Source: an uncultured Acidobacteriota bacterium
GTDB lineage: Bacteria > Acidobacteriota > JAAYUB01
Reading direction: 5' to 3'
Length of the DNA stretch: 64,000 nucleotides
NCBI GenBank assembly: GCA_964436005.1
Contig: CAYTBK010000006.1
Coordinates: forward strand, 2,212-66,211
Shown here: one piece after another, positions 1 to 64,000 of the stretch
How positions within the stretch are numbered: the first letter of the stretch is position 1
Layout of the letters: each line of letters starts with the position of its first letter
Program-made: the position numbers and the translations under genes
The notes under the pieces: model-generated
What the model was told of the DNA's origin: nothing
The model's database searches: none
The model's input: only the letters and a program-made list of their open reading frames with translations

Positions 1-1532
1 ACGCGGATCAGGGTGGTTTTGCCCGCCCCGTTGGGCCCCAGGAGGCCGACGATGCTGCCCCGCGGGACGCACAGGTCGACGCCGTCCAGCGCGGTGATGC
101 GGCCGAACTTTTTCGTCAGGTTGCTCACCCGGATCGCCGGTTCCGGGGCCGGTCCGCCGGCCGAGGGGCCTCGCCCCCGCCCCGGCGGCTCCGCCCCGCC
201 GCCGGGGGGACGGGGTTCTTCTTCCCGATAGCAGGAGCGCAGGGTGTCCAGGGTCAGGACCGGCAGGCCGTCGTGCAGCAAACCCCATCCCGGCCGCCGG
301 CCGGTGAGGAGAAGCCCCTCGTCGCTCACGCCGGCCCGGGCGGCCAGTTCCCGTTTCCGGCGCCGGAGGAGGGCCGGCAGGGCCCCGAGAAACCGCAGAT
401 ACCCCCGCAGGTAGGCGGCGGACAGGGCGAAGTTTCCCCGGCGGAGAAGGTGCCGCAGGGCGGCGGCGTCCTCGCGCAGGTAGTTGCCCAGGGCCCGCTT
501 CAGCGTTGTCCGCTCCAGGTTCTTGCAGGCGAAGTACAGGCGGTTGCCCACCACGAAGCGGAGCTTGAAACCCTCCGCCCGGCGGCCCATGGAGGCACCG
601 CCCTTGTGGTAGACCACGGCGGCGGGGGCGGCGTGGACCGGGAACCCCCGGAACTGCGCCCGGTAGCACCAGTCCATGTCCTCGTAGTAGAAGCGGTAGA
701 ACTCGTCCAGGCCCCCGATCCGCGCGACGGTGCCCCGGTTGAGCAGGGCGGCGGCGAAGCAGGCCGAAGGGGAGTTTTTCACACCGTCGAACTGGTTCAG
801 GTCCAGAAAGCCGAAAAAGTTGTCGGCGCCCCAGTCGTGGTCCCGGACAGCGTTGCCGATGGAGTTGATAAAGCAAGGGTTATCATGGTACAGGATCTTC
901 GGTGCGATGGCGGACCACCGCTCGTACTGCCCGGCCGCCCGGACCAGCTCGAGCAGCGCGTTCCGGTCCAGGACCGTGTCGTTGTTGAGCAGCAGGACGA
1001 ACTCCCCCCGCGCCCGGGCCAACCCTGCGTTCACCGCGGCGGCGAACCCGGCGTTCCGTTTCATCTCCACCAACCGCACGCCCGCCGCCCGGCTGCGCAG
1101 GAGGGGGCGGGAGCCGTCGCGCGAATCGTTGTCCACCACCACGACTTCGCGGTCGGGGTAGCTCTGGCGTTCCAGCGAGTCGAGCAGTTCCGGCAGATGC
1201 TCTTCCCCGTTGTAGTTGACGACGAGGATGGAGACCAGCGGCGTGCGGGAAAGGGGGGCGGCCTCGGCGCCGGCCCGGTCCGGGGCCTCCGCCGGCGGTT
1301 CTGCCTCGAGGGCCCCGAGACGAACCATGGCCAGCAGAAAGACCGCCAGGAGCGGGCGGTCGAGGGCGCTCTTCTCCGCGATCTCCTCCTCCGTGTGGTG
1401 GTCGATGCTCTCGAGGAGGCGCCGGGTGAGTTCGTCGATGAGTACGCGGCCCCTCCCGGCCCGCTCGAGAACGATGTGCGGGCCGGTTTCCCGGATTTCC
1501 CACTGGCTGGACCTGGTGTACCGCTGGATCAT
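1..1532 (-). CDS. Multidomain protein, N-terminal ~510 aa in window: PqqD/RRE-like N-terminal segment + family-2 glycosyltransferase (GT-A) domain + Pro/Gly-rich linker + ABC transporter ATP-binding domain; C-terminus lies beyond window start
   Basis: Own translation of minus-strand frame from ATG 1532..1530 ([75 protein letters not shown]...[41 protein letters not shown]...GFAAAVNAG...[17 protein letters not shown]...[74 protein letters not shown]). No stop codon down to nt 1. Absent from ORF track only because the frame is open at the window edge (no other minus-strand ORF >=60 aa in this frame). In-frame upstream stop TAG at 1604..1602. GT2 motifs and Walker A are unambiguous; the PqqD-like assignment is by eye. 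Confidence 0.6.
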
Positions 1533-1639
1533 GCTGCGCCCTTGTCGCGCGGTCCGCTCACCCGCCGGGCCGGCCCGGCGGTCGCAACTTCGCCGCCTCC
1601 ACTATACCCGACTTCCCCGGCGGACGGCGCCTTCTTCAT
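1529..1639 (-). CDS. Candidate 36-aa small [39 protein letters not shown], translationally coupled between GT4 gene and the RRE-GT2-ABC fusion gene (possible precursor peptide or coupling ORF)
   Basis: ATG at 1639..1637 overlaps GT4 stop TGA (1638..1636) as ATGA. Its stop TGA 1531..1529 overlaps the ATG 1532..1530 of the downstream gene as ATGA. Ser/Thr/Gly-rich. Open frames are common by chance in high-GC DNA, hence low confidence. Confidence 0.2.
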
Positions 1640-2997
1640 CGAATGGGCCGGCGGGTAATTTTCTGCTTCAGGACTCGCCCGACCCGGCGAAGAAGGCGGC
1701 GGAGCAGATCGAGGCTGCGCATGTTTTCTTCGGAGAAGCGGATTTCTCCCGCCTGGCGGAGCATGTCCAGCAGGGAAGGGAGCAACTCCGCCGCCGGGGC
1801 GCGGGCTGGCTGGGGGCCTTTCGCCAGCACACGCCTGTGGAGGTCTTCGAAGCGTCGGACCGCCTGGGCGGCGGAGAAGCGTTCCCGGGCCTGCTGCCTG
1901 GCCGTCTCCCCCATCGCCTTGCGCAGGTCGGGGGATTCCCACAGCGCGCGGAGTCGCCCGGCCATGCCGGCGACGTCGCCGCAGGGCACCAGGTAGCCGG
2001 TCACACCGTCCTCGACGACTTCTTCCGGGCCGCCGCACCGGGTGGCCACGACGGGTTTGCCCGCCGCCATGGCCTCGATGCAGACCAGGCTCAGGTTTTC
2101 GTTGTGGGAGGGGTGCAAGAGCACGTCGAGGCTGCCGAGCGATTCGGCCGTGGACGGTTGAAAGCCTACGAAGTGGACGCGGTCGGAGACACCGAGGCGT
2201 TCCGCCTGTCGCCGGGCGGCCTCGGCCGCCCACGGTTCGGTGACGTTTCCGATCCAGGCGAACATCACGTCGGCACCGGAGGCGACGAGGCGGGCGGCCA
2301 CTTCGACGAAGCCTTCGGGGTTCTTGCGCAGCCCGAGGGACCCGACCGCTCCCACCAGCATGGTGCCCTCCCGGCAGCCCAGGGCCCGCCGCAGGGTCGG
2401 AGATCTTTCCGCGGGCGCCCCGGCGAAGTCCTCGACCGGGATCCCGCCGATTATCGTTTCCACTTTTTCGCCGCCGATGAAGCCCCTCACCCGTCTGCCC
2501 AGGTAGCCGGAAACGGCCGCCACCCCGTCGGAGAGCAGGTCCACCAGGGCGAAGACGGCCGGCACGGAGAGATAGGAGCTCAAGGTCTCGTTTTCCAGGA
2601 GGTTTTCGGTGACGTGCCAGACGTGGGGCCTCTTCGCCCGGGCGGCGGCCAGGGCCCCGTCGACGACGACGACGGTGTTGGTCTGGACCAGGTCTACCTC
2701 CTCCCGCTCGATGATGCGGGCGATGGTTTCCACGTTTTCCGGCAGGCCCCGCAGCAGCCGGCAGAGGTGCCGTTCGCTTTTCCAGCGCACCCCCGGCACC
2801 CACCATTCCATGGGCACCGACACGGTGCGCACGCCCAACGCTTCGATGCGGTCCTGCAGAACGCCTTCGCCCGGCAGCACGACCAGGGGATCCCACCGAT
2901 CGCGGTCCAGGAAGCGGAGGTGGTTCAGCAGGCACATCTCGGCGCCGCCCATGGCCGAAGAGTGGGAAACGAAAAGGACCCGGCTCTTACCCGTCAT
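1636..2997 (-). CDS. Glycosyltransferase family 1 / GT4 (GT-B fold)
   Basis: C-terminal 453 aa of track ORF 1636..4938 starting MTGKSRVLFVSHSSAMGGAEMCLLNH...; GT4 core EAMAAGKPVVATRCGGPEEVVEDGVTGYLV. The N-terminal 647 aa of the track ORF is read-through antisense junk. ATG 2997 overlaps upstream gene stop (ATGA). Confidence 0.8.
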   Translation of the reverse strand: MTGKSRVLFVSHSSAMGGAEMCLLNHLRFLDRDRWDPLVVLPGEGVLQDRIEALGVRTVSVPMEWWVPGVRWKSERHLCRLLRGLPENVETIARIIEREEVDLVQTNTVVVVDGALAAARAKRPHVWHVTENLLENETLSSYLSVPAVFALVDLLSDGVAAVSGYLGRRVRGFIGGEKVETIIGGIPVEDFAGAPAERSPTLRRALGCREGTMLVGAVGSLGLRKNPEGFVEVAARLVASGADVMFAWIGNVTEPWAAEAARRQAERLGVSDRVHFVGFQPSTAESLGSLDVLLHPSHNENLSLVCIEAMAAGKPVVATRCGGPEEVVEDGVTGYLVPCGDVAGMAGRLRALWESPDLRKAMGETARQQARERFSAAQAVRRFEDLHRRVLAKGPQPARAPAAELLPSLLDMLRQAGEIRFSEENMRSLDLLRRLLRRVGRVLKQKITRRPIR

Positions 2998-5222
2998 CTT
3001 CCCGCTCCTTCGTGCCGGAGTATCCTCGCCAGTTCGAGCGGCAGGCGCCAGAGCCTTCGCGGGTGCGCCAGGGCGAAGCGGACCGCGCTCCGGAGCCGGC
3101 AGACCCGGGCCTCTTTCCAGTCCACCAGGCGGGACCGCCACGGCCGCGCCCCGTACTGGTAGTTCTGCACCAGGAAGGCGTAGATTTCTTCGCCGAAGAG
3201 GTGGTAGAGCGGCCCGTGGCGCCTGGCGATGTCGGCCAGGGCGATCCTGTGCCCGTCGCCGGTGGCCGAGTGGTAACGGGACCGGCGCTGAATCCGGTAG
3301 TCGTACACGGTTTCGGGCAGGTTGACGCCCAACCAACCCTGCTCGACCATGGACATGAACGCGTCGTAATCCTCCCCCACCGACGGCAGGGTCTGCCCCG
3401 GCCAGGCGCGGCGGCGGATCAGGCTGGGGCCCATGGCCTGGTTCCGCAGCAGGAACATGGGCAGGTCCACGTCGGTAATGACCCAGGTGAAGGATTTCCC
3501 GCCGAAGGCTTCGACCCAGCCTCCGACGAAGCCAACGTTGGCATACCGTTTCAGCACGGCCGCCGCGTGTTCGAAATAGGACGGCCGGACCCGGTCGTCG
3601 GCGTCCACGAAGCAGAGGAACTCCGCGTCCGACGACCGCCCCCACCGGTTGCGGATGGCCACCGGGCCCTGGTTGCGCGGCTCCCGGACCCAGTGAACCT
3701 CCCAGCCTTTGTCGGAAACGGTCTCCTTCTGCAGGGCCGCGAATTCCTCCCGCGAACGCGGGTCTGTGGATGCGTCGTCGACCACCGTGAGGCGGATCGG
3801 CCGGTAGGTCGAGTTCCGGATGCTGTCCAGGGCCTCCCGGAGGAACCGGCCGTGATTGAAGCAGGGCATGACGACGTGGATCAGGCCGGCCACGGTCTCT
3901 CCGCCCCGGCTTTCGGTCGGCGGCGCCGGCACGGCGGCGAAACGGCGCCGGTCGGCGAAGGGGGAGGCGGGAAAGGTCCCGGGGCCTTCGGAGTGGCTGC
4001 GCTCCACGGTTTCCCGGCAGATTCGCTCGTAGACCGGCAGGGCGTTTTTTACGGATACCAGGCGGCACACCCGCCGGTTGGCGCTGTCGCCCCATTCGGC
4101 CAACTCTGCCGGCGAGGCGGCGAGGACCCGTTTGAGGGCCTGGGCGAGCCCCCGTTCGTCCTCGTACAGGAAACCGGAAGACCCGGGCTCGACCAGTTCG
4201 GTGTGCCCGCCCCGGTCGGAAGCGATGACGGGCCGGCCGTACGACATGGCCTCGATGCAGGTGTGTGACAGCGATTCCATCAGGGTGGGCAGGACCACGG
4301 CCCGGCTCTGGGCCAGGGCGTTCCGGACGGTCTCGAAATCCTCGGCGTGCGGTAGGATGCGGAGCAGTCCCCGGCGGATGTACCTTCCGTACTCTGTCCG
4401 GATGTGGGTGGCCATGTCCGTTCCCCGCGGCGGATACCACTGGCTCGCGCCCTGCAGCTTGAGCACGAAGGAGAGCCCTTCGTCCCAAAGCCCGGCGCAG
4501 GTCTGCAGCAGGGTCAGGATCCCCTTCAGGTAGCTGAGTTGGCCGAAGTACAGCAGTTCGTCGTTGTCGCAGGGGGGGAGACGGTTTTCCGGCACGGCGT
4601 GGGCCGAGCAGGTGTAGTAGACCGGCGGCCGGGGGAGGTGGAACCGCTCGCTGATCCGGTCCGCCATGAACTGGGAGACGGCGAACCGGTTGTCCGAGCC
4701 GACCAGCTGGTACGCCTGGCGCTGCCGGAGCAGCATGCGGGGCCAGGAGAAGGCCAGGTCTCGGTCCTGCTCGTACATGGCGAACTGGTTGGAGTGGCAC
4801 GAGGTGAGGATGGGCGCCGCGGCTTCGGGGTACCCGAGCCGCCGGTGCTGCACGAAGAAATAGCCCAGCGCCTTGAAATCGTGCGCGTCGATGATGTCCG
4901 GCACGAATCCCCCGGCCGCGAGGTGGGCGTACTCGCACCAGTACTGGTAGAGCTCGGCCAGCGGGGCGTCGGCATTCAGGAAAACCTGGTGGGCCCTTTC
5001 GCCGTAGGGGTGGCGCGGGCCGAAGCGGAGGTCGCCCAGGGCGAACTCATGGCAGACCACGCTGGCCCGGACGCTCGTCCGGCGGTGCCCCGTCAGGCAC
5101 AGGACGTGGACTTCGTGACCCTTCCCGGCCAGGGCCGAGGCCGTGTGGGAAATCGCCGTGCCCAGCCCGTACCCCTTGGGCGAGAGGCCGGGGTAAGCGG
5201 TGGTCAGGAACAGGATCTTCAT
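2994..5222 (-). CDS. Two-domain glycosyltransferase: N-terminal GT4 (MKILFLTTAYPGLSPKGYGLGTA...) fused to C-terminal GT2 (HVVMPCFNHGRFLREALDSIRNSTYRPIRLTVVDDASTD)
   Basis: Track ORF 2994..5900; real start MKILF at 5222 (residue 227), preceded by GGAGG RBS at 5224-5228 (minus sense). ATGA overlap with the next gene upstream. Confidence 0.8.
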   Translation of the reverse strand: MKILFLTTAYPGLSPKGYGLGTAISHTASALAGKGHEVHVLCLTGHRRTSVRASVVCHEFALGDLRFGPRHPYGERAHQVFLNADAPLAELYQYWCEYAHLAAGGFVPDIIDAHDFKALGYFFVQHRRLGYPEAAAPILTSCHSNQFAMYEQDRDLAFSWPRMLLRQRQAYQLVGSDNRFAVSQFMADRISERFHLPRPPVYYTCSAHAVPENRLPPCDNDELLYFGQLSYLKGILTLLQTCAGLWDEGLSFVLKLQGASQWYPPRGTDMATHIRTEYGRYIRRGLLRILPHAEDFETVRNALAQSRAVVLPTLMESLSHTCIEAMSYGRPVIASDRGGHTELVEPGSSGFLYEDERGLAQALKRVLAASPAELAEWGDSANRRVCRLVSVKNALPVYERICRETVERSHSEGPGTFPASPFADRRRFAAVPAPPTESRGGETVAGLIHVVMPCFNHGRFLREALDSIRNSTYRPIRLTVVDDASTDPRSREEFAALQKETVSDKGWEVHWVREPRNQGPVAIRNRWGRSSDAEFLCFVDADDRVRPSYFEHAAAVLKRYANVGFVGGWVEAFGGKSFTWVITDVDLPMFLLRNQAMGPSLIRRRAWPGQTLPSVGEDYDAFMSMVEQGWLGVNLPETVYDYRIQRRSRYHSATGDGHRIALADIARRHGPLYHLFGEEIYAFLVQNYQYGARPWRSRLVDWKEARVCRLRSAVRFALAHPRRLWRLPLELARILRHEGAGR

Positions 5223-6208
5223 GCCTCCCCTCCCATGGCGGCGGCCCCGGGGGAGCCGGGTTCCGGCCTGCTTCCGTCCCTGGCCAGGAAGGCCCGGGCC
5301 AGCGGCCTGGCCACCCGCACCAGGAGGGGCACGGCCACGGCCCGCGGGCCGAACAGGTGGTTGAGGAGGAAGGAAGCCTTCAGTTTGTCCATGGTTTCGA
5401 GCCAATCCTTTGCCAGGGCTTTGTCCAGGTCGCTGGCGGGGAGGCCGCGCAGCACCTCGGCCACCGGGAACCCGCAGAGGTCGATCCGGTAGCGGGCGGC
5501 CAGCGCCGCCAGACCGCGGTGTCCTCCCGGCCCGCCAGCCGGGAGGGGGAGCGGGACGGTTTCTCCCGCGACCCGGTGGCGGTCGACAAGGCAAGAAAAC
5601 AGGGCGGGCGAGCGGTCGGCGAGCACGGCGCGCACGCCACCCGCCGGCGGGAGCGGGGGGGACTTGCGTACGGCCTGCCAGGGGGCCCCCGGTTCGGGGC
5701 GGCGGGCGAACACTCTTCGGCGGCATCCTATCACCACGGGGGCGATGGAGGACCGGGCCCGGAGCACGAGTCGCTCCAGGGCGCGGTGGTACAGCGCGTC
5801 GCGGTGGGTGTGGCAGAAGAGGTAGCGGCCTTCGGCCTGCCGGAGGCCCTCCGCCGCCAGGGGGACCGTTTCCTCTTCGCCGTGTCCAGCTTCGCCCCAC
5901 ACGACGCGGTGCCGCCCCACCTCCAGGACGGCCGTGCCTTCGTGGACGGGCCGGACGGGGTGGGGTGAGGACGGGGGGGCCGGAAAGGGCTGCCGTCGGA
6001 TGATCCCGGCGATTTCTTCGGCCAGCCCCGCCGTCCCGTTCCGGACCACGACCACCGCCTGCAGGGAGGCCAGGGAACAGGTGGCCAGGCCGAAGAGGGC
6101 CCTGTTTAGGAGTTCCGCGTCGTCCTGAACGGAGAATACGACGACGGCGCTGACCCCCTCAGCGGTCCCTTCCTGGGTTTTCGCCTGGCCGGGGCGGGGG
6201 TTCACCAT
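5219..6208 (-). CDS. Glycosyltransferase-like protein (GT-A/GT2-like; VVVFSVQDD...VVVVRNGTAGLAEE)
   Basis: C-terminal 329 aa of track ORF 5219..7099 starting MVNPRPGQAKTQEG at 6208; weak GT2-like motifs, family assignment tentative. Confidence 0.5.
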   Translation of the reverse strand: MVNPRPGQAKTQEGTAEGVSAVVVFSVQDDAELLNRALFGLATCSLASLQAVVVVRNGTAGLAEEIAGIIRRQPFPAPPSSPHPVRPVHEGTAVLEVGRHRVVWGEAGHGEEETVPLAAEGLRQAEGRYLFCHTHRDALYHRALERLVLRARSSIAPVVIGCRRRVFARRPEPGAPWQAVRKSPPLPPAGGVRAVLADRSPALFSCLVDRHRVAGETVPLPLPAGGPGGHRGLAALAARYRIDLCGFPVAEVLRGLPASDLDKALAKDWLETMDKLKASFLLNHLFGPRAVAVPLLVRVARPLARAFLARDGSRPEPGSPGAAAMGGEA

Positions 6209-7038
6209 CGGCAGCCCGCAAAGGCGAAATTTCGGTCGAACCGGGCCACCCGGGCCGCCGCGGCCGGCGGGATCCTTCCCTCGTCGGCGGGAAGCGCGGG
6301 AAGTTCTTGCGGTGATCGGAAGAATTTCCGGGAGAGGAGAAGCTTTTCGCAGTGGAGCTGGAATTCTTCCATGTGCCACTTCCAGGCCAGGCGCCGCCCG
6401 GACTCCAGTTGGCGCCGCTCCACCAGCGGGTCGCCTCCGCGGTCCCGGACGTCGTGCGCGAAGAGCGCCGCCGGGCACACTTTGGTGGAGAACCCGCCCA
6501 GGCGCGCCCGCCACGAGAAATCCACGTCCTCCATGTACAGGAAAAAACCGGGGTCGAAAGGCCCGATGGCCTCGTAAACGGCCCGCGGGACGAGCAGGCA
6601 GCACGCCGAGCACCAGGGGGTGTCGAACTGGAGGGGGTCGTACTCCTTGGGGTGTTCTTCCGGGAACTGCAGGGCTTCGATCAGGGCGGTCGGGAATCGC
6701 CGGTTGAATTCGAGGAGCGCCGCCAGGGCCCGGTGGTGGAAGGCGCCGTCGGGGTTGGCGCAAAGGAAGGCCTGGGCGTGGAGGTCTTCGAAAGCGTGCC
6801 GCATGAGCCGATTGGTGGACACGGCGAACCCGACGTTCCCCTGCGGTTCCAGCACGGTTGCCGCGGGGGTGCAAAGGGCGAGGCCCGGGTCGCCGTGATT
6901 GTCGACGCAGGCGAGGGCGATTTCGCATTCGGCGGGCAACTCGGCGGCGGCGAGGCGGCAGGAGCGGGCCAACCGCTCCAGCTGGTCCGGTGGGTTGGCG
7001 TACGTCGTAACTCCCACAACGATTGTTGTTCCTCGCAT
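6202..7038 (-). CDS. Glycosyltransferase family 2 (rhamnosyltransferase-like motifs)
   Basis: Track ORF 6202..7386, real start MRGTTIVVGVTTYANP at 7038; motifs GNVGFAVSTNR and FFLYMEDVDFSWRARLGGF. Confidence 0.7.
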   Translation of the reverse strand: MRGTTIVVGVTTYANPPDQLERLARSCRLAAAELPAECEIALACVDNHGDPGLALCTPAATVLEPQGNVGFAVSTNRLMRHAFEDLHAQAFLCANPDGAFHHRALAALLEFNRRFPTALIEALQFPEEHPKEYDPLQFDTPWCSACCLLVPRAVYEAIGPFDPGFFLYMEDVDFSWRARLGGFSTKVCPAALFAHDVRDRGGDPLVERRQLESGRRLAWKWHMEEFQLHCEKLLLSRKFFRSPQELPALPADEGRIPPAAAARVARFDRNFAFAGCRW

Positions 7039-7099
7039 TCCTGGTCCTTCCCGGTGGCCTGGCTTGGATAGCCTGTTGCCGTCTGTGGCCCTGCCGCAA

Positions 7100-8098
7100 T
7101 CAACCCAACGCGTCGGTCGGGTCGGCCGGCCTCGCCTCCGCCGCCGGCCGGGAGAGGGGAGCCAGATTCCCCCGGTGGCAGGGCAGGCCTTTTCTTGCCT
7201 CGTGGAAAAAAGACCGGGACCAGATGGCGGCGCCGGCCAGGTAGAGCGGCCAGCGCAGGCACAGGACCCCCAGGGAACGGCGGTCGTGCCGGAACAGCCA
7301 GCGGGCGGCCTTCGCGAGGCGGACAAAGGGCATGGTGAACGCCAGCGGCGGGAAGCGGATGGCCGTGTGGACGGGCAATCCGGCACGGTTGCGCGCCCGG
7401 GCCGACCACTCGCCCAGGTCGCGCTGGTAGGCCAGCATTTCGCCCAGCCGGGCGTGCTTGCAGTGCAGCACCTCGATGGCCGGGTCGAACAGGATGCGCT
7501 CTCCCGCTTTGTGCAGCCCCCAGTGGAACAGGACGTCCTCGGATAACCGCATGTCGTCGTCGTATCCCCCGTGCCGCTCGAAGACCTCGCGGCGGTACAT
7601 GATGATGGCCGTGGGGACCGACGCCTCCGTCCGCCGGGGGCAGGCGGGCATGAACTCGCGGAACTCGAGGTGGTAGGCGACCCAGTCGGCCGCGCTCATG
7701 GGCGATTCCTGGCGCAGCGCCCCGCCCACCGCCGCGTACGCTCCCTCGGCGTGCCGGGCCAGCATGCGCTCGATCATGTCCGGGAAGGCGACACAGTCGG
7801 AATCCAGCATCAGGCAGAACGGGGAGCGGCTGGCGCGGACGCCGGCGTTGCGGGCCGCCCCGGCGAACGTGCGCCGGGGAAAGCGGATCAGGCGGACGGA
7901 GGGGAACTCCCGTTCCACGATCTGCGGCGTTTCGTCTTCCGAGCTGTCGACCACCAGGATCTCGAAGGGGACGGCCGTGTCCTGGCGCAACAGGGACTGG
8001 AGACAGGCCCGGATGGTCCGGGCCGAGTTGTAGCAGGGTACGATAACCGTGACCAGCGGGTCTGTTTCCGGTGCGGAACGTACTTCTCGCGACGCCAT
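7100..8098 (-). CDS. Glycosyltransferase family 2
   Basis: Track ORF 7100..8185; start MASREVRSAPETDPLVTVIVPCYNSARTIRACLQSLLRQ at 8098; classic GT2 N-terminal motif and DSD. Confidence 0.8.
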   Translation of the reverse strand: MASREVRSAPETDPLVTVIVPCYNSARTIRACLQSLLRQDTAVPFEILVVDSSEDETPQIVEREFPSVRLIRFPRRTFAGAARNAGVRASRSPFCLMLDSDCVAFPDMIERMLARHAEGAYAAVGGALRQESPMSAADWVAYHLEFREFMPACPRRTEASVPTAIIMYRREVFERHGGYDDDMRLSEDVLFHWGLHKAGERILFDPAIEVLHCKHARLGEMLAYQRDLGEWSARARNRAGLPVHTAIRFPPLAFTMPFVRLAKAARWLFRHDRRSLGVLCLRWPLYLAGAAIWSRSFFHEARKGLPCHRGNLAPLSRPAAEARPADPTDALG

Positions 8099-8245
8099 GG
8101 CGCTGCCGACCCCCTTCTGCTCTGTCCGGCACTGTAACGTGCTGCTGAAAGCGGGCATTGTAGAAGAGGCCCGGCCGGATTGCAAGGGCCCATTGGCCGG
8201 GGCGCGCAGGTGCTGAAGCGGGGGCGGCGCGCCCCAGAACGTTTC

Positions 8246-9037
8246 TCAACCGTTGGATTCGGCCACGATGTACTCCTTCCGGCGGAAGATCCATGCACCC
8301 AGCAGCAGGGCCACGGCGCCCGTCAGCAGGGGCACCAGGATGGAAACGACCGTTCCGGAGGCCTCGAGGTGGAAGGTCATGGGCCCGCGGGCCTGGTCGA
8401 TCTGGGGCAGGAGGGACTTGAGGTAGTGGATGATCGTCAGCTTCTGGGTGACGCCCGGCATGAACTGGATGATGCTTTCCCAGCCGAAGACGAAGATGAG
8501 GCCGGTGAGGATGGGCCGCTTCAGGAAAGCTCCCAGCAGGGCGAAGAGGGCTGTGTAGGCGAAGACGGCCAGCAGGCCGACGAAGAAGGTGCAGTAGAAG
8601 CGCCCCCAGCGGTCGGCGGAGGCGAGGCCGGCCGGGTCCGCGGCCAGGAAGGCGGCGAACAGGCTGAAGGCCGCGATGAGCGCGGCCACCCCGCTGTAGG
8701 CCAGGGCCTTGCCCAGGAAGATGCCGCAGCGTGGGGCCGGGCGGGTGATGAGGTAGACCAGCGTCTTGTCCTCGATCTCGTCGGAGACGACGGTGGAGCC
8801 GTAGAAGAGCGCCAGCACGGGGATCAGCAGCTGGAAGAAGAACGACGGCAGCGGACCGGTGAAGAAGGTCTCGGCGGGGATGTCGGTGGCGTGGGACAGG
8901 GTGGCCACCAGCCGGATGACGCCGAGTATCGCCGCCGGGATCACCCCGATGACGAAGAAGGCCCGGGTGCGCTTCGAGCGCAGGGACAGCCGGCCGAAAG
9001 CGCCGGCGGTGATGCGGATGCCGTGAGCCAGTTTCAT
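8246..9037 (-). CDS. ABC-2 type transporter permease
   Basis: 263 aa, six predicted TM helices, follows the ATPase with 2-nt gap. Confidence 0.7.
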   Translation of the reverse strand: MKLAHGIRITAGAFGRLSLRSKRTRAFFVIGVIPAAILGVIRLVATLSHATDIPAETFFTGPLPSFFFQLLIPVLALFYGSTVVSDEIEDKTLVYLITRPAPRCGIFLGKALAYSGVAALIAAFSLFAAFLAADPAGLASADRWGRFYCTFFVGLLAVFAYTALFALLGAFLKRPILTGLIFVFGWESIIQFMPGVTQKLTIIHYLKSLLPQIDQARGPMTFHLEASGTVVSILVPLLTGAVALLLGAWIFRRKEYIVAESNG

Positions 9038-9039
9038 GG

Positions 9040-9963
9040 TTACCTCCCCACCAGGTAGTCGAAGATGGCCTGGAGGTTGTCGTCGGGGGAGGTGAGTTCC
9101 TCCACCGCGAGGTCCTGTTCGGCGATGGCCTGCGTGAGTGCTTCGAAGCAGGGGTCCTGCCGGTCCGTGGACAGGGTGAGCCCGTTCTCCCCGTCCAGGG
9201 AGACGCTCCGGACGGCCGGGTGCCCGATCATCCGCTCGGCCAGCAGGCGCGCTCGGTCACAGCGGACGAATATCTGGTGCGGGTGGTCGTCGAGGAGGTT
9301 GCGGATAGTGTGGATGTCCCCCTGGGCGAAAACTTTGCCCTGGTGGATGAGGACGATCTCCTCGGTCAACCCCTCCACTTCCGGGAGGATGTGGGAGGAC
9401 ACCACCACTGTCTTCCCTTCGGCTTCCAGTTCCTTGAGCATCTTCGATATGCGGATGCGCCAGAGCGGGTCGATGCCGCGGAGCGGTTCGTCCAGCAGCA
9501 GCACCTCGGGGTCGTGCACGAGGCAGGCGGCCAGACGCAGGCGCTGCCGCATGCCGAAGCTGTAGGCCTTGACCTGCCGGTGGGCGTTGTCCTGCAGCCC
9601 GACCTTCTCGAGCGCCTCGCCGGCCCGTGTTTTGGCCTGGCCGCCTTCGAAGCCATGCAGGTGGGCCATGAAGAGGGTGAATTCCCCCCCGGTCATGTCG
9701 GGGTAGAAGCTGTCCGCCTCCGGGCAGACGCCGATGCGGGAGAAGACGTCCGGGTTGGCGAAGACGTCCTCGCCGAGCACCCGGATTTTGCCGATGCTGG
9801 GCTTGAGCTGGCCGGAAACCAGTTTCAGGAAGGTGGACTTGCCGGCGCCGTTGGGCCCCAGGAGGCCTTTGATGCCAGGGCGGATCTCCAGGTTGATCTC
9901 GCTGACGCCCAGGATGTGCCCGTACCACTTGGAAAGGTTTTCGGCGGTGATGACAGCGTTCAT
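9040..9963 (-). CDS. ABC transporter ATP-binding protein
   Basis: MNAVITAENLSKWYG...[12 protein letters not shown]...LLLDEP; start at 9963 (C-terminal 307 aa of track ORF 9040..10785); ATGA overlap with upstream permease. Confidence 0.85.
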   Translation of the reverse strand: MNAVITAENLSKWYGHILGVSEINLEIRPGIKGLLGPNGAGKSTFLKLVSGQLKPSIGKIRVLGEDVFANPDVFSRIGVCPEADSFYPDMTGGEFTLFMAHLHGFEGGQAKTRAGEALEKVGLQDNAHRQVKAYSFGMRQRLRLAACLVHDPEVLLLDEPLRGIDPLWRIRISKMLKELEAEGKTVVVSSHILPEVEGLTEEIVLIHQGKVFAQGDIHTIRNLLDDHPHQIFVRCDRARLLAERMIGHPAVRSVSLDGENGLTLSTDRQDPCFEALTQAIAEQDLAVEELTSPDDNLQAIFDYLVGR

Positions 9964-10814
9964 GCCGTGGCCTCCGCGCGCCGGATGCGCAGGTAGAGAA
10001 ACAGGATCGCCAGCAGCGCCGCCGCGGCGAGGATGACGACGGAGTACGCGGGATCCACCGCGAACTCCCTTTCCTGACCGAAGAAAAAAGCCCCGGTGTG
10101 GTTGATGTTGCGGTTGACGGAGAGCAGGTGCCAGCCCTCCATGTGGGTGATCTCGGTGAGGATGGCCGCCACGGCGTCCGAGAAGAAGAACACGGCCACC
10201 AATATGATGCGGACGAAGTTGAGCCGTTCGCTCAAGGTCGAGAGGAAGAGGGTCATGGCGGCCAGGAAGAGACCGACCAGCAACGGGAAGGCCACCATGG
10301 CCAGCCAGAGGTCTGGTTTCAGGATCAGGCTGCCGGAGAAGACCATCTTCAGGATGAAGAGGACAATTCCCGGGACGAGGGTGAAGAGCAGCAGGTAGAA
10401 GAGCACGGTGGACAGCTTGCCGGCGAGGTAGCCGGTACGGGAGAGGGGCCGCGAGAAGTATAGCGGCAGGGCCCGCAGGCGGAGGTCCCCCGAGATCAGC
10501 CCCGCCCCGCTGAAGATGCACAGCACCACCAGGATGAAAATCAGGAAGTTGTTGGTGTAGAACATGTGGAAGATGGAGGCGTCCGACTGGAGGCTGCGCA
10601 CCAGGCGGGAGAACATCTTCAGTTCCGGCTTGGCCACCGCGTAGATGACGGCCAGGAAGAACAGGAAGGGCGTGGCGCCAAGGAAGAAGACGAGCCCCGC
10701 GTACTTCTGCCTGGCCACCCGCCGGATGCCGTTGCGCAGGATCGGGAGCCAGCGCATCCCCGGGCGGGTGACTTCGCCTTCCCACCCCATGTAACCTTTC
10801 TGCCTAATTCCCAT
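9960..10814 (-). CDS. ABC transporter permease (ABC-2-like)
   Basis: 284 aa polytopic membrane protein; overlaps neighbours on both sides. Confidence 0.7.
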   Translation of the reverse strand: MGIRQKGYMGWEGEVTRPGMRWLPILRNGIRRVARQKYAGLVFFLGATPFLFFLAVIYAVAKPELKMFSRLVRSLQSDASIFHMFYTNNFLIFILVVLCIFSGAGLISGDLRLRALPLYFSRPLSRTGYLAGKLSTVLFYLLLFTLVPGIVLFILKMVFSGSLILKPDLWLAMVAFPLLVGLFLAAMTLFLSTLSERLNFVRIILVAVFFFSDAVAAILTEITHMEGWHLLSVNRNINHTGAFFFGQEREFAVDPAYSVVILAAAALLAILFLYLRIRRAEATA

Positions 10815-11727
10815 GATTTTCCTCCACGGCCTGGATGAAGGCCTCCTCCAGGGTGATGCGGCTGCGCTGCAGGCGACGGATCTGCACGCCGCACCGGCGG
10901 GCCGCCCGGAACAGGGTCCGGGTGGTCTCCCCCGGGGGGAGTTCGACGCGGTAGTTTTCCCGTTCCTTCTCCTCCAGGCGGCAGCGGGCCTCCTCCAGTT
11001 CAGCCCGGAACGGCCCCGCCTCCCCCTTGAAAGCCAGGTCGAACACCTCGCCCATGGCGGGGTGCAGGTCGCCCACGGGCTTTTCCGCCACCACCCGGCC
11101 GTTGTCCATTATCACAACATCTTTGCATGTCGACTCTAGGTCCGGCAGCAGGTGGGTGGAGAGGATGATGTTCTTCCCCTCGGTGGCGGCGATGTCGCGG
11201 ATCAGTTCCAGCATGGCCTGGCGCCCGGCCGGGTCCATACCGGAGGTGGGTTCGTCGAGGAGCAGCATGCCGGGATCGTGGACGATGGCCTGGGCCAGCT
11301 TCAGGCGTTGCCGCATGCCGGTGGAGTAGGTCTCCACCAGCCGGTAGCGGGCCTCCTCCAGCCCCACGTAGTAGAGGACGTCGTGGGCCCGCTTGATGGC
11401 CTCCCGGCGCGGCATGCCGCTCAGTTCGCCGAGGTAGGCGGTGAATTCCACCGCGTCCATGCCCGGCAGCAGGGAGTCGCTCTCCGGCATGTAGCCGACG
11501 TTGCGGCGGAATTCCCGGAGGTCGCCCCCCAGGCCCTGGCCGAACACCGAGCCGGTGCCGGACGAGGGCCGCAGGAAGCCCAGCAGGATCTTCATGAGGG
11601 TCGTCTTGCCGGCGCCGTTGGGGCCCAGCAGCCCGTGGATGCCCCCGCCGATGCGCAGGCGGACGCCGTCCAGGGCGGTCACGTCGCCGTAGCGGAAGCG
11701 GATGTCGTCGAGGATGATCATTTCCAT
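10804..11727 (-). CDS. ABC transporter ATP-binding protein
   Basis: MEMIILDDIRFRYGD...[15 protein letters not shown]...LLLDEPTSGMD; start at 11727 (or MIILDD at 11721). Confidence 0.85.
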   Translation of the reverse strand: MEMIILDDIRFRYGDVTALDGVRLRIGGGIHGLLGPNGAGKTTLMKILLGFLRPSSGTGSVFGQGLGGDLREFRRNVGYMPESDSLLPGMDAVEFTAYLGELSGMPRREAIKRAHDVLYYVGLEEARYRLVETYSTGMRQRLKLAQAIVHDPGMLLLDEPTSGMDPAGRQAMLELIRDIAATEGKNIILSTHLLPDLESTCKDVVIMDNGRVVAEKPVGDLHPAMGEVFDLAFKGEAGPFRAELEEARCRLEEKERENYRVELPPGETTRTLFRAARRCGVQIRRLQRSRITLEEAFIQAVEENHGN

Positions 11728-12009
11728 GTGGGGTCGTCCTTGCCCGGCCGGGTGATTTCCGGCGCCCTTCCGGCTCCCCGTGGCTACCTTTCGCTGGTGG
11801 GCCGCGTGGCGGCCCGGGCGCCGGATCCGTCTTGACCGACCGGAAACACAGACTACGATGCGGCGGGGGGAAAAAGTTCCCGGAACACGTTGCATTCACG
11901 GTTTTCAGGGAGGACCAGGCACAGGCGCCCAGCCGCCCGAATGCGGGATGAACCATTGACCCCAATGAGGGGAACAGGCGGCCGTCCTGGTTTTCCTGCC
12001 CTGTTCGCC

Positions 12010-12095
12010 GGGTGTCCATGAATTTTGTTGGGTGTCCATGATTTTGCCCCCGAGTATGGTTGGGTGTCCATCACCGTTCGGCTGGGTGTCCATGA
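12010..12095. repeat. Four direct copies of 12-mer GGGTGTCCATGA (12010-12021, 12030-12041, 12062-12073 as GGGTGTCCATCA, 12084-12095), spacing 20/32/22 bp, in the divergent promoter region
   Basis: Read directly from sequence; the track shows it as repeated MDTQ in small minus-strand ORFs. Confidence 0.8.
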
Positions 12096-12258
12096 AGGGA
12101 AGAACAGGAACCGCGGAGGGGCGCGGAGAAGCGCGGAGGGGGATTGAAAAAGTCTCGTTGGCAGCCCTCGGCGGCTTTCCGTGTGCCTCTGCGGTTAACT
12201 CTCTTTAGAATCTATACATCGCCGGATTGGGGATTGCCCGATTTGCCTGATCGATGTC

Positions 12259-12293
12259 GGCTGTCCATGAAAATAATGATTGGGTGTCCACGA
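12259..12293. repeat. Two further copies of the same motif (GGCTGTCCATGA 12259-12270; GGGTGTCCACGA 12282-12293), same orientation
   Basis: Read directly from sequence. Confidence 0.7.
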
Positions 12294-12445
12294 AACCAGT
12301 TATAATTCATCCAATTGATTCGTCAAATAGTTGGGCTTTATTGAAAAGCATGGTGGAAAAACGATCTCCGGCCTTTGGGGTTTTCCGGGTGTCTTCGGGG
12401 ATCCTTGGGTCGAAGCCCTTTCGCAGAAGAACCAGGAGGTTCGAC

Positions 12446-13924
12446 ATGTTCCTGCCGATCAAGGCGGTGGTGTGCTGGCTGATTTTACTCGACTTCTCCG
12501 GGGAGGCCATGCGGGCCCAGGCGGTCGGGCCTGCTCCCGACCCCGAACTGGCCGCCATCGGGAAAACCATCGACGACGCCATCGGGTGGTTCCGGACCAA
12601 GGATTTCGCCCGGCTCTTCGAAATCTTCGACAGCGGGGCCGAACTGTTCATCTACCATCCGGATTCCGGCACCACGATCCGGGGCTTCGAAGCTTTCCGC
12701 AAGAACGCAGGCGCCTTTGCGGACCCCGACTTCGTTTACGCCGGCCACGCTTTGCGCGACCTGCAGGTGCACCGTTCCGCGGGCGGCGACACGGCCTGGT
12801 TCTCCGCCCTTCTGGAAGACTGCTGGTCGTACCGGGGGAAGAAGGGATGCTGGAAGGACTGCCGCTGGACGGGCGTCCTGTGCCGGCGGAACGGGAAGTG
12901 GGTGATTGCCCAGCTGCATTTTTCCTTCGCCCGGGACACCCTGCTGGCGGAAACCCCCTTCTTCGAGGAAAAATTCCAGGGGCCGGGTGGACTGGTCGGC
13001 CCTGCCCGGACCGCGGAGTACCTGGTGCGTGACGGCGGTCCGGTCCTTCGACTGGAAGGACTCCTGTTCCTGAAGGAGTTGCGGCGGGAGGACTTCCGCC
13101 TGGAGGTGGAAATCCTGGCCGAGGGCCCGTGCTACCCCGGTGTCGCCTTTCACGCCCGGGACGGGTCCGACTACGAGCTGGCCTACCCCGTTCCCCATGC
13201 CAGCGGCCAGCCCGACGCCATCCAGTACGATCCCGTCTTCCGCGGCGGGAATTCCTGGCAACTGTTCAACGGCCCGCCGTACCAGAAAAGTGCGGTCGTT
13301 CCGTTGCGGGAGTGGTTCACCCTGCGCCTGAACGTGCATCGCGGACGGGTTTCCGTGCAGGTGAACGACCAGGATCCCCTGGTGGTGGAGCGGCTGGCGC
13401 ACGGTGCCGGGCCCGGCGGCATCGGGCTGTGGAGCTATCGCCCGGCCTTCTTCCGCAACCTGCGGGTGTTCCCCGCGAGACCCATCCCCGAGACCGGGGT
13501 CAGGGCCACGGCGCCGGCGGACGCGGTTTCCTCGTGGCGGGCCCCGGACGGTTCCCGGTTGCGGGCGGGCGACAACGGCGTGGTGGACGCCGGTGCCGCG
13601 CTGGATCCGGCGACTCGCCAGGCGGTGCTTTCCCGTTCCTTCACCCTGGCGGAAGAGGCCGACGTGACTTTCGGCTTGGGTTTCAGCGATGCCGTCGTGC
13701 TGCGGGTGGATGGCGAGGAGCTCTTCCGGGGTGAGAACCGCTTCCGCGGTTTTGCCGACCTGCCCTCCCGCGGGTGGGTGACGCCGAATGCGCAGACGGT
13801 TCGGAAAAGCCTGTCGGCCGGGACGCACGTCGTGCAGGTGGAACTGTCGGCCCTGGAGCCCTTCGGCTGCGGATTCGTGCTCACGGCGGCGGGCCGGGGC
13901 CTCTCCTTTCCGGACTCGCCCTGA
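12446..13924 (+). CDS. Secreted hypothetical protein; NTF2/SnoaL-like N-terminal domain and a DUF1080-like (laminin-G/3-keto-disaccharide hydrolase-like) central domain
   Basis: Start MFLPIKAVVCWLILL (signal/TM) at 12446 with AGGAGG RBS 12433-12438; motif GGIGLWSYRPAFFRNLRVF resembles DUF1080; domain calls tentative. Confidence 0.6.
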   Translation: MFLPIKAVVCWLILLDFSGEAMRAQAVGPAPDPELAAIGKTIDDAIGWFRTKDFARLFEIFDSGAELFIYHPDSGTTIRGFEAFRKNAGAFADPDFVYAGHALRDLQVHRSAGGDTAWFSALLEDCWSYRGKKGCWKDCRWTGVLCRRNGKWVIAQLHFSFARDTLLAETPFFEEKFQGPGGLVGPARTAEYLVRDGGPVLRLEGLLFLKELRREDFRLEVEILAEGPCYPGVAFHARDGSDYELAYPVPHASGQPDAIQYDPVFRGGNSWQLFNGPPYQKSAVVPLREWFTLRLNVHRGRVSVQVNDQDPLVVERLAHGAGPGGIGLWSYRPAFFRNLRVFPARPIPETGVRATAPADAVSSWRAPDGSRLRAGDNGVVDAGAALDPATRQAVLSRSFTLAEEADVTFGLGFSDAVVLRVDGEELFRGENRFRGFADLPSRGWVTPNAQTVRKSLSAGTHVVQVELSALEPFGCGFVLTAAGRGLSFPDSP

Positions 13925-14022
13925 AGGTGCCGCTGTCGTGAACGGGTGTCACGCGGGATCGCCATCCGCGCTGCCGTTGGAATAACACGCCCCAAGGCCG
14001 TGCCTGGGGGGGAGGTGACCCG

Positions 14023-16170
14023 ATGAAGTGGTGGACGAAGAATGTTTTCCGGCCGGCGAGGCTGCTCCTGCCGTTTTTCCTGTTCCTTTCCGGCGCCCCA
14101 GCGGCCGCCACCCTCCCCACGGCGGCTGTTGGCCCGGCCGGGGCGACCGCCGCACCCCCGCCCTGCCCGGGGGGGCAGCCCAAGGATGGCCCGCCGATCT
14201 ACTACGGGCCCTCCTACGAGTACGAGTTCACCCAGGACACCCTGGCCATGTCCGACGGCGTCCGCCTGGCCGTCAGCTACTGGAAGCCCGTGCCCCGCTG
14301 CGCCTGCGAGAAGTTCTCCGTCGTGCTGGAGATGCTCCCCTACCGCAAGGACGACAGCTCCTACAGGTCCGAGTACTCCCAGAACGCCTACCTCGCCCGT
14401 CGGGGCCTCGCAGCGGCCCAGGTCGACGTCCGCGGCACGGGGTCCTCCGAGGGCCGGCTGGTGGAGCGGGAGTACTCGAACGCGGAACTGCAGGACATCC
14501 AGGAAGTCATCGAGCTGCTGGCCCACCAGCCCTGGTGCAATGGCCGGGTGGGCATGATCGGCATGTCCTGGAGCGCCTTCAACGGCATCATGACCGCCAT
14601 GCGCCGGCCCCCGCACCTGGGCGCCCTCTACGCGATGCACGGCTCCGAGGACATCTACGGCAACGACATCCACTACATCGACGGCGCCATGCACCTGGAC
14701 ATGTACTCCATCGAGATGGAGACGGAAAACCCCGCTCCCCGGGCCCCGGACTACCGGCTGGACGAGGCCTATTTCCGCGACCGCTTCGACGCCGAGCCCT
14801 GGATCTTCACCTACATCCGCCACCAGCGGGACAGCGGGTGGTGGGAGGACGGGCGCTCGCTGGACACCGACTACGCGGCCATCGACATCCCCGTCTTCGT
14901 CGTGGGCGGGCTGCTGGACGGCTACCGAGACTTCGTCCCCCACATGCTGGAGAACATGGGCGTGCCCATGCGGGGCGAGATCGGCACCTGGAATCACGAC
15001 TGGCCCGTGGGCGGTTCGCCCGGGCCCAACTACGAGAGCCGCCAGACGGCCGTGCGCTGGTTTCACCACTGGCTGAGCGGCCATCGCAACGGCGTCATGG
15101 ACGAGCCCCGCTTCACCGTGTTCGTCCGGGGCAGCGTGCCCGCCTCCACCGAGATCGCCACCACCCCCGGCGAGTTCCGGGCGGGGGACTGGCCCTTCCC
15201 GGGCAGCCATGTCGTCCGGTACTTCCCGCAGGGGGACCGCTCTCTCCAGCCGGCCCCCGGCCCTTCCGCGCGTCACGTCCTCGCCTACCAACCCGGGACG
15301 GGCACAGAGGTGGGGAACTGGTGGGGGGAGGTGACGGGCGACATGCAGGGCGCCGATGCGGCCGCGCTGGCGTACGACTCGCCGGAAATGGAGGCGAGCC
15401 AGGTGCTGGTGGGCATTCCGCGCGTCCGGCTGACGGTCTCCAGCGACGCGACCCTGGCCCACTGGATGGTGCGGCTGGAGGACGTCCACCCCGACGGAAG
15501 CGTCTCCCTGGTCACCGGCGGGCTGATCAACGGCGCGCAGCGCCGCTCCCGCCGCGAACCGGAAGCGCTGGTCCCGGGCCAGGAGGTGGAACTCCTCATC
15601 CCCCTCCACTTCACCACCTGGACCTTCGAGAAGGGGCACCGCATCCGGCTGGCCGTCACCAACGCCCAGTTCCCCATGATCTGGCCCACGCCCTACGCCA
15701 TGACCACCACCCTGGTCCTGGGCGGCGGGGCCTCGGAACTGGAGCTCCCCTTCGTCGACGCCGCGGCCCGCCCGCGCATGCCCGTCCTCCTGATCCCCGA
15801 GCCGGAGGAGGAGGCCCCGGACGCCCGCTACATCGATTCCGGCAGTTCCACCCGGACGCTGGTGCGGGACAACTTCACCACCGTGACCAGTGGGGAGAAT
15901 CACGAGTACGAGGTGCACGGCCGGCGGTACCGCACCTCGGAGCAGCTGGTCTACCGCACCTGCGCCGACAATCCCGCCGACTCCTCCTTCCGCGGGGAAG
16001 GGGAGTGGAAGATGACGGCGGGCGGCCGGGTGGTCCAGGTGAAGGCGGAGGTGGACGTCCGCTCAGACGCAACGGTCTTCCGTGTGAGGGTGAAACGCCG
16101 GGTTTACGAGAACGGGGCCCTGGTTCGCGAAAAGGAGTGGCGGGAGGACATCCCCCGGGATTTCCAGTAA
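14023..16170 (+). CDS. CocE/NonD family hydrolase (S15 X-Pro dipeptidyl-peptidase-like), secreted
   Basis: Signal peptide; LPYRKDD...YLARRGLAAAQVDVRGTGSSEG...GMIGMSWSAF serine nucleophile elbow; GGGAGG RBS upstream. Confidence 0.8.
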   Translation: MKWWTKNVFRPARLLLPFFLFLSGAPAAATLPTAAVGPAGATAAPPPCPGGQPKDGPPIYYGPSYEYEFTQDTLAMSDGVRLAVSYWKPVPRCACEKFSVVLEMLPYRKDDSSYRSEYSQNAYLARRGLAAAQVDVRGTGSSEGRLVEREYSNAELQDIQEVIELLAHQPWCNGRVGMIGMSWSAFNGIMTAMRRPPHLGALYAMHGSEDIYGNDIHYIDGAMHLDMYSIEMETENPAPRAPDYRLDEAYFRDRFDAEPWIFTYIRHQRDSGWWEDGRSLDTDYAAIDIPVFVVGGLLDGYRDFVPHMLENMGVPMRGEIGTWNHDWPVGGSPGPNYESRQTAVRWFHHWLSGHRNGVMDEPRFTVFVRGSVPASTEIATTPGEFRAGDWPFPGSHVVRYFPQGDRSLQPAPGPSARHVLAYQPGTGTEVGNWWGEVTGDMQGADAAALAYDSPEMEASQVLVGIPRVRLTVSSDATLAHWMVRLEDVHPDGSVSLVTGGLINGAQRRSRREPEALVPGQEVELLIPLHFTTWTFEKGHRIRLAVTNAQFPMIWPTPYAMTTTLVLGGGASELELPFVDAAARPRMPVLLIPEPEEEAPDARYIDSGSSTRTLVRDNFTTVTSGENHEYEVHGRRYRTSEQLVYRTCADNPADSSFRGEGEWKMTAGGRVVQVKAEVDVRSDATVFRVRVKRRVYENGALVREKEWREDIPRDFQ

Positions 16171-16356
16171 AAATGCGAAAGCTGCCACCAGGACACAAAT
16201 GAGACGAAAGCCTTTCCGAAATTCGGGCTGTGTCATCGGGGCCGGTTTTTGACACTTTTTTCGTCTCCGGATGGGGAAGTCGGGCCATTTGCATTACCCT
16301 TGCGCTGGATTGTCGAAGCCGTGGTATACTGCGTCCTTATTAAATGCGGGGCGGGA

Positions 16357-18726
16357 ATGGCGGAATCGAACGAAGACAAGCTGAAGCGAGACTGCGAAGA
16401 GCGGTTGCGCTTCGAATCCCTGGTCACCGAACTGTCGGCCTCGTTCATCATCCGGCCCTCCGAGCAGGTCGACGCGGAGATCGTGGACACCCTCCGCCGG
16501 ATCTGCGAGGGACTCGCTATCGACGGGTGCGCCATATGGATGTGGTCGCCGGAGGCCCCGGAAAGCCTCGCCCTGACCCACTACTTCCGCCTGGTGGACG
16601 GACCGATCCCGCCGGAACCCATGCGCGCTCGGGAGTATTATCCCTGGTGCATGCAAGAATTGTCGGCGGGAAGGACCGTCGTCGTCCCATCCCTGGACGA
16701 CCTCCCGCCCGAGGCGGCCCGCGACCGGGAATCCTGGCGCCACTTCGGCATCCAGTCGGCCCTGGTGTTCCCGCTGTCGGCGGGGGGGCGCCCCCCGATC
16801 GGGGTGCTGTCCTTCAACGCCATGCGGGAGGCGCGCCCCTGGCCGGAACATACGGTCAAGCGGCTTCACCTGGTGGCGGGGATCTTCGCCAACGCTCTCT
16901 ACCGGAAGAATTCGGACCGGGCCCTTCGGGAGAGCGAGGCGCGGCTGAGCCTGGCCGCGGCGTCGGCGAACGCAGGCCTGTGGAGCCTGGACCTGGAGAC
17001 CGGCCAGTTCTGGGTCACGGCCAAAGCCAAGGAGCTGTTCCACTTCGCACCGGACTTGGACGTCACCTTGGACCGCTTCTTCGACGTCGTCCACCCTGAG
17101 GACCGCGACCGGGTCCGGCAAGCGGTGGACGACGCGGTCCGGGAGCGGGGTGAAATCCGCGTCGAGTACCGCATCGTGTTCCCGGATGGCGAAACCCGGT
17201 GGATCGTCTCCCGGGGAATGACCCAGGCAAGCGAATCCGGGAAGCCGGACCACCTGGCGGGCGTCTCGCTGGACGTTTCCGAGCGCAAGCGGCACGAGCG
17301 CTCCCTCCTGGAGCACAAGGCGCGGCTCGAGGCCGCCATCGAAGCGGCGGACCTCGGCTTCTACGAAATGCGCACCCCTCCGATGTTCGTGTTCCTGGAC
17401 GCGCGCGTCCAGAAACTGTTCGGCCTCCCGCCCGGGAATGAGCACCAGGCACGGGACTTCTTCCTGGAACACGTCCACTCCGAGGACCGCGGAAAGGTGA
17501 TCGACTTGAGCCGGGAGATGCTGACGGGAAAGCTGAACCGGGCACGGCTCGTTTACCGCTACCTGCACCCGGACCGGGGAGAGCTTTGGTTCAGCCACTC
17601 GGCCCGGGTCACGGGGCGTGACGAGGACGGCCGGGCCCTGGGAACCGTGGGCGCCATCCGGGACATCACGGAGGAAAAACGCTACGAAACGTCGCTGCAG
17701 ACGGCTCTCGAAGAGATCCGGGAACTGAAGGACCGGCTGCAGCAGGAGAACGTCTACCTTCGCGAGGAGATCACCCACGGGTACGAGCAGGGCAGCATCA
17801 TCGGGCACGGCGCAGCCATCCAGAAGACGCTGCAAATGGTCAACCAGGTGGCCCCGACCCTGTCCACCGTGCTCATCCAGGGGGAGACCGGCACGGGGAA
17901 GGAGCTCATCGCCCATCTCATCCACCAGCTCAGCCCGAGGGCCGACCGGCTGATGATCACGGTCAACTGTTCCGCCCTGCCCGAGACGCTCGTCGAGAGC
18001 GAGCTGTTCGGGCGGGAGAAGGGGGCCTTCACGGGTGCGCTGACGCGGCAGGCCGGCCGTTTCGAACTCGCCGACGGATCGACGATCTTCCTCGACGAGA
18101 TCGGCGAACTGACGCCCGTCGTCCAGGTCCGGCTGCTCCGCGTCCTCCAGGAGGGCTGCCTGGAGCGCCTGGGAAGTTCGAAGACCATCTCCGTGAACGT
18201 GCGCATCATCGCCGCCACCAACCGGGACCTGGCGGCCGAGGTCCGCCGGGGCACCTTCCGGCAGGACCTGTACTACCGCCTCAACGTGTTTCCCATCCAG
18301 GTTCCCCCCTTGCGGGAGCGCCCCGACGACATCCCGCTCCTGGTCCGGTCCTTCGCCGAGGAGTTCTCCAAGCGGATGGGCCGGAGCGTCCTACAGGTGC
18401 CGCGCCGGGTCATGGAGGCGCTCCAGCTCTACCACTGGCCCGGGAACGTCCGCGAGCTTCGCAACGTCATCGAGCGGGCGGTGATCGTCTCCACCGGCCA
18501 CACCCTCCAGGTCGACCTCCCGGTGGCGGCCGCGGACGCCGCCGCCATCCCCGTCTCCCTCGCCGATGCCGAGGCGGAGCTCATCCGCAAGACCCTGAAG
18601 CGGACCGGCGGGAGGATCAAGGGGCCCGGCGGCGCCGCTGCCCAGCTCGGGATGAAACCCTCGACGCTGTATTCCCGCATGAACAAGCTCGGCATCTCCC
18701 CCCGTCGGGACGAGCCGGAGCCTTGA
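16357..18726 (+). CDS. Sigma-54-dependent transcriptional activator with GAF and two PAS domains (Fis-type HTH)
   Basis: GETGTGKE, GAFTGA motif, C-terminal HTH; start MAESNEDK at 16357. Confidence 0.85.
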   Translation: MAESNEDKLKRDCEERLRFESLVTELSASFIIRPSEQVDAEIVDTLRRICEGLAIDGCAIWMWSPEAPESLALTHYFRLVDGPIPPEPMRAREYYPWCMQELSAGRTVVVPSLDDLPPEAARDRESWRHFGIQSALVFPLSAGGRPPIGVLSFNAMREARPWPEHTVKRLHLVAGIFANALYRKNSDRALRESEARLSLAAASANAGLWSLDLETGQFWVTAKAKELFHFAPDLDVTLDRFFDVVHPEDRDRVRQAVDDAVRERGEIRVEYRIVFPDGETRWIVSRGMTQASESGKPDHLAGVSLDVSERKRHERSLLEHKARLEAAIEAADLGFYEMRTPPMFVFLDARVQKLFGLPPGNEHQARDFFLEHVHSEDRGKVIDLSREMLTGKLNRARLVYRYLHPDRGELWFSHSARVTGRDEDGRALGTVGAIRDITEEKRYETSLQTALEEIRELKDRLQQENVYLREEITHGYEQGSIIGHGAAIQKTLQMVNQVAPTLSTVLIQGETGTGKELIAHLIHQLSPRADRLMITVNCSALPETLVESELFGREKGAFTGALTRQAGRFELADGSTIFLDEIGELTPVVQVRLLRVLQEGCLERLGSSKTISVNVRIIAATNRDLAAEVRRGTFRQDLYYRLNVFPIQVPPLRERPDDIPLLVRSFAEEFSKRMGRSVLQVPRRVMEALQLYHWPGNVRELRNVIERAVIVSTGHTLQVDLPVAAADAAAIPVSLADAEAELIRKTLKRTGGRIKGPGGAAAQLGMKPSTLYSRMNKLGISPRRDEPEP

Positions 18727-19013
18727 CCCGCGAAGTGCGCGAAGGCGGTTCGGGGCGAATGACACCTGTTCTGACAAAAAGATAACATAAATAATTGCAA
18801 TAAAATATCAACTGATTAGCGGCGCTCGCGGCAAAGACGGGACAGGTCCTTGCACAGCCGGCGGTGGGATCGGTGCAAAGTCGGAATGCCGTCCCGAAGT
18901 CGGGATGTCGACCATTCCGATTCCTCTCCCTTCCCGGTCACTTGCCGGGCGGCATGAGCCATCTCTTGCCCTTGCAAGGGTTAAATGGAAATCGCCCCGC
19001 ACCGGCCTCGGAC

Positions 19014-19029
19014 TGGCACAGGTCATGCA
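19014..19029 (+). promoter_or_regulatory. Candidate sigma-54 promoter TGGCACaggtcaTGCA (-24 GG / -12 GC, 12-nt spacing)
   Basis: 10/12 match to TGGCACG-N4-TTGCA; near-identical element precedes the paralogous ABM gene at 36765; sigma-54 activator gene immediately upstream. Confidence 0.45.
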
Positions 19030-19039
19030 ACAGCGAAGC

Positions 19040-19426
19040 ATGATGATGGTGACCATCCTGAAAATAGTGCCGTTGAGCGGGAAACGGGGAGCCGTGTTGG
19101 GGATCCTCCGGTCCGTCGAGAGCCTGTTGTCCGGATGCGCGGGGTGTGTGGACTGCGCCGTCTTCGAGCAGCCGGGGAAAGACAAGGCGGTCGTTTATTT
19201 CGACCGGTGGCGCACGAGAGATGACCTCCGCCTTTTCATCCAGTCCAGCCTCTACCATCGGCTGCTGCTGGCCATGGAACTCGGGGCGCGGGCCCCGGAA
19301 CTCGGTTTCTACGAGGTGACGGAAACCGGCGGGCTGGGCTGGATCCAGGAACAGCGGACGGAAAAGGCGGACCCGGACGGGGGGGATGCGCCTGCGAGAC
19401 AGGCGCAGACAGGAAAGACGGAATGA
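19040..19426 (+). CDS. ABM-domain (antibiotic biosynthesis monooxygenase-like, dimeric alpha+beta barrel) protein
   Basis: MMMVTILKIVPLSGKRGAVLGILRSVESLLSGCAGCVDCAVFEQPGKDKAVVYFDRWRT...; paralog of 36794..37123 (MTMITVLKIVPAGGKK...GCLDCLILER...LYLDRWST...AMEL...FYEV.ET). Start chosen by alignment with the paralog. Confidence 0.6.
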   Translation: MMMVTILKIVPLSGKRGAVLGILRSVESLLSGCAGCVDCAVFEQPGKDKAVVYFDRWRTRDDLRLFIQSSLYHRLLLAMELGARAPELGFYEVTETGGLGWIQEQRTEKADPDGGDAPARQAQTGKTE

Positions 19427-19509
19427 AACGGCAGGAGGCCCGCCCGGGAAATTTCCGGCGAGGAGCGAGAATGGAAAATGCCGATGGACGTGACCACAGG
19501 AGGAAGAAA

Positions 19510-21942
19510 ATGCGGATCCGATTGATTGTCATGTTTTTATGCGCCGTGCTGATGCCGGCAGCGATTCTGGCAGAAGGTCCGGCGTCGCAACCCTGGACCA
19601 GAATGAAAACGGCGCCGGATGGGACCCAGGTCATTCTGTACCAGCCCCAGGTGGACGACTGGGCGTCCCATGCTCGTCTGGACTACCGCCTGGCCGCGGA
19701 AATCCTGCCGCCGGGGGCGAAGCGATCCATCCCGGCGGCATTGCAAATGACCGCCGAGACGAACACCGATCTTTCCACCCGGACGGTGGTGCTCTACAAC
19801 CAGAAAATCGTGAACGTTTCTTTCCCTTCGGCAGACGAAGCCACTGCCCAGAAGCTGACCACACTCCTGACGCAGCTTGTGCCCTCCGGGCCCCTGAAGA
19901 TGTCGGTCGACCTGATCCTGTCCTATGAAGGAGATGCGGAGGCTTCCCATCGGACGGCGCCGGAAGGACCGGTGCAACCTGTCCCGGCGGCGCCGGAAGC
20001 GCCGGTGATCCTCTGCCGCACGACACCGGCGGTTCTGGTGATCTTCGACGGCGAACCGGTGTTCGCCCCGGTCGAAGGAACCGCCTTGCAGTTCGCCCTG
20101 AACACCAATTGGCTGGTGTTGCGGGAGGCGGGGAAAACCGAGTGTTACCTGTTGAACGAGACTTTCTGGCTGAAGGGCGCAGGGATCACGGGGCCCTGGG
20201 CGCCGGCCGGCAAACTGCCCCGGTCCTTCTGGGCGCTCCCCAAGGAGGAGCAGTGGGCGGACGCCCGTGCCCACCTGCCGGGGAAATCCGTCTCCGCCGC
20301 CAAGGCGCCGAAAGTCCTCGTGAGCTTCAAGCCGGCGGAGCTGATCCTGCTCAAGGGCGCCCCCGCCCGGGCGGCCATTCCCGGCACCGGCCTCTCCTGG
20401 GTGAAAAACACGGAAAGCGACCTTTTCTGGAACAAGGCCGACCAGAGCTTCTATTTCCTGGTTTCCGGCCGCTGGTTCCGCTCCCTGAAACCGGAAGGGC
20501 CGTGGGCCGCCGTCGCCGGCGACGCCCTGCCCGCGGACTTTGCCCGGATCCCCGCCGACCACGCCAAGGGGAAGGTCCGGGTCTCCGTGCCCGGCACGCC
20601 GGAGGCGAAGGAGGCGGCGATGCTGGCCCAGGTCCCGCACAAGGCCGAGGTGAAGCGCAGCGAGGTCACGGTGGACGTCAAGTACTCGGGCGACCCCGAG
20701 TTCAAGCCGGTGGAGGGCACGACCCTGGCCTACGCCGTCAACACCGCCTTCGACGTCATCAAGTTCAAGGAAAAGTACTACTGCTGCCACCAGGCCGTCT
20801 GGTTCGTGGCGGTCTCGCCCGCCGGACCGTGGGCCGTGGCCGACAGCGTGCCGAAGGAAATCTACACCATTCCACCGAGCAACCCCAAATACAATGTGAC
20901 GTACGTCACGGTGTACGAGTCCACGCCGAGCACGGTCACCACGGGCTACACGGCGGGCTACCTGGGCGCGTTCGTGATCGGCGCCTGCGTGGTGTACGGT
21001 TCGGGCTACTACTACCCGCCCTACTGGTACTACCCCCCGGGAATCCACTATCCGGTGTACTATCCTCGCCCTTACTCGTACGGGTGCGCGGCCGCCTACA
21101 ACCCCTACACGGGCACCTTCGCCCGCGGGGCCGTGGCCTACGGCCCTTACGGCGGCTGTGGTCACGCCGCGGCCTACAACCCTTACACCGGCACCTACGC
21201 CCGCGGGGCGGCCGCCTGGGGCCCCTACGGCGGGCGTGGCTACGCCGAGGCCTACAACCCGTACACCGGCGCCTGGGGCCAGAAAGCGGCCGCTTACGGG
21301 CCCGGCGGGCAGGCGGCCTACGCCGCCCGGGGCTACAACCCTTCCACCGGGCGTGGGGGGGCCACCTACCAGCGGTCTTCCCCCTACGCCAACTGGGGGC
21401 AGTCCGTGGTGACCAAGGGGGACGAGTGGGCCCGGACCGCCCACTATTCCGACTCCCGGGGAACCATGGCCGGCTACGAGACCTCCCAGGGGGGGAAGGG
21501 GGTGGGGATTTCCACGGACCACGGCACCACCACCGTGCGGAAGACCCACGACGACGACCTCTACGCCACCCACGACGGGAACGTCTACAAGAAGTCCGAC
21601 GACGGGTCCTGGCAGAAATACGAGGACGGGTCGTGGAACTCGGTGAACAAGCCGACCCCCCAGGAAAAATCGGCCAGCCGGACATCGGCCACGGCCAACA
21701 CCCAGCAGGCGAAATCGGCCGGCACGGGGACGGTCTCCGCTGACCGGGTCCAGGCGACGGCAACCGGGAGCGGGTCGGCGCGGTCGTCGGCGTCCGACTC
21801 CTGGAACCGGGATTCCCGGCAGCTTCAGCGCGACCATCAGGCCCGGTCCGATTCCGCCCGGCGGCAGAGGAGTTTCGATTCCTGGCGCAGCGGGTCCGGC
21901 GGCAGCTCTGGCGGCGGCCGCGCCAGGGGCCGGCGGCGGTGA
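19510..21942 (+). CDS. Large secreted hypothetical protein with C-terminal Tyr/Gly/Pro-rich tandem repeats (AAYNPYTGTxARG x4) and Ser/Arg-rich tail
   Basis: Signal peptide MRIRLIVMFLCAVLMPAAILA at 19510 with GGAGGAAG RBS; track ORF 19423..21942. Confidence 0.65.
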   Translation: MRIRLIVMFLCAVLMPAAILAEGPASQPWTRMKTAPDGTQVILYQPQVDDWASHARLDYRLAAEILPPGAKRSIPAALQMTAETNTDLSTRTVVLYNQKIVNVSFPSADEATAQKLTTLLTQLVPSGPLKMSVDLILSYEGDAEASHRTAPEGPVQPVPAAPEAPVILCRTTPAVLVIFDGEPVFAPVEGTALQFALNTNWLVLREAGKTECYLLNETFWLKGAGITGPWAPAGKLPRSFWALPKEEQWADARAHLPGKSVSAAKAPKVLVSFKPAELILLKGAPARAAIPGTGLSWVKNTESDLFWNKADQSFYFLVSGRWFRSLKPEGPWAAVAGDALPADFARIPADHAKGKVRVSVPGTPEAKEAAMLAQVPHKAEVKRSEVTVDVKYSGDPEFKPVEGTTLAYAVNTAFDVIKFKEKYYCCHQAVWFVAVSPAGPWAVADSVPKEIYTIPPSNPKYNVTYVTVYESTPSTVTTGYTAGYLGAFVIGACVVYGSGYYYPPYWYYPPGIHYPVYYPRPYSYGCAAAYNPYTGTFARGAVAYGPYGGCGHAAAYNPYTGTYARGAAAWGPYGGRGYAEAYNPYTGAWGQKAAAYGPGGQAAYAARGYNPSTGRGGATYQRSSPYANWGQSVVTKGDEWARTAHYSDSRGTMAGYETSQGGKGVGISTDHGTTTVRKTHDDDLYATHDGNVYKKSDDGSWQKYEDGSWNSVNKPTPQEKSASRTSATANTQQAKSAGTGTVSADRVQATATGSGSARSSASDSWNRDSRQLQRDHQARSDSARRQRSFDSWRSGSGGSSGGGRARGRRR

Positions 21943-22182
21943 ACCTGGAAAAACGGTGCAAACGGATGCGAGCGCGAAAGGTACGGAAAACAGGGAAATC
22001 GGAGAGCAGCGGGGCGCGGTGGTCGCTGCGCCTCCAGATGACCCTGATGTTTCCGGCGGGGGGGAAGAAATGAGGGAATCGCCCTTCGCCCACCGAGCGA
22101 CCGGGCGGTTCCGGAAAGGTCGGACAGAGCGGCGGACGATCGCGAAATTCGGAGATCAACTTTTGGGTACAGGGAGGATGTT

Positions 22183-23424
22183 ATGCGGAAATATGGACGG
22201 ATGATGCTCCTGCTGGCCTTGATGGCGGCGACGTGTCTGTGTGCTGCGGCTCAGGAAGCAGGGAAGGGCAAGGCCGCCGAGGCGGCCGGGAAGCAGGGCG
22301 CTCCGTTGCCGGCACTGACTTACGCCGGCGGGACGAAGGCAATCACCCAGACGCCGGTTGTCGGCACGCCGAAGCGGGAATACCCGGAGGTGTTCGTCCC
22401 GGGCGAGGAGCAGCTCGCGGACGGCGAGCTGCGCGTGACGGTGCTCGGCAGCGGCAATCCATGGCCGACGCGCGCCCAGGCCTCGGCCAGCGTCATGGTC
22501 GAAGTCGGCAATCCCGAGCGCGACGTTCTGGTCTTCGACCTCGGGACCGGCGCCCTCGTCAACTATGCCAGCCTGAAGCTGCCCGTGAACAAGATCGACA
22601 AGGTGTTCATCTCGCACCTGCACGCCGACCACATGGGCGACCTCCTCACGCTGAGCGGCAGCTTCGCCAAGGTGGGGCGGGCGGATGGGCCGGTCTACGT
22701 ATGGGGACCCAGCGGGACGGAGCCCCGCCTGGGCACGAAGCACTTCTGCGAAGCGATGGAGGACGTGCTGGCGTGGGACACCGAGGCCGGAAAGGGGCCC
22801 ATCAATCCGGAAAGCATGAGGATCGTGGGGTCGGAGTTCGACTACAGCAAGACCCAGATCGTCTACGAGAAGAACGGCGTGAAGGTGACGGCTTTTCCCG
22901 TCGTTCACTGCATCAGCGGCGCCGTGGGCTATCGCATCGACTTCGCCGGCGTGTCGTTGGGCTTTTCCGGCGACACCCGCCCGTGCTGGCCGCTCGTGAA
23001 AGCCTGCCAGGGCGTCGACGTGCTCATCCACGAGTGCTTCCCGCCGGCGGCGGCGCTGGCGGCGGCATCGGGCCTCTCGATCGAGCGGGCGACGATTGCG
23101 CTGAATGCCGCTCATACCTCGCCCAAGGCTGCCGGCAAGGTGTTTGGCCTGGTGAAGCCCCGCGTGGCCGTACTCTGGCACACCCTGCTGTCGCCGCAGG
23201 TGGTCCCGATGGTCTTCTCGGATCTCCGCGAGGTGTACAAAGGCCCGGTCGTCCAGGCCGAAGACCTGACAGTTTTCAACATCACCAGGGAAGCCGTCGT
23301 CTCCCGGCAGGCGAAGGTGCTTGCCCAGCTGCCGCCGATCCCGGGCATGCAGCGCGCGGAATTCACGCCCACCCAGGTGCCGCCTCCCGCATGGTGGGCC
23401 GAGGCGCTCATTCCGCTCGATTGA
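22183..23424 (+). CDS. MBL-fold metallo-hydrolase, secreted
   Basis: HLHADHMGD motif; signal peptide; AGGGAGG RBS. Confidence 0.8.
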   Translation: MRKYGRMMLLLALMAATCLCAAAQEAGKGKAAEAAGKQGAPLPALTYAGGTKAITQTPVVGTPKREYPEVFVPGEEQLADGELRVTVLGSGNPWPTRAQASASVMVEVGNPERDVLVFDLGTGALVNYASLKLPVNKIDKVFISHLHADHMGDLLTLSGSFAKVGRADGPVYVWGPSGTEPRLGTKHFCEAMEDVLAWDTEAGKGPINPESMRIVGSEFDYSKTQIVYEKNGVKVTAFPVVHCISGAVGYRIDFAGVSLGFSGDTRPCWPLVKACQGVDVLIHECFPPAAALAAASGLSIERATIALNAAHTSPKAAGKVFGLVKPRVAVLWHTLLSPQVVPMVFSDLREVYKGPVVQAEDLTVFNITREAVVSRQAKVLAQLPPIPGMQRAEFTPTQVPPPAWWAEALIPLD

Positions 23425-23465
23425 GCATTAGAAATGAACTGCCCCATTTCGGAGGGAATGTGCCC

Positions 23466-23948
23466 ATGGAAACGCAACAAGCCGAGAATCCGAACCTGGT
23501 CGCCGACGGGACCGACCAGACCAACGAGGGTCCGAACCTGGCCACCCGGTTGGCGGTGGGCCGCACCAGGCTGGCCGACGACCGCACGAAGATGGCCGTC
23601 TACCGGACGCACCTCGCCCTCGAACGCACGACCCTGGCCTGGGTTCGGACCGCCTTGACCATGGCTTCCTTCGGCTTCGGCATGGTCGCCTTCTTCCGCT
23701 CCCTGCGGCAGTCCCGGCAGAGTCTGGAAACGGCCCGGGTGCACCAGGTGGCCATCTGGTTCGGCGTGGCGCTGGTGGTGGTCGGGATCGTGTCCATGGC
23801 TCTTGCCGGGTTGTCGCACTGGCGCACCCTGCGCCGTCTCCGACGGGGCGAAACCCCGGTCCCGTCGCGCTGGCCGCTCAGCGTCACCGTCGCCGCGCTG
23901 CTCGCGGTCGGCGGGCTGTGGGGGCTGTTTTCCCTTCTGGCCCGCTGA
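23466..23948 (+). CDS. DUF202/YidH-family small membrane protein
   Basis: Repeated RTxLAxxRT motifs (RLADDRTKMAVYRTHLALERTTLAWVRTAL), 3 TM; GGAGGGA RBS. Confidence 0.7.
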   Translation: METQQAENPNLVADGTDQTNEGPNLATRLAVGRTRLADDRTKMAVYRTHLALERTTLAWVRTALTMASFGFGMVAFFRSLRQSRQSLETARVHQVAIWFGVALVVVGIVSMALAGLSHWRTLRRLRRGETPVPSRWPLSVTVAALLAVGGLWGLFSLLAR

Positions 23949-23961
23949 GAGGAGGAGGTCC

Positions 23962-25044
23962 ATGTCCAAACGAAAAGCCCTGGGGACAGTCGCAAGTACC
24001 TTGGCGATCCTTCTGGCGCTGGCCGGGTGCCGGGCCATCGGCCCGCCCACCATCCCGCGGGACCGTTTCGACTACAGCCGAACCATCGCCGATTCCTGGA
24101 AACAGCAGACCCTGCTCAACATCGTCAAAGTGCGGTACATCGACTTGCCCATCTTCCTGGATGTGGCCTCCATCGTCAGCGGCTACCAGTTCCACTCTTC
24201 CGCTTCCGTGGGGGGGACGGTCTATTCCAAGAACTCGATGCCCGGCACCGGCTTGACCCTCGGCGTCAGCGGGACCTACGTCGACCAGCCCACCATCACC
24301 TACGCCCCGAAGACCGGGGACAAGTTCCTGGAAAGCCTCGTCAAACCCATCTCCCCCGCCCGGATTTTCAGGATGGTCCAGGCCGGATACGCCATCGATT
24401 TCATCCTGGAACTTACCCTCGAATCCATATGTGGCGTACGGAACCGGGCCTCGATTCCCACCGGGCTCCGGCAAGCGGACCTGACCTTCTTCGAGGTGCT
24501 GACCCTGCTTCGGGAAGCCCAGGAAGCCGACGGTTTCGGTATGCGGATCGACTCGGAAGGCAAGGAGAGCCAGCTGGCCACCGCCCTGTTCTTCCGCCGA
24601 CAGGGGATGAGCCCGGAGGCCCTGGAAAAACTCAAAAAAATCAAGGAACTACTCAAGCTGCCCCCGGAGCGGGACACGTTCCGGCTGTTGCAATCCCCCA
24701 TCCGCGGGGAAGGCGATGAATTCACGGTGGCCCCCCGGTCCATGCTCCAGATTCTGATGGCCCTCGGCCAGGGCGTCGACATTCCGCAGGTGCACGCCGA
24801 CCGGAAACTCACCCCCCCCAAGGTGGCCGACGAGAACCGCCCAAAACCACTCCTGCACATCTACAGCGGCACCGAGAAACCGAAGAACGCCTATGCCGCC
24901 GTGCCTTACGAGGGGGCCTGGTTCTGGATCGCCCCCGACGACTGGGTCTCGAAGCGGTCTTTTGTCGCCATCATGTTTCTCTTCACGATGATGGAATCCG
25001 GGCAGCCGGAGATGCTGCCTGTCGTCACCATCCCGGCACGGTGA
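23962..25044 (+). CDS. Lipoprotein of unknown function
   Basis: MSKRKALGTVASTLAILLALAGC lipobox; GAGGAGGAGG RBS. Confidence 0.65.
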   Translation: MSKRKALGTVASTLAILLALAGCRAIGPPTIPRDRFDYSRTIADSWKQQTLLNIVKVRYIDLPIFLDVASIVSGYQFHSSASVGGTVYSKNSMPGTGLTLGVSGTYVDQPTITYAPKTGDKFLESLVKPISPARIFRMVQAGYAIDFILELTLESICGVRNRASIPTGLRQADLTFFEVLTLLREAQEADGFGMRIDSEGKESQLATALFFRRQGMSPEALEKLKKIKELLKLPPERDTFRLLQSPIRGEGDEFTVAPRSMLQILMALGQGVDIPQVHADRKLTPPKVADENRPKPLLHIYSGTEKPKNAYAAVPYEGAWFWIAPDDWVSKRSFVAIMFLFTMMESGQPEMLPVVTIPAR

Positions 25045-25065
25045 AGTCAAAACGGATAGAGTGCC

Positions 25066-26157
25066 ATGGCAAAGAACCCTAAGCCGCTGATCGTCCTTCT
25101 GGGGCTCCTGCTCGCCGCGGGGTCGGGCCTGCGGGCCGACGAACTGTATACCCGCGGCGGTGAACACCTGTCGGGAACGGTCGTCTCGGAGTCGGCGGAG
25201 ATTGTCGAGTTCAACTCCAGCGCTTTCGGCGTGCTGAGAGTGCCTCGCTCCGCCATCGCCCGCCTGGAACGGGGGGCCATCCCGGAGACGACGGGGTCGA
25301 CAGCCGCAAAACCGCCTGCGGACGGCCTGTCGGTAGCGCAGGAGCCTCGTCCCGGGTCGCTGTCGGCGGGCGCCGCCATGGCCGGGGGGACGGCGTCAGC
25401 GGCGCCGGTCGGGGACGATTCCGGGGCAGACGCCGGTGATTCGGCCCGTACGCGGTCGATGGAAAACGCACTTCTGAAAATCCTTCAGCCCTTTCCGGGG
25501 TGGAAGACCGATTTCCGTTTCGGCCTGGTGCTGCGTCGGGGACGGGACAGCGATGCCACGCTCGACCTGGGCTACCGCACTGAAAAAACGGTCCCCGGAA
25601 ACCGGGAATACCTGCTCACGTTCAATTATTACCGGAAGGACGACGTTTCCGAAGATGGTACGCGAAAGGCCAAGGACAACATCCTGGACGGCGGAATCCG
25701 CTTCCGACAGTACTTCCGGCCGCGGTGGTTCCTGCAGACCAACGCCAACTATTACCGGGACCCCATCGTCAACCTGCTCAACGAAGCCTACCAGGTCTTC
25801 GGGGTGGGGTACTGGCTGCTGAAGGGAAAGCGCGCCCAGCTTTCCGTCGGACCTGTCGCCGGTGTCCAGTACGTCGAGTACACTACGAGCCGGGGCTGGC
25901 ACTTCGTCGCCGGAATCTTCCAGGACCTGCATTGCCAGTTGCCTTTCGCGTTCAAACTTCGGGAGGTTTTCTTCTACCTCCAGGATTTTAAGAACTCGGC
26001 CAACCACATGCTCCGGTTCAACCTGGAGATCAGCCAGCCGCTCAGCCGGGTGGTTTCCCTTGGTTTCGTCTGGGATTACACCTTCGCGGGGGAGTCCGGC
26101 GGGAACATCGCGAAGAATCAGCACCGGGTGGGGCTCAACCTGGGCGTCCACTTCTGA
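25066..26157 (+). CDS. Secreted protein, probable outer-membrane beta-barrel (DUF481/YdiY-like)
   Basis: Signal peptide; alternating amphipathic beta pattern; C-terminal LGLNLGVHF; family call tentative. Confidence 0.5.
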   Translation: MAKNPKPLIVLLGLLLAAGSGLRADELYTRGGEHLSGTVVSESAEIVEFNSSAFGVLRVPRSAIARLERGAIPETTGSTAAKPPADGLSVAQEPRPGSLSAGAAMAGGTASAAPVGDDSGADAGDSARTRSMENALLKILQPFPGWKTDFRFGLVLRRGRDSDATLDLGYRTEKTVPGNREYLLTFNYYRKDDVSEDGTRKAKDNILDGGIRFRQYFRPRWFLQTNANYYRDPIVNLLNEAYQVFGVGYWLLKGKRAQLSVGPVAGVQYVEYTTSRGWHFVAGIFQDLHCQLPFAFKLREVFFYLQDFKNSANHMLRFNLEISQPLSRVVSLGFVWDYTFAGESGGNIAKNQHRVGLNLGVHF

Positions 26158-26243
26158 TTCGTCTTGCTTGCGTTATTAGCAGGGGAAAATGGAGACACGG
26201 GGTACTGTCAGTCCGAATATAAAGGCCAGACCGGGAGTTTATC

Positions 26244-27671
26244 ATGAAAAAGAAACAGGTTCAAAACTGTCCGGAACAGGAGAGCACCGGGAGTGCCTTG
26301 TCGTTTACCCGTCACCTGTCCCGGGCCGAGCGACTCGCTATGGGCAAGCGCCTCCGGGAATCCTGCCCGCGAAGTTCGCACGCGAAATGGGCGGCGCCCG
26401 CCGGGCGGCCCGACCCGGTGGACCTGGTGCTGGCGGCCGAAGAGGGGCGGCTCCCGGTGCTGCTCCCTCTCCGCCACGGGCGGATGGCCCGTACGGCCTT
26501 CACCTTCTACCGGGGGGCGGCCCTCCACATGGCCACAGATTTGGCGAATACGCCGAACTCGGGTATCCGCGTGCAGTGCGGCGGGGACTCGCACCTGTGC
26601 AATTTCGGCGCGTTCGCCACGCCGGAACGGCAGGTCATCTTCTCCATCAACGACCTCGACGAGACCCTCCCGGCGCCCTGGGAATGGGACGTCAAGCGGC
26701 TGGCGGCCAGTTTCGTGGTGGGCTGCCGGGACAACGGCCTGCCGGAGGCGGCGGCCCGGGAGGCGGCCCGCCGGTGTGTGCGCTCCTACCGCGAGCACAT
26801 GGCCGAGTTCAGCGCGATGCGCGTGCTGGACCTCTGGTACCTGACCCTGGATTCGGCCACCCTGATCGCCTCCCACACGGAAGACTGTGTGCGGCGCCGG
26901 GCCATCCGGCGACTGGAGAAGGAGCGCGGGAAAACCATCGCCGAAAACGTCTTTCCCAAGTTGGTCAACGCAGACGGAAAGACGCCGCTCATCCGGGACC
27001 AGCGCCCGACGATCTTTCATTGGGAGACTCACAAACCGGGAGAGATCGACCCGGTCCTCGCGGAGACCTTCGCCCGGTACCGGGACACCCTGGCGCCGGC
27101 CTGCCAGGTGCTGCTCGACAGCTTCGAGATCAGGGACGTTGCCATCAAGGTGGTGGGCGTGGGGAGCGTGGGCACCGCCTGCTGGATCGTCCTGCTGCAG
27201 GCCAACGAGGGGGATCCCCTCATCCTCCAGGTGAAGGAGGCGCGCACTTCGGTGCTGGAGGCCTTCGCCGGCCCGAGCGTCTACCCCAACCACGGCCAGC
27301 GGGTGGTGAACGGCCAGCGCCTCATGCAGCCCGCCAGCGACATCTTCCTCGGATGGATGGAGGGGCCCACCGGGCGGCACTACTACGTCCGCCAACTGCG
27401 GGACTGCAAGATCAGTTTCGCCGTGGAGACCTTCGGGAAGGCGGAGATGTACCAGTACGCCCTGTGGTGCGGCTGGGCCCTGGCGCTCTGCCACGCGCGG
27501 GGCAGCGACCCCGCGCTGATCAGCGGCTATTTGGGGCGCGGCGACGCTTTCGACGAGGCGGTCGCCGAATTTTCCGTGGCGTACGCCGACCAGAACGAAA
27601 AGGACCACGCCGCCCTGCAGAAGGCAATCCGCCTGGGGAAAATCGAGGCACTCACCGAGGAGGAGGGCTGA
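26244..27671 (+). CDS. DUF2252 domain protein
   Basis: 475 aa; RMARTAFTFYRGAA... typical of DUF2252; GGGAG RBS. Confidence 0.7.
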   Translation: MKKKQVQNCPEQESTGSALSFTRHLSRAERLAMGKRLRESCPRSSHAKWAAPAGRPDPVDLVLAAEEGRLPVLLPLRHGRMARTAFTFYRGAALHMATDLANTPNSGIRVQCGGDSHLCNFGAFATPERQVIFSINDLDETLPAPWEWDVKRLAASFVVGCRDNGLPEAAAREAARRCVRSYREHMAEFSAMRVLDLWYLTLDSATLIASHTEDCVRRRAIRRLEKERGKTIAENVFPKLVNADGKTPLIRDQRPTIFHWETHKPGEIDPVLAETFARYRDTLAPACQVLLDSFEIRDVAIKVVGVGSVGTACWIVLLQANEGDPLILQVKEARTSVLEAFAGPSVYPNHGQRVVNGQRLMQPASDIFLGWMEGPTGRHYYVRQLRDCKISFAVETFGKAEMYQYALWCGWALALCHARGSDPALISGYLGRGDAFDEAVAEFSVAYADQNEKDHAALQKAIRLGKIEALTEEEG

Positions 27672-27710
27672 TCCATTCTGATGTCGATTTAACTGATCAA
27701 GGAGGTTGAA

Positions 27711-28298
27711 ATGAGTTTTGCGCGACGTGTTTTTCTGCCACTGGCATCGCTTTTTTTTGCCGGGCTTCTGCTGACAGGGAGCTTCACCGTCTTCGCCAAG
27801 GAGAAGTTCGAGCGCATCGAAGCCGTCGCCATGGGCGAGGGCACCCAGCAGGGCAGGCATTCCAGAGTCACCATCATCATCTACGCGTTCAGCACAGCCG
27901 ACGACCAGAAAAACCTGTTCGAAGCCTTCCAGGCCGGCGGGCCGCAAGGCCTCCACAACGCCGTGAGCAAATTGCAATCCCACGGCCATATCGCCATCAC
28001 CGGCACCCTCGGCTTCGACATCAAGTACATCCGGGAATTCAAAATGCCGGACGGCGGCCGGAAAATTCGCATGGTGACCGACCGGCCCATCCGGTTCGGC
28101 GAGGTGTGGTCGGACAGCCGCTCCGCGGACTACAACCTGTCGGCCTTCGAGATCATCCTGAGCCCCCAGAAGGGCAAGAGCACGGGCATCCTGCTGCCGG
28201 TCATGCAGCTGAAAGTCGACGACAAAACCGGGGATATCGAGCTGGAGGCGTTTCAGAACCCATGGAAGTTGACCAACATCATCGATTACCTGCCATGA
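27711..28298 (+). CDS. Secreted hypothetical protein
   Basis: Signal peptide; AAGGAGG RBS; stop overlaps next start (ATGA). Confidence 0.6.
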   Translation: MSFARRVFLPLASLFFAGLLLTGSFTVFAKEKFERIEAVAMGEGTQQGRHSRVTIIIYAFSTADDQKNLFEAFQAGGPQGLHNAVSKLQSHGHIAITGTLGFDIKYIREFKMPDGGRKIRMVTDRPIRFGEVWSDSRSADYNLSAFEIILSPQKGKSTGILLPVMQLKVDDKTGDIELEAFQNPWKLTNIIDYLP

Positions 28299-30028
28299 AG
28301 CCGCACCGGGTCCGGATGACCGGCCTTGGATGGCTGGTTCTGATGCTCCTGGTGGTGTGGGGTCAGGCTCAGCCGCCCGCCGTTTCGACGGCGATGGCCT
28401 CTGCCCCGACCTCCGATGCCCCGACAGCGGCTGCCCCGGCCCCGGCGCTGTCGGTGCTCCGGGCCCTCCCGGGGAAAGACGAACCGGCCGCCGTGGTGGT
28501 GGCCAACCGGACCGTGGCGGTACTTCGGGCGGAGTGGAACGGCTATTCGCCCGCAAGTCGCGCCAACAGCGCCATGGACCGCATCCGGCAGGTGGTCGAA
28601 CTGAACATCACCGGACCCGTACGGGCCGAAAGGATCGGGGAAAGTTACCGGATTCTCATCAAGGACCGGCCCGTATTCCACATCTACGACGCAGACGTCG
28701 ACCTTCTCGCGGAGGAGACCACCGCGCAGGTCGGTGCAGAAACCGTGCGCAAACTCCAGGAAGCCCTGACGGCCATTCAGGAGCAACGCCGGCCCGCCGT
28801 CATCCTCCAGGGAGTGCTTTGGGCCCTCCTGTCCACCGTGATCCTGGGGATCCTGGTCTGGTTGTGCCTGCGGATCCACCACCGACTGAGGTCCAGCCTC
28901 GGGCAACTCGCCCAAGGACGGTTGAAGGACCTGGACGCGGAAACGGTCCGGATGCTGACCCGCCCGTTCCGGATGATTCTGAAAGGGGTCACCCGGTTGG
29001 CCCTTGTCTTCGCCGTCGTCTTCCTGGTTTACGTGTGGATAACCTCCATTCTGAGCCACTTCCCGCTGACCCGACCCTGGGGGGACGGCCTGCGGCACAG
29101 TGCCCTGGGCGTGATCACAACTGTCGGCAGCGGCATCCTTTCTGCCCTGCCGGGGTTGGGTATTGTCGCGATCGCCCTGTTTATCGCCTGGGGCCTCTCG
29201 CGGGGCGTCCGGCTTTTCTTCGCCGTGGTGGAGCAGCGGCAGGTCTGCATCCCCTGGCTCAACCTTTATCCCGACACCGCAACGCCCATGCGGCGCCTTA
29301 CCCTGATTGCCCTCTGGGGATTCACCGTGGTGCTCATCTACCCCTACCTGCCCGGGAGCGAGACGGAGGTTTTCAAAGCACTGGGGATCTTTTTCGGCGT
29401 CGTCATTTCGTTGGGTTCATCGGGACTGGTCTCCCAGCTGATCAGTGGCTTCATCCTGATCTTCTCTCGCTTCTTCTCGGTGGGTGACTATGTTCGAGTC
29501 GGCGAGGTGGAGGGGACCGTGAAGTCCATCGGCGCGGTGTCCACCAAGGTCCACACCATCCGGCGAGAGGAGGTCAACATCCCCAACAACGTGCTGTTGA
29601 ACGGCACGTCCCTGAACTTCTCCCGGCTGGCCGGTGACCATGGGGTCGCCGTGCACTCCAGCGTCACCATCGGCTACGACACCCCCTGGCGACAGATCCA
29701 CGCCATGCTGCGGACGGCGGCCGACCGCACAGCCGGGCTGAAGAAGGAGCCGGCCCCTTTCGTCATCCAGACCGCCCTGGGGGATTTCTACGTGGAATAC
29801 CAGGTGAACGCCTACCTGGAGGAGGCCGACCAGCGCGTCTTCGTCCTGGCGGAGTTGCACGCCAACATCCAGGACGCGTTCAACGAGAACGGCGTCCAGA
29901 TCATGTCGCCCCACTATCGAACCGACCCCCCCGTCCCCAAGGTCGTTCCCAAGTCGGACTGGCACATCCCGCCGGCTCCTCCCGCGGGGGAGGAGCGGCA
30001 TCCCAGGCTGTTGAAGGATTCGCTGTGA
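28295..30028 (+). CDS. Mechanosensitive ion channel family protein (MscS-like) with periplasmic N-terminal domain
   Basis: MscS core LISGFILIFSRFFSVGDYVRVGEVEGTVKSIGAVSTKVHT; start MKPHRVRM at 28295. Confidence 0.85.
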   Translation: MKPHRVRMTGLGWLVLMLLVVWGQAQPPAVSTAMASAPTSDAPTAAAPAPALSVLRALPGKDEPAAVVVANRTVAVLRAEWNGYSPASRANSAMDRIRQVVELNITGPVRAERIGESYRILIKDRPVFHIYDADVDLLAEETTAQVGAETVRKLQEALTAIQEQRRPAVILQGVLWALLSTVILGILVWLCLRIHHRLRSSLGQLAQGRLKDLDAETVRMLTRPFRMILKGVTRLALVFAVVFLVYVWITSILSHFPLTRPWGDGLRHSALGVITTVGSGILSALPGLGIVAIALFIAWGLSRGVRLFFAVVEQRQVCIPWLNLYPDTATPMRRLTLIALWGFTVVLIYPYLPGSETEVFKALGIFFGVVISLGSSGLVSQLISGFILIFSRFFSVGDYVRVGEVEGTVKSIGAVSTKVHTIRREEVNIPNNVLLNGTSLNFSRLAGDHGVAVHSSVTIGYDTPWRQIHAMLRTAADRTAGLKKEPAPFVIQTALGDFYVEYQVNAYLEEADQRVFVLAELHANIQDAFNENGVQIMSPHYRTDPPVPKVVPKSDWHIPPAPPAGEERHPRLLKDSL

Positions 30029-30159
30029 CAAAACTTCCAGAAAGAGATGATGTTGGAATTTACATATCGACGACCGCCGCAGCGACCGAGGAAGAAACAC
30101 CGCCGGCATGGCGGGGGTACGGAAGCCCAGCTGGCGCGGCCTTTCCCGGGCGCTCTGCC

Positions 30160-31065
30160 GTGAACCCCGTCATCCGCGTTTTCGCAGCGGCCGTCCTGTT
30201 TCTGGTCGCTGTGGCGGCCGCGGGGGCCCAGGAGTTGGAACCGCGCGCCTACCTGACCCTCCCCACGGGGATGAACATCTTCACCTGCGGCTACACCTGG
30301 TCCCGCGGCGGCGTGCTGTCGGACCCCAACCTGCCCCTGCAGGACGTCCAGGCGGACGTGCACTCCCTGGTCCTCGGGTACATGCGCTCCTTCTCCCTCG
30401 CCGGCCGCTCGGCGAGCGTAAGCCTCGTCGTCCCCTGCGTCTTCGGGTCCGCCGAGGGCCTGGTCTCGGGCGAGTTCGCCAAAACCCGGCGCGACGGCCT
30501 GGCGGACCCGCGGGTCCGTTTCGCCGTGAACCTCCTGGGGGGGCCGGCGCTGCCGCCGAAGGAGTTTCGGAACTACCGGCAGAAAACCAACCTGGGGGTC
30601 AGCCTGACGGTCTCGGCGCCGTTGGGGCAGTACAACCCGGCCCTGCTCATCAACCTCGGGGCCAACCGCTGGGCCTTCAAGCCGGAAGTGGGCGTTTCCC
30701 ACGCCCGGGGCAAGTGGCTGCTGGAAGGGTACGTCGGGGTCTGGCTGTTCACCGCCAACCACGACTTCTTCGGGGGAAAAGTGCGGGAACAGCGCCCGGT
30801 CACCAACATCCAGGGCCACATCGGATACGCGTTCCGGAAGGGGTGGATGGCGATGCTCAACGCCAATTACTACATCGGCGGCCAGATCGTCGTCGATGGC
30901 GTCCGTCAGACGGACCTGCAGAGCAACTCGCGCATCGGGGGCACGCTGTTCATCCCGCTGGCCCCGGCGCACGCGCTGAAGATCAGCGTGGCCAGCGGCG
31001 CCTACACCGCGGTGGGGTCGGATTTCACGACCCTGACCGTGACGTACCAGTACCGGTGGTTCTGA
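30160..31065 (+). CDS. Outer-membrane beta-barrel protein (MetA-pathway/transporter family-like); start uncertain (GTG 30160 gives canonical signal peptide; track start GTG 30025)
   Basis: Ends ...TVTYQYRWF; VIRVFAAAVLFLVAVAAAGAQE signal peptide. Confidence 0.6.
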   Translation: MNPVIRVFAAAVLFLVAVAAAGAQELEPRAYLTLPTGMNIFTCGYTWSRGGVLSDPNLPLQDVQADVHSLVLGYMRSFSLAGRSASVSLVVPCVFGSAEGLVSGEFAKTRRDGLADPRVRFAVNLLGGPALPPKEFRNYRQKTNLGVSLTVSAPLGQYNPALLINLGANRWAFKPEVGVSHARGKWLLEGYVGVWLFTANHDFFGGKVREQRPVTNIQGHIGYAFRKGWMAMLNANYYIGGQIVVDGVRQTDLQSNSRIGGTLFIPLAPAHALKISVASGAYTAVGSDFTTLTVTYQYRWF

Positions 31066-31117
31066 GACGGAGCGGAAACCGCGAACCGCAGGTGAAGCAC
31101 GAGAAGCGGAGGACAAG

Positions 31118-33856
31118 ATGGAAGACACAATCAACGCGGAAAAAATCCGGTTGGAGGAAGCGAGGGAAGGCAGGCTGCCCTGGAAGAAGTGGGGGCCCTA
31201 CCTGAGCGAGCGCCAATGGGGGACCGTCCGGGAGGACTTCAGCGAGGACGGCGACGCCTGGAACGACTTCACCCACGACCACGCCCGCTCCCGGGCCTAC
31301 CGCTGGGGCGAGGACGGCCTGGCCGGGATCTCCGACGACCGGCAGGGACTCTGCTTCGCCCTGGCGCTGTGGAACGGCCGGGACCCCATCCTCAAGGAGC
31401 GCCTCTTCGGACTCACCAACAGCGAGGGGAACCACGGCGAGGACGTGAAGGAGTACTACTTCTACCTGGACAGCACCCCGACCCACTCCTACATGAAGTT
31501 CCTGTACAAGTACCCCCAAACGGCCTACCCCTATGAAGACCTGTTGGAAACCAACCGGCGTCGAACCCGCGATCAATTCGAGTACGAGCTGCTGGACACG
31601 GGGGTCTTCGACGAGGACCGCTATTTCGACGTCTTCGTGGAGTACGCCAAGGCGGGACCGGAGGATCTCCTGGCGAAGGTCACGGTCGTCAACCGGGGAC
31701 CGGAGGCGGCCGATCTGCACGTGCTGCCGACGCTCTGGTTCCGAAACGACTGGGCGGCGTGGATCGCCGAACCGGCCGGCAAGCCGCTGCTCCGACAGGT
31801 GAAGGGGCCCGGCGGTACCGGGGCCTTGGAAGCGTTCCACCCGATCCTGGGCGCTTTCGACTTCTACTGCGAGGGCGACGTCCCGCTGCTGTTCACCGAA
31901 AACGAGACCAACACCGGTCGACTTTTTCCCGACCGACCGGTCACCGGGCAGTTCTTCAAGGACGGTATCAACGATGCCGTGGTGCACGGTCGGGCCGGGG
32001 CGGTGAACCCGGCGAAAAACGGGACCAAGGCTTCGGCGCATTGCCGGCTGAGGGTGGGGCCCGGAGAGGCCGCGACGGTGCGGGTGCGCCTCGTCGGGCG
32101 GTCTGACGCCGTCGGGATCGAGAAAGCCGCCCCCTTCGGACCGGGGTTCGAGACGGTATTGGCCGCCCGACTGGCGGAGGCGGACGCCTTCTACCGCTCC
32201 GTGACGCCGCCCTCCGTCTCCCCCGATGCGGCCGACGTCATGCGCCAGGCCCTGGCGGGCATGCTCTGGTCCAAGCAATACTACCTTTTCGAGGCCACCG
32301 CCTGGCTGCGGGAGCACCGTGCCCACCCGCTGCTTTCCGGAAGCCGGCAGTTCCGGAACAGCGAGTGGTTCCACATGGTCAACGACGATGTCATCTCCAT
32401 GCCCGACAAATGGGAGTATCCCTGGTACGCGGCCTGGGACCTCGCCTTCCACACCCTCCCCCTCTCCGTCGTGGACCCCGATTTCGCCAAGGAGCAGATG
32501 AAGCTGATGCTCCGCAACGTGTACCTGCACCCCAGCGGACAGCTCCCCGCCTACGAGTGGAACTTCAGCGACGTCAACCCGCCGGTTCACGCCTGGGCGA
32601 CCCTGTTCCTGCACCGGACCGGACAGGCCCAGCGAGGCGAGGCGGACCTCGAGTTCCTCCAGGCGGCCTTCAGCAAGCTTCTGCTGAACTTCACCTGGTG
32701 GGTGAACCGCAAGGACCGCTTTGGCAAGAACGTCTTCGAGGGCGGTTTCCTCGGGCTGGACAACATCGGCGTCTTCGACCGAAGCGCCCCGCTGCCCACC
32801 GGCGGTTACCTGGAGCAGGCGGACGGAACGGCCTGGATGGCCCTTTTCACCCAGAACATGCTGGAAATGGCCGGCGAGTTGACCGCCGTGGACAACGTCT
32901 ACAAGGACCTGGTGTTGAAGTTCGTCGAGCATTTCCTCTACATCGCCGCGGCCATGAATAAGCCTGGGCCGGAAGGCATGTGGGACGAGGAGGACGGGTT
33001 CTACTACGACCTGTTGCGGACCCCCGACGGCGGCGCCACGCGGCTCAAAGTGCGCTCCATGGTGGGACTCCTCCCCCTGGCCGCCACGACGGTGATCGAG
33101 AAATGGCAGCGGGACCTCGTCCCGGAGACGGTGGCGGCCATCCTGGCCCGGGTGAAGCAGATGCCGGGTCTCCTGGATTCCATACACCCCACGGGGCCGG
33201 GTCATCAGGGGGTGGCCGAGCGGGGGATCTTCGCCCTGGTCACTCCGGAGCGGCTCCGGCGGATCCTCGAAAAAATGCTGGACGAAAACGAGTTCTTCGG
33301 CCCCTACGGCATCCGTTCCCTCTCCCGGTACCATGAGCTCCACCCCTACGTCTTTCCGGTGAACGGACAGGAGTACCGGGTGGACTACCTGCCGGCCGAG
33401 TCCAACACCGGCATGTTCGGCGGCAACTCCAACTGGCGAGGACCCGTCTGGATGCCCGTCAACGCCATACTCATCCGCGCGCTCCTGCAGTTCTACCTGT
33501 ACTACGGGGACGCATTCCAGGTCGAGTGCCCAACCGGTTCGGGCCGCCGGATGAACCTCTTCGAGGTGGCACGGGAAATCGCGGACCGCCTGACCCGGAT
33601 TTTCCTGCGGGACGGGTGCGGCCGCCGGCCTGTGTACGGCGGTACGGAAAAGTTCCACAGCGATCCCTGCTGGCGCGACCACATCCTCTTTTTCGAGTAC
33701 TTCCACGGCGACAACGGCGCTGGCCTGGGCGCCTCGCACCAGACGGGCTGGACCGGCCTGGTGGCCAAATTGATCCAGTTGTTCGGGCTGCTCGACCCCG
33801 AGAAAATCCTGGCGGCCGGCGAACGGGGCGGTTCCGGCAAGGGAAAGCGACCGTGA
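31118..33856 (+). CDS. GH63-like glucosidase / mannosylglycerate-hydrolase-like (MGH1-like) glycoside hydrolase
   Basis: 912 aa; typical (alpha/alpha)6 GH63 C-terminal region (GYLEQADGTAWMA, WEYPWYAAWD); GGAGGA RBS. Confidence 0.75.
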   Translation: MEDTINAEKIRLEEAREGRLPWKKWGPYLSERQWGTVREDFSEDGDAWNDFTHDHARSRAYRWGEDGLAGISDDRQGLCFALALWNGRDPILKERLFGLTNSEGNHGEDVKEYYFYLDSTPTHSYMKFLYKYPQTAYPYEDLLETNRRRTRDQFEYELLDTGVFDEDRYFDVFVEYAKAGPEDLLAKVTVVNRGPEAADLHVLPTLWFRNDWAAWIAEPAGKPLLRQVKGPGGTGALEAFHPILGAFDFYCEGDVPLLFTENETNTGRLFPDRPVTGQFFKDGINDAVVHGRAGAVNPAKNGTKASAHCRLRVGPGEAATVRVRLVGRSDAVGIEKAAPFGPGFETVLAARLAEADAFYRSVTPPSVSPDAADVMRQALAGMLWSKQYYLFEATAWLREHRAHPLLSGSRQFRNSEWFHMVNDDVISMPDKWEYPWYAAWDLAFHTLPLSVVDPDFAKEQMKLMLRNVYLHPSGQLPAYEWNFSDVNPPVHAWATLFLHRTGQAQRGEADLEFLQAAFSKLLLNFTWWVNRKDRFGKNVFEGGFLGLDNIGVFDRSAPLPTGGYLEQADGTAWMALFTQNMLEMAGELTAVDNVYKDLVLKFVEHFLYIAAAMNKPGPEGMWDEEDGFYYDLLRTPDGGATRLKVRSMVGLLPLAATTVIEKWQRDLVPETVAAILARVKQMPGLLDSIHPTGPGHQGVAERGIFALVTPERLRRILEKMLDENEFFGPYGIRSLSRYHELHPYVFPVNGQEYRVDYLPAESNTGMFGGNSNWRGPVWMPVNAILIRALLQFYLYYGDAFQVECPTGSGRRMNLFEVAREIADRLTRIFLRDGCGRRPVYGGTEKFHSDPCWRDHILFFEYFHGDNGAGLGASHQTGWTGLVAKLIQLFGLLDPEKILAAGERGGSGKGKRP

Positions 33857-33889
33857 ACATTACAAGATATAGAATTAAAAGGAGATCGG

Positions 33890-34831
33890 ATGATGAGTGA
33901 AAACAAGATCCGCAGATTCGGCGCAATCGGAACCCTTCTGGTTCTCCTGGGGGTGTTGGCCGGTACGGCCGTCCAGGCCGGGACCGTCAAGGTCGAGGGC
34001 CTGATCAAGCAACGCAGCGACAAGACCCTGACGATCCAGACGCCCGAGAATACGGAGGTGGTCGTATTGCTGACGAAGAAGACGCTGGTGGCCCAGAACC
34101 TGGGCGCCCTGAAGGTGCGCAAGAAGGCCATGCCGGTGTCCTGCCTCGTCACTGGATTGCCGGTCCAGGTGGAAGGGGTCTACGACGGCAAACAGCAGCT
34201 GGTGGCGAAATCGGTCCGGTTCAACGGAGACGACCTGGAGAGGGCCCAATCCATCCAGGCCGGCCTGCACGAAACCCAGGAACAAGCCCGCAAGAACCAG
34301 GAAGAGCTGGAGAAACAGAACGCGGAACTGAAGGCGCAGAACGAGGAATTGCAACGGCAGCAGGAGGAGTTGGCCGAACAGCAGCGCAGGATCGAGGAGA
34401 ACAAGGCCGCCATCGCCGCTACCGTCGCGCGCTTCGGCCAGTTGGCCGAATTCTACATCTGGGATGAAGTGACGGTCTACTTCGGCAACAACAAGACCAA
34501 CGTCGATCCTTCGTACGTTCCCCAACTGCTGGCCCTGGCGCAGAAGGCCAAGAACGTCAAGGGCTACCGGATCGCGGTGAAGGGGTTCGCCTCGCCGGTC
34601 GGCAACGCCGCCCGAAACCAGAAACTGAGCGAGCAGCGGGCCGAAAACGTCACGGCCCTCCTTCTCCAGCAGGGGGGAATCCCGGCGGTCTGCCTGTTGG
34701 CGCCCGCTGCCATGGGCGAATGGCCGGAACGTGCGCCGGCCGCCAACGACAGGACTCCCGAAGGGCAGGCCAAGGCCCGCCGGGTGGTGGTCAGGGTTCT
34801 CCAGAACAAGGGCATCGCCGGGATCGAGTGA
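33890..34831 (+). CDS. OmpA-family protein with coiled-coil segment
   Basis: C-terminal OmpA-like domain (YRIAVKGFASPVGNAARNQKLSEQRAENV); signal peptide; AAGGAG RBS. Confidence 0.8.
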   Translation: MMSENKIRRFGAIGTLLVLLGVLAGTAVQAGTVKVEGLIKQRSDKTLTIQTPENTEVVVLLTKKTLVAQNLGALKVRKKAMPVSCLVTGLPVQVEGVYDGKQQLVAKSVRFNGDDLERAQSIQAGLHETQEQARKNQEELEKQNAELKAQNEELQRQQEELAEQQRRIEENKAAIAATVARFGQLAEFYIWDEVTVYFGNNKTNVDPSYVPQLLALAQKAKNVKGYRIAVKGFASPVGNAARNQKLSEQRAENVTALLLQQGGIPAVCLLAPAAMGEWPERAPAANDRTPEGQAKARRVVVRVLQNKGIAGIE

Positions 34832-34989
34832 GCATGGGCGGAAGACCGGAGGCTGCCGTGCGGCCTGGACAGGCGGGCGCCTCCCGGTCTTGCCGCCGTT
34901 GTGAATGTTTGGTATGCATCATCCAGGAAGCGCTTGGAAAACGCCCGGTTTTCCCCTTGCCTTTCTTGGTGCCCACCGCGAGGGGAGCC

Positions 34990-35362
34990 GAACCAGCCGA
35001 ATAGCAATTCGCAAGGAAAACACAATTTTTGTGGCTGGTGCCTACTCGCGGAACAAGACCTGCGCGGCTACTCCTTTGGCAAGTACCAGGATCGGCTGTT
35101 GATGGAAGCCCAGGTGGAATACCGGCGGGATGTCTGGTGGCGCCTGGGCCTGAAGGCTTTCGCCGGGGTGGGCGGGGTGGGGAAGAGGATCTCCGACCTG
35201 GATTCGCGGGGGGGCCTCTTCCGTTTGGCGGTGGGCGCCGGGTTGAAGCGTCGAGACAGGGTTCCCCTCGTCGCCCGCCGGCGAGACATGTCCTCCGGAC
35301 GCAGCGCAGCGCCGGGGGGCGAGTCAGAGGCCCCGACGGCGCTGCGGAACGGTTGGGGGTGA
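34990..35362 (+). pseudogene. Remnant of the C-terminal ~90 aa of an Omp85/bacterial-surface-antigen beta-barrel protein
   Basis: LLAEQDLRGYSFGKYQDRLLMEAQVEYRRDVWWRLGLKAFAGVGGVGKRISDLDSRGGLFRLAVGAGLKR matches the Omp85 C-terminal consensus; no POTRA/barrel upstream; tail frame-shifted. Confidence 0.3.
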
Positions 35363-35415
35363 AGCGGCCCACCCCCTTTTCCTTCGGATGAAGAAACCGG
35401 TGGTTCAGATCCCCC

Positions 35416-36366
35416 TCAAAACACGAACGCCAGTTTTCCGAAGACGGAGTTTCCCTTCAGGCGGTTTTTCACGTTGAGTTCCGGAAGCCACTTGACTTCG
35501 GCAGCTATCAGCGCCTTTTTCGTGTGCTTGATGAAGGACAGGGCCGGCCCGACGCCGAAGGACCGCCCCTTGAAATCGCCCAGCTTGGCCCCGGAGCCGC
35601 TGTCGCCGGTGATCTGTTGATAGTAATAGATGTTCGCGCCGATTCCCCATATGGCGTGCGACTTGGTCATCCAGTGTTTCGCCACGGTCCCCTCGACATG
35701 CCATTGGGTTCCGGTTTTGTAGTCGGTCTCGTCGTTGGTGGTGTTGAAGTCGACCCCGGTGAAGAGGCTGACTTCCACCATGTTCTGATGGCCCATGTAG
35801 CTCATGTAGAAGGTCGGTTCGAAGGTCCAGTAGTTCTTCCCCAGGTTGGCCAGGTTCGTCCTTTCGTATTTGCCTGTCGGTGCGTAGAAGCCCATGAGCG
35901 TGCCGATGTTGAAGTCCTTGACCTTCCATCCGATCGTGAAGGGGGCGAAGAACATGTCGCCCAGTCCGCTGGTGGTCTGGCTGCGGTGAACCAATCCGTT
36001 GGGGGTTTCCAGGTCGGCTTCCACGGTGAGGTGGGCAACGGGAAGGCTGGCGAGGGCGGCGCACTGGCCGCCAAGGACCTTGGGCTTGAAGGTGTACACC
36101 ACGAGCATGCAGTCGGCGTACGCAGTTCCCTTGAGGTTCAGGCTCACGCTGCCGATGATCGGGATTTCTTTCCCGACGCCCGCCTCGCCCTTGTAGAAGG
36201 AAAAGATGTTTACGAGAGTGAAACCCGGCTTCAGGGGCAGGGCGTCGACGCAGTCCGACAACGCTCCCGGCATGTAATGCCCGCTCGCCGCTTCTTCGGC
36301 CAGGGTGGGGACGATCGCTGACGCGACCAGGATCAACAGAATGAGTGATAAGGCAAGTTTTTTCAT
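35416..36366 (-). CDS. Outer-membrane beta-barrel protein (MetA-pathway/transporter family-like)
   Basis: Start MKKLALSLILLILVASAIVPTLA at 36366 with AGGAGG RBS; ends GKLAFVF. Confidence 0.7.
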   Translation of the reverse strand: MKKLALSLILLILVASAIVPTLAEEAASGHYMPGALSDCVDALPLKPGFTLVNIFSFYKGEAGVGKEIPIIGSVSLNLKGTAYADCMLVVYTFKPKVLGGQCAALASLPVAHLTVEADLETPNGLVHRSQTTSGLGDMFFAPFTIGWKVKDFNIGTLMGFYAPTGKYERTNLANLGKNYWTFEPTFYMSYMGHQNMVEVSLFTGVDFNTTNDETDYKTGTQWHVEGTVAKHWMTKSHAIWGIGANIYYYQQITGDSGSGAKLGDFKGRSFGVGPALSFIKHTKKALIAAEVKWLPELNVKNRLKGNSVFGKLAFVF

Positions 36367-36764
36367 CGGTCCTCCTGAATATCTTTCCGAATGTCGTTCG
36401 TTTCGTTGCTGATCGCTCCCAGGGGCATCCTGTCGATGCCCAAGGGATCCGGGATGTCGGTTCAGACGGTTGCCGCCACGATCCGGCCAGATGCCATGGA
36501 CTGTCACGGAGGCTTTTTGCACGATCGATGCCAAATCCGGGCTTCCCAACCGAAAATTGCTATGTTGTGATCTGTGAAGTTGTTGGAGAATCAATTGCTC
36601 CAACGGTCACGACGGCCCGCCTCGATGGCGGTCGACATTTCGCCCGCGGGACGGCATTTCGTCTGATTCGGCGACCGAGGGCAACTCCTCCCTGGGGAAA
36701 AGTCCTTGTGTATCTGATTCCAAAGTAGAAAGATGCACGCGGTGGTGCCGCCTGCCGCGGGAGA

Positions 36765-36780
36765 ATGGCACCGGTCGTGC
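36765..36780 (+). promoter_or_regulatory. Candidate sigma-54 promoter TGGCACcggtcgTGCA
   Basis: Same GG-N10-GC geometry and near-identical sequence to the element at 19014. Confidence 0.45.
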
Positions 36781-36793
36781 ATCAATATTCGGT

Positions 36794-37123
36794 ATGACCA
36801 TGATTACCGTCCTCAAGATCGTACCCGCCGGCGGCAAAAAGGATGCAGCTCTGGAGTTGCTCAGAGCCCTCGAGCGGCAGGCCAAAGGAGAGGCGGGGTG
36901 CCTGGACTGCCTGATCCTTGAACGCTCCGGGGGAGACAGGACGATCCTGTATCTCGACCGATGGAGCACCCTGGAAGACCTTTGCCGGCACGTCCAGTCT
37001 CCGGTGTATCGTGAGGTTCTGCAGGCCATGGAACTGAGCGCGAAGACCCCGGAGATCAGTTTCTACGAGGTTTCCGAAACCAAAGGCATGGAGTGGGTGG
37101 AGAAAGTGCGTTTGCAATCATGA
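36794..37123 (+). CDS. ABM-domain protein (paralog of 19040..19426)
   Basis: EAGCLDCLILERSGGDRTILYLDRWSTLEDLCRHVQSPVYREVLQAM ABM pattern. Confidence 0.65.
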   Translation: MTMITVLKIVPAGGKKDAALELLRALERQAKGEAGCLDCLILERSGGDRTILYLDRWSTLEDLCRHVQSPVYREVLQAMELSAKTPEISFYEVSETKGMEWVEKVRLQS

Positions 37124-37178
37124 CGGCCCCGCGGTTTTCGGCGCGAGTTTCGCCCTGCGCGGGGAAAAGAGGCGACCC

Positions 37179-37847
37179 ATGACCCGACCCGACCCGATTC
37201 CCGAACCCCGGTACGAGCCCCGCTGGCCCGCCGCCGTCGCCGTTTCCCTCGTCGTCGCCGTCCTGCTGATGATGCCATCCCGCCTGCGCCTTCTCCCCAC
37301 CTGGTACGTCTGCACGGTCGTCTCGACTCTTGTCCTCCCCATGCTGCTGGCCGATCTCCCGTCCACTCGCCGTTGGTTCCAGCCCGTGGAGAGGGTGACG
37401 ACAATTCTGTGCGCCGGCCTGGTGATGCTGGCCACCATGCTGACCTTGCGGTATCTGATTATCTCTATGCTGAGCCGGACGTCGGGGATGAGCGGCCTTC
37501 AACTACTCACCTCCAGCGTGGGCGCCTGGACGACCAACTTCATCGCTTTCTCCCTGGTTTACTGGCAGATGGACCGCGGTGGGCCCGCCGCGCGGGCGAA
37601 AGGCGCAGACTTGCTGCCGGACTGGATTTTTCCGGCGGAAACGGCCCCCCCGGGGACCGTGAAACCGGATTGGCAGCCCACCTTCATCGATTACCTGTTC
37701 CTGGGGTATTCCACGGCGACGGCCTTCAGCGCCACCGACACCCTGCCGCTGACCACCCGGGCCAAGATGCTGATGATGTTCGAAAGCTCCGTCTCCCTGA
37801 TCATGGTCCTGGTGGTCGCGTCGCGGGCCATCAACATTCTCCGGTGA
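37179..37847 (+). CDS. DUF1345-like membrane protein
   Basis: 222 aa, 4-5 TM helices; family call tentative. Confidence 0.5.
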   Translation: MTRPDPIPEPRYEPRWPAAVAVSLVVAVLLMMPSRLRLLPTWYVCTVVSTLVLPMLLADLPSTRRWFQPVERVTTILCAGLVMLATMLTLRYLIISMLSRTSGMSGLQLLTSSVGAWTTNFIAFSLVYWQMDRGGPAARAKGADLLPDWIFPAETAPPGTVKPDWQPTFIDYLFLGYSTATAFSATDTLPLTTRAKMLMMFESSVSLIMVLVVASRAINILR

Positions 37848-38070
37848 GAAAAGGCCAGTCGCCCACAGGCGGGGTCGGGAAGCGAGAATGAAAAGGGGAA
37901 AACGACCGGCAACCGTGGTCCCCGGGGGCCGTTCCCGCGGTGTCCACGTGGCGGTTTTGTCATCGCGAAGCGATCGAGTGCCTGCAGCCGCCGTATCTCG
38001 CGACCCGGCTTCCCGGAGGATGGGGAATACCGGTCCCTTTCCCTCCGCGCGTTGTCCGGGGGAACTTCAT

Positions 38071-38925
38071 TTATGGCTTTTCCGGGGAGGTCCGCGCCGG
38101 GGCGGGCGGGAGCAGGAGCGGTTCCGACCGCAGCACGCGCAGGGCCGGTCTCCCCACCAGCACGCGCAGCAGCGGCGTTCCCCCTTGCGAACAGAACACG
38201 ACGGTTTCGCCCTCTGGTCCGCTGTCGCGGTGCAGGGTCACCCCGTCGCGCACCCCCTGCAGCCAGTCCTCGAAGGCGATGCGGGCGTACTCCTCGGCGT
38301 CCCGCCCCTCGTAGGGGAAACGCGGGTTGCCCACGGTGAAGTCTGTGCCCTCCGGCACCTTCCCCTCGATGCGGATCTCGCTCACGGAAAGGTTGTAGCC
38401 GTCGAACACCAGGCGCACCTGGCCCACCCCGGCGAGGGGGTCGCGGAAGGCCAGCGCCTTCCCGTCGCTCTCGGCCCGGTGCAACTCCTTCCCCCCGGGG
38501 GCGCTGAGGATGGCCTGGAAGGGGACCGGGCCCTTCCGGCCGGACGGGTCGGCGGGCTTTCCCTCGTCCGGACCCGTCGGGGGTGCGTCCGCGGCCCGGA
38601 GGACGGACGGCACCGCCCGCTCCCCCGACATCGTCACGATGATCCGGTGGACGGTCACCGGCACGTCGAAGCACACCTCCACCCAGGCGCCGGGTTCCGG
38701 GTCGGGCGACCAGTCGGAGTAGTTGATCCCCCGGAGGACGTGGCTGCCCCCGTCGAAGGCGTTGACCACGCCGTGGTAGGGGTTGCCCTGCCCCCGGCCC
38801 CCGTTCACGGAGGAGGCGCGGACGAAGGCCAGCGACGTGCGGCCCAGGTCGGTCGGCGCCTCCTCGCCCGGGAGGGGGCCGAGGCAGGTGACGGCGGCCA
38901 GCAGGAGGAAAGCGCAGCGGGGCAT
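38071..38925 (-). CDS. Secreted protein with discoidin (F5/8 type C)-like domain
   Basis: Signal peptide; NAFDGGSHVLRGINYSDWSPDPEPGAWVEVCFDVPVTVHRIIV. Confidence 0.6.
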   Translation of the reverse strand: MPRCAFLLLAAVTCLGPLPGEEAPTDLGRTSLAFVRASSVNGGRGQGNPYHGVVNAFDGGSHVLRGINYSDWSPDPEPGAWVEVCFDVPVTVHRIIVTMSGERAVPSVLRAADAPPTGPDEGKPADPSGRKGPVPFQAILSAPGGKELHRAESDGKALAFRDPLAGVGQVRLVFDGYNLSVSEIRIEGKVPEGTDFTVGNPRFPYEGRDAEEYARIAFEDWLQGVRDGVTLHRDSGPEGETVVFCSQGGTPLLRVLVGRPALRVLRSEPLLLPPAPARTSPEKP

Positions 38926-39427
38926 GTCGGTCGACCTCCGGTTTGACGGTATCGCGGTGCGGCGAAGCGGTTTGTCCCCAGATTAGGCATCGGCCGGGAA
39001 ATAGTCAATGGTTTTGACGCCCGCCCCGGGCCGGAGGCCGGCGAGGGCCGGCGACGCGGCCGCCGGGCGGATTTCCCTTGCCGGCCACCCCGCCGGCAGG
39101 GCACACTGAGCCTGGACGGATCCCCCGGTTTCCGCATTTTGGGGAGAGGAGAACGACCCGATGCCGAACGAGAGCCCCGGGTTCCTCCTCCGCGGCAGCG
39201 GATGGGACCGGGCCAGCGTACTTCGCTCCGACGGTGAGAAAATCGGCGGCCCCTTCTCTTCGGGCGTCTCACCGGACGGCAATCGAACACGGGCACGAAG
39301 CCCACGAACTTCCTTGTCCCATTGGGAAACGGGCGCCCCGCGGCGTTTCTGCGGCACAGCGGAAGAGGCGCCGGCGCGCCGCCTCTTCACGGGACATTCT
39401 GATTGTCTGGGGAATTGTTGGAAAAAA

Positions 39428-39516
39428 TGGTGCCGAAGGAGGGAATCGAACCCTCACGAGCATCGCTGCCCGCCGGATTTTGAGTCCGGTGCGTCTGCCA
39501 GTTCCGCCACTTCGGC
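39428..39516 (-). tRNA. tRNA-Leu (anticodon CAA), 89 nt with long variable arm and encoded CCA
   Basis: Minus-strand sequence GCCGAAGTGGCGGAACTGGCAGACGCACCGGACTCAAAATCCGGCGGGCAGCGATGCTCGTGAGGGTTCGATTCCCTCCTTCGGCACCA; 7-bp acceptor stem, anticodon loop CUCAAAA. Confidence 0.85.
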
Positions 39517-39645
39517 CAAAATTATAAAAAAACTGTAATAAATCAAAAAATTTTGAAAACCCGCTTCCCAAATGAACGCGCCGATGATATCCTGCCCGGC
39601 ATTTGATTGCAAGCACTATCGGAGGGGAAACACGATGGGGGGAAT

Positions 39646-40482
39646 ATGTCGGAAAACGGGAAGGTCAACACCAATAGCCATCCGATAACCGAAAAGACGA
39701 AGAAAGCCGGGCCGCTGGAAGTCTGCCGGCGATTCCTGGACCGCTCGGCGGCCCGGGACGCGAGCCTCGTGGCGTTGCTCAGTGAACACGCGACGATGGT
39801 AGGCGTGTCTGCCGACCGTCTCGGGTTCAACCCGGAGGAGACGCGGAACAGCCTCCTGACGGGGTTAGAGAAGTCGCCCTTGCCGCTGGAGTACGAGATC
39901 CTGCGCTGCAGCGAGGACCGCCCGAACGACCGGACGGCGGTGGTGCTGTTCGTCCTCCGCTACTGCTGGCCCGGCATGCCGCCCATCTTGCGGAACTGGC
40001 CGACGCGGGCTTCTTTCACAGTCGTCAGGGAGCAGCGCGAATGGCGGATCGCCCATCTCCACTTCTCGACGGGCAACCCCAACCTGGAGGCGGGGGAAAG
40101 ATTCCCGCACATGGCCAGCCGGCTGCTGCAGACCGGAGAGCCTGACTCCCTGCAGGAGAAACTGCTTTCGCTGCAGTCCGCCAACCGGCTGCAGGAGGAG
40201 CGGATCGCAGCGCTTCAGGCCCAGGTGGCCGATGCCCGCCGCCTGGAGGGCTACGTCACGGTGTGCGCGGGTTGCCACAAGGTGCGCGAGGAAAGCGGAC
40301 AGCTGGTGGAGCTGGAGGAGTACATCGAGGCCCGGTGCGGCGTGCGCTTCACGCACACGCTCTGCCGGGAGTGCCAGAAAGTGTATTTCCCGGGGTGCTC
40401 CCGGACGGCCTTGCGCAGTGTCCCGGCTTCCCCCGGCCCGGACGCCGGGAGCGAACCGCTTCCCCCGGCGGACGGCTGCTGA
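39646..40482 (+). CDS. Hypothetical protein: NTF2-like domain + coiled coil + C-terminal Cys4 zinc-ribbon
   Basis: ATG 39646 in frame; track start 39607 is TTG; CAGCHK...CRECQK. Confidence 0.55.
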   Translation: MSENGKVNTNSHPITEKTKKAGPLEVCRRFLDRSAARDASLVALLSEHATMVGVSADRLGFNPEETRNSLLTGLEKSPLPLEYEILRCSEDRPNDRTAVVLFVLRYCWPGMPPILRNWPTRASFTVVREQREWRIAHLHFSTGNPNLEAGERFPHMASRLLQTGEPDSLQEKLLSLQSANRLQEERIAALQAQVADARRLEGYVTVCAGCHKVREESGQLVELEEYIEARCGVRFTHTLCRECQKVYFPGCSRTALRSVPASPGPDAGSEPLPPADGC

Positions 40483-40598
40483 CTCGACCGGATTCCTGTG
40501 CCTCCTCGCTGAGTGCGGTTGACTTTTTCCGCAAGAGGATGGCCGAGGGGGCAAGGATGGGACTACAAAAACAGAGAATCGGCAAAGAGGAATGAAAA

Positions 40599-40640
40599 GC
40601 GGAGGCGGCCGGGTGGCCGCCTCCGCGCTGGTTTTCAAAA
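40599..40640. terminator. Bidirectional rho-independent terminator GCGGAGGCGGCC-GGGT-GGCCGCCTCCGC followed by GCTGGTTTTCAAAAAA (T-rich on both strands)
   Basis: Perfect 12-bp stem, 4-nt loop, read from sequence; lies between convergent genes. Confidence 0.65.
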
Positions 40641-40652
40641 AATTCGCAGGGT

Positions 40653-42860
40653 TTAGAGGTGCTTCTTGACCACCTCGATCACTTCGGGCAGGTCCATGCC
40701 GATCTTCTGCAGGTGCTCGATGGTGGGGATGCCGTTCGGGGTCCAGCCGCGGCGCTTGTAGACGGCGTCCAGCAGCAGGTCGTACTGCTTCACGCGGTAC
40801 TCGCGCATGATCTTCACCTTCTCGGCGGAGGTCAGGCCGGCGGGTTCGATGCCGACTTTCTCCCGAAGCTGCTTGTCGTAGCGCTCCGCCCGGGACTCGT
40901 ATTCCTCCACGGTCACCGGGCCCTGGGAGCGGTAGGGCGGGATGTCGTGCTCGCGCTTGCCCTTGCCGAGGCGTAGGCAGAGGGTCTTCTGGAAGTTGTA
41001 CACCCGCTCGGACTGCCGGATGATCTCGTCCTTGGCGATGTTGGCCCCGGTGATGGCGTTGAAGATGTCCACGTAGTTCTGCACGTGCTCGGGGACCTTG
41101 GCCGGCTCGGAGGTCTGGGCGTTGTCGGGCGGCTCGATGTCGTTCCAGGGCAGCTTGCACAGGCCCTGCAGGCCGAACCAGGTGCGGAACATGGGGAAGT
41201 AGTGGAGGGCTTCCGCCTTGGCCTCGAAGGTGGGGATGTGGTTGTTGACCATGTCCATGAAGATCAGCCAGGCCTCGTCGTGCTGGGGCCCTTTCAGGGC
41301 CATGGCGTAGCCGCCCTGCTGGGCCAGGGATTCCTTGGAGACGTACTCGGAGTACTCCAGGCCCTTGCACTCCATGCCGATGTCCTGCAGGAAGGCCGGG
41401 TCGGCGCCGAAGTGCTCGGCGAAGTATTTCTTCATGTAGCGGATGCCCTTGCCGGCGATGAGGCCGAAGCCCTCGCCCCGGGAGATCCGGTGCAGGAGCT
41501 CCAGCCCGGCCTCGTGGTTGCCCCAGGTGAAGTCCAGCCCGCCGGTGCGCTCCGGGTTGAGGATGCCGTTCTCCCAGCACTCCATGACGAAGGCCAGCAG
41601 GGTGCCGAAGGAGATGGTGTCCAGGCCGTAGGTGTCGCAGTAGAAGTTGATCTCCATGACGGCCCGGGCGTCGAAGATGGCGGGCATGGACCCGCAGCCG
41701 GCCACGGTCTCGTACTCGGGGCCGTCGATGGTCACCCGGTGGCCCTTGTAGGGGCCGGAGCTGAGTTCGAAGCCGTCGGCGGCCTTGGCGCAGGCCATGG
41801 TGCAGCCGAACCAGCAGCCGTCGGGCAACCCGTGGGTGACCAGTTTGACGAATTCGGCCGACGCGAGGCGGGGCGCGTCGGGGTGGGACCCGTACTTGTG
41901 GTTCTTGGTGGGCAGCAGGTCGTACTCGTCCATGATCTCGGTGAGGTGGGCCGTGCCGATCTCGCGCATGCGGCACTGCTGGTCGTCGTAGCTGATGATC
42001 TCCTTGTGCAGGCGCAGGCCGGTCTTCTGCAGCTTGGCCAGGTCGCTGGGGTTGTTGGAGCTGGCGGTCATGCCGGAGTACTTCACCACCAGGGCCTTGA
42101 TCTTCTTGTCGCGGAAGACGGTGCCCGTGCCGCCGCGGCCGGCCTGCTTGAGGCGGGCCACCTTGCGGCGCTTGTCGTAGAAGGAGAAGTTCAGGCAGCC
42201 GATCCAGGCGTGGTTGGCCCCGGTGCCGGCCGACACGGAAGAGATGAACTGCTTGCCGGCCTCGTTCTCGGCGAACATCTCCACCATCTGCTCGGCCAGG
42301 ACGTGGCTGTCCACCGCCTCGCCGGGCGCCTCGAAGATCTGGATCAGGCCCTTGTCGCCGTCGACGAAGATGATGACCTCCCCGTCGGCCTTGCCGGTCA
42401 GGGCCAGGGCGTCGAAACCGGAAAATTTCAAATAGGGTCCGAAATAACCACCCACGTTGCAGTCGACGGGAATTCCGGTCTGCGGGGAAATGGTGGTGAC
42501 GATGGTCTTGCCCGAGCCGGGGTAGTTGGTGTTGCCGCAGAGGGGCCCGAAACCCATGGAGAGCACGTTCTCGGGGCTGTCCCAGCGGGTGTTCTCGGTG
42601 GTGCCGTCCCACAGCATCCGCAGGGCGAAGCCCTTGCCGCCGATGAACTTTTCCTTCGTCTGTTCGGAGACGGGAAGTTCCGAGATCCGGTTGGCGCCGA
42701 GGTCGATGTGCAGGGAGCGCATGTTGTAGCCGCGGCTCAGCGGGCGCAGTTCGTAGGAGTATTCGGCCAGCAGCCGGTGGGCGGCCTTCATGCCGGCGAT
42801 GTCGAAGTGGAGGCGGGTGTTTTCGGGTATGGTGACGGGAGTGGCGCAGGTCATGGTCAT
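40653..42860 (-). CDS. Aldehyde:ferredoxin oxidoreductase family protein (tungsten/molybdopterin AOR)
   Basis: GNTNYPGSGK, FGPYLKFSGFDALALTGKA, AOR C-terminal domains; start MTMTC at 42860 overlaps ferredoxin stop (ATGA); internal starts at 42791 or 42722 are possible. Confidence 0.9.
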   Translation of the reverse strand: MTMTCATPVTIPENTRLHFDIAGMKAAHRLLAEYSYELRPLSRGYNMRSLHIDLGANRISELPVSEQTKEKFIGGKGFALRMLWDGTTENTRWDSPENVLSMGFGPLCGNTNYPGSGKTIVTTISPQTGIPVDCNVGGYFGPYLKFSGFDALALTGKADGEVIIFVDGDKGLIQIFEAPGEAVDSHVLAEQMVEMFAENEAGKQFISSVSAGTGANHAWIGCLNFSFYDKRRKVARLKQAGRGGTGTVFRDKKIKALVVKYSGMTASSNNPSDLAKLQKTGLRLHKEIISYDDQQCRMREIGTAHLTEIMDEYDLLPTKNHKYGSHPDAPRLASAEFVKLVTHGLPDGCWFGCTMACAKAADGFELSSGPYKGHRVTIDGPEYETVAGCGSMPAIFDARAVMEINFYCDTYGLDTISFGTLLAFVMECWENGILNPERTGGLDFTWGNHEAGLELLHRISRGEGFGLIAGKGIRYMKKYFAEHFGADPAFLQDIGMECKGLEYSEYVSKESLAQQGGYAMALKGPQHDEAWLIFMDMVNNHIPTFEAKAEALHYFPMFRTWFGLQGLCKLPWNDIEPPDNAQTSEPAKVPEHVQNYVDIFNAITGANIAKDEIIRQSERVYNFQKTLCLRLGKGKREHDIPPYRSQGPVTVEEYESRAERYDKQLREKVGIEPAGLTSAEKVKIMREYRVKQYDLLLDAVYKRRGWTPNGIPTIEHLQKIGMDLPEVIEVVKKHL

Positions 42861-43252
42861 TCCTCCTCGGTGACGATTTCGAGCGCCCCGGCCGGGCACT
42901 TCTTGGCGCAGGCGCCGCAGGCGATGCACTTGAACGGGTTTTCCAGGCCGTCGTCGTGCATCATGGCGCCGATGGGGCAGACCGCCACGCAAGCCAGGCA
43001 GCCCACGCAGGTCTTCTTGGAGAGGAGGGGAACGCCCTGTTTGCTCACGGTGAGCGCCACCACGGGGCACTCCGCCACGCAGAGGCGGCACTTCTGGTCG
43101 CATACGGTCATCTTCCAGCCGTCGCCTTCGGCGGTGATGCGGATGGCCGAACGCTGGGGGGAATCCACCTTGAAGAAGGTGGTGGAGCACACGGTCATGC
43201 AGGCGCCGCAACCGGTGCATTTCTCGGGATAGGTTTTCAAACGTTTTACCAC
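42857..43252 (-). CDS. 4Fe-4S dicluster ferredoxin (partner of AOR)
   Basis: Four CxxCxxCxxxCP motifs; GTG start 43252 preceded by GGAGGAGG at 43268..43261; track TTG start at 43270 lies inside the SD. Confidence 0.8.
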   Translation of the reverse strand: MVKRLKTYPEKCTGCGACMTVCSTTFFKVDSPQRSAIRITAEGDGWKMTVCDQKCRLCVAECPVVALTVSKQGVPLLSKKTCVGCLACVAVCPIGAMMHDDGLENPFKCIACGACAKKCPAGALEIVTEEE

Positions 43253-43474
43253 AGCGGAGTCCTCCTCCAAAAAGTCGGCCGATTATAGATGACGAGACCG
43301 TGAAATGTCAAAGAAACCGGGGGGTGGGCGAAGGAAATGACGTGATCGTCAATCGCAAGAAAAAAAGGGAGATCGATGATCAGTCGGTCAGATGGACATT
43401 CGCGGGAGCATTTTTTGGCGATCTCCCCGCCGGAAAACGAAAACCGATGCAGCCGGACCCCTTTCCTCGGGAGG

Positions 43475-44449
43475 CTATCGAGCCTTGGCCGATGGGGGGA
43501 AAGAACGGTGGCGGGAAAAGGAGAGCACCCGCTGCACGGTGGCGAAGCCCGCGCGCTCGTACCAGTCGCGGGCCTTCTGGTTGGCGACGGTCACGGAAAG
43601 GCCGATGTGGTCGTCGGGCCGGTTGTGGCGGACCGATTCCATGGCCCGGGCGAGCAGGGCTTTGCCGATGCCCAGGGACTGGAAACCGGGCGCCACGGCG
43701 ATCTGCGGGATGAAGGACGAGGCCGGGGAGATCCGGGTCACCAGGGCCATCCCGGCCACGTCGTCTCCGGCCCAGGCCGTCCAGGAACACTCCGGCTGCA
43801 CGCTGCCGCAGCCGGCGGTCAGGACCAGTTGCTGGAGGAGCTTTCCGCAGCCCTCCGCCGACAGGTAGAGCGCGGAGACGTCGCGGTCGGGGTGGCCGAC
43901 GTAGCTGGCCGCCAGGGCGCGGGCGAGAGCGTTTTCATGGGCGAGGTCGAAGGGAAGTAGGCGGATGCCGGGCGGCAGGGGGGGGGCGGCCGGCGGGACG
44001 ACGGGGGCGGCGCGCATGAACACCCTTTCCACGACGGCGAAGCCCCGGGCGCGCAGGGTTTCCTCCACCGCCGCGGAAGGTTCGGGCGGGAAGAGCATCT
44101 GCCCCTCCACGGCGGGGGACAGGTCCACCGTCGGGTCTTCCAGCAGGCGCGACAGGAGCTGCGCGGGCCCGTCGGCGGCGCGGGCGGCGGGGGAGAAGTA
44201 CAGGAGCAGCAGGCGCCTTTCCTCGGCGGCGACGTGAACACCGTAGCCTTCGCAGGACAGGCCCGACATCAGGCTGAAACCCTGTAGCAGGGCCGTCGTG
44301 AAGAGGTAGAAGAAGATGTCGCGGCAAGGACCGAAATCCCATTCCAGCCGGGTTTCCCACTCGCGGGCCTCTTCGTCGAGCAGTTGGCTGAACGCCCGGA
44401 GCGAGATGGACGGCAGGGGCTGGATGTGGGGCGGGGCCAGGAAAGTCAT
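43475..44449 (-). CDS. GNAT family N-acetyltransferase (C-terminal acetyltransferase domain)
   Basis: GIGKALLARAMESV...WYERAGF. Confidence 0.7.
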   Translation of the reverse strand: MTFLAPPHIQPLPSISLRAFSQLLDEEAREWETRLEWDFGPCRDIFFYLFTTALLQGFSLMSGLSCEGYGVHVAAEERRLLLLYFSPAARAADGPAQLLSRLLEDPTVDLSPAVEGQMLFPPEPSAAVEETLRARGFAVVERVFMRAAPVVPPAAPPLPPGIRLLPFDLAHENALARALAASYVGHPDRDVSALYLSAEGCGKLLQQLVLTAGCGSVQPECSWTAWAGDDVAGMALVTRISPASSFIPQIAVAPGFQSLGIGKALLARAMESVRHNRPDDHIGLSVTVANQKARDWYERAGFATVQRVLSFSRHRSFPPSAKAR

Positions 44450-44835
44450 TCTTCCTGGAAGGCTTCGGCCAGGTAATTCAGGATGGCGTCCTGGAACTTG
44501 GCGTCGAGACCGAGGAACTGGACACCGATGCGGTACGTTCCGTCGGCGGCATTCTTAACGCAATGCATGACTTCGCCGAGGATCTTGAGCGGCTTCCCCT
44601 CGAAGCAGGCGGAATCCGGGCTGTTCATGTAGCGGGCCCAGTCCTTGAGCTCGATCTGCAGCTTGAGCACTGTGCCCTGGGGAATGCTCTTCGGGCTTTC
44701 GAACTGGATCCCCCCGGGGGACATGTCGCGGGCCTGGGCGGAATTCTCGGCGAAAAGGTCCTTCGGTATGGCCATCTCCCGATAGCGAAGCGTATCCCGG
44801 GTGGGGACGCGCAGGAACTTGCGTCTCTCTTTCAC
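44446..44835 (-). CDS. PilZ domain protein (c-di-GMP binding)
   Basis: RKFLRVPTRD and DMSPGGIQF motifs. Confidence 0.7.
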   Translation of the reverse strand: MKERRKFLRVPTRDTLRYREMAIPKDLFAENSAQARDMSPGGIQFESPKSIPQGTVLKLQIELKDWARYMNSPDSACFEGKPLKILGEVMHCVKNAADGTYRIGVQFLGLDAKFQDAILNYLAEAFQEE

Positions 44836-45083
44836 GGTCCTCTCCTAACGGAAAAAATCTGCACATTGCTACTACGTGACGATGACGGTACGGTTTTCCT
44901 CTTGGAATAAGCGATATTCTAGCCGAGCCCCACCGACCATGCAAGTTTTATTGGGGGGCTCTCATCTTCCGCGGCCATTCCCCGGCGGGTGGCATTCTTT
45001 AGCTTAATGACAGGAAAGTCAATGGAAATATAATAAAGTTCCGCAGCATGAGGGCCGGGTTGCGACGCGGATCAAGTCGTGTC

Positions 45084-45112
45084 TTGACTTTTTCCGCTTC
45101 GTCTTCTACGAT
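45084..45112 (+). promoter_or_regulatory. Near-consensus sigma-70 promoter TTGACT-N17-TACGAT
   Basis: Read from sequence; 27 nt upstream of the small ORF's RBS. Confidence 0.4.
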
Positions 45113-45139
45113 TCGGGAAAATTCCTTTGGAGGTAGACA

Positions 45140-45244
45140 ATGGGAGAGAAAGCCCTTCCGAAGAAAGAAACGAAGAAGCCGGCCCAGAAATCCTTGAAGG
45201 ACAAGAGAAAGGAAAAACAGGAAAAGAAAAAGGAAAAGAAGTGA
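45140..45244 (+). CDS. Candidate small ORF, 34-aa lysine-rich peptide MGEKALPKKETKKPAQKSLKDKRKEKQEKKKEKK
   Basis: GGAGGT RBS 45129-45134, 6-nt spacer, ATG; not in track (below 60 aa). Confidence 0.3.
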   Translation: MGEKALPKKETKKPAQKSLKDKRKEKQEKKKEKK

Positions 45245-45298
45245 ATTGACCGGGCGGGTTTTCCGGCCGCGCGCGGAAGGCCCGCCGACACACCTGTT

Positions 45299-46075
45299 TC
45301 AGGAGAGACCTTCTCCCGAGGGGCGAGCAGGCTCCGAGGGGGTGGAAGTTCCTTCCTCCTGCTCAGCCTCCAGGCTGGCGATGGCAGCCCGGGCCGCCAA
45401 CTGCTGCGCCTCCTTCTTGGAGTTGCCCGTTCCTTCTCCCCGTTTTCGCTGCTCCACCCAGACCTCGACGGAGAACCGCTTGGCGTGCGGGGGCCCTTCC
45501 TCCTGCACGACGAGGTACTTCGGCATGTCCAGCCGCAGCCTGGCCGTCAGCTCCTGCAGGCCGGTCTTGGCGTCTTTGCGCTGGGGGGTGTTGATCTCGC
45601 GGTCGGCGAAGCTCTCCTGGAACAGGCTCACCACGAAGGATTTCGCGGCTTCCAGCCCGCCGTCCAGGTAGACGGCGGCGATCAGGGATTCCAGGGCGTC
45701 GCACAGGATGTTCTTCTTCGCCGTGCCGCCCGTTTTCACCTCGCCCCGCCCGAGCAGGAGGAAGCGGCCCAGGTCCAACCTTTCGGCCAGGGGCAGCAGG
45801 TGGTCGGCACTGACCAGCCGGCTGCGCATGCGGGACAGGTCCCCCTCCGTGCTGCCCGGGAAACGGTCGAACAGCTGGGTGCTGATGATGAAGTTGAGCA
45901 CGGAGTCCCCGAGGAACTCCAGCGCCTCGTTGTGCGCCAGCCCCAGGTGCTGGTGCTCGTTGGCGAAGGAGCAATGGGTCAGGGCCCGGCGCAGGATGGC
46001 CAGGTCGCGGAATTCGTGCCCGGTGCGCCGGACGAGTTCCTGAAGGTGTTGGCGGTATTCGTTGGAGTTCAACAT
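45299..46075 (-). CDS. rnc: Ribonuclease III
   Basis: RNase III signature ERLEFLGDSVL and C-terminal dsRBD. Confidence 0.9.
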   Translation of the reverse strand: MLNSNEYRQHLQELVRRTGHEFRDLAILRRALTHCSFANEHQHLGLAHNEALEFLGDSVLNFIISTQLFDRFPGSTEGDLSRMRSRLVSADHLLPLAERLDLGRFLLLGRGEVKTGGTAKKNILCDALESLIAAVYLDGGLEAAKSFVVSLFQESFADREINTPQRKDAKTGLQELTARLRLDMPKYLVVQEEGPPHAKRFSVEVWVEQRKRGEGTGNSKKEAQQLAARAAIASLEAEQEEGTSTPSEPARPSGEGLS

Positions 46076-46141
46076 GGCGAAAAAAACAGGCGGGTTGCGG
46101 TGTGCACCGGAACCCGCCCGAATTCTCCCGATCGAAGGGGG

Positions 46142-47023
46142 TTACTGGATGCCCAGCTCCGTCTTCGCGTCGGCGACGAGGGAATCGATGGTCAGCGCCC
46201 CGGCCTTGTTGGCCTTCTGGAGCGCGCCGTAGACGATGTCCATCTTCTGCTTGGCGGACTCGGCCATCTGGCCGTTCAGGACGAAGGCCTTCGCGAAGGC
46301 GCGCAGGCTGTTCTCGTAGTCTTCGGTCTGCGCCAGGGCGTTGCCGAGGATCAGGTAGGAGTAGTCGTCCTTGGGGTTGATCTTGTTCGCTGCCTGGATG
46401 TCGGCGATGCACTGCTTGAGCATGTTCACCCGCTCTTCGTGCTGGCGGTCGCGGTCGAACTTCATGGCCATCTTGTAGTGGATGTCGCCCAGGCCGGCGA
46501 AGATCTGCCAGTTCATCTGGCCGATGAACAGGTCCCACTTGGTCTGGTCGGTGGTCTCGGGCTTGACGACGCCGGGCATGAAGCCCTTGGCCTTTTCATA
46601 CATGTCGACGGCTTTCTGCAGTTCGTTCTTCTGATAGTACTTTTCCGCCAGGGTGATGGCGAACATGGGCACCTGATGGTCCGTCGGCGGCAGCTTTTCG
46701 ATGGCCTTCAGGGAGTGCTCCTCGAATTTTTCGAAGTTTTCGAGCTTCTGGTAGACGGCGATGCCGACCAGGTGAACCTTGGGCACTTCGGCAGAATCCG
46801 CGTATTTCACCAGGTAGTCCTCGACGAGAACGGCCACGTCCTGGGCCGAACCCTGGTTTTGCTGAATCTGCAGGTAGCCCTGCTGGATCTTCTGCAGCAT
46901 TTCGATGCGCGGATCGATCTGGGGCTGGGCGGGGGCTTTGGCGTCTTTTTTCTTGTCCGCGGCCAGGGCCGGAAGAACGAAGGCGAGGCAAAGCACGAGG
47001 GAGAGAAGAAGCAGTCTTTTCAT
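46142..47023 (-). CDS. Secreted hypothetical protein (TPR-like helical repeats)
   Basis: Start MKRLLLLSLVLCLAFVLPALA at 47023. Confidence 0.6.
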   Translation of the reverse strand: MKRLLLLSLVLCLAFVLPALAADKKKDAKAPAQPQIDPRIEMLQKIQQGYLQIQQNQGSAQDVAVLVEDYLVKYADSAEVPKVHLVGIAVYQKLENFEKFEEHSLKAIEKLPPTDHQVPMFAITLAEKYYQKNELQKAVDMYEKAKGFMPGVVKPETTDQTKWDLFIGQMNWQIFAGLGDIHYKMAMKFDRDRQHEERVNMLKQCIADIQAANKINPKDDYSYLILGNALAQTEDYENSLRAFAKAFVLNGQMAESAKQKMDIVYGALQKANKAGALTIDSLVADAKTELGIQ

Positions 47024-47206
47024 GGGTCCTCCAGGGGAGCAAATTAGGGGCCGGGGCGCATGGAATCGACATCTGTCAGGTAAGTCGCGACCAGCTTGCC
47101 CAGTCATAAAGAGTAAAGTATAGGGCAGGGGTTTCATTCATTCAAGCGAAAATTGGAACAAAGCTTTGGCGTTGACTTCCATCGGCAGATGCTCAAGAAT
47201 GGGGCC

Positions 47207-48643
47207 ATGACAAACGTCAAGCTCAGCATTCTCATGCCGGTTTACAACGAGGAAGGCACCGTCGACACCGTGGCCGATCTCGTTTTCGAGGCGCCCTTGC
47301 CGGAGGGGATGGAGCGGGAGCTCGTCATCGTCGACGACGGCTCTCGCGACAGAACGGCGGCGGTGCTCTCCGAGATCGAGGCCCGCTACGCCCCCCGCTG
47401 CCGGGTCATCCGGCTGCAGGGCAACCGGGGCAAGGGGGCCGCCCTGGCGGCGGCGGTGGAGGCCGCGACGGGCGACATCTGCGTCATCCAGGACGCCGAC
47501 CTCGAATACGAGCCCCGCGAGTACGCCCGGTTGCTGCGGCCCATCCTGCAGGGCGACGCCGACGCCGTCTTCGGATCCCGTTTCACCCCTTCCGAGTACC
47601 GCCGGGTGATCTACTATTGGCACGCCCTGGGCAACCGGTTCCTGACTTCGCTGTCGAACATGTGCACGAACCTGAACCTGACCGATGCGGCCACCTGCTA
47701 CAAGGTCGTCAAGTCTTCCTTGCTGAAATCCATCCCTATCCGCTCGAAGGGGTTCGCGGTGGAGATGGAGCTGACGGCCAAGCTGGCCAAGCGGGGCTGC
47801 GCCATCTACGAGGTCCCCATCTCCTACCGCGGCCGGACCTATGCGGAAGGGAAGAAGGCCGGCTGGTGGGACGGGATCAAGTCGCTGCTCACCATATTGA
47901 AGTATAAAGTGCTGGACGACGCCTACTCGGAAAAGTGGGGAGAGTCCATCCTGCACCGGCTCGAGCAGACGAGGCGCTTCAACGGTTGGATGTTCGGCCG
48001 CATCCGCCGCTGGGTGGGGGAACGGGTGCTGGAAACCGGCAGCGGGATCGGCAACCTGACCCGCTTCTTCGTCGGGCGCCGCTCCCTCTGCGCCACGGAC
48101 GTCGACCCGCACTACATCGAGGTGCTGCGCAACCGTTTCGGGGCCCGGCGCAACGTCCGGGTCGAGCGGCTCGACATCACCCGGGCCGAAGACTTCCATT
48201 TCGTGGAGGCCGCCTGCGACACGGTCATCTGCCTGAACGTGCTGGAACACGTGGACGACGACCTGGCGGCGCTGCGGAACATCCGCAGCGCCCTGGCGCC
48301 CGGGGGGCGGCTGATCCTCCTGGTCCCGCGGGGGGAGTGGCTCTACGGTTCCCTGGACCGGGTTCTGGAGCACCGCCGCCGCTACTCGCCCGCCCAGGTC
48401 CGGGAACTCCTGGCCAAGGCCGGAATGAAATTAATCCGTACCATTTCCTTCAACAAGATCGGGGTGCCGGCCTGGTTCTTCAACGGCCGGGTGATCCGGC
48501 GGACGAGGTTCGGCAAGTACCAGTTGAAGATCTTCGATTCCCTGATCTGGCTCTGGCGGTTGGTGGACTGCATCCCGGGCCTGCCCGGCCTCTCCGTCAT
48601 CGCCGTGGCGGAGCGGGACGACCGGCCGGGCGGCGCCGACTGA
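47207..48643 (+). CDS. Bifunctional glycosyltransferase family 2 (DPM1-like) / class I SAM-dependent methyltransferase
   Basis: [14 protein letters not shown]...[11 protein letters not shown]; C-terminal [11 protein letters not shown] methyltransferase motif I. Confidence 0.75.
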
Positions 48644-48657
48644 CGCCCGAACGGGCT

Positions 48658-49425
48658 TCAGAAAAGAGCCCCGACAATTTCCCAGAGCGCGCCGCGGATG
48701 CGCAGCGCTTCGCCCTCCGAGGGGAGGAGGCCTTCGAAGAAGTTGCCTCCCCCGTCCCCCCAGAAGTCGCAGGGCGCCGGGATGACGGCCATCCCCTGGT
48801 TGCGGAAGGCCAGGACGGACCGGCGCATGTGGATGGCCGAAGTGACCAGGACCGGCCGGCGCCAGGCGTTTCGCTTCATCAGGGCCACGCACCGGGTTGC
48901 GTTTTCCGCCGTGTTCCGGCTTTCGGTTTCCCGGACGATGCGCGACGGGTCCACCCCGAGGGCGGCCAGGTAGGAAGCCAGGGCTTCGGCTTCCACCGTG
49001 TTGCCGGCGAAGACGGCGCCGCCCGAGACGATGACGGGCAGGGGCCGGGCCCGGTACAGCTTGGCGGCCTCCGCCGCCCGGGCGGCGGAGATGGTCGAGG
49101 GTTCCCCCTTCGTTGTGGCCAGGCTCATCCGGGAATCGTGGTTGACACCTGCCAACAACAGCACGTAGCAGTCGCCTTGCTGCAGCTGGTCGGGCGTGAC
49201 GGCCCGGAAGGAGGATTCCACCCGGGCGCAGAGGAAGGTGCGGACGGGACGGGTGGACAGGAGGTACGTCAGGCCGGCGAAACAGAACAGCGCGACGGCC
49301 AGGCGCTTCCGGAAACGGTCGCCGGGCCGGCGGAGGCAAAGGATCCCCAACCCCGCCAGCAGGGTGACGTAGAGCCCGGGCGGGAAGACGAAGGCGGCGA
49401 CTGTTTTCTGCAGGTAAAACAACAT
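48658..49425 (-). CDS. YdcF/DUF218 family protein
   Basis: ESRNTAENA motif. Confidence 0.7.
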   Translation of the reverse strand: MLFYLQKTVAAFVFPPGLYVTLLAGLGILCLRRPGDRFRKRLAVALFCFAGLTYLLSTRPVRTFLCARVESSFRAVTPDQLQQGDCYVLLLAGVNHDSRMSLATTKGEPSTISAARAAEAAKLYRARPLPVIVSGGAVFAGNTVEAEALASYLAALGVDPSRIVRETESRNTAENATRCVALMKRNAWRRPVLVTSAIHMRRSVLAFRNQGMAVIPAPCDFWGDGGGNFFEGLLPSEGEALRIRGALWEIVGALF

Positions 49426-49489
49426 GGCGGTCGCGGGGCGCCCGGCGGACCTTGCTCCGCCAGGCCGGGGGAACGGCCGGGGTTGCCGT

Positions 49490-50197
49490 TCAGCTTCTGG
49501 ATTCCATCATCTTCTTGCGCATCTGCTCGCGCTTCTGTTCCCGGTCGGCTTCGAATTTCTGCCACTGTTCGGGCGTGAAGATCTTCTTCAGCTCGGCCTC
49601 GGTTTCGTCCACCGACGCTTTCGCCTCGCGCAACCGGCGCAGTCCGCCCCGCCGGAAGCCGCGCTGGCCGTCGGCCTCCTGCTTTTCCTGGGCGGCCTGC
49701 TGGAAAGCGTCCATCAGGAACCCGACTTCCTTGGCGATGACCGGTCGGCAGGCCTTGGCCTGGTCGTCGCTGAGCCCGTACTTCTCCTGCATCCGGCCGG
49801 CGATGCGGGTGGCCGCGAGGTCCTGCGCCAGGTTCTGGGACTCCTCGCGGATCTTTTCCCACTCCCCTTTCTGCGCCGGCGTCAGGATGGCCTGGAAGGA
49901 TTCCTGGAACTTCTGCAGGGCCTCCATCATTTCCTTCGCGGTCTCGCGCTTGCTCTCCCTGTCGCTGGCCTCCATCTTTTCGGCCAGCGGTTCGAACTTG
50001 TCGGCCAACTGGTCGACGAGGCCCTTCACGGACGTCTTCTGGGCGTCGGTCAGATTGAGGCGGGTTTTCCAGCCCTCGACCTGGGCCAGCAGTTCGGGCG
50101 GAATTTTGGGGATGGGCCTGGCCTGGGCGAAGGCGGGGATCGCGACGAACGCCATCGTGGCCGCCACCAGGGCGAATCTGGCAAGACTCCTGTTCAT
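49490..50197 (-). CDS. Periplasmic LTXXQ-motif protein (Spy/CpxP-like)
   Basis: Signal peptide; LNLTDAQK, LTPAQK; AAGGAGG RBS. Confidence 0.6.
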   Translation of the reverse strand: MNRSLARFALVAATMAFVAIPAFAQARPIPKIPPELLAQVEGWKTRLNLTDAQKTSVKGLVDQLADKFEPLAEKMEASDRESKRETAKEMMEALQKFQESFQAILTPAQKGEWEKIREESQNLAQDLAATRIAGRMQEKYGLSDDQAKACRPVIAKEVGFLMDAFQQAAQEKQEADGQRGFRRGGLRRLREAKASVDETEAELKKIFTPEQWQKFEADREQKREQMRKKMMESRS

Positions 50198-50360
50198 AGG
50201 GCTACCTCCTTCAAGGCTGGAGTGTTGATGCTGCAGGGTAAAGGAAGGCGGATGCCCTTGTCAATGGCGGGGAGAGCGCCGGCGGGGAAATGGCCGGGGA
50301 TTCGTCCGGGGAGGCGGAAGGGGAGGCGGCGCTCCCCGGGGGAGCGCCGCCCCGCGTTGG

Positions 50361-52232
50361 TCACTGCTTCTTTTCGACGGGGGCGGCGGCCTGCGGCGCG
50401 GCGCTCTTCTCCATCGGAACGGGGGCCTTTTCCACTGGCTGCTTGGCCATCAGGTACTCGTGCATGCCGGTGAAGACCATGGCCATGATTCCTTCGAGGG
50501 TGGAGGCGGGCATCTCGCCGATGGAGACGAAGCCCGCCGGGCCGGCGTAGGAGACGCCGAAGCCCTGGCCGGGGGCGAAGAAGCCCTTGGCCTTCAGCGC
50601 GTCAACCTTGGCGGCGATTCCGGGGATGGGGAAGTGAACCGACAAATCCGCGCCGTAGCGGGAGTAGGAGAAGCCCTTGGCCGCTTCCTTCCGGGCGCTT
50701 TCCCACCGGGCCTTCACTTCGGGGTTCTCGACCAGGAACTTCTTGGATATGAGACCGTTCCGGATGACGGCGATGGCGTCGGCCGACGGGGAGACGAAGA
50801 ACACGTCCCGCGCCAGCAGGCCGTGGACGACGACGTCCTTGTCGCCCTTGAAGACGAAGGTGTAGCGCTTTCCTTCGGCGACGGGGTCCACCAGGACCTG
50901 CGCGCCGAACTGTTTGGTGAGGGCGGCGCCGATCCGGTCGATGGCGGTCGGGTCCTTGGGCACGCAGAAGGCCGTGTTGAAGGGCAGCAACTGGAGCATC
51001 GGAATGTCCAGTTTGTCCTTGCCGGCCTGCAGGAAACCGAGTTCGCTGCCGCAGGTGGCGAAGATGTCGCCCTGGAGGGAGAGCCCGGTCTGAGCTGTCA
51101 ATCCAGACTCGAAAATTCCGATCATGGTGGCGATCCCCGCGCCGAAGGACTTGACGATCTCGTCCTTGACCATGGTGTACAGGCCGCCGATGTCGACGAT
51201 CATGTCGGCGCCCATGGAAGTGTCGGCCGGGAAGAGGTCGGCGGCCTTGAGCGTGGTCCCTTCCAGCGTCCGGGTGTAGCGGTTGATCATGCCCTGGCCG
51301 TCGGCCAGGCCCAGGGAGACGATGGATTTGCAGACGCCGTCCTTCTCGCAGAGGACCATCTGGATGTCCCGGATGGAGTCCAGGCCGATCCCGGCGATGA
51401 ACTGGCGGATTTTCTCGGGCGGGAACATGGCCTTGAGGGCGGCCTGGGCCGCCTGGGCGGCGGCTTCTTCCCCGCCTTCGGGCCGGGCGGCGGCGTCATC
51501 GCTTTCCGGGGCCGGGGCTTCCTTCTTGTTGTCCAGATTTTTCAGGATCATGTCGGTCACGGCGCCGACCCACTCGCCGAACTGGCCGCCCCGGACGAGC
51601 AGGCGGATCTTGACGTCCTGATTCTCGACGTGCACGTTCTTGCAGGCGGGGCCGGGCCACTCGAAGCAGCCGGCGCTGGCCCGCAGGGCGGCGATCATCT
51701 CGGGCAGTTCGTACTGGTAGGCGAAAATCAGCAGGCCTTCCCCGACGGCGATGTACTTGTTCTCGGCCGGGCGGGTCTCGCTGGCCGGTGTCTTGTCGGC
51801 GATCAGGGAGAAGGGGCCGAGCTTGGTGGCCTTTTCCAGTTCCGGCTTCAGCAGGGCCTGGACGGCGTTCTCGAGCTTCGGGCTGCCGATGTGGAGAACC
51901 AGCACGCCCCTGGGGGCGATGGCCCGGGTGGCCGGGTCGTAGAACCGGACGGCGGCCTGGATGTTCGACTTGGCCAGGTCGTCGACGTCGGCCGCCGTCA
52001 GGGTGAAGGCGGGGTCTTTCAGGGCCTTGGCCAGGGCGGGGCCGCCGTGGGTGACGAACAGTTCCTGGTAGCCGAGGGCCTTCATGACGTCGTTGAACAT
52101 GGTGAGGTCCCTGACCTGCAACACGATCTGGGCGTCCTGCGGGATGAAGTAGCGCAGGTCGGCCGGGAGGGCCGCCAGGCAGCTTACGGTGAGCAGAAAG
52201 AGCAAAAGCAGGAAAATACCTTTTCTTTTCAT
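50361..52232 (-). CDS. Secreted hypothetical protein (623 aa)
   Basis: Signal peptide MKRKGIFLLLLFLLTVSCLA; AAGGAG RBS. Confidence 0.6.
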   Translation of the reverse strand: MKRKGIFLLLLFLLTVSCLAALPADLRYFIPQDAQIVLQVRDLTMFNDVMKALGYQELFVTHGGPALAKALKDPAFTLTAADVDDLAKSNIQAAVRFYDPATRAIAPRGVLVLHIGSPKLENAVQALLKPELEKATKLGPFSLIADKTPASETRPAENKYIAVGEGLLIFAYQYELPEMIAALRASAGCFEWPGPACKNVHVENQDVKIRLLVRGGQFGEWVGAVTDMILKNLDNKKEAPAPESDDAAARPEGGEEAAAQAAQAALKAMFPPEKIRQFIAGIGLDSIRDIQMVLCEKDGVCKSIVSLGLADGQGMINRYTRTLEGTTLKAADLFPADTSMGADMIVDIGGLYTMVKDEIVKSFGAGIATMIGIFESGLTAQTGLSLQGDIFATCGSELGFLQAGKDKLDIPMLQLLPFNTAFCVPKDPTAIDRIGAALTKQFGAQVLVDPVAEGKRYTFVFKGDKDVVVHGLLARDVFFVSPSADAIAVIRNGLISKKFLVENPEVKARWESARKEAAKGFSYSRYGADLSVHFPIPGIAAKVDALKAKGFFAPGQGFGVSYAGPAGFVSIGEMPASTLEGIMAMVFTGMHEYLMAKQPVEKAPVPMEKSAAPQAAAPVEKKQ

Positions 52233-52313
52233 ATAATTACTCCTTAAGATGATAGGGTCGGGGCCGATTTGGCATAATGTACCAGAAAGAGACGAAAAAC
52301 GGGCGGGGAAAGT

Positions 52314-53813
52314 TCACTCCGCGGTGAGGCCGAACCGTTTCAGCCGGTCGAGGAACGAGGGCCGGGTGATCCCGAGCAGCGCGGCGGCCCGGGTTCGGTT
52401 GCCTCCGGTCCTGTCCAGGGCGGCGCGCACCAACTGCTCTTCCAGGGCGTCCACGTTCCGGCGCAGGTCCAGGTCTTCCGGCGGGGCGGCGTTTTCCCGG
52501 GCCGGGGGCTCCGGGACGTCGCCGTCGCTTCCGCCTTCGACCGGCTCCTCGGCCAGGTTGGTGCCCTCGGTCAGGTAGCGGGACAGGCAGGCGGGGCCGA
52601 TGGGGGCCCCCGGTTCGGCCATGAGGGCCATGCGTTCCGCCTCGTTTTCCAGTTGGCGGACGTTGCCCGGCCAGGGGAGGCGTTCGAGGACCCGGTACGT
52701 CGCCTCGGCCACGGGAACGGGCCGGCAGCCGGACCGCTTCCAGGCCCGGTCGAGGAAGAACTCGGCCAGGGCCCGGATGTCGGCGGGGCGCTCCCGCAGG
52801 GGCGGCACCTCGAGCACAAACACGCTGAGGCGGAAGAACAGGTCCTCCCGGAAATTCCCCTTCTCCACTTCCGTGGCGAGGTCGCGGTTCGTGGAGGCGA
52901 TGATGCGCACGTCCACATTGACCGCGTGCTCCGCCCCCACGGGCCAGATCTCCCGGTTCTGCAAGGCCCGCAGCAGTTTGACCTGCAGTTCCAGGGGTGC
53001 CTCGCCGATCTCGTCCAGGAAGAGGGTCCCCCCCTCGGCCAGCTGGAAATAGCCCTTCCGGTTGGCGTGCGCCCCCGAAAAGGCGCCCTTCTGCCAACCG
53101 AAGAATTCGCTCTCCACCAGTTCGCGGGGGATGGCGCCGCAGTTCACCGCCACGAAGGGCCCTTTCCGCCGCGGGCTTCCCTGGTGGATCCGCCGGGCCA
53201 CCAGTTCCTTGCCGGTGCCCGTCTCGCCGGTCACGAGGACGGTGGACTCGGACCCGGCGATCTTGTCGGCCGAGCGAACCACGCTATCCATGGCCGGGCT
53301 CCGGAAGATGAAGTTGTCGGCGTCCATGAAGCGCTTGACGTCGTTCTTGAGGGCCCGGTTCTGGGCCTTGAGCTTCTCGTTGGCCTCGCGCAGCTCCTCG
53401 GCCAGGCGCCGGTTCTCCCGTTCCAGGTCCCGCTTCTCCAGGGCCTGGCGGACCACGATGCGCATCTCCTCGGGCTCCCAGGGCTTGGTGATGTAGCGGT
53501 AGACGTGGCCCTCGTTGATGGCGTCGATGAGGTCCTCGGTGTCAGTGTAGCCGGTGAGGATGATCCGCATGGCGTCCGGCCTGATGCGCAGAAAGCGCTT
53601 GAGCAGCTCCACGCCGCTCATGCGGGGCATGCGCTGGTCGGAGATGACCAGGTCGACATCGATCTTTTTGGCCAGGTCCAGGGCCTCCTCGGCCGAGGTG
53701 GCCTCGTAGACGCGGTAACGGCCCAGGAAGGTCCGCTTGAGCTTCTGCAGGTTGGCCGGCTCGTCGTCGACGACCAGCAGGGTGTGCCGGATTTCCGTTC
53801 CGTTTCCCGTCAT
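52314..53813 (-). CDS. Sigma-54-dependent response regulator (NtrC family: REC + AAA+ + HTH)
   Basis: C-terminal 499 aa of track ORF 52314..55430 from MTGNGTEIRHTLLVVDDEP; GETGTGKE, GAFSGA. Confidence 0.9.
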   Translation of the reverse strand: MTGNGTEIRHTLLVVDDEPANLQKLKRTFLGRYRVYEATSAEEALDLAKKIDVDLVISDQRMPRMSGVELLKRFLRIRPDAMRIILTGYTDTEDLIDAINEGHVYRYITKPWEPEEMRIVVRQALEKRDLERENRRLAEELREANEKLKAQNRALKNDVKRFMDADNFIFRSPAMDSVVRSADKIAGSESTVLVTGETGTGKELVARRIHQGSPRRKGPFVAVNCGAIPRELVESEFFGWQKGAFSGAHANRKGYFQLAEGGTLFLDEIGEAPLELQVKLLRALQNREIWPVGAEHAVNVDVRIIASTNRDLATEVEKGNFREDLFFRLSVFVLEVPPLRERPADIRALAEFFLDRAWKRSGCRPVPVAEATYRVLERLPWPGNVRQLENEAERMALMAEPGAPIGPACLSRYLTEGTNLAEEPVEGGSDGDVPEPPARENAAPPEDLDLRRNVDALEEQLVRAALDRTGGNRTRAAALLGITRPSFLDRLKRFGLTAE

Positions 53814-55966
53814 GATTCCGTTTCTCCTGTTTCGCCCGGCGGCGGGTCGTCCGACAGCGGCAGCTCGACGCGGAACACGGCACCGCCGCCCGGCTTGTTC
53901 CGCACCGTCAGGGCGCCTCCGTGCTGGCGGACGATGTTGTACGAAATGCTCAGGCCCAGGCCGGTGCCCTTGCCCACTTCCTTGGTCGTGAAGAAAGGTT
54001 CGAACACCCGCTGCAGGAGGTGTTCGGGGATGCCGGGGCCCGAATCGGCGATTTCCACGACCACGCGGTCCCCGCTGCACTCGGTCTTCACGCCGATCTC
54101 CCCCTCCCCCTCGATGGCCTGGACGGCATTCGTGAGCAGGTTCAGAAACACCTGCTCGATCTTGCCGGCGTGGGCCGAGACAGGCGGCAGGTCGGCGTAC
54201 GCCCGGGACACCCGGATGCGCTGCTTGTACTGGTTGCGCAGCAGGTTCAGGCACATGTCCAGCACCTTGCGCACGTCGATGGGCTGACGTGAGCCGGTGG
54301 GGGCCCGGGAGAAGGAGCGCAGGTCGTCCACGATGGCCCGGATCCTTTCGGCGCCTTCGTTCACGTTGTGCGCGATGGTCTTGAGGTCCTCGAGGATGAA
54401 GGGGATGTTGTGCTCCTCGGCGTAGGCGGCGAGGGCCTCCGCCGCGTCCGCCCGCCCGGCGCACTCGCCGGTGAAGCGGGTGTAGGCGGACACGGCGTCC
54501 ACGTACTCCTTCAGGAAGCCCGTGTTGCCGTAGATGAAGTTCAGGGGGTTCTTGATCTCGTGGGCGATGCCGGCCACCAGGCGGCCGAGGGAGGCCAGCT
54601 TCTCGCTGCGCACCAGGCTGTCCTGGGCCTCGCGCAGGTTCTTGAGCGCCGTGCGCAGGTCCATGTTGCTCTCTTCCAGTGCGTGGGTCCGCTCGAGCAC
54701 CTTCTCCTCGAGACGGCGGTTGGCCTCCTCCAGTTCCCGCTGCCGCTCCTCGATGGTCTCCGCCATGGCGTTGAACGCCTGGGCCAACTCGCCCAGCTCC
54801 CCGCCGGAGCGAACCTCCGCGCGCAGGTCGTGCTCTCCCTGGGAGAGCTTCCGGGCGAACATGGTCAGGTTCTTCATGGGCCGGCTGATGTTTCGGATGA
54901 GCAGGAAGGCCGTCAGGGCGATGAGGCTCAGCGTCGCCGCCCCGATGAGGGTGAAGGTGTAGTTCAGGCGGCCGATGGGGGCGAAGATCTCGGCGGCGCT
55001 CAGGGAAACCACTAGGATCCAGGCGGTTTCCGGCAGGCTGGCCCGGGCGATGCCGGCGAAGCGCCGGGTTCCCCTGACCTGGAATTCCATGGTGTCGGTG
55101 CGGTCGCGCAGGGCGGCCCGCACGGCGGCGGCCAGGTCGGCGGGGAGTTCCGTGCCCTCGGGCGGGGCGGGCGAGGGCACGCCCTTGCGGTTCTTGCGGG
55201 CCGGCGAGGCCATCACCTTCCGGGCGTCCCGGTCCAGCAGCAGGGCGTAGCCGGATTTCAGCCCCAGCTTGGCGAAGTCCGATTCCACCAGGTCCAGATT
55301 CCCCTGGACGAACTCCCAGTTCATGAAGGCCAGCAGCACGCCGGCCGCCTCGGGGTTGCCGTTTCGCCGGATGACGTGGGCGAAGGCCATCTGGGAGGCC
55401 ATGCTCTGGTCCCGCCGGTCGAAATCGCACAGGGCCCGGACGAGGGGGAAGGACGACACGGGGCCGGTGGCGGACCCTGCGGCCATGGCCCGGGCGACGA
55501 CGGCGGCCTCTTCGGGGAAGCGGCCGGCCAGGTCGGCCCCGGAAAGGGAGTCGCAGATTTTCTCGTCGAAGGGCGCTCCGAAACGGTTGACCGTGTTGAA
55601 GGCGGCGATGCGGCCGTGGGCGTCTACCAGCACCAGGAGGTCATACACTTCCTGGGTCCGGACCTTGTCGTTCAGGACCGCTTCCATGGGACCCAGGGGG
55701 ATCGAACCCTCTGCCGGGGCGAAAAGTTCGGCGAAACGCTGGTCCAGGGAGAGGGCCGCCGTCTCGGCCCGCCGCTCGGTGATCAGCAGGTCGATCTTGT
55801 CCGAGGCCTGCTGGGAAATGTGCCGGAGGTAGATCTCCACGCGGTCGTCCACGATGATCTGCCTGGACTGAAAATAGTACAGTGTGGATGAAACGAGCCA
55901 GGGCAGGGCGCTGGCCGCGGCCAGCGCCAGCAGAATCTTGACCCTCATGCTGCCGAAAATCCGCAT
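53810..55966 (-). CDS. Sensor histidine kinase (periplasmic sensing domain, HAMP, HisKA, HATPase_c)
   Basis: AHEIKNPLNFI H-box, GLGLSI G2 box; ATGA overlap with the regulator. Confidence 0.85.
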   Translation of the reverse strand: MRIFGSMRVKILLALAAASALPWLVSSTLYYFQSRQIIVDDRVEIYLRHISQQASDKIDLLITERRAETAALSLDQRFAELFAPAEGSIPLGPMEAVLNDKVRTQEVYDLLVLVDAHGRIAAFNTVNRFGAPFDEKICDSLSGADLAGRFPEEAAVVARAMAAGSATGPVSSFPLVRALCDFDRRDQSMASQMAFAHVIRRNGNPEAAGVLLAFMNWEFVQGNLDLVESDFAKLGLKSGYALLLDRDARKVMASPARKNRKGVPSPAPPEGTELPADLAAAVRAALRDRTDTMEFQVRGTRRFAGIARASLPETAWILVVSLSAAEIFAPIGRLNYTFTLIGAATLSLIALTAFLLIRNISRPMKNLTMFARKLSQGEHDLRAEVRSGGELGELAQAFNAMAETIEERQRELEEANRRLEEKVLERTHALEESNMDLRTALKNLREAQDSLVRSEKLASLGRLVAGIAHEIKNPLNFIYGNTGFLKEYVDAVSAYTRFTGECAGRADAAEALAAYAEEHNIPFILEDLKTIAHNVNEGAERIRAIVDDLRSFSRAPTGSRQPIDVRKVLDMCLNLLRNQYKQRIRVSRAYADLPPVSAHAGKIEQVFLNLLTNAVQAIEGEGEIGVKTECSGDRVVVEIADSGPGIPEHLLQRVFEPFFTTKEVGKGTGLGLSISYNIVRQHGGALTVRNKPGGGAVFRVELPLSDDPPPGETGETES

Positions 55967-55978
55967 GCGGAACGCTCC

Positions 55979-56737
55979 TCACGGTTCCACGACGCAGCTG
56001 TCGAAAGAAGGCAGGGCGGTGCGGAACTGGACGATCTCCGTCTTGTCGGATGTCTCGAACTCCTCGAAGGTTCCGTGAAAGCTGATCCGGCAGTCCTCGA
56101 TGAAGGCGACGCGGTCGGCCACCGTCCGGGCACAGGAGAGGTCGTGGGTGACGACGATGGACGTGATGCCGAGATCCTGCTGGAGGCTCCGGATCGTTTT
56201 GCTGATCATGCGGCCGGTGATGGGGTCGACGCCGGTGGTGGGCTCGTCGTAGAAGATGGCCAGGGGGTTGGCCGCGATGGCGCGGGCCATGGCCACCCGC
56301 TTCTTCATGCCGGTGCTGATCTCCTGGGGCATGAGGTCGGCGATGTCCTCGATTTCCAGACGGCGGAGGATCTCCATGACGCGCTCGGCGATCCTCTCTT
56401 CGTTCAACTCCGGGTTGTCCTCGATCGGGAAGGCCACGTTGTCGAAAACGCTGAGCGAGTCGAAGAGGGCGCCGGACTGGAAAACGTAGGAGAACCGCTT
56501 CCGCAGGCGGATGAGTTCACCCTCCGGCAGGCCGGCGATGTCCTGCCCGTTGATGAAGACTTCGCCCTCGTCAGGCTGGATGAGACCCGTGGCGATGAGG
56601 AGCGTGACGCTCTTGCCGATGCCGCTGCGGCCCATCAGGGCCAGGGTCTCCCCCTCCTCCACGGCGAGGTTGAATCCTTTCAGCACCTGGTTGTCGTCGA
56701 ATCTCTTGGCTACGTCGCGCAACTCGATCAGCGGCAT
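55979..56737 (-). CDS. ABC transporter ATP-binding protein (MlaF/Ttg2A-like), no adjacent permease
   Basis: MPLIELRDV...GRSGIGKSV...ISTGMKKRVAMARAIA...IFYDEPTTGVD; start at 56737. Confidence 0.8.
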   Translation of the reverse strand: MPLIELRDVAKRFDDNQVLKGFNLAVEEGETLALMGRSGIGKSVTLLIATGLIQPDEGEVFINGQDIAGLPEGELIRLRKRFSYVFQSGALFDSLSVFDNVAFPIEDNPELNEERIAERVMEILRRLEIEDIADLMPQEISTGMKKRVAMARAIAANPLAIFYDEPTTGVDPITGRMISKTIRSLQQDLGITSIVVTHDLSCARTVADRVAFIEDCRISFHGTFEEFETSDKTEIVQFRTALPSFDSCVVEP

Positions 56738-56794
56738 CCGTTCCTGCCTTTGCCCGGTGATAGTGGCAGGGCCATGGTAACACCTCGCCGCACC

Positions 56795-57199
56795 GGGTTC
56801 AAGCCGCACCTCGCGTTGCCTGTAGGCGCCTTGCGCTGCAAGGCGCACTCCCGTTCCGCACGGTTGCGCAAGGATTGTCGTGCGCCGGGGGGCTGCCCGA
56901 AGGTGCGCCTTCCGGCGGAAGGCGCCTCCGGCAGAGCGCCCGTTCCGCACGGCGGCGACGAAGCCGCAGGCCTTGGAGCGGCGCGGTCGAGGCCGGGGTA
57001 GCCCGCCCCTCGCCGAGGGGCGGGCCCTTCCATCGTTGCTTCCCTGTTTTCCGTTGCATTCCCCGGAGCCGCCTCTCGGCGAGAGGCGGCGTACCGAGCT
57101 CCGCCGGCATCCTGCCGGCATCTGCACCAGAGAACGTCGCTTTGCCCTGGGCCGGCTGGAAGCCGGCGGTCCCCGGGTGCGCCTGACGGCGGAACGCGC
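56795..57199. repeat. GC-rich mosaic of palindromic stem-loop repeats (block A); bounds approximate
   Basis: Stem-loops GCGCCTTGCGCTGCAAGGCGC, GGCGCCTTCCGGCGGAAGGCGCC, GCCGGCATCCTGCCGGC, GCCGGCTGGAAGCCGGC; segments 56822-56934 and 57101-57183 recur ~90% identical in block B. Confidence 0.7.
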
Positions 57200-59287
57200 C
57201 TACGGCACCGGCGTGCGCTCCGCCGGCGTCAGGGTCTTTTCCATGGTCACCGCCTTCTCGGCGGCGTGCAGGTCCTTTTCCAGCTGGGCCGCCTCGGTTT
57301 GCAGGGTCTTGCGTTCCTTGTCGAGCAGGTCGAGCTTCCCCTCGATGACGTCCAGCTTGGCCACGTAGCGCTGGACTAGGGGCTTGGCCTCGGCCGACTC
57401 GGCCACTTCCTTGACGCCGTCCTGCAGCTTTTCCCGCTCGTTGTCCAGCTCCTGCCGTTCCCCCTCCAGGACTTCGAGCCGAAGGCGGATGGTTTCCTGG
57501 CGGGCCTTGACCTCCACGATCCGCTCCAGTGCCCGCCGGGTGGCTTCGTCGATGTAATTCTTGGAGAGAAAGAATTTGATGTCGTCGGAAGTGACGTCGG
57601 AGATCTTGTAGACGTCCATCATGGGGCCGCTCACCGGGACCAGCAGTTCCGTCTTCTGACGGGGGGCCAGCTCAAGCCGGAAGAGGAAGGCCGCGGGGGC
57701 GACGGTGACCGGGGTGGCGGCGCCCGGGCCCAGCACCCAGCTCGTCCCTTTCCGGGGGTGGCTGACGTAGACGACGCGGGGGCGGTCGGTGGGGTTTTCC
57801 AGGGCGTAGGTCCACCGCTCGGCCCGGTTGTAGTAGACCTTGACCTCCCCTTCGAGGGCCTTGGCCAGGAACGCCGGCTCGTTGGAGTCCTTCATGGTGG
57901 AAGAGACCAGGGTGGTGGGGTCCTGGGAGAAAAAGAGGAAGATCCTGTCGTCGGGGTTGAATTTGGCCATGGCGGTCTCCCCGGCGAAGGCGTCGCCCTC
58001 GTAGACGACCACGGTGCCCCCCTCCAGCGGCACGGAGGTGGTGTTGCGCACCCGGAGCCCTGAGGCGGGATGGCCGTTGACGCCCGGGCCGGCAATGGAC
58101 ACCCGTTCGCCTTCCAGCGCGGCCTGGAAGACGGGGATCTGGGCGGTCTGCCGCGGCCCGATGCGCACCGGGTGGTCCATGCGGTACTCGTAGAGGTCGC
58201 CCAACTGGCCGGTGCGGGTGTTGGCGCTCACCCCGGCCTCCCCGCCGGCCACGGCGTCGCTGACGGTGGTTTCCTTCGTGTCTGCCGCCACCGCCGGGGA
58301 GGCCGCCCGGACGCCGATGGCGGACGAAAAGTTCGAGGCGTTGGAAACCCCGTCCAGCTGGAATTCCCTTCCCCGCGACCGGGCGGGCTGGGCCCGCGAG
58401 GGCAGCGGCTGGACGGAATTGGCGGGCGAGCCGGAAACCAGGGTGACCCAGACGCTGTCCCAGGACTCGTCGGTGTGGTTTTCCACGGCGGCCCAACCCT
58501 GCAGGAACGGCTTGCCCTCCCCGTCCAGGGCCAGCCGGTAGTTGGTGCTCCAGACCGGCGCGGCGGCGATGTAGCTCACCACCAGTTCCCGGGTCCCGCT
58601 TCCCTCGGAGCTGACCACCACGGTGCGCAGGTCCTGGCTGACGTCCTTGCGCCGCAGGATGGACTTGGCCTTGGCGAATTGCCGGATGTCCGAGCGGACC
58701 CCCTCGTCCAGCACCTTCAGGGACTGGATGGCCGGGAGCTCCACCGAGGCCATCTCTCCGTCGTCCCCGGCGACGACCACCTTCTGGACGACGCGGGTCT
58801 CCTCCTTGCTGGTCAGGGTGTTCTGCTCGACGCAGAGCAGCACGCCCGTCACCGTCCGCCCGGCGCCGACCAGCGACACCCGCGCGCCCTGGAGCTGGGC
58901 GAGGATCCCCAGCAGACCGCCGGCGGGCTCGTTCCGCCCGATGCCTTCCGGGATGGAGAGGGGCAGCCCGTTCGGGCCGGCCGTGGCCGTTTCCGCCATG
59001 TCGCGGCTCACGGCGCCGATGCGGCCCTGGCCGAGGTCGAGGACCAGCAGGGAGCGCATGACGTCCTGGACCTGGAATTCCGGGACCTGCAGACGGATCT
59101 CGGCGTTGCCCGTCACCTGGCCGCGCCGTTCGAAGTAGCCGACGCCGTTGCGGTACAGCACCACGCGGTGCATGGGGAGGGCCTGGACGGTCCAGCCCGC
59201 CGCGGGCGCCGCCGCCGGCTGGGCGGGGGTGGCGGAGCACAAGGCGGCCAGCAGGGCGATGGCGCCGGGGAGGAATGCTCTTTTCAT
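57200..59287 (-). CDS. Secreted DUF4139/DUF4140-like (mucoidy-inhibitor MuiA-like) protein with C-terminal coiled coil
   Basis: Signal peptide; N-terminal VVLYRNGVGYFERRG; family call tentative. Confidence 0.5.
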   Translation of the reverse strand: MKRAFLPGAIALLAALCSATPAQPAAAPAAGWTVQALPMHRVVLYRNGVGYFERRGQVTGNAEIRLQVPEFQVQDVMRSLLVLDLGQGRIGAVSRDMAETATAGPNGLPLSIPEGIGRNEPAGGLLGILAQLQGARVSLVGAGRTVTGVLLCVEQNTLTSKEETRVVQKVVVAGDDGEMASVELPAIQSLKVLDEGVRSDIRQFAKAKSILRRKDVSQDLRTVVVSSEGSGTRELVVSYIAAAPVWSTNYRLALDGEGKPFLQGWAAVENHTDESWDSVWVTLVSGSPANSVQPLPSRAQPARSRGREFQLDGVSNASNFSSAIGVRAASPAVAADTKETTVSDAVAGGEAGVSANTRTGQLGDLYEYRMDHPVRIGPRQTAQIPVFQAALEGERVSIAGPGVNGHPASGLRVRNTTSVPLEGGTVVVYEGDAFAGETAMAKFNPDDRIFLFFSQDPTTLVSSTMKDSNEPAFLAKALEGEVKVYYNRAERWTYALENPTDRPRVVYVSHPRKGTSWVLGPGAATPVTVAPAAFLFRLELAPRQKTELLVPVSGPMMDVYKISDVTSDDIKFFLSKNYIDEATRRALERIVEVKARQETIRLRLEVLEGERQELDNEREKLQDGVKEVAESAEAKPLVQRYVAKLDVIEGKLDLLDKERKTLQTEAAQLEKDLHAAEKAVTMEKTLTPAERTPVP

Positions 59288-59399
59288 GACGGACCTCTCT
59301 GCGGAAGGATGCGGGGATGGGCGCGGGCGCCGGACCCGTGGCGATGGAAATCGGGAAACGATACCTTCTGCCGGCCTGGATTGTCAAAACAATGTTGCG

Positions 59400-59800
59400 A
59401 ATAACGCCGGGCGTCGGGACGCGCCGCGCCTCCGGCAGGGCGCCCGTAGGCGCCGGGCGCCGCCCGGCGCACCCGCGTTCCGTGCCGTCGCGCCGAAGCC
59501 GCAGGCCAGGAGTGCGGCGCGCAGCATCGCTGCGGCCCCCGGGCCGCCGGCATCTTGCCGGCATCCGCACCAGAGAACGTCGCTTGGCCTTGGGCCGGCT
59601 GGAAGCCGGCGGTCCGCGGGTGCGCTTTCCGGCGGAAGGCGCCTCCGGCAGACTTCGTAGGCGCCTTGCGCGGCAAGGCGCACCCCCGTTCCGCGTTGTT
59701 GCGCAAGGTGAGCTGTGCGCCGGGGGGGCTGCCCGAAGGTGCGCCTTCCGGCGGAAGGCGCCTCCGGCAGACTTCGCCGGGCGCCGCCCGCCCTGCCCGC
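59400..59800. repeat. GC-rich palindromic repeat block B, related to block A; bounds approximate
   Basis: Segments 59543-59624 and 59656-59770 match block A; extra copy of GGCGCCTTCCGGCGGAAGGCGCC hairpin at ~59617-59650. Confidence 0.7.
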
Positions 59801-59873
59801 CGTCTCTCACGTCCGCATTAAATATAATGAATTCAGTGAGTAATAAATTCATCAGGCGGGGTGAAAAAAGTTC

Positions 59874-59902
59874 TTGACTACGAAATATATTTGGCCATAA
59901 TG
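59874..59902 (+). promoter_or_regulatory. Sigma-70-like promoter TTGACT-N16/17-cATAATg
   Basis: Read from sequence, 20 nt upstream of ArsR RBS. Confidence 0.45.
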
Positions 59903-59908
59903 CCAAAT
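59889..59908. promoter_or_regulatory. Inverted repeat ATTTGGC-cataat-GCCAAAT overlapping the -10 element; candidate ArsR/SmtB operator
   Basis: Perfect 7-bp arms; typical autoregulatory geometry for ArsR-family repressors. Confidence 0.45.
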
Positions 59909-59922
59909 TGTTGGAGGTCGCG

Positions 59923-60219
59923 ATGCCGGACAATTTCTCGTACCAGTCGAAAGCAGCCGTTCTGAAAGCCATGGCCCACCCCAGCCGCCTGATGATGATC
60001 GACGCCCTGGCCAACGGCGAACGGTGCGTCTGCGAACTGCAGAAGGTGGTGGGGGCCGACATGTCCACCGTCTCCAAGCACCTGACGGTCATGAAATCGG
60101 CCGGCCTGGTGACCGACCGGAAAGTCGGCCTGCAGGTGTTCTACCGCCTGCGCTGCCCCTGCATCCTGAAGTTTTTCGGCTGCGTGGAGGCCGTGCTCGA
60201 GGAAGACTCCCGCAAGTGA
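59923..60219 (+). CDS. ArsR/SmtB family transcriptional repressor with As(III)-type CVC motif
   Basis: HPSRLMMIDALANGERCVCELQKVVGADMSTVSKHLTVMKSAGLV; GGAGG RBS 59913-59917; track start 59908 is TTG. Confidence 0.8.
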   Translation: MPDNFSYQSKAAVLKAMAHPSRLMMIDALANGERCVCELQKVVGADMSTVSKHLTVMKSAGLVTDRKVGLQVFYRLRCPCILKFFGCVEAVLEEDSRK

Positions 60220-60310
60220 GGGGTCTTTTTTTTCGCCTATAAATTGGCAATTTGGGAATATAGACAATAATAACCTGATCAGGGTGTTGAACAATAAAAG
60301 GAGAAATGAC

Positions 60311-60568
60311 ATGGATGAGAAAACCAAGGAATTGATCGCCGTCGGCGTGTCGGTGGGCGTGCACTGCCAGCCGTGCCTGGAATACCACGTGAACAAGGCC
60401 CGGGAACTCGGGAACTCGGACGGGGAAATCCGGGAGGCCATCGAAGTGGGCCACCAGGTGGAAAAGGGTGCGGCGGCGGCCATCCAGAAGCTCGAGAGCA
60501 AGCTCCTGGCGCCGACCTGCCAGGCGGGCTCGTGCTGCACCACGAGCAAGGCCTCCTGCTGCTCGTAA
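60311..60568 (+). CDS. AhpD-core/carboxymuconolactone-decarboxylase-family small protein with C-terminal Cys-rich tail (CCTTSKASCCS)
   Basis: CxxCxxxH core HCQPCLEYH; AGGAG RBS; start MDEKTKEL. Confidence 0.6.
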   Translation: MDEKTKELIAVGVSVGVHCQPCLEYHVNKARELGNSDGEIREAIEVGHQVEKGAAAAIQKLESKLLAPTCQAGSCCTTSKASCCS

Positions 60569-60683
60569 AGACGACCGGATCCGCCCGGCGGCGCCGCTGC
60601 CGGGCGGACCCTATCGGTGACGGAGGGAAAAGGCTGCTGTTCGTTTCGGCGCCCTCGATCCGCAAACCGGAAAGGAGATAAAA

Positions 60684-60929
60684 ATGGAAATACTCGTTTT
60701 AGGAACCGGCTGCGCCAGGTGCGACACGCTGCTGGCCAACGTCCAGGCGGCGGTGGCGCTGTCGGGCGTCGCGGCGACCGTGAGGAAAATCAGCGACATC
60801 AAGGAGATCGTGAAATTCCGGATCCTGATGACTCCGGGCCTGGTCGTCGACGGGGTCGTGAAGGCCGCCGGGCGGGTCCCGAAACCGGAAGAGATCGGCC
60901 AGTTCATCGCCGAAGCGGGAGGTCGCTGA
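60684..60929 (+). CDS. Small thioredoxin-fold protein (redox-active disulfide protein 2-like, CxxC)
   Basis: MEILVLGTGCARCDTL; AAAGGAGA RBS. Confidence 0.7.
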   Translation: MEILVLGTGCARCDTLLANVQAAVALSGVAATVRKISDIKEIVKFRILMTPGLVVDGVVKAAGRVPKPEEIGQFIAEAGGR

Positions 60930-60930
60930 C

Positions 60931-61308
60931 ATGGGGGAAAAACAACCGGGACTCATCATGTGCGTCTGCACGGGGAAGTGCCCTGGCTTCTCCAAGATGG
61001 ACATCTGGGATTTCGTCAACCGGGTGCGCGTGGAACTGCCCGTGGCGTACGCCTTCATCCACCCGCAGCTGTGCGAGGAGGACGGCGATCGCTTCCTGGC
61101 CGACCTGCTCCGGGCCGGGCGCCCGGTGGTCATCGCCGGCTGCGCCCCCAACATGCAGATCAAGCTGTTCCGGGACGCCTTCGCCGGGGCCGGCCTGGAC
61201 GTGAAGACGGACCTGACCCCGCTGGACGTCCGGGACATGACCACCGACGAGGCTTTCCGGAAGGTTTCGGAGGCCCTGGAGAAAATCGGGGAGGCGGACC
61301 ATGCCTGA
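60931..61308 (+). CDS. Cys-rich protein resembling MvhD/FlpD-type iron-sulfur subunit (tentative)
   Basis: GLIMCVCTGKCPGF...AGCAPN; starts 2 nt after previous stop. Confidence 0.4.
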   Translation: MGEKQPGLIMCVCTGKCPGFSKMDIWDFVNRVRVELPVAYAFIHPQLCEEDGDRFLADLLRAGRPVVIAGCAPNMQIKLFRDAFAGAGLDVKTDLTPLDVRDMTTDEAFRKVSEALEKIGEADHA

Positions 61309-61591
61309 CGACACCTTCATGGGGGTCAAGCGGGAGAAGATCCCCTGGTACCCCACCATCGACTACGACAAGTGCGACTTCTGCATGGAGTGCGACAAGT
61401 TCTGCCCGCACCGGGTGTTCGAGCGCCGGGAGGGGCCACGGAAACTGGTGGTGGCCAACCCCAACAACTGCGTCGTTTTCTGCCGGGCCTGCGCCAAGAC
61501 CTGCGGGCCCGAGGCCCTGTCCTTCCCCGTGAAGGCGGAGACCATCGCCCGCATCAAGAAAATCCGCGAGGAAGAAGAGGAGGAGGCATGA
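61301..61591 (+). CDS. 4Fe-4S ferredoxin-type protein
   Basis: CDFCMECDKFCP and CVVFCRACAKTCGPE cluster motifs; poly-Glu tail. Confidence 0.7.
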   Translation: MPDDTFMGVKREKIPWYPTIDYDKCDFCMECDKFCPHRVFERREGPRKLVVANPNNCVVFCRACAKTCGPEALSFPVKAETIARIKKIREEEEEEA

Positions 61592-62436
61592 AGCCGGCCA
61601 TCCTGCCCTGCAACGGTCTGGACAAGCCCCTGGGGCCGCTCGCGCGCGAGCTCGCCCTGGCCCTGGCGGCGGAGACGGGCGGCGAGCTCGTCTGCCCGGT
61701 CCTGCTCAACCAAGCCCCCGACCGGTACCGGGAAATCCTGGCCGCCTCGCCGCTGACCGTGGTGGACGGCTGCGCCACCCGCTGCGCTTCCAAACTGGCG
61801 GCCCGGCTCGGCTGCAAACCGGACCGCAAGGTCTTCCTGCCGGACCGGCTGAAGGAAGCGGGGGAGGCGCCGGAACGAGGCCTGACGCCCGGCCCCCGGG
61901 CCCTGGCGTTCGCCCTCCAGGAGGCTCGCCGGCTGGCGGCCGAACCCCTGGCCTCCGCTGCCGCCCGGGAAGAAGTCGCTTTCCCGGCCCCGGCGGAGTT
62001 TCGGCAGGTCGAGGAGGGCAAGTACGTCTTCCGTTTCCCCGCCGCGGGCTTCCTGTTCAACGAGAACGACTGCTGGGCCCAGGTGGTGGGTGGACGGGCC
62101 CGCGTGGGCGTTTCCGATTTTGTCCAGCAGAACCTTACGGACATCCTGTACTTCGACCCGCCGGAGGCGGGCGCCGTCGTCGAGCAGTTCGGCGAGCTGG
62201 GGACGGTGGAGTCCTCCAAGGCGGTCCTGGAGATCGTCTCGCCCGTGAGCGGGCGGGTGGTCGCCGTCAACGGGGAACTCAAGGACAAGCCGGAACTGGT
62301 CAACGAGGACCCGTACGGGAAGGGGTGGATCGCCGAGCTCGAGTTGACGGCCTTTGCGGAGGACCGTACGTTCCTGCTGGAAGCGGAGGCCTACGCCAGC
62401 CTCGTCCAGGGCAAGGCGGCGGCTGCGGCGAAGTAG
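61588..62436 (+). CDS. DGC-domain (putative Zn-binding) protein fused to GcvH-like lipoyl-binding (glycine-cleavage H) domain
   Basis: Start MKPAILPCNG at 61588 (ATGA overlap with ferredoxin stop); TVVDGCATRCA DGC motif; C-terminus VGVSDFVQQNLTDILYFDPPEAGAVVEQFGELGTVESSKAVLEIVSPVSGRVVAVNGELKDKPELVNEDPYGKGWIAELE matches GcvH including the lipoyl-Lys position. Confidence 0.7.
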   Translation: MKPAILPCNGLDKPLGPLARELALALAAETGGELVCPVLLNQAPDRYREILAASPLTVVDGCATRCASKLAARLGCKPDRKVFLPDRLKEAGEAPERGLTPGPRALAFALQEARRLAAEPLASAAAREEVAFPAPAEFRQVEEGKYVFRFPAAGFLFNENDCWAQVVGGRARVGVSDFVQQNLTDILYFDPPEAGAVVEQFGELGTVESSKAVLEIVSPVSGRVVAVNGELKDKPELVNEDPYGKGWIAELELTAFAEDRTFLLEAEAYASLVQGKAAAAAK

Positions 62437-62550
62437 GCGCCCGCCGGAAGGGGGAAGGATTCCTCGCACGGAGGCACAGGGGCACAGCGGGAGAACGGGA
62501 CCGGGCTGGAAATGCAGGAAGAAAACTAAAGATGTAAAAAGGTGTTCGCA

Positions 62551-62949
62551 ATGGAAGACAGACCGAAAACACTGGTGGTACCCTGCAGCGGCATCGGCAA
62601 GGTGCAGGGTCTGCTCAGCCGCGAAGTCGCCTTCGAACTCGCCGGGCGGCGCGGCCCGGAGGCGTTCGAGACCCTCTGCCTGGCCCTCCTGGTCACGGGC
62701 GACGGGGAGGCGCGGGAGAAGGTCCAAAACTCGCCCTGCGTCACGGTGGACGGATGCCCCAAGCTCTGCGCCTGCCGGAACGTGGAGCTGGCGGGCGGCC
62801 GGGTCGAACGGGCGGTGAAGGTGGTGGACGCCATGAAGGCCCACCGCGGGATGAACGCCGGCACCGCCACGGCCCTGACGGAAGAGGGCTGGCGATTGGT
62901 GACGGAGATGGCCGACGACATCGTCGCCGCGGCGACGAAGGACCGTTGA
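62551..62949 (+). CDS. DGC-domain protein (paralog 2)
   Basis: LVVPCSGIGK...CVTVDGCPKLCA; AAGGTG RBS. Confidence 0.65.
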   Translation: MEDRPKTLVVPCSGIGKVQGLLSREVAFELAGRRGPEAFETLCLALLVTGDGEAREKVQNSPCVTVDGCPKLCACRNVELAGGRVERAVKVVDAMKAHRGMNAGTATALTEEGWRLVTEMADDIVAAATKDR

Positions 62950-62959
62950 GGGAGACGCC

Positions 62960-63646
62960 ATGGTGGAAATCCAGAGAAAAGTGGGCCTCGTCGCCTGCAG
63001 CGGGGAGGAACTCCCCGAGGGTACGGTCTCGCGCAACGCGGTCCGGCGCGTGCTGGAGCACCTGCGGCCGGGGCGGACCGTGACCATCTGCCTGCCGCTC
63101 TTCCTGGCCGGCGGCGAGGAGGAGCGGAACTTCGCCCGTAACCACCCCACCATCGCCGTGGACGGGTGCGCCAAGCGGTGCGCGCAGCGGGGCACGGAAA
63201 TGCACAGCGGGCCGGTGAGCGCGTCGCTGGTGGTGACGGACATCCTGGGCGGGCCGGCAGCCGGCTGCGCCCGGTCCTCCCGCCGGGCCGGGGAGGCCGA
63301 CACCGCGGCGGCCTGGGCGGTGGCCGACCGCATCGCCGCCGAGGTGGACGCTTTGCTGGAAGGCGCCCCGGGCGAAGCGGGGCCGGCGGGCGGCGCCGAC
63401 GCCGGCTGCGCCTGCACGCGGCCGCTGCCGGGCCTGGCGGTGAGCATAGGCGGGCGGTCGGTGACCATCGACGGGCTGAGCCTGATCTTTGGCCAGTTGG
63501 CCGAAGACGGTGTCTCGACGGACGACTCTTCGGCCGAAGCCGTCCTGGAGCGGGTGAAGATCTACCACCCCGTCCCGGCGGAAGAGAATGACGAATACCG
63601 CGGCGCCCTGCTCGGCGCCTACAGGGAATACAGGAGGAATCGATGA
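62960..63646 (+). CDS. DGC-domain protein (paralog 3) with extended Ala/Gly-rich C-terminal region
   Basis: LVACSGEEL...TIAVDGCAKRCA; GGGAGA RBS. Confidence 0.65.
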   Translation: MVEIQRKVGLVACSGEELPEGTVSRNAVRRVLEHLRPGRTVTICLPLFLAGGEEERNFARNHPTIAVDGCAKRCAQRGTEMHSGPVSASLVVTDILGGPAAGCARSSRRAGEADTAAAWAVADRIAAEVDALLEGAPGEAGPAGGADAGCACTRPLPGLAVSIGGRSVTIDGLSLIFGQLAEDGVSTDDSSAEAVLERVKIYHPVPAEENDEYRGALLGAYREYRRNR

Positions 63647-64000
63647 GGAAGAATTGGTGGAAAGTTGTCGTGGTGGTCGTTCTCGCGGCCGCGATCGGGA
63701 TCGTCGTCGCCAACAAGAACCAGGCGGTGAAGGCCGAGGAGAAGGCTTCTGCGCACGCGGCGCCCGCCCCGGCGGCCCAGGAGCGGAAACTGCCCCGGCT
63801 GGTGGATCTCGGGGCGAAAAAGTGCATTCCCTGCAAGATGATGATGCCGATCCTCGACGAACTGGCGAAGGAGTTCCAGGGGAAACTGGCGGTGGAGTTC
63901 ATCGACGTCTGGCAGAACCCCGACGCCGGGGACAAGTACGGCATCCAGAGCATCCCCACCCAGATCTTCTACGACGCCGAGGGCAAGGAATTCTTCCGCC
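63643..64000 (+). CDS. Membrane-anchored thioredoxin-like protein (TlpA/ResA-like, CIPC active site), C-terminus beyond window
   Basis: N-terminal TM helix then LPRLVDLGAKKCIPCKMMMPILDELAKEF; AGGAGG RBS; ATGA overlap with previous stop. Confidence 0.75.
   Translation, partial: MRKNWWKVVVVVVLAAAIGIVVANKNQAVKAEEKASAHAAPAPAAQERKLPRLVDLGAKKCIPCKMMMPILDELAKEFQGKLAVEFIDVWQNPDAGDKYGIQSIPTQIFYDAEGKEFFR

Follow-up and report, generated by a model that had tools for sequence, protein, structure and literature searches.

A GT2 glycosyltransferase with a predicted RRE-fold domain is fused, in a single lineage, to an ABC-2 ATPase at the end of a glycan operon

In RiPP recognition elements (RREs), the bound leader peptide forms an extra strand, lodged between strand 3 and helix 3. 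They include the lasso peptide B1 proteins TbiB1 and TfuB1, PqqD, and domains of NisB, LynD, MccB and TigE. RRE-like domains also occur on the carbamoyltransferases GdmN and NovN, the NRPS-associated oxidase BmdC and the lysine methyltransferases Rv2067c and PKMT2, none of which acts on a RiPP precursor. The O-antigen glycosyltransferases WbdA and WbbM are multidomain enzymes of ABC-transporter-dependent glycan pathways. Finally, RRE-Finder surveys predict fusions of RREs with glycosyltransferases, as yet uncharacterised (PMC7470986, Fig. S7; PMC12710340, RRE with PF00535) and proposed as possible RiPP clusters.

The gene described here lies at the edge of a window of 64,000 nucleotides (the whole stretch of DNA analysed) from an uncultured Acidobacteriota bacterium. 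It is the last gene of a glycan operon encoded entirely on the minus strand (Table 1). Besides the fusion gene, the operon encodes a GT2 enzyme, two divergent GT-A-like proteins, a GT4-GT2 fusion and a GT4 enzyme, bringing the total to at least seven glycosyltransferase (GT) domains. This agrees with the original prediction that five further GT genes and two ABC-2 exporters accompany the fusion. The GT4 start is preceded by an AAGGAG Shine-Dalgarno (SD) sequence. Of the divergent pair, the 329-aa protein had no family match in profile scans, and the 278-aa protein carries a YMEDVDFSWRAR motif and weakly matches PF13641 and TIGR03965. Gene starts and 4-nt overlaps of the exporter genes were checked (8246..11727), and NCBIfam returned DrrA/GldA-type matches. 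The exporters do not conform to the Wzm/Wzt type, the permeases belonging to PF12679/PF12730 and the DrrA/GldA-type ATPases lacking Wzt_C. No match to PF00953 or PF02397 was found among the window ORFs scanned, and an initiating phosphoglycosyl transferase may be encoded elsewhere in the genome.

Table 1. Features of the operon, in window coordinates
Feature	Coordinates	Strand	Basis or remark
Start of DrrA/GldA-type ABC-2 ATPase, residues 466-510, continuing to 750 beyond the window	3..137	-	PF00005
Pro/Gly-rich junction linker, residues ~441-465 (~25 aa)	138..212	-	Source organism only
Flexible linker, residues 81-98, then GT2 (GT-A) domain and C-terminal helical region, 99-440	213..1292	-	PF00535, PF13641, model
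N-terminal domain, predicted RRE fold, residues 1-80	1293..1532	-	Fold model
36-codon ORF in the 103-nt spacer from GT4 to fusion gene	1529..1639	-	Most likely not a gene
GT4 glycosyltransferase, 453 aa	1636..2997	-	Pfam GT4/GT1 families
GT4-GT2 two-domain glycosyltransferase, 742 aa	2994..5222	-	Pfam GT4, GT1, PF00535
Divergent GT-A-like gene, 329 aa	5219-6208	-	Likeness judged from sequence only
Divergent GT-A-like gene, 278 aa, overlapping the 329-aa gene	6202-7038	-	Motif and weak matches
GT2 glycosyltransferase, 332 aa	7100..8098	-	PF00535, 107 bits; L001 gene call, start checked
ABC-2 permease, exporter pair two	8246-9037	-	Permeases match PF12679/PF12730
ABC-2 ATPase, exporter pair two	9040-9963	-	PF00005
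ABC-2 permease, exporter pair one	9960-10814	-	Permeases match PF12679/PF12730
ABC-2 ATPase, exporter pair one	10804-11727	-	PF00005, DrrA1-3_C

The fusion gene starts at an ATG (1532-1530) and its frame is open to base 3, which gives 510 codons within the window; the full-length protein, P0001, has 750 aa, and its ATPase part runs past the window edge. On the 510-codon part, Pfam placed PF00535 at residues 101-205 (88.2 bits, cut-off 23.3), PF13641 at residues 100-314 (53 bits) and the start of ABC_tran (PF00005) at residues 482-510, the last scoring 28.7 bits against a cut-off of 25 on this truncated part. In P0001 the Walker A, Q-loop, LSGG signature, Walker B and H-loop motifs of an ABC transporter ATPase are all intact (STHH was read in both P0001 and L001), and alignments to the NCBIfam DrrA, NodI, GldA and RbbA models begin at residues 463-474 and end at ~688. 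The same unbroken frame is present in two independent Logan assemblies, made from different runs, and their junction sequence is identical to that of the NCBI contig. The frame, the Pfam matches and the three assemblies thus bear out the earlier description of one continuous reading frame with three parts, an N-terminal segment of ~80 aa, a GT2 domain and an ABC ATPase after a Pro/Gly linker.

The N-terminal segment had been likened to PqqD and RREs, and this likeness was examined at the levels of structure and sequence. In an AlphaFold2 model (pLDDT 95) the domain is predicted to form a winged helix of three strands followed by three helices, nearest to solved RREs, which dominated both structure searches; GdmN/NovN, BmdC and Rv2067c/PKMT2 were all among the structural matches. 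Sequence profiles gave a weaker signal. Neither the window protein nor any of its 7 closest orthologs matched PF05402 at E<=10; 3 of 53 family members did match, with a best E of 0.0035 that is under the gathering score. One family member reached E 0.056 to a PqqD-family model of NCBIfam, and the best PDB profile match of the domain was TbiB1 (E 0.14). Overall, when the window protein, 7-8 orthologs and 53 domain sequences were scanned with Pfam and NCBIfam, every PqqD/RRE match was below threshold. The fold half of the likeness stands in the model, while the support from sequence is marginal.

A model of residues 1-445 (pLDDT 92.5, pTM 0.92) showed a GT-A fold with helices at 318-397, and its pTM suggests that the predicted RRE-fold domain is packed rigidly against the GT core. 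All 55 sequences compared share D134, D244, D285 and the YYEDxDW motif; together with the profile score above threshold, these acidic motifs identify the protein as a GT2 glycosyltransferase. Its structural neighbours were PcManGT, ppGalNAc-T2 and GlfT2. Two more specific assignments were considered. The MftF model TIGR03965 scored 50-65 bits against an equivalog cut-off of 280, mostly over the catalytic core, and the alignment of one ortholog extended into the N-terminal domain. Isolated N-terminal domains gave no match to this model and the plain GT2 at 7100-8098 reached a higher score of 125 bits, so kinship with MftF was dropped as generic GT2 similarity. The SunS-type model TIGR04195 reached 35 bits at best against a cut-off of 350, with an alignment limited to the N-terminal portion of the GT-A core.

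Across the whole family the RRE-fold domain recurs as an accessory module. We found it in ~60 of the best 150 cluster representatives (50% identity), which makes a family of at least 60 clusters, with members in Chloroflexota, Aminicenantes, Actinomycetota, Acidobacteriota and other phyla. Members are frequently fused to more GT domains, and in split forms the domain is encoded by a stand-alone gene for 92-106 aa directly upstream of the GT2 gene. We assembled 49 family loci that carry the domain. Wzm/Wzt homologs lie within 10 kb in 28-29 of them, and 43 have a GT4 homolog, which in 18 loci is directly upstream of the RRE-fold GT2 (gap -14 to +88 nt, mostly <=23 nt). With few exceptions, the two genes in orthologous loci overlap or are at most ~20 nt apart. 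The family loci further encode methyltransferases, a dTDP-sugar isomerase, Wzt_C and Wzy_C. A PF12679-type permease was found in none of the 49. Gene order is preserved in L090, the closest syntenic locus, including a 741-aa counterpart of the 742-aa GT4-GT2 protein and both divergent GT-A-like genes; there the gap after GT4 is 17 nt, and both the small ORF and ABC genes are absent. Some family loci, such as L003 and L006, adjoin pilin-like or large surface-protein genes.

The fused ATPase, in turn, was found in one organism only. The 7 orthologs end at about residue 440 and have no counterpart to the Pro/Gly linker; at 32-58% identity, orthologs keep the N-terminal domain, the GT2 domain and the helical tail and lack the ATPase. 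Searches of 5.8 billion proteins, of 185,579 representative genomes and of the JGI metagenomes revealed no fused GT2-ATPase relative. Three candidates (L018, L035 and L059) were rejected, their Wzt gene being separate and upstream of the GT gene. The fusion is thus found only in the source organism, in its three assemblies, and although the continuity of the GT2-ATPase frame held in these, the conservation of the fusion in related genomes did not.

We consider it probable that the gene arose as a lineage-specific in-frame fusion of two once-separate genes, within an operon that makes a glycan in the cytoplasm and then exports it. The first part would be a GT2 chain-building enzyme composed of an RRE-fold (PqqD-superfamily-like) domain, a GT-A core and a helical C-terminus, and the second a DrrA/GldA-type ABC-2 ATPase attached by the Pro/Gly linker of ~25 aa. 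In the scheme that we propose, a lipid carrier would bear the glycan while the seven or more GT domains of the operon assemble it; export would fall to the ABC-2 pairs, and the fused ATPase would tether the last transferase to the exporter. Some observations fit this scheme less well. The window permeases are PF12679-type rather than Wzm/Wzt, and the export route is an extrapolation because this permease type differs from those of all 49 family loci; the initiating phosphoglycosyl transferase was not found in the window; the gene that follows the fused ATPase, where a permease would be expected, lies beyond the window edge; and a fusion present in a single lineage could be recent, functionally neutral or even harmful. 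Nevertheless, the fallback offered by the original prediction, an ABC-dependent glycan pathway with no more than an incidental place for the short ORF, fits much better than its main proposal, given the Wzm/Wzt context of the family and the lack of conservation of the ORF.

The nearest structural relatives of the modelled RRE-fold domain are nearly all true peptide-binding RREs, and its ligand may accordingly be a peptide. Most likely, the domain would serve as a docking site for a stretch of extended peptide, either from a partner protein or from the tail of the enzyme itself, which is conserved at residues ~415-440 with P424 and Y435 invariant; recognition of a RiPP leader is unlikely. The tail of the partner GT4 was considered as such a docking peptide and rejected, since it is not a conserved feature: the C-termini of 16 partner GT4s share no common tail, and the C-terminal extension of ~55 aa is common to the window and L090 only. 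We tentatively propose that the RRE fold might have been recruited as a standard module of a broad polysaccharide GT2 family, either fused or as a discrete protein, where it could clamp a segment of a partner enzyme, of the exporter or of its own tail and so organise or regulate the assembly line; in the present organism the transferase would in addition be tethered to the exporter ATPase.

A peptide clamp could also serve protein or peptide glycosylation, the acceptor (an S-layer protein, pilin or lipoprotein) being encoded elsewhere, with the RRE-fold domain recognising a segment of it and the GT2 glycosylating or priming it. The fold itself, the peptide-acting ppGalNAc-Ts among the GT-A neighbours and the genes for pilin-like or large surface proteins beside some family loci are consistent with such a role. 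The ppGalNAc-T likeness is, however, generic to GT-A folds (TM ~0.5), a recurrent candidate acceptor gene was not seen in the family loci, and Wzm/Wzt with Wzt_C, terminating methyltransferases and sugar-nucleotide genes indicate synthesis of a lipid-linked polymer. We therefore regard protein glycosylation as rather unlikely.

Another explanation, which we likewise judge to be improbable, is that the fusion is non-functional, either because sequencing or assembly introduced an indel into the G/C-homopolymer-rich linker or because recent loss of a stop codon yields a read-through product. Its uniqueness across all databases searched would fit, as would the junction itself: the linker resembles a translated GC-rich spacer, with C6 and G5 runs, and an alternative frame has a stop just ahead of the ATPase core. 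Against an error, three assemblies, including two built from different sequencing runs, share one and the same junction sequence, and the linker is in frame and free of stops. The ATPase core has no start codon of its own ahead of it, the sole candidate being a GTG within the first strand; the GT2 and ATPase motifs are all intact; and GC3 in the fusion frame is 0.84-0.95 over window positions 101-700.

The original prediction had also drawn attention to a 36-aa ORF between GT4 and the fusion gene with ATGA overlaps at both ends, and its coordinates and translation were confirmed. The ATG (1639-1637) overlaps the TGA (1638-1636) of the upstream GT4 gene, and its TGA (1531-1529) overlaps the ATG of the fusion gene. 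The GC3 of the ORF is 0.75, compared with ~0.9 in the neighbouring genes and 0.71-0.79 in the other two frames of the spacer. No SD-like motif was found upstream of it, it was left uncalled in the Logan assemblies, and when the spacer was base-shuffled with both junctions fixed the frame stayed open in 58% of the shuffles. A homolog search over 89 loci returned self-matches only, from contigs of the source organism, and the ORF is conserved in none of ~120 related loci; the two closest relatives and ~13 independent orthologous loci have no space for it. A search of the spacer for RNA structure, promoter and terminator signals found none. We also considered whether the spacer is a remnant of the extra N-terminal GT2 domain of a sister-locus protein (P0269) and rejected this, blastx giving only noise. 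Because it has no coding signal, is not conserved and is expected by chance, the ORF is most likely not a gene but a frame left open by chance in the GC-rich spacer between two cistrons, and the conservation and synteny that would have marked it as one are absent from every related locus.

Small ORFs and enzymes in the wider family were surveyed as well. Among 837 free small ORFs in the 49 loci, no family occurred in more than two locus groups. RiPP tailoring enzymes (rSAM, YcaO, dehydratase, lasso cyclase and others) were found neither in the operon nor in the gene lists of L003, L004, L006, L009, L090, L121 and L122. The RiPP-like module first proposed, in which the 36-aa ORF or a nearby peptide would be a precursor held at its leader by the RRE, glycosylated by the GTs and exported through the ABC-2 pairs, can draw on an RRE-type fold whose nearest solved structures bind leader peptides, on the translational coupling of the ORF and on the listing of RRE-glycosyltransferase fusions as candidate new RiPP clusters (PMC7470986; PMC12710340), but it is very improbable in view of an ORF with neither homologs nor room in related loci and with a GC3 that is not frame-specific, the rarity of any small-ORF family, the absence of tailoring enzymes and the Wzm/Wzt polysaccharide context.

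Compared with the RREs of RiPP systems, the family described here falls under the PqqD thresholds, is accompanied by no precursor peptide gene or tailoring enzyme, and sits in a polysaccharide context, with ligand binding as a prediction. It resembles GdmN/NovN, BmdC and Rv2067c/PKMT2 in placing an RRE-like domain on an enzyme with a substrate other than a RiPP precursor, and differs from them in catalytic partner, here a GT2, and in pathway. An RRE fold is thus no proof of a RiPP cluster, being family-wide here in ordinary polysaccharide-locus enzymes. This bears on class-independent RiPP genome mining, where RRE-glycosyltransferase fusions are already listed as candidates. The fusions from the RRE-Finder surveys can be likened to ours by domain pairing alone, whereas the present family escapes PF05402 and is found in Wzm/Wzt loci. 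These enzymes make up an uncharacterised GT2 family that standard PqqD profiles miss; in its members a helical tail follows the RRE-fold domain and the GT-A core, and a GT4 is the usual partner. In overall layout the family resembles GlfT2, the mycobacterial galactan polymerase that works with a Wzm/Wzt-like exporter. GlfT2 was among the best structural matches (TMq 0.51-0.53) and likewise adds an extra N-terminal and a helical C-terminal domain to a GT-A core, although its N-terminal domain is a beta-domain and not an RRE fold.

The fusion to an ATPase sets the present protein apart from the multidomain glycosyltransferases of ABC-dependent pathways, none of which is known to be joined to its exporter ATPase, and the window operon differs further in its DrrA/GldA-type rather than Wzm/Wzt exporters. 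As a natural experiment, this one-off fusion suggests that the last transferase may be physically coupled to the exporter in ABC-dependent glycan export. The combination of a soluble enzyme with an ABC-2-type ATPase in a single protein has a parallel in the Peptidase_S15 (alpha-beta hydrolase)-ABC ATPase proteins of Pseudonocardia, which appeared among the homologs of the ATPase part; those fusions involve another enzyme class and are conserved across species, whereas the GT2-ATPase fusion belongs to a single lineage.

The best-supported reading of the minus-strand genes collected in the table is an operon for assembling and exporting a glycan; its last transferase, from an uncharacterised GT2 family with an RRE-fold domain, is fused to an ABC-2 ATPase. 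The gene order agrees with the original count: besides the fusion gene, the operon has five GT genes and two ABC-2 exporters. GC content is 64-70% within the first 16 kb and 61-70% over the whole window. Four-base ATGA overlaps are common in the operon (9960-9963, 5219-5222, 2994-2997), and intercistronic spacers of 61 and 147 nt are also present. The two divergent GT-A-like genes overlap, have no above-threshold family match and look like degenerate GT-A proteins, with the YMEDVDFSWRAR motif kept in one; both have syntenic copies in L090, the closest syntenic locus.

Operon features in window coordinates, with the gene order deduced from frame-specific GC3 plus Logan gene calls
Feature	Position	Strand	Basis
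ABC-2 ATPase	10804-11727	minus	frame-specific GC3 / Logan gene calls
ABC-2 permease	9960-10814	minus	frame-specific GC3 / Logan gene calls
ABC-2 ATPase	9040-9963	minus	frame-specific GC3 / Logan gene calls
ABC-2 permease	8246-9037	minus	frame-specific GC3 / Logan gene calls
GT2	7100-8098	minus	frame-specific GC3 / Logan gene calls
Two divergent GT-A-like genes	6202-7038 and 5219-6208	minus	frame-specific GC3 / Logan gene calls
GT4-GT2 fusion	2994-5222	minus	frame-specific GC3 / Logan gene calls
GT4 (453 aa)	1636-2997	minus	frame-specific GC3 / Logan gene calls
Spacer, 103 nt	1533-1635	minus	between GT4 and fusion gene
Fusion gene	1-1532	minus	frame-specific GC3 / Logan gene calls

The fusion gene starts at ATG 1532-1530, with no alternative start codon found 5' of 1532 in its frame, and stays uninterrupted for 510 codons to the window edge. 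Pfam matches cover GT2 (residues 100-314) and the start of an ABC ATPase (residues 482-510); residues 1-98 have no match even at E<=10. The identical locus in two Logan assemblies of different sequencing runs prolongs the frame to 534 and 627 residues, and the 750-aa protein from a 69,390-bp NCBI contig (P0001), identical over the common part, has the full ATPase motif set and a DrrA-like C-terminal end. That contig also carries the window's RNase III gene, which identifies it as the window's source. The predicted continuous frame through GT2 and ATPase is therefore found in the window, in both Logan assemblies and in P0001, and with three concordant assemblies the fusion is probably genuine, its functional value being only putative. 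Ortholog proteins stop near residue 440, where P0001 goes on with a 25-residue Pro/Gly stretch before an ATPase that starts at about residue 466, the exact point at which the DrrA, NodI, GldA and LptB model alignments start. The linker contains no stop codon in the fusion frame and no start codon for a separate ATPase except a GTG within the first strand.

Conservation of the fusion in relatives, in contrast, was not borne out. No second GT2-ATPase fused protein was found in a 5.8-billion-protein collection, in GTDB at one genome per species or in JGI metagenomes, and L090 keeps the flanking GT genes and their order but lacks any ABC transporter genes; by these comparisons the fusion is a recent, lineage-specific event, restricted to this organism. 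Loci that first appeared to match both parts proved to have Wzt as a gene of its own, upstream of the GT gene. The ATPase homologs include Peptidase_S15/alpha-beta hydrolase-ABC ATPase fusions (~1,040 aa) conserved in Pseudonocardia and relatives; a separate S15 peptidase is encoded just beyond the operon (14023-16170, plus strand).

The spacer ahead of the fusion gene contains the predicted 36-codon ORF, and its ATGA overlaps at both ends were confirmed: its ATG (1639-1637) overlaps the GT4 stop (TGA 1638-1636) and its TGA (1531-1529) overlaps the fusion-gene ATG, giving junctions at 1639-1636 and 1532-1529. Its GC3 is 0.75, against 0.71 and 0.79 in the other two spacer frames and ~0.9 in the flanking genes. 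No Shine-Dalgarno-like motif was found ahead of it, though neighbouring genes have one (AAGGAG for GT4), and it is absent from the gene calls on the Logan contigs. With the two junction tetranucleotides held fixed, the frame stays open in 58% of base-shuffled spacers. The anticipated conservation in orthologous loci failed, as tblastn against 89 related loci matched only the organism's own contigs. In the two nearest relatives (GT2 57-58% identical), the preceding gene runs 4 nt into the GT2 start (L123) or stops 17 nt short of it (L090). Eighteen loci have a GT4 immediately before the GT2, with -14 to +88 nt (mostly <=23 nt) between it and the first residue of the domain. Rfam gave no match to the spacer, scans for promoter-like and terminator-like sites were negative, and the spacer's folding energy is unremarkable (z = +0.38). 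We conclude from these features that the ORF is most likely a chance open frame.

The predicted RRE/PqqD character of the N-terminal domain holds at the level of fold and only marginally at that of sequence. Orthologs P0002-P0007 and P0011 (32-58% identity in sequence search) all share this ~80-aa segment at their N-termini. A profile run against 1.84 billion cluster representatives found many proteins that span profile positions ~5 to ~447, and the domain is present in ~60 of the best 150 matches. An alignment of 53 sequences has one invariant Asp, D33, and the conserved order GG, D, W, G, EI, AGLL. Sequence evidence for PqqD is marginal: PF05402 matched 3 of the 53 members (best E 0.0035), NCBIfam gave one weak PqqD-family match, and the best PDB profile match, to the full-length lasso RRE TbiB1, had E 0.14. 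Structural evidence for an RRE fold, drawn from a predicted model, is much stronger. AlphaFold2, run from the same alignment (pLDDT 95, pTM 0.81), orders the domain as four strands, three helices and a final strand. Foldseek ranks TbiB1, TruD, ThcOx, TfuB1, PbtF-RRE, McbB, TbtB, LynD, MccB and CteB at the top of the PDB, with TM-scores of 0.6-0.7 and no match at E<=0.001. The figures listed for the RRE structural matches are TigE 10.4, MccB 9.4, PbtF-RRE 9.2, TbtB and MibB 8.9, TglI 8.4, TbiB1 and NisB 8.3, TfuB1 8.2 and PqqD 7.3. RRE-fold domains of non-RiPP enzymes occur in the same hit lists (carbamoyltransferases GdmN and NovN, oxidase BmdC, lysine methyltransferases Rv2067c and PKMT2), so the fold alone does not prove RiPP function.

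In the model of residues 1-445 (pLDDT 92.5, pTM 0.92), the N-terminal domain is joined by a low-confidence linker (81-98) to a GT-A core, which is followed by three long helices (318-397) and a short conserved tail; in this tail P424 (invariant among the eight closest orthologs) and Y435 are nearly invariant. Generic GT-A enzymes make up the PDB neighbours of the GT2 part; one of them, galactan polymerase GlfT2, likewise combines a GT-A core with a helical domain. MftF, SunS and other named GT2 families matched far below cut-offs and over the core only. The partner GT4s were also searched for a conserved tail of their own, and none was found. A basic, helical-looking C-terminal extension of ~55 aa is common to the window and L090 GT4s (window 1636-1800) and missing from 14 other partner GT4s.

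The family's genomic context was sampled in 49 fetched loci, each with the RRE-fold domain on its GT2. Wzm and Wzt homologs lie within 10 kb in 28-29 of them and a GT4 homolog occurs in 43; the window-type PF12679 permease occurs in none. Representative loci also contain Wzt with carbohydrate-binding Wzt_C, SAM methyltransferases, a dTDP-sugar isomerase, sugar epimerases/dehydrogenases, further GT2 and GT4 genes, Wzy_C proteins and a WecA-like transferase. Hosts are Chloroflexota, Aminicenantes, Actinomycetota, Acidobacteriota, Omnitrophota, cyanobacteria, Clostridia and one archaeal MAG. Gene content points to glycan assembly in the cytoplasm that depends on an ABC transporter. A GT2-SAM methyltransferase fusion ~45 kb from the operon (47153-48643, plus strand) has the same combination as orthologous Wzm/Wzt loci such as L009 and may modify or terminate chains.

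Elsewhere in the window, four large ORFs that look strongly coding (19423-21942 and 23803-25044, plus strand; 50361-52232 and 57200-59287, minus strand; GC3 0.82-0.92) had no Pfam match at the thresholds used. A DGC-domain protein fused to a glycine-cleavage H-protein domain (61372-62436) and a second DGC-domain gene (62960-63646) lie on the plus strand. The minus strand carries a single tRNA gene (39431-39516), a tungsten-type aldehyde:ferredoxin oxidoreductase (40653-43220), which suggests an anaerobic host, and RNase III (45299-46075), whose nearest named relative, from an Acidobacteriota MAG, is only 57% identical, indicating a poorly sampled lineage.

The fused ATPase would pair with a permease encoded just past the window, tethering synthesis to export, and the RRE-fold domain would act as a docking clamp gripping an extended stretch, either from a partner or from the enzyme's own chain. 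The original interpretation as a RiPP or small-peptide module was not supported. Of the small ORF families in the 49 loci (837 ORFs of 25-120 aa not overlapping larger ORFs), none is shared by more than two locus groups, hence no conserved precursor peptide; no RiPP tailoring enzymes were seen in the operon or in the gene lists of representative family loci; and the context is that of polysaccharides.

RRE-Finder surveys list RRE-glycosyltransferase fusions as possible new RiPP clusters (PMC7470986; PMC12710340); the genomic context found here argues that the present RRE-GT2 family, at least, is no RiPP cluster. The domain also heads GT2-GT4 fusions of ~900 aa and lies between two GT2 domains in P0269, the 740-aa GT2 protein of L090 (10001-12223; order GT2, RRE-fold, GT2; 58% identity), downstream of which are a convergent 662-aa synthase-like GT2 and an MFS gene. 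It further occurs as a separate 92-106-aa protein immediately upstream of the GT2 gene; such discrete genes, upstream of or overlapping GT2, are found in L121 (5507-5785; P0286, 92 aa) and L122 (8001-8321; P0296, 106 aa). These stand-alone RRE-fold domains in polysaccharide loci mirror the discrete-versus-fused dichotomy of true RREs.

Follow-up and report, generated by a model that had tools for sequence, protein, structure and literature searches.

The closest described counterparts of the locus analyzed here are the Wzm/Wzt O-antigen and cell-wall loci (e.g., those of Klebsiella and of the E. coli O8/O9 type) and, for its transporter genes, the ABC-2 exporters DrrAB, NodIJ, and NosFY; the DrrA/NodI class is able to export lipo-oligosaccharide, as in the case of NodIJ. 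In Wzm/Wzt loci, as in the present one, soluble GT2 and GT4 glycosyltransferases (GTs), including multi-module proteins, are encoded alongside an ABC exporter, Wzx and Wzy are absent, and the initiating enzyme, often together with the sugar-nucleotide genes, is located elsewhere. Multi-module GTs and protein complexes are described as typical of ABC-dependent O-polysaccharide assembly (PMC11231755). We consider it somewhat probable that the locus, which belongs to an uncultured member of the Acidobacteriota, consists of two adjacent, co-directional, and separable units, namely an ABC transporter (G1–G4, Unit A) and a glycan-assembly cluster with an unusual exporter fusion (G5–G10, Unit B).

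The minus-strand locus occupies positions 1–11727 of the window, i.e., the whole 64,000-nt stretch of DNA that was analyzed, and contains ten genes and one small ORF (Table 1). All eleven co-directional ORFs that the first-pass annotation had placed on one strand are real, as confirmed by third-position GC frame analysis and start mapping, and their order stands as described, with ATPase, permease, ATPase, and permease genes followed by the GT genes, the small ORF, and a three-domain fusion. The tight coupling by 1–11-nt overlaps claimed at the same time holds for seven junctions, which overlap by 4–11 nt (11 nt at G1/G2, 7 nt at G6/G7, and ATGA overlaps at G2/G3, G7/G8, G8/G9, G9/small ORF, and small ORF/G10), but not for G3/G4, G4/G5, and G5/G6, which are separated by +2, +147, and +61 nt, respectively. 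Most of the domain calls (three ABC ATPases, two ABC-2 permeases, and the GTs) were recovered with Pfam, G2 being sub-cutoff and G6 weak, and the count of six GT domains in G5–G10 is correct if G7, which has no Pfam match, is left out, and becomes seven if it is included. The reported lack of Wzx, Wzy, Wza, phosphoglycosyltransferase, and NDP-sugar genes extends to the entire window. No other instance of the exact gene order was found. The locus is indeed GT-dense and departs from the canonical Wzm/Wzt and KpsMT types: Wzm (PF01061), Wzt, and Wzt_C are all missing from it, no chain-terminator methyltransferase or kinase was detected in the cluster, one of the ATPases is joined to a GT in a single protein, and all three ATPases fall into the DrrA/GldA/NodI/NosF/ABCA-like and not the Wzt/KpsT subfamilies.

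Table 1 Features of the minus-strand locus (positions in the window)
Feature	Position	Strand	Description
G1	10804-11727	-	ABC ATPase of the DrrA/GldA/NodI-like class, 307 aa; opens the conserved four-gene ABC-2 module
G2	9960-10814	-	ABC-2 permease, 284 aa, ~6 TM segments
G3	9040-9963	-	Second ABC ATPase, 307 aa
G4	8246-9037	-	Second ABC-2 permease, 263 aa
Spacer G4/G5	8099-8245	-	147 nt, probable boundary between two units
G5	7100-8098	-	GT2 glycosyltransferase, 332 aa, soluble
G6	6202-7038	-	Divergent GT2-like protein, 278 aa
G7	5219-6208	-	Putative GT-A-like protein, 329 aa
G8	2994-5222	-	GT4+GT2 two-module glycosyltransferase, 742 aa
G9	1636-2997	-	GT4 glycosyltransferase, 453 aa, C-terminal tail of ~60 aa
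Small ORF	1529-1639	-	36 codons, between G9 and G10
G10	1-1532	-	Three-domain gene, truncated at the window edge; full protein 750 aa (P0001)
G10 residues 1-80	1293..1532	-	RRE-like (PqqD-fold) winged-helix domain
G10 residues 98-440	213..1241	-	GT2 catalytic domain, then C-terminal helical region
G10 residues 441-510	1..212	-	Pro/Gly-rich linker of ~26 aa, then start of DrrA-like ABC ATPase domain

Judging from sequence, Unit A (8246–11727) is most likely a heteromeric ABC-2 transporter composed of two distinct DrrA-like ATPases and two distinct six-TM permeases. G1 matches PF00005 (3.6e-28) and, weakly, DrrA1-3_C, and G3 also matches PF00005 (4.7e-28), with the ATPase motifs intact in both (Walker A, the signature YSTGMRQR, Walker B, and the H-loop in G1). 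The models best matched by G1, G3, and the C-terminus of G10 are drrA, GldA, and NodI, all below the curated cutoffs (206 bits of G1 to TIGR01188 drrA; drrA and GldA for G3 in NCBIfam). NosF and Rv1218c are among the best PDB matches of the ATPases of the locus, those of G1 being ABCA, NosF, and Rv1218c, with neither Wzt nor TarH among its top PDB matches. G2 and G4 resemble the permeases of the DrrAB/NodIJ/NosFY exporters as six-TM ABC-2 proteins; G2 scores 23.6 bits against the 27.2-bit cutoff of PF12679 and has a hydropathy that fits a multi-pass membrane protein, and G4 matches PF12679 (4.3e-13) and also PF12730. Unlike those exporters, G1–G4 form a 2+2 heteromeric ATPase-permease-ATPase-permease set, which is a conserved module of Acidobacteriota in its own right. 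Gene order and sizes are preserved in three other Acidobacteriota/Aminicenantales contexts (L092/93, L094/95, and L176/177; 37–79% identity), with one-to-one orthologs of G1/G2/G3/G4 at 75/67/79/63% identity in L092/93 and 54/37/50/40% in L094/95, and the 48 homologs of G4 derive mostly from Acidobacteria/Aminicenantes MAGs. The neighbors of the module elsewhere are POR genes, DUF3352, peptidases, H+-PPase, Rex, SmpB, and further housekeeping genes, and no GT gene lies beside it in any of the three contexts. We infer that Unit A is a lineage-wide housekeeping module independent of GT genes, and its adjacency to such genes here is not conserved and is probably incidental.

The GT block G5–G9 is syntenic in one other contig (L089; 75/66/41/60–66/65% identity), which carries GT4, GT2, and GT2 genes upstream of G5, a methyltransferase gene between G5 and G6, and no ABC pair next to the block. 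G5 is assigned by PF00535 (7.8e-31) and G9 by PF00534 (2.2e-33), the latter showing 65% identity across the 178 aa available in L089. G6 has a weak GT2 match (PF13641), and its ortholog in L089 (66% identity) is likewise annotated weakly, as Glyco_tranf_2_3; a G6-like gene is also found 3' of the G10 homolog in L084. No match of G7 was found in Pfam or NCBIfam, and its single homolog among 5.8 billion proteins (P0129, 41% identity) has a weak PF00535 annotation; at the position expected for the canonical DxD, which is missing from both, the two proteins read HTHRDA and HTGHDA, respectively. G8 combines Glyco_transf_4 and Glycos_transf_1 (residues 19–373) with PF00535 (residues 450–585); the L089 counterpart (60–66% identity) was called as two pieces, and no relatives turned up in a search of JGI metagenomes. 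Since TM segments are absent from all GTs of the locus, glycan assembly would be cytoplasmic.

The 147-nt spacer between G4 and G5 is the probable boundary between the two units. It contains a sigma-70-like site at 8185..8157 (TTGCAA-17-TACAAT), a weak match (9/12 consensus), and the promoters of this phylum may be of another kind; with 3 such sites found in the region versus 0.7 expected, and the GC content steps from ~0.66 in G1–G4 and the rest of the window to ~0.69–0.70 in the GT block. It was originally proposed that all eleven ORFs serve one pathway, in which a G5–G10 glycoconjugate would be exported by G1–G4 and the G10 ATPase; the GT density and the mismatch with canonical loci remain valid, and a single operon would agree with the uniform strand, the seven overlapping junctions, and an independent assembly (L001) in which the genes from G4 onward are likewise contiguous. 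Moreover, three ATPase domains face only two permeases in view, so that the G10 ATPase could in principle pair with G2 or G4. However, the single pathway is unlikely, because G1–G4 exist as a complete 2+2 set apart from GT genes in the three contexts described above, the GT block's nearest relative lacks the module, the promoter-like site and GC step coincide with the junction, and G2/G4-type permeases occur in 0/36 other loci containing a GT2 gene related to G10. As there is no terminator-like site after G4 and all eleven ORFs are co-directional, Units A and B may nonetheless be co-transcribed and may cooperate.

The N-terminal domain of G10 shares the bbb-aaa winged-helix topology of RiPP recognition elements (RREs) such as TbiB1, TruD/LynD, MccB, McbB, and CteB. 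Its AF2 model (pLDDT 93.6; bbbb-aaa-b) finds TbiB1, TruD, lasso B1, TigE (TM 0.80), PbtF, ThcOx, McbB, MccB, and CteB as top Foldseek PDB matches, with query-normalised TM-scores to RREs of 0.56–0.80. The RRE label given in the first-pass annotation is therefore tenable for the predicted fold but not for the sequence, in which no PqqD match was found, and a profile of the domain retrieves GT2 proteins only and no PqqD-type proteins; the domain further differs from RREs in its polysaccharide-gene context without a conserved precursor peptide. The GT2 domain (PF00535, 7.9e-25) has generic GT-A enzymes as fold matches (PcManGT, ppGalNAc-Ts, GlfT2, and TarS/TarP). The ATPase domain, running ~720 nt past the window edge, is 36–42% identical to G1-type ATPases versus 26–29% to Wzt of related loci, and P0001 retains an intact Walker A, LSGGW signature, Walker B, and H-loop in it. 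Among the related loci in which the N-domain is joined to GT2 (n = 36), a partner GT4 is present in 30/36, full-length Wzt in 22/36, and Wzm in 19/36; loci of these RRE-GT2 homologs also contain Wzt_C, methyltransferases, RmlC, and a PF00953 initiator, and members of the family are routinely part of loci of this kind in Chloroflexota, Actinomycetota, Acidobacteriota, and Cyanobacteria. The present locus differs in G9, a GT4 that shares only 28% identity with the usual partner and does not correspond to it. Because the family of G10 normally resides in classical Wzm/Wzt polysaccharide loci, the GT part reads as a modified form of an established type of pathway and not as something outside such types.

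In the predicted pathway of Unit B (1–8098 and past the window), the soluble GT2 and GT4 enzymes would build a glycan in the cytoplasm, most likely on a polyprenyl-phosphate carrier primed by an enzyme encoded elsewhere, in the manner of O-antigen or cell-wall polysaccharide pathways that depend on an ABC transporter; the lipid-linked acceptor is a prediction only, as the 64 kb hold no priming enzyme or sugar-nucleotide gene. G10, as an RRE-fold GT2 joined through the Pro/Gly linker to a DrrA-like ABC ATPase domain, would presumably couple the last glycosylation step to export, its ATPase presumably pairing with a permease predicted to be encoded just past the window. We speculate that the RRE-like domain docks a peptide segment of a partner protein, and since the RRE fold binds peptides, the acceptor could also be a peptide or a protein.

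The G10 fusion and the small ORF might instead be recent, neutral accidents, the fused protein having no special coupling role; loss of a stop codon or a small deletion would have joined GT2 to a neighboring ABC ATPase, and an insertion would have split G9 and G10 within an otherwise ordinary polysaccharide cluster. P0001 is the sole GT2 + ABC_tran combination in the homolog search and has no second instance among 5.8 billion clustered proteins, its nearest homologs (P0002 and P0003, 57–58% identity) are unfused and stop after the GT2 domain, and the three assemblies containing the fusion apparently come from one sample series; the Pro/Gly-rich linker has an atypical, non-genic codon composition (0.94/0.84/0.81), as expected of translated former intergenic DNA. 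Such an origin is nevertheless quite unlikely in view of the intact catalytic motifs of both domains, the open frame, identical in the window and two Logan assemblies, and the high GC3 through the ATPase part, consistent with continued selection.

The small ORF is ATGA-coupled at both ends, and its GC content by codon position is flat (0.73/0.70/0.73), versus a GC2 of ~0.47 and a GC3 of ~0.88 in the neighboring genes; RNA folding at this site is unremarkable (z = 0.62), and no ORF lies between the upstream gene and the G10 homolog in L090, L003, L084, and L085, where the genes abut or overlap. Though first listed as a gene, it probably encodes no peptide and is either a spacer or, at the most, a translational (ribosome) relay. 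A RiPP-like glycosylated peptide, in which this 36-aa ORF would be the precursor bound by the G10 RRE, glycosylated by its GT2, and extended by the other GTs, with the ABC-2 proteins serving export or immunity, is suggested by the high-confidence RRE fold with RiPP leader-binding domains as nearly all top structural matches, by the ATGA-linked position directly upstream of the RRE enzyme (unlikely by chance on a rough estimate), by the flagging of RRE-PF00535 fusions as candidate RiPP enzymes in the updated RRE-Finder (PMC12710340), and by sub-cutoff scores of DrrA-type ATPases to the lantibiotic-protection model TIGR03740, but is highly improbable, because the ORF is Gly/Ala-rich, of low complexity, without codon-position periodicity, and missing in all related loci examined, the 36 RRE-GT2 genes, which reside in polysaccharide loci, showed no conserved small-ORF family in their surroundings, the N-domain profile retrieves no PqqD-type proteins, leader peptidase and C39-peptidase ABC exporter are absent, and the non-RiPP enzymes GdmN and NO66 also have RRE-like folds in Foldseek.

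Although the mftA–E genes of mycofactocin biosynthesis are absent from the window, the mycofactocin glycosyltransferase MftF (TIGR03965) is the best NCBIfam match of G5, at 124.6 bits versus the 280-bit cutoff and followed by EpsD, also far under cutoff, and is matched weakly by G6, G8, and the GT2 domain of G10 as well.

At the window's GC content of about 66%, raw ORF lists are unreliable, and the genes were therefore resolved by third-position GC frame plots and start mapping, which gave a clean gene series on the minus strand (1–11727), listed below. Seven of its junctions overlap (five of the ATGA type, plus one of 11 nt and one of 7 nt), and the others are gaps of 2, 147 and 61 nt. Pfam matches, frame plots and start mapping agree with the gene and domain description in the first-pass annotation, and its statement that Wzx, Wzy, Wza, a priming phosphoglycosyltransferase and sugar-nucleotide genes are missing holds across the whole 64 kb.

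Genes of the minus-strand series and their Pfam domain content
Gene	Position in window	Strand	Domains (Pfam)
G1	10804-11727	-	ABC_tran
G2	9960-10814	-	ABC-2 permease family, weaker match
G3	9040-9963	-	ABC_tran
G4	8246-9037	-	ABC-2 permease family
G5	7100-8098	-	GT2
G6	6202-7038	-	GT2, weak signal
G7	5219-6208	-	no match
G8	2994-5222	-	GT4+GT2
G9	1636-2997	-	GT4
Small ORF (36 codons)	1529-1639	-	
G10	1532 to window edge	-	GT2, C-terminal ABC_tran

The further reading of these eleven genes as one pathway is weakened: the one-strand series is real, but G1–G4 recurs as an autonomous set elsewhere, never beside glycosyltransferases (GTs). The four genes were found again in three independent contexts, in the same order, with nearly equal lengths and equally tight spacing, namely in 'Acidobacteria bacterium' MAGs (loci L092/L093; 75/67/79/63% identity to G1–G4, respectively), in Aminicenantales (L094/L095; 54/37/50/40%) and in a third pair of loci (L176/L177). 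What lies downstream varies, being POR genes in one context (the L092 locus), an opposite-strand DUF3352 gene with a peptidase in the second, and genes for H+-PPase, PepP, Rex, CorC and SmpB in the third, and no glycosyltransferase was found downstream of the module in any of the three. As judged from these sequence comparisons, G1–G4 is an autonomous module, and it is of interest by itself as a conserved, uncharacterised transporter of the Acidobacteriota; homologs of G4 come mostly from Acidobacteria/Aminicenantes MAGs. Its boundary with the GT genes is marked by the 147-nt G4/G5 spacer, the widest gap in the series, which contains a sigma-70-like hexamer pair (8185..8157) and coincides with a GC step from ~0.66 to ~0.69–0.70. 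For genome mining, the case is a caution that tight same-strand packing can still represent two unrelated modules, which neighbourhood comparison told apart here.

GC content is 0.69–0.70 in the GT block (1–8000) versus 0.66 in G1–G4 (8001–12000) and ~0.655 in the remaining window, and that of relatives of the GT block is far apart (0.556 in L089, 0.497 in L090); these contrasts would fit a GT block that is mobile or was acquired separately. Proline-specific peptidases recur near G1–G4-type modules: a PepX/S15 peptidase at 14023–16170 (+) of the window, in L094/L095, an S9/tricorn-like peptidase on the upstream side and one of the M24 family on the downstream side (L094 3130–5184 and 10189–11490), and an AMP_N+M24 (PepP-like) gene in L176/L177 (L176 6982–8367). 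S15-PepX::ABC-ATPase fusions of ~1040 aa from Pseudonocardia and relatives also occur among the homologs of the G10 ATPase. The substrate of the G1–G4 module may be peptides instead of glycans.

Subfamily classification of the three ATPase domains, proposed earlier as a check on the locus, yielded a DrrA/NosF/ABCA-like type. The top NCBIfam models for the G1, G3 and G10 ATPases are drrA, GldA, NodI and RbbA, every score being below the curated cutoff; on TIGR01188 (DrrA; cutoff 312 bits), G1, G3 and the G10 C-terminus reach 206, 200 and 196 bits, and the DrrA1-3_C domain of Pfam also falls short in G1 (26.2 bits, threshold 27.4). The DrrA type may hence be named only as the best-matching class, under the curated thresholds as it is. 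The nearest solved structures in the PDB are ABCA transporters, NosF and Rv1218c, and none of Wzt, TarH and KpsT is among the top 60 PDB matches. Walker A, signature, Walker B and H-loop are all intact in the three ATPases. The permeases G2 and G4 have about six hydrophobic segments each, in keeping with the separate six-TM ABC-2 permease partner of DrrA-type exporters, with PF12679 matched at 4.3e-13 in G4 and weakly in G2.

In the GT block, G7 has a single detectable homolog among 5.8 billion clustered proteins, and the contig that carries it (L089) is syntenic with G5–G9 (G5 75%, G6 66%, G7 41%, G8 60–66% and G9 65% identity), with a methyltransferase between G5 and G6 and, upstream of G5, three further GT genes and no ABC genes. 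The canonical DxD motif is missing from both G7 and its homolog. A metagenome scan returned G5 homologs at 50–63% identity, without synteny, and no relatives of G8 were found in the JGI metagenomes. Apart from single marginal hydrophobic stretches, G5–G10 are devoid of TM-like segments, so that assembly is cytoplasmic and export requires a transporter.

The full G10 protein (P0001; 750 aa, on a 69,390-bp NCBI contig) was the sole match joining GT2 and ABC_tran in the homolog search, and the locus proteins checked fall in clusters of 1–3 sequences. The window and two Logan assemblies share the same open frame across the GT2–ATPase junction; the Logan contigs, the two that match G9, are short and both stop inside G10. 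The nearest homologs of G10 (57–58% identity) terminate after the GT2 domain, and the next gene either encodes another GT2 or lies on the opposite strand. The junction comprises ~26 Pro/Gly-rich residues with a non-genic codon composition, as expected for once-intergenic DNA that has come to be translated. With G1-type ATPases, the ATPase part shares 36–42% identity, versus 26–29% with the Wzt of related loci. A fold search with full-length G10 gave only generic GT-A relatives, which do not indicate a substrate, and a literature search on GT–NBD fusions returned nothing specific. If the protein is functional, a GT covalently joined to an exporter ATPase would be a natural, direct coupling of the last glycosylation with export.

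The N-terminal domain of G10 had been labelled an RRE, and this label stands by fold but not by sequence. No PqqD/RRE match (PF05402) was obtained for it by sequence, the hits being limited to weak, generic wHTH models (FeoC, LrpA, MarR_2). The AlphaFold2 model of residues 1–80 (pLDDT 93.6, pTM 0.80) has the topology bbbb-aaa-b, and nearly all of its Foldseek matches in the PDB are RREs (TbiB1, TruD, lasso B1 and TigE, the last with TM 0.80; further PbtF, ThcOx, McbB, MccB, TbtB and CteB), together with the RRE-like domains of GdmN and NO66, at a probability of ~1.0 and a best E value of only 1.8e-3. RRE–PF00535 fusions are listed as newly retrieved, without characterisation, in the update of RRE-Finder (PMC12710340). 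With a profile of the N-terminal domain, we found it fused to GT2 in 36 other loci, which belong to Chloroflexota, Actinomycetota, Acidobacteriota, Cyanobacteria and one archaeon. A specific partner GT4, mostly adjacent, is present in 30 of the 36; full-length Wzt including its C-terminal region occurs in 22 and Wzm in 19, and permeases of the G2/G4 type occur in none. Those annotated contain Wzm, Wzt with Wzt_C, methyltransferases, RmlC and a PF00953 initiator. Against 1.84 billion representative proteins, the same profile gave 27 matches, and among the 24 scanned, 14 carry GT2 and none is of the PqqD type. Several family members (in L015, L024, L025, L027, L029, L030 and L051; the match lying near 10001 in most) are ~900–990 aa long with large extra C-terminal regions, so that the ATPase fusion is one of several architectures in the family.

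Set beside known export systems, the GT block behaves as an ABC-transporter-dependent polysaccharide locus, yet one without Wzm, Wzt/Wzt_C or a terminator. It shares with Wzm/Wzt loci the cytoplasmic GTs that are not membrane-integral and the absence of Wzx/Wzy, both seen in the window. The differences begin with the permease: Wzm belongs to PF01061, whereas G2 and G4 match PF12679 and PF12730, and tblastn with the Wzm of three related loci (L003, L084 and L087) found no match in the window region; a permease may lie beyond the window edge. Pfam detected no Wzt_C in the locus, whose ATPases are 26–31% identical to the Wzt of related loci over the NBD span only, and no chain-terminating methyltransferase or kinase domain in G5–G10, whereas methyltransferases are present in L089, L003, L084 and L087. 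The 64-kb window holds no WecA/WbaP-type priming enzyme, and the related L087 has a PF00953 gene; polyprenyl-phosphate priming genes are often encoded elsewhere in the genome. What is genuinely unusual here is the singleton RRE-like–GT2–ATPase fusion and, family-wide, an RRE-fold domain inside polysaccharide machinery.

The alternative suggested by the RRE fold is that G10 is a peptide glycosyltransferase, and the genomic evidence argues against it, in that the family resides mainly in Wzm/Wzt loci, no precursor family accompanies it and none of the profile matches scanned is of the PqqD type. RiPP clusters have an adjacent precursor gene, whereas the 36-codon ORF of this locus is non-periodic, absent in the relatives examined and not part of a conserved family; they also have a leader peptidase or peptidase-containing exporter, whereas the locus has no peptidase domain by Pfam. 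For G5, the SunS model TIGR04195 yields 28 bits, its cutoff being 350. A mycofactocin-type system was rejected, G5 scoring 124.6 bits on MftF against a cutoff of 280 and radical-SAM/mft genes being absent from the window; a synthase-type pathway and a Wzx/Wzy pathway were likewise rejected, there being no membrane-integral GT for the former and neither gene for the latter. Positions 11–286 of TIGR03965 (MftF) align to residues 28–312 of one protein compared (P0011), N-domain included, and this alignment hints that MftF itself may carry a related N-terminal domain. RRE-fold GT2s have lately been flagged as candidate RiPP enzymes, and the family examined here is found mainly in Wzm/Wzt polysaccharide loci; such proteins are either false leads for RiPP discovery or signs of an unrecognised peptide-docking step in polysaccharide assembly.

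The small ORF between G9 and G10 has a flat GC content by codon position (0.73/0.70/0.73), versus GC2 of ~0.47 and GC3 of ~0.88 in its neighbours. At four related loci (L003, L084, L085 and L090), the upstream gene abuts or overlaps the G10 homolog with no ORF between. No conserved small-ORF family was found around the 36 RRE–GT2 genes, the candidates of a first pass being alternate-frame shadows of GT genes, and an intergenic-only filter left no family in more than three closely related loci. The RNA structure of the G9–G10 spacer was unremarkable, and an Rfam search over the locus gave no match. By a rough estimate, ATGA coupling at both ends of the ORF is unlikely to arise by chance, and it may reflect selection for ribosome passage from G9 to G10 after an insertion.

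From the RRE–GT2 family context and the soluble GTs, we infer that the GT block would assemble its glycan on a polyprenyl-phosphate carrier, the priming of which would be encoded at another genomic location. Adaptor and polymerising activities would come from the two-module G8 and the single-module GTs, as in ABC-dependent O-polysaccharide systems, where the polymerase parts are variably split over complex-forming proteins of one or several modules (PMC11231755). G10 would catalyse a late step and, by way of its fused ATPase and an unseen permease, pass the product on for export, with G1–G4 probably serving as a separate transporter. The most plausible, if speculative, role of the RRE-like domain would be to dock a peptide segment of a partner protein. 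A bolder reading, to which we give very little credence, takes this domain, in G10 and in its relatives from at least 36 loci of several phyla, for a working peptide-binding module. These polysaccharide-type clusters would then either use a peptide or a protein as the acceptor of their glycan or put together the GT–exporter machine by leader-like docking of a peptide; here, in an extreme form, a single protein of 750 aa would bind a peptide, perhaps the product of the ATGA-coupled 36-codon ORF, glycosylate it and power its export. If true, this would represent a new type of assembly-and-export line for glycopeptides.

Several features lie elsewhere in the window. A GT2::SAM-methyltransferase fusion of 508 aa is encoded at 47117–48643 (+), distant from the locus, and the Wzm/Wzt locus L084 holds similar fusions. 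A further ABC ATPase (55979–57199, -), extended N-terminally by ~170 aa and lacking an obvious permease, has as neighbours a HAMP histidine kinase (53810–55978) and a protein of 727 aa (57200–59383) that matches DUF4139 weakly. DGC domains (PF08859) occur in three consecutive or overlapping ORFs at 61309–63646 (+), one of them fused to a glycine-cleavage H-protein domain, and an ArsR-type regulator is found at 59878–60216. At 31043–34831 (+), the window encodes a 937-aa MGH1/GH63-like glycoside hydrolase and, after it, an OmpA-family protein, and in L094/L095 the orthologous ABC module has a GH116/MGH1-like hydrolase and OmpH at a distance of ~4.5 kb (L094 13319–16549); this hydrolase–OmpA/OmpH pairing near the ABC module may be leftover regional synteny. 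Finally, a tungsten-type aldehyde:ferredoxin oxidoreductase with an N-terminal extension of ~190 aa (40653–43307, -) and a sigma-54 activator (16171–18726), together with the POR genes at the relative's locus L092, suggest an anaerobic lifestyle.

Follow-up and report, generated by a model that had tools for sequence, protein, structure and literature searches.

Six short repeats in a single orientation occupy the gap between two divergently transcribed genes of a 64-kb window (the whole stretch of DNA analysed here), and the question they raise is whether they serve those two genes or belong to a system of their own. The initial annotation read them as an array of transcription-factor binding sites, in the manner of OmpR/PhoB-type regulators, or as an iteron-like element, in either case controlling the glycosylation/export operon on one side of the gap.

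The repeat array and its setting

The gap measures 718 bp, in agreement with the annotation, and separates an ABC ATPase gene on the minus strand (10804–11727), which is the first gene of an ABC-2 transporter/glycosyltransferase operon (assigned by Pfam and by an identical database protein), from a gene on the plus strand (12446–13924) for a secreted SnoaL_3/DUF1080 (3-keto-disaccharide-hydrolase-like) protein that is identical to a 492-amino-acid database entry. The array starts 283 bp upstream of the ATPase gene and its last copy lies 153 bp from the secreted-protein gene. A search for the 12-mer GGGTGTCCATGA, extended to mismatched copies, located six copies on the plus strand between 12010 and 12293. 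Copies 1 (12010–12021), 2 (12030–12041, with the T at position −1 that the family consensus, described below, also has) and 4 (12084–12095) are exact. Copy 3 (GGGTGTCCATCA, 12062–12073) carries one mismatch (...CATCA) outside an exact nine-nucleotide core, copy 5 (GGCTGTCCATGA, 12259–12270) one mismatch near its beginning (GGCTG...) and copy 6 (GGGTGTCCACGA, 12282–12293) one mismatch (...CCACGA) that creates a CCAC variant common elsewhere in such arrays. With three exact copies and three that deviate by one base, the original count of six copies of the 12-mer was slightly generous; the layout that it described, with four copies spaced by 20, 32 and 22 bp and two more farther downstream, all in the same orientation, is correct; the fourth and fifth copies are 175 bp apart, and the last interval is 23 bp.

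The nine-nucleotide core is exact in five of the six copies despite diverged spacers, T occupies position −1 in four copies, the window sequence is GGGTGTCCATGA(A)TTTTG, and a repeat finder places all of the copies in one family. With up to two mismatches, the 12-mer occurs 16 times in the window against 5.8 ± 2.5 times in shuffled sequences, none of 100 shuffles reached 16, and chance is no explanation for the repeats. Copies of the core cluster at this single place in the 64 kb, and a search with the same core found no minus-strand partner array in the window. A lone one-mismatch copy (GGGTGTCCACGA) on the minus strand at 16481–16492, inside a sigma-54 activator gene, was judged to be a chance match since 64 kb should yield about 0.3 such matches and since it is not oriented as a partner end would be. 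CRISPR repeats are 23–55 nt long, with regular spacers of similar length; a 12-nt core at irregular intervals of 20–175 bp with no cas genes nearby bears out the annotation in setting CRISPR aside. At OmpR/PhoB-type sites, short direct repeats follow each other at intervals of about one helical turn, and the comparison with them does not hold for 12-nt units at irregular spacings of at least 20 bp.

Two further features lie within the gap. A triple repeat of CGCGGAG on the plus strand (12112–12141; Tandem Repeats Finder, period 10, three copies), which had been noticed initially, forms the 5′ arm of an 88-nt imperfect hairpin on the same strand (12109–12196) between the four-copy and two-copy blocks. 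The hairpin has an RNA minimum free energy of −58.2 kcal/mol (z = −5.1, with none of 200 shuffles as stable; z = −2.9 for the minus strand) and has neither a good U-tract after it nor an Rfam family match. At 138 other arrays there is no excess of hairpins outside the arrays (the best 90-nt fold averages −14.8 kcal/mol, compared with −15.4 kcal/mol in the background), and a hairpin does not generally accompany such arrays at other loci. The second feature is an A+T-rich segment (12201–12345) of 41% G+C, compared with 66% for the window, that holds copies 5 and 6; A+T-rich spacers are typical of the repeat family, G+C-rich hosts included.

The array DNA itself (11990–12310) folds no better than shuffled sequences (z = −1.05), and within the core the only self-complementarity is a 3-bp TGG/CCA mini-palindrome (TGG-GTGT-CCA). 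These results bear on the idea of a small RNA with a repeated protein-binding motif, such as a CsrA-type sponge transcribed from the minus strand. The AUGGA in the reverse complement of the motif and the stable plus-strand hairpin that follows the four-copy block would fit such an RNA, but the array is unstructured, its GGA triplets lie outside hairpin loops, no Rfam family matches the window array or any of 18 others, and the inverted arrangement around a gene that is described below would be unexpected for a sponge; we regard this reading as highly unlikely. The sole match in the window with Rfam or ARAGORN is a tRNA-Leu(CAA) gene on the minus strand (39428–39516). Separately, two long stretches of the window (34832–37178 and 52233–53809) contain no open reading frame that passes the codon-position G+C filter and may be atypical genes or non-coding DNA.

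The iteron-like element proposed initially would correspond here to iterons from the replication origin or the partition system of an integrated plasmid or phage. Direct repeats about 20–32 bp apart next to an A+T-rich stretch are what such an element would offer. Nevertheless, no rep or par gene lies nearby, the gap holds no DnaA box even when one mismatch is allowed, there is no GC-skew switch, and in the viral collection the motif-pair pattern used below gave only ten matches, several of which are short-period tandem repeats and none of which is accompanied by the HUH gene described below. The chance that the repeats are iterons is thus very small.

The gap also contains no sigma-54 promoter match, and the promoter scan returned two sigma-70-like sites where 0.2 are expected. 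A sigma-70-like match at 12070–12041 on the minus strand, directed towards the ABC operon, consists of TGGACA, an 18-nt spacer and CAAAAT, and its −35 hexamer is the reverse complement of part of a repeat copy; TGGACA is present on the minus strand in every copy in the window. The closest relative of the ABC ATPase, at 75% identity (locus L127), has no copy of the motif in the 341 bp upstream, which is all that its contig spans. Homologues of the secreted protein (53–63% identity) occur in Acidobacteria metagenome-assembled genomes in a different gene neighbourhood; their loci carry no array and say little because synteny differs. Judged by these sequence comparisons, the array is not conserved with its neighbour genes, and beyond the repeats themselves the gap has nothing in common with the other loci at which the motif was found.

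Arrays across phyla and the HUH/Y1 gene that they frame

Pairs of GGGTGTCCAT copies 8–30 nt apart were sought in one genome of each bacterial and archaeal species. The resulting sample, which is biased to the exact 10-mer, comprises at least 118 loci from many phyla, including Alteromonadales, Shewanella, Vibrio, Aeromonas, Acidobacteriota, Chloroflexota, Actinomycetes and others. Twelve loci with short, regularly spaced tandem repeats inside long open reading frames were set aside as unrelated. Among the loci listed, about 30 contain intergenic arrays of 3–15 or more copies, mostly in one orientation, with copies 18–41 bp apart and no helical period. The spacers are alike within a locus, and between loci only the core is shared; similar arrays with this core adjoin unrelated genes in Gammaproteobacteria, Acidobacteriota, Chloroflexota and other phyla. 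In a profile weighted per locus, T is found at position −1 in 91% and G at position −2 in 62%. Neither position was part of the search pattern, and the unit is therefore (g)T-GGGTGTCCA-T. Extensions of the core resembling that of the window are found in an Oceanospirillales genome (GGGTGTCCATGAATTTT) and in an Acidobacteriota unit (L057; GGGTGTCCATGATTC). Tandem arrays with the same 10-mer in Faecalimonas umbilicata (L040, period 36–37 nt, with the 10-mer on both strands of each tandem unit) and in two viral contigs (L220 and L222, period 33 nt) lack an HUH gene, and these repeats are probably unrelated.

A kept core, variable spacers, direct copies and the lack of a fold together look like an array of protein-recognition sites. 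To this extent the binding-site interpretation of the initial annotation stands; the part that assigned the sites to a dedicated regulon is not supported, as the motif spans phyla.

All-against-all comparison of neighbouring open reading frames, followed by a profile search of every locus, identified one HUH/Y1 family that is encoded at about 22 of the 118 motif-first loci listed (8 kb per locus). Full-length members have about 325 to 372–380 residues, with a 55-residue insertion and a C-terminal domain. Profile searches gave no Pfam domain above threshold and no PDB relative; scores to Pfam Y1_Tnp and to NCBIfam REP_Tyr_transpos (39 bits, with a cut-off of 80) are weak, and JGI names the proteins ‘REP element-mobilizing transposase RayT’ or ‘putative transposase’. 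An AlphaFold model of one member was unusable (pLDDT 42; 26 sequences, at least 67% identity). The L057 protein and the A1 consensus contain the motifs NHYH, WE (FWE at this position) and YVDLNP; gammaproteobacterial members have NHLH or NHTH and 325–333 residues. These motifs and the length match the signature of TnpA_Y1 subclass 2.3 (NHYH, WE, YVDLNP, about 325 residues) in Table 1 of Quentin et al. (2018; PMC6006769). Subclass 2.3 proteins have a median length of about 325 residues, with core insertions and a long C-terminal tail, and are prevalent in Alteromonadales, where several diverged copies occur per genome; REP-like sequences were not found around their genes, whether by automatic or by manual searching (Quentin et al., 2018; PMC6006769). 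The family is very large (7654 matches), with close homologues in Acidobacteriota-type, soil or sediment metagenomes.

The repeats frame this gene according to a strict strand rule. When motif-first loci are oriented so that the gene reads on the plus strand, the upstream copies are nearly all on the minus strand and the downstream copies nearly all on the plus strand; the ends are therefore inverted, with GGGTGTCCAT pointing outward from the gene. Complete units have one to seven (g)T-GGGTGTCCA-T copies on each side, and the long contigs L128 (part of a 1.96-Mb contig) and L129 show the same inverted framing; Shewanella decolorationis S12 and Paraglaciecola chathamensis are further examples of genomes with motif-positive units. 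In a reverse test, we took 80 metagenome loci chosen solely for the presence of the protein and searched them for the exact 9-mer. A minus-strand copy lies within 400 bp upstream of the gene in 51 of the 61 loci for which at least 120 bp are present, with no plus-strand copies, and a plus-strand copy lies within 500 bp downstream in 32 of the 38 loci for which at least 350 bp are present, with one minus-strand copy. Inside the HUH genes of this sample the motif is absent from both strands (0 copies in 89.5 kb of coding sequence).

At most protein-first loci one upstream copy is fixed 75–78 nt (mostly 77 nt) before the start codon. In a soil/sediment clade (L149, L172, L209, L211 and others) this copy is followed by a conserved block, TTTTTCTTGGCACTTTCC...GGTTAGAAG...GGAGG. 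The copy and the block may constitute the promoter, operator or 5′ leader of the HUH gene.

There are exceptions to the association. A plasmid of Saccharobesus litoralis (NZ_CP026605.1; L130–L134) encodes a 44%-identical HUH paralogue (167548–168642), and GGGTGTCCA is absent from this 208-kb replicon, with no obvious substitute array at the flanks of the paralogue. A unit on a Shewanella plasmid is decayed and has a single degenerate copy of the motif. Given these two plasmids, the link between motif and gene holds for clades and not for the whole family. The Saccharobesus plasmid also has a truncated second HUH copy (164680–164892).

These data allow the operator interpretation to be weighed, in which a dedicated array would let a host transcription factor regulate both the ABC/glycosyltransferase operon and the divergent secreted-protein gene. 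The position between two divergent starts and the use of the TGGACA of the motif as a −35 element both favour it, and the copy held at −77 in the HUH units indicates that the motif can lie in a promoter. On the other hand, the same core adjoins unrelated genes across phyla and frames HUH genes by a strict strand rule, neither the DNA upstream of the nearest ABC homologue nor the loci with homologues of the secreted protein contain it, and a spacing of 18–41 bp with no helical period is unlike that of OmpR/PhoB-type sites. We consider a dedicated operator array quite improbable.

Gene-less forms and the window array

Many genome loci carry one-sided arrays with no HUH gene in the 8 kb examined per locus, and orphan copies were also found near HUH genes in L128, L129 and L152. 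In L128 a one-sided trio (20692–20790) lies about 9.5 kb from the HUH gene of that contig. L152 (3303–3453) and L129 (15868–15906 and 16417–16455) contain inverted doublets, each made up of a left-end copy and, about 30 bp from it, a right-end copy (TGGACACCCa.t.ttttttgcatctttgatGGGTGTCCAc). The doublets of the two contigs share nearly the same 50-nt sequence, consisting of TGGACACCC, a spacer of about 21 nt and GGGTGTCCA, and have the appearance of REPIN/MITE-type derivatives of the HUH unit. Within about 2 kb of L129 (14.9–16.9 kb), 4–6 kb from its HUH gene, there are about a dozen more copies. The surroundings of the HUH unit and copies in L129 (9100–18300) are densely occupied by toxin–antitoxin pairs (PIN/PhdYeFM, MazE/PIN and ParE) and also contain a DDE transposase.

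The window contains a single cluster of copies and no homologue of the HUH gene (the best tblastn match has an E-value of 0.18 and a profile search found nothing at E ≤ 1). With neither the gene nor a partner array, the array is therefore an orphan and one-sided. We conclude that it is probably a gene-less cluster of the repeat that ends RAYT-like HUH/Y1 genes with the subclass 2.3 signature. If the orientation rule of the family is applied, the ‘interior’ side of the array is the one towards the ABC operon.

Within the orphan-array explanation, the serious rival is a dead relic: one end of a former or copied HUH element, with no partner protein in the genome and with inactive, decaying sites. 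The array is one-sided in 64 kb that hold no HUH gene, the 12-mer is already altered in three of the six copies, and the Shewanella plasmid provides an instance of a decayed unit with a single degenerate copy. However, five of the six nine-nucleotide cores are still exact while the spacers have diverged, orphan arrays lie near intact HUH genes in other genomes, and a family of such size has its close homologues in metagenomes of the Acidobacteriota, soil and sediment type. A relic is the less favoured form of the orphan reading and, on balance, unlikely.

For a living orphan array, each core would be a recognition site of the HUH protein, which in the case of the window would be encoded elsewhere in the genome, and several sites 20–40 bp apart could load several protomers. 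Arrays would arise and spread through the activity of the protein together with local duplication, as REP/BIME clusters depend on RAYT. Any influence on the two divergent promoters, for example through the −35-like TGGACA that faces the ABC operon, would be a side effect. Such a side effect on local transcription is possible, as is a local regulatory role, given that the array lies within a divergent promoter region. For the annotation of the window, the interpretation of the repeats as a private regulon of the glycosylation/export operon is probably wrong and they are better marked as mobile-element-type repeats; the feature would be an ordinary member, an orphan array, of the repeat variant described here.

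Relation to known repeat systems

A REP/BIME unit is an imperfect palindrome of 20–40 nt that forms a single-stranded stem-loop with GTAG (or CGTC) at the foot of the hairpin. The REP/BIME, REPIN and RAYT systems (‘REPtrons’) and the new family both have a single HUH/Y1 gene between inverted short repeats. Inverted copies around a RAYT-like gene are thus found in the repeat family, though not at the window array, which has no gene. The gene-less intergenic singles, inverted doublets and clusters, as observed on individual contigs, may likewise be REP-like, and the protein appears to be a distant RAYT relative, judging from its weak REP_Tyr_transpos match and its JGI name. The differences are equally clear. 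Neither the 20–40 nt palindrome nor the GTAG/CGTC tag is present in the window copies, for which the unit is a core of 10–12 nt; the new family forms direct-repeat arrays, unlike REP; unlike the lineage-specific REPs, it keeps its core from phylum to phylum; and its protein is twice the length of RAYT, with extra domains.

Several same-orientation sites at irregular spacings of 20–40 bp with inverted ends are also characteristic of the ends of Mu and Tn7 and of the iterons of HUH rolling-circle Rep proteins (geminivirus/CRESS). The resemblance to these is an analogy only, since the enzymes are unrelated (DDE) or belong to a different HUH class, and, in contrast to the Rep iterons, no nick-site hairpin was found next to the new arrays.

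A closer precedent is provided by the TIRtrons, in which RAYT-like genes (TIRYTs) lie between inverted repeats that are not hairpins and in which some repeats are dispersed as singles, dimers and groups (Di Nocera et al., 2013; PMC3733652). TIRYTs include a well-defined Acidobacteria group, and their repeats have the common motif GGGGWSAS (PMC3733652). The new family resembles them in having a RAYT-like gene framed by inverted repeats that do not form stem-loops, but neither (T)GGGTGTCCA(T) nor its complement fits GGGGWSAS, and TIRYTs mostly belong to subclass 2.1, not 2.3. The text of PMC3733652 mentions neither multi-copy direct arrays at the ends nor the GGGTGTCCA motif or its complement. 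Compared with subclass 2.3 as surveyed in PMC6006769, the family described here has the same signature motifs, its genes are framed by arrays with a conserved core, and it extends beyond that survey to Acidobacteriota and NC10-type soil and sediment bacteria. Taken at the level of its sequences, the new family follows the logic of REPtrons and TIRtrons without the defining sequence features of either, and it appears to add multi-copy direct arrays and a core common to many phyla.

No description of repeats of subclass 2.3, or of the motif or its complement, was found among the literature matches listed; the text matches to the motif proved unrelated, a primer in one case. As the 2018 survey found no repeats around subclass 2.3 genes (PMC6006769), the association of motif and gene looks undescribed, a variation on the REP/RAYT and TIRtron theme.

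How the core might be read can be considered from its structure. On viewing the listed copies, with no formal count, we saw no co-variation in the flanking bases that would extend the 3-bp stem. In view of this short stem, the lack of a significant fold and the lack of an accompanying hairpin, reading of the core as a duplex by the family-specific extra domains seems more likely than hairpin recognition of the IS200/IS605 and REP type. Tentatively, and with more doubt than attaches to the assignment of the window array, we propose that the arrays may be an undescribed, phylum-spanning RAYT-associated repeat, in which subclass 2.3 proteins read a near-invariant core of 10–12 bp in direct copies, probably as a duplex. 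If so, the repeat would exist in three forms (autonomous units, MITE/REPIN-like inverted doublets and long one-sided arrays), an IS200/RAYT-type enzyme would have a different mode of end recognition, and it would be explained why a dedicated search found no repeats around subclass 2.3 genes. The framing core is a candidate DNA substrate for this orphan subclass, and it offers a simple signature for annotating intergenic repeats from marine Gammaproteobacteria to soil Acidobacteriota.

A last observation concerns assembly. A Logan short-read contig from the same organism (L001, 2.4 kb) starts at window position 12430, to the right of the array and of the A+T-rich segment, and the top-matching homologues of the HUH gene lie mostly on contigs shorter than 3 kb, which hints that the repeats break short-read assemblies.
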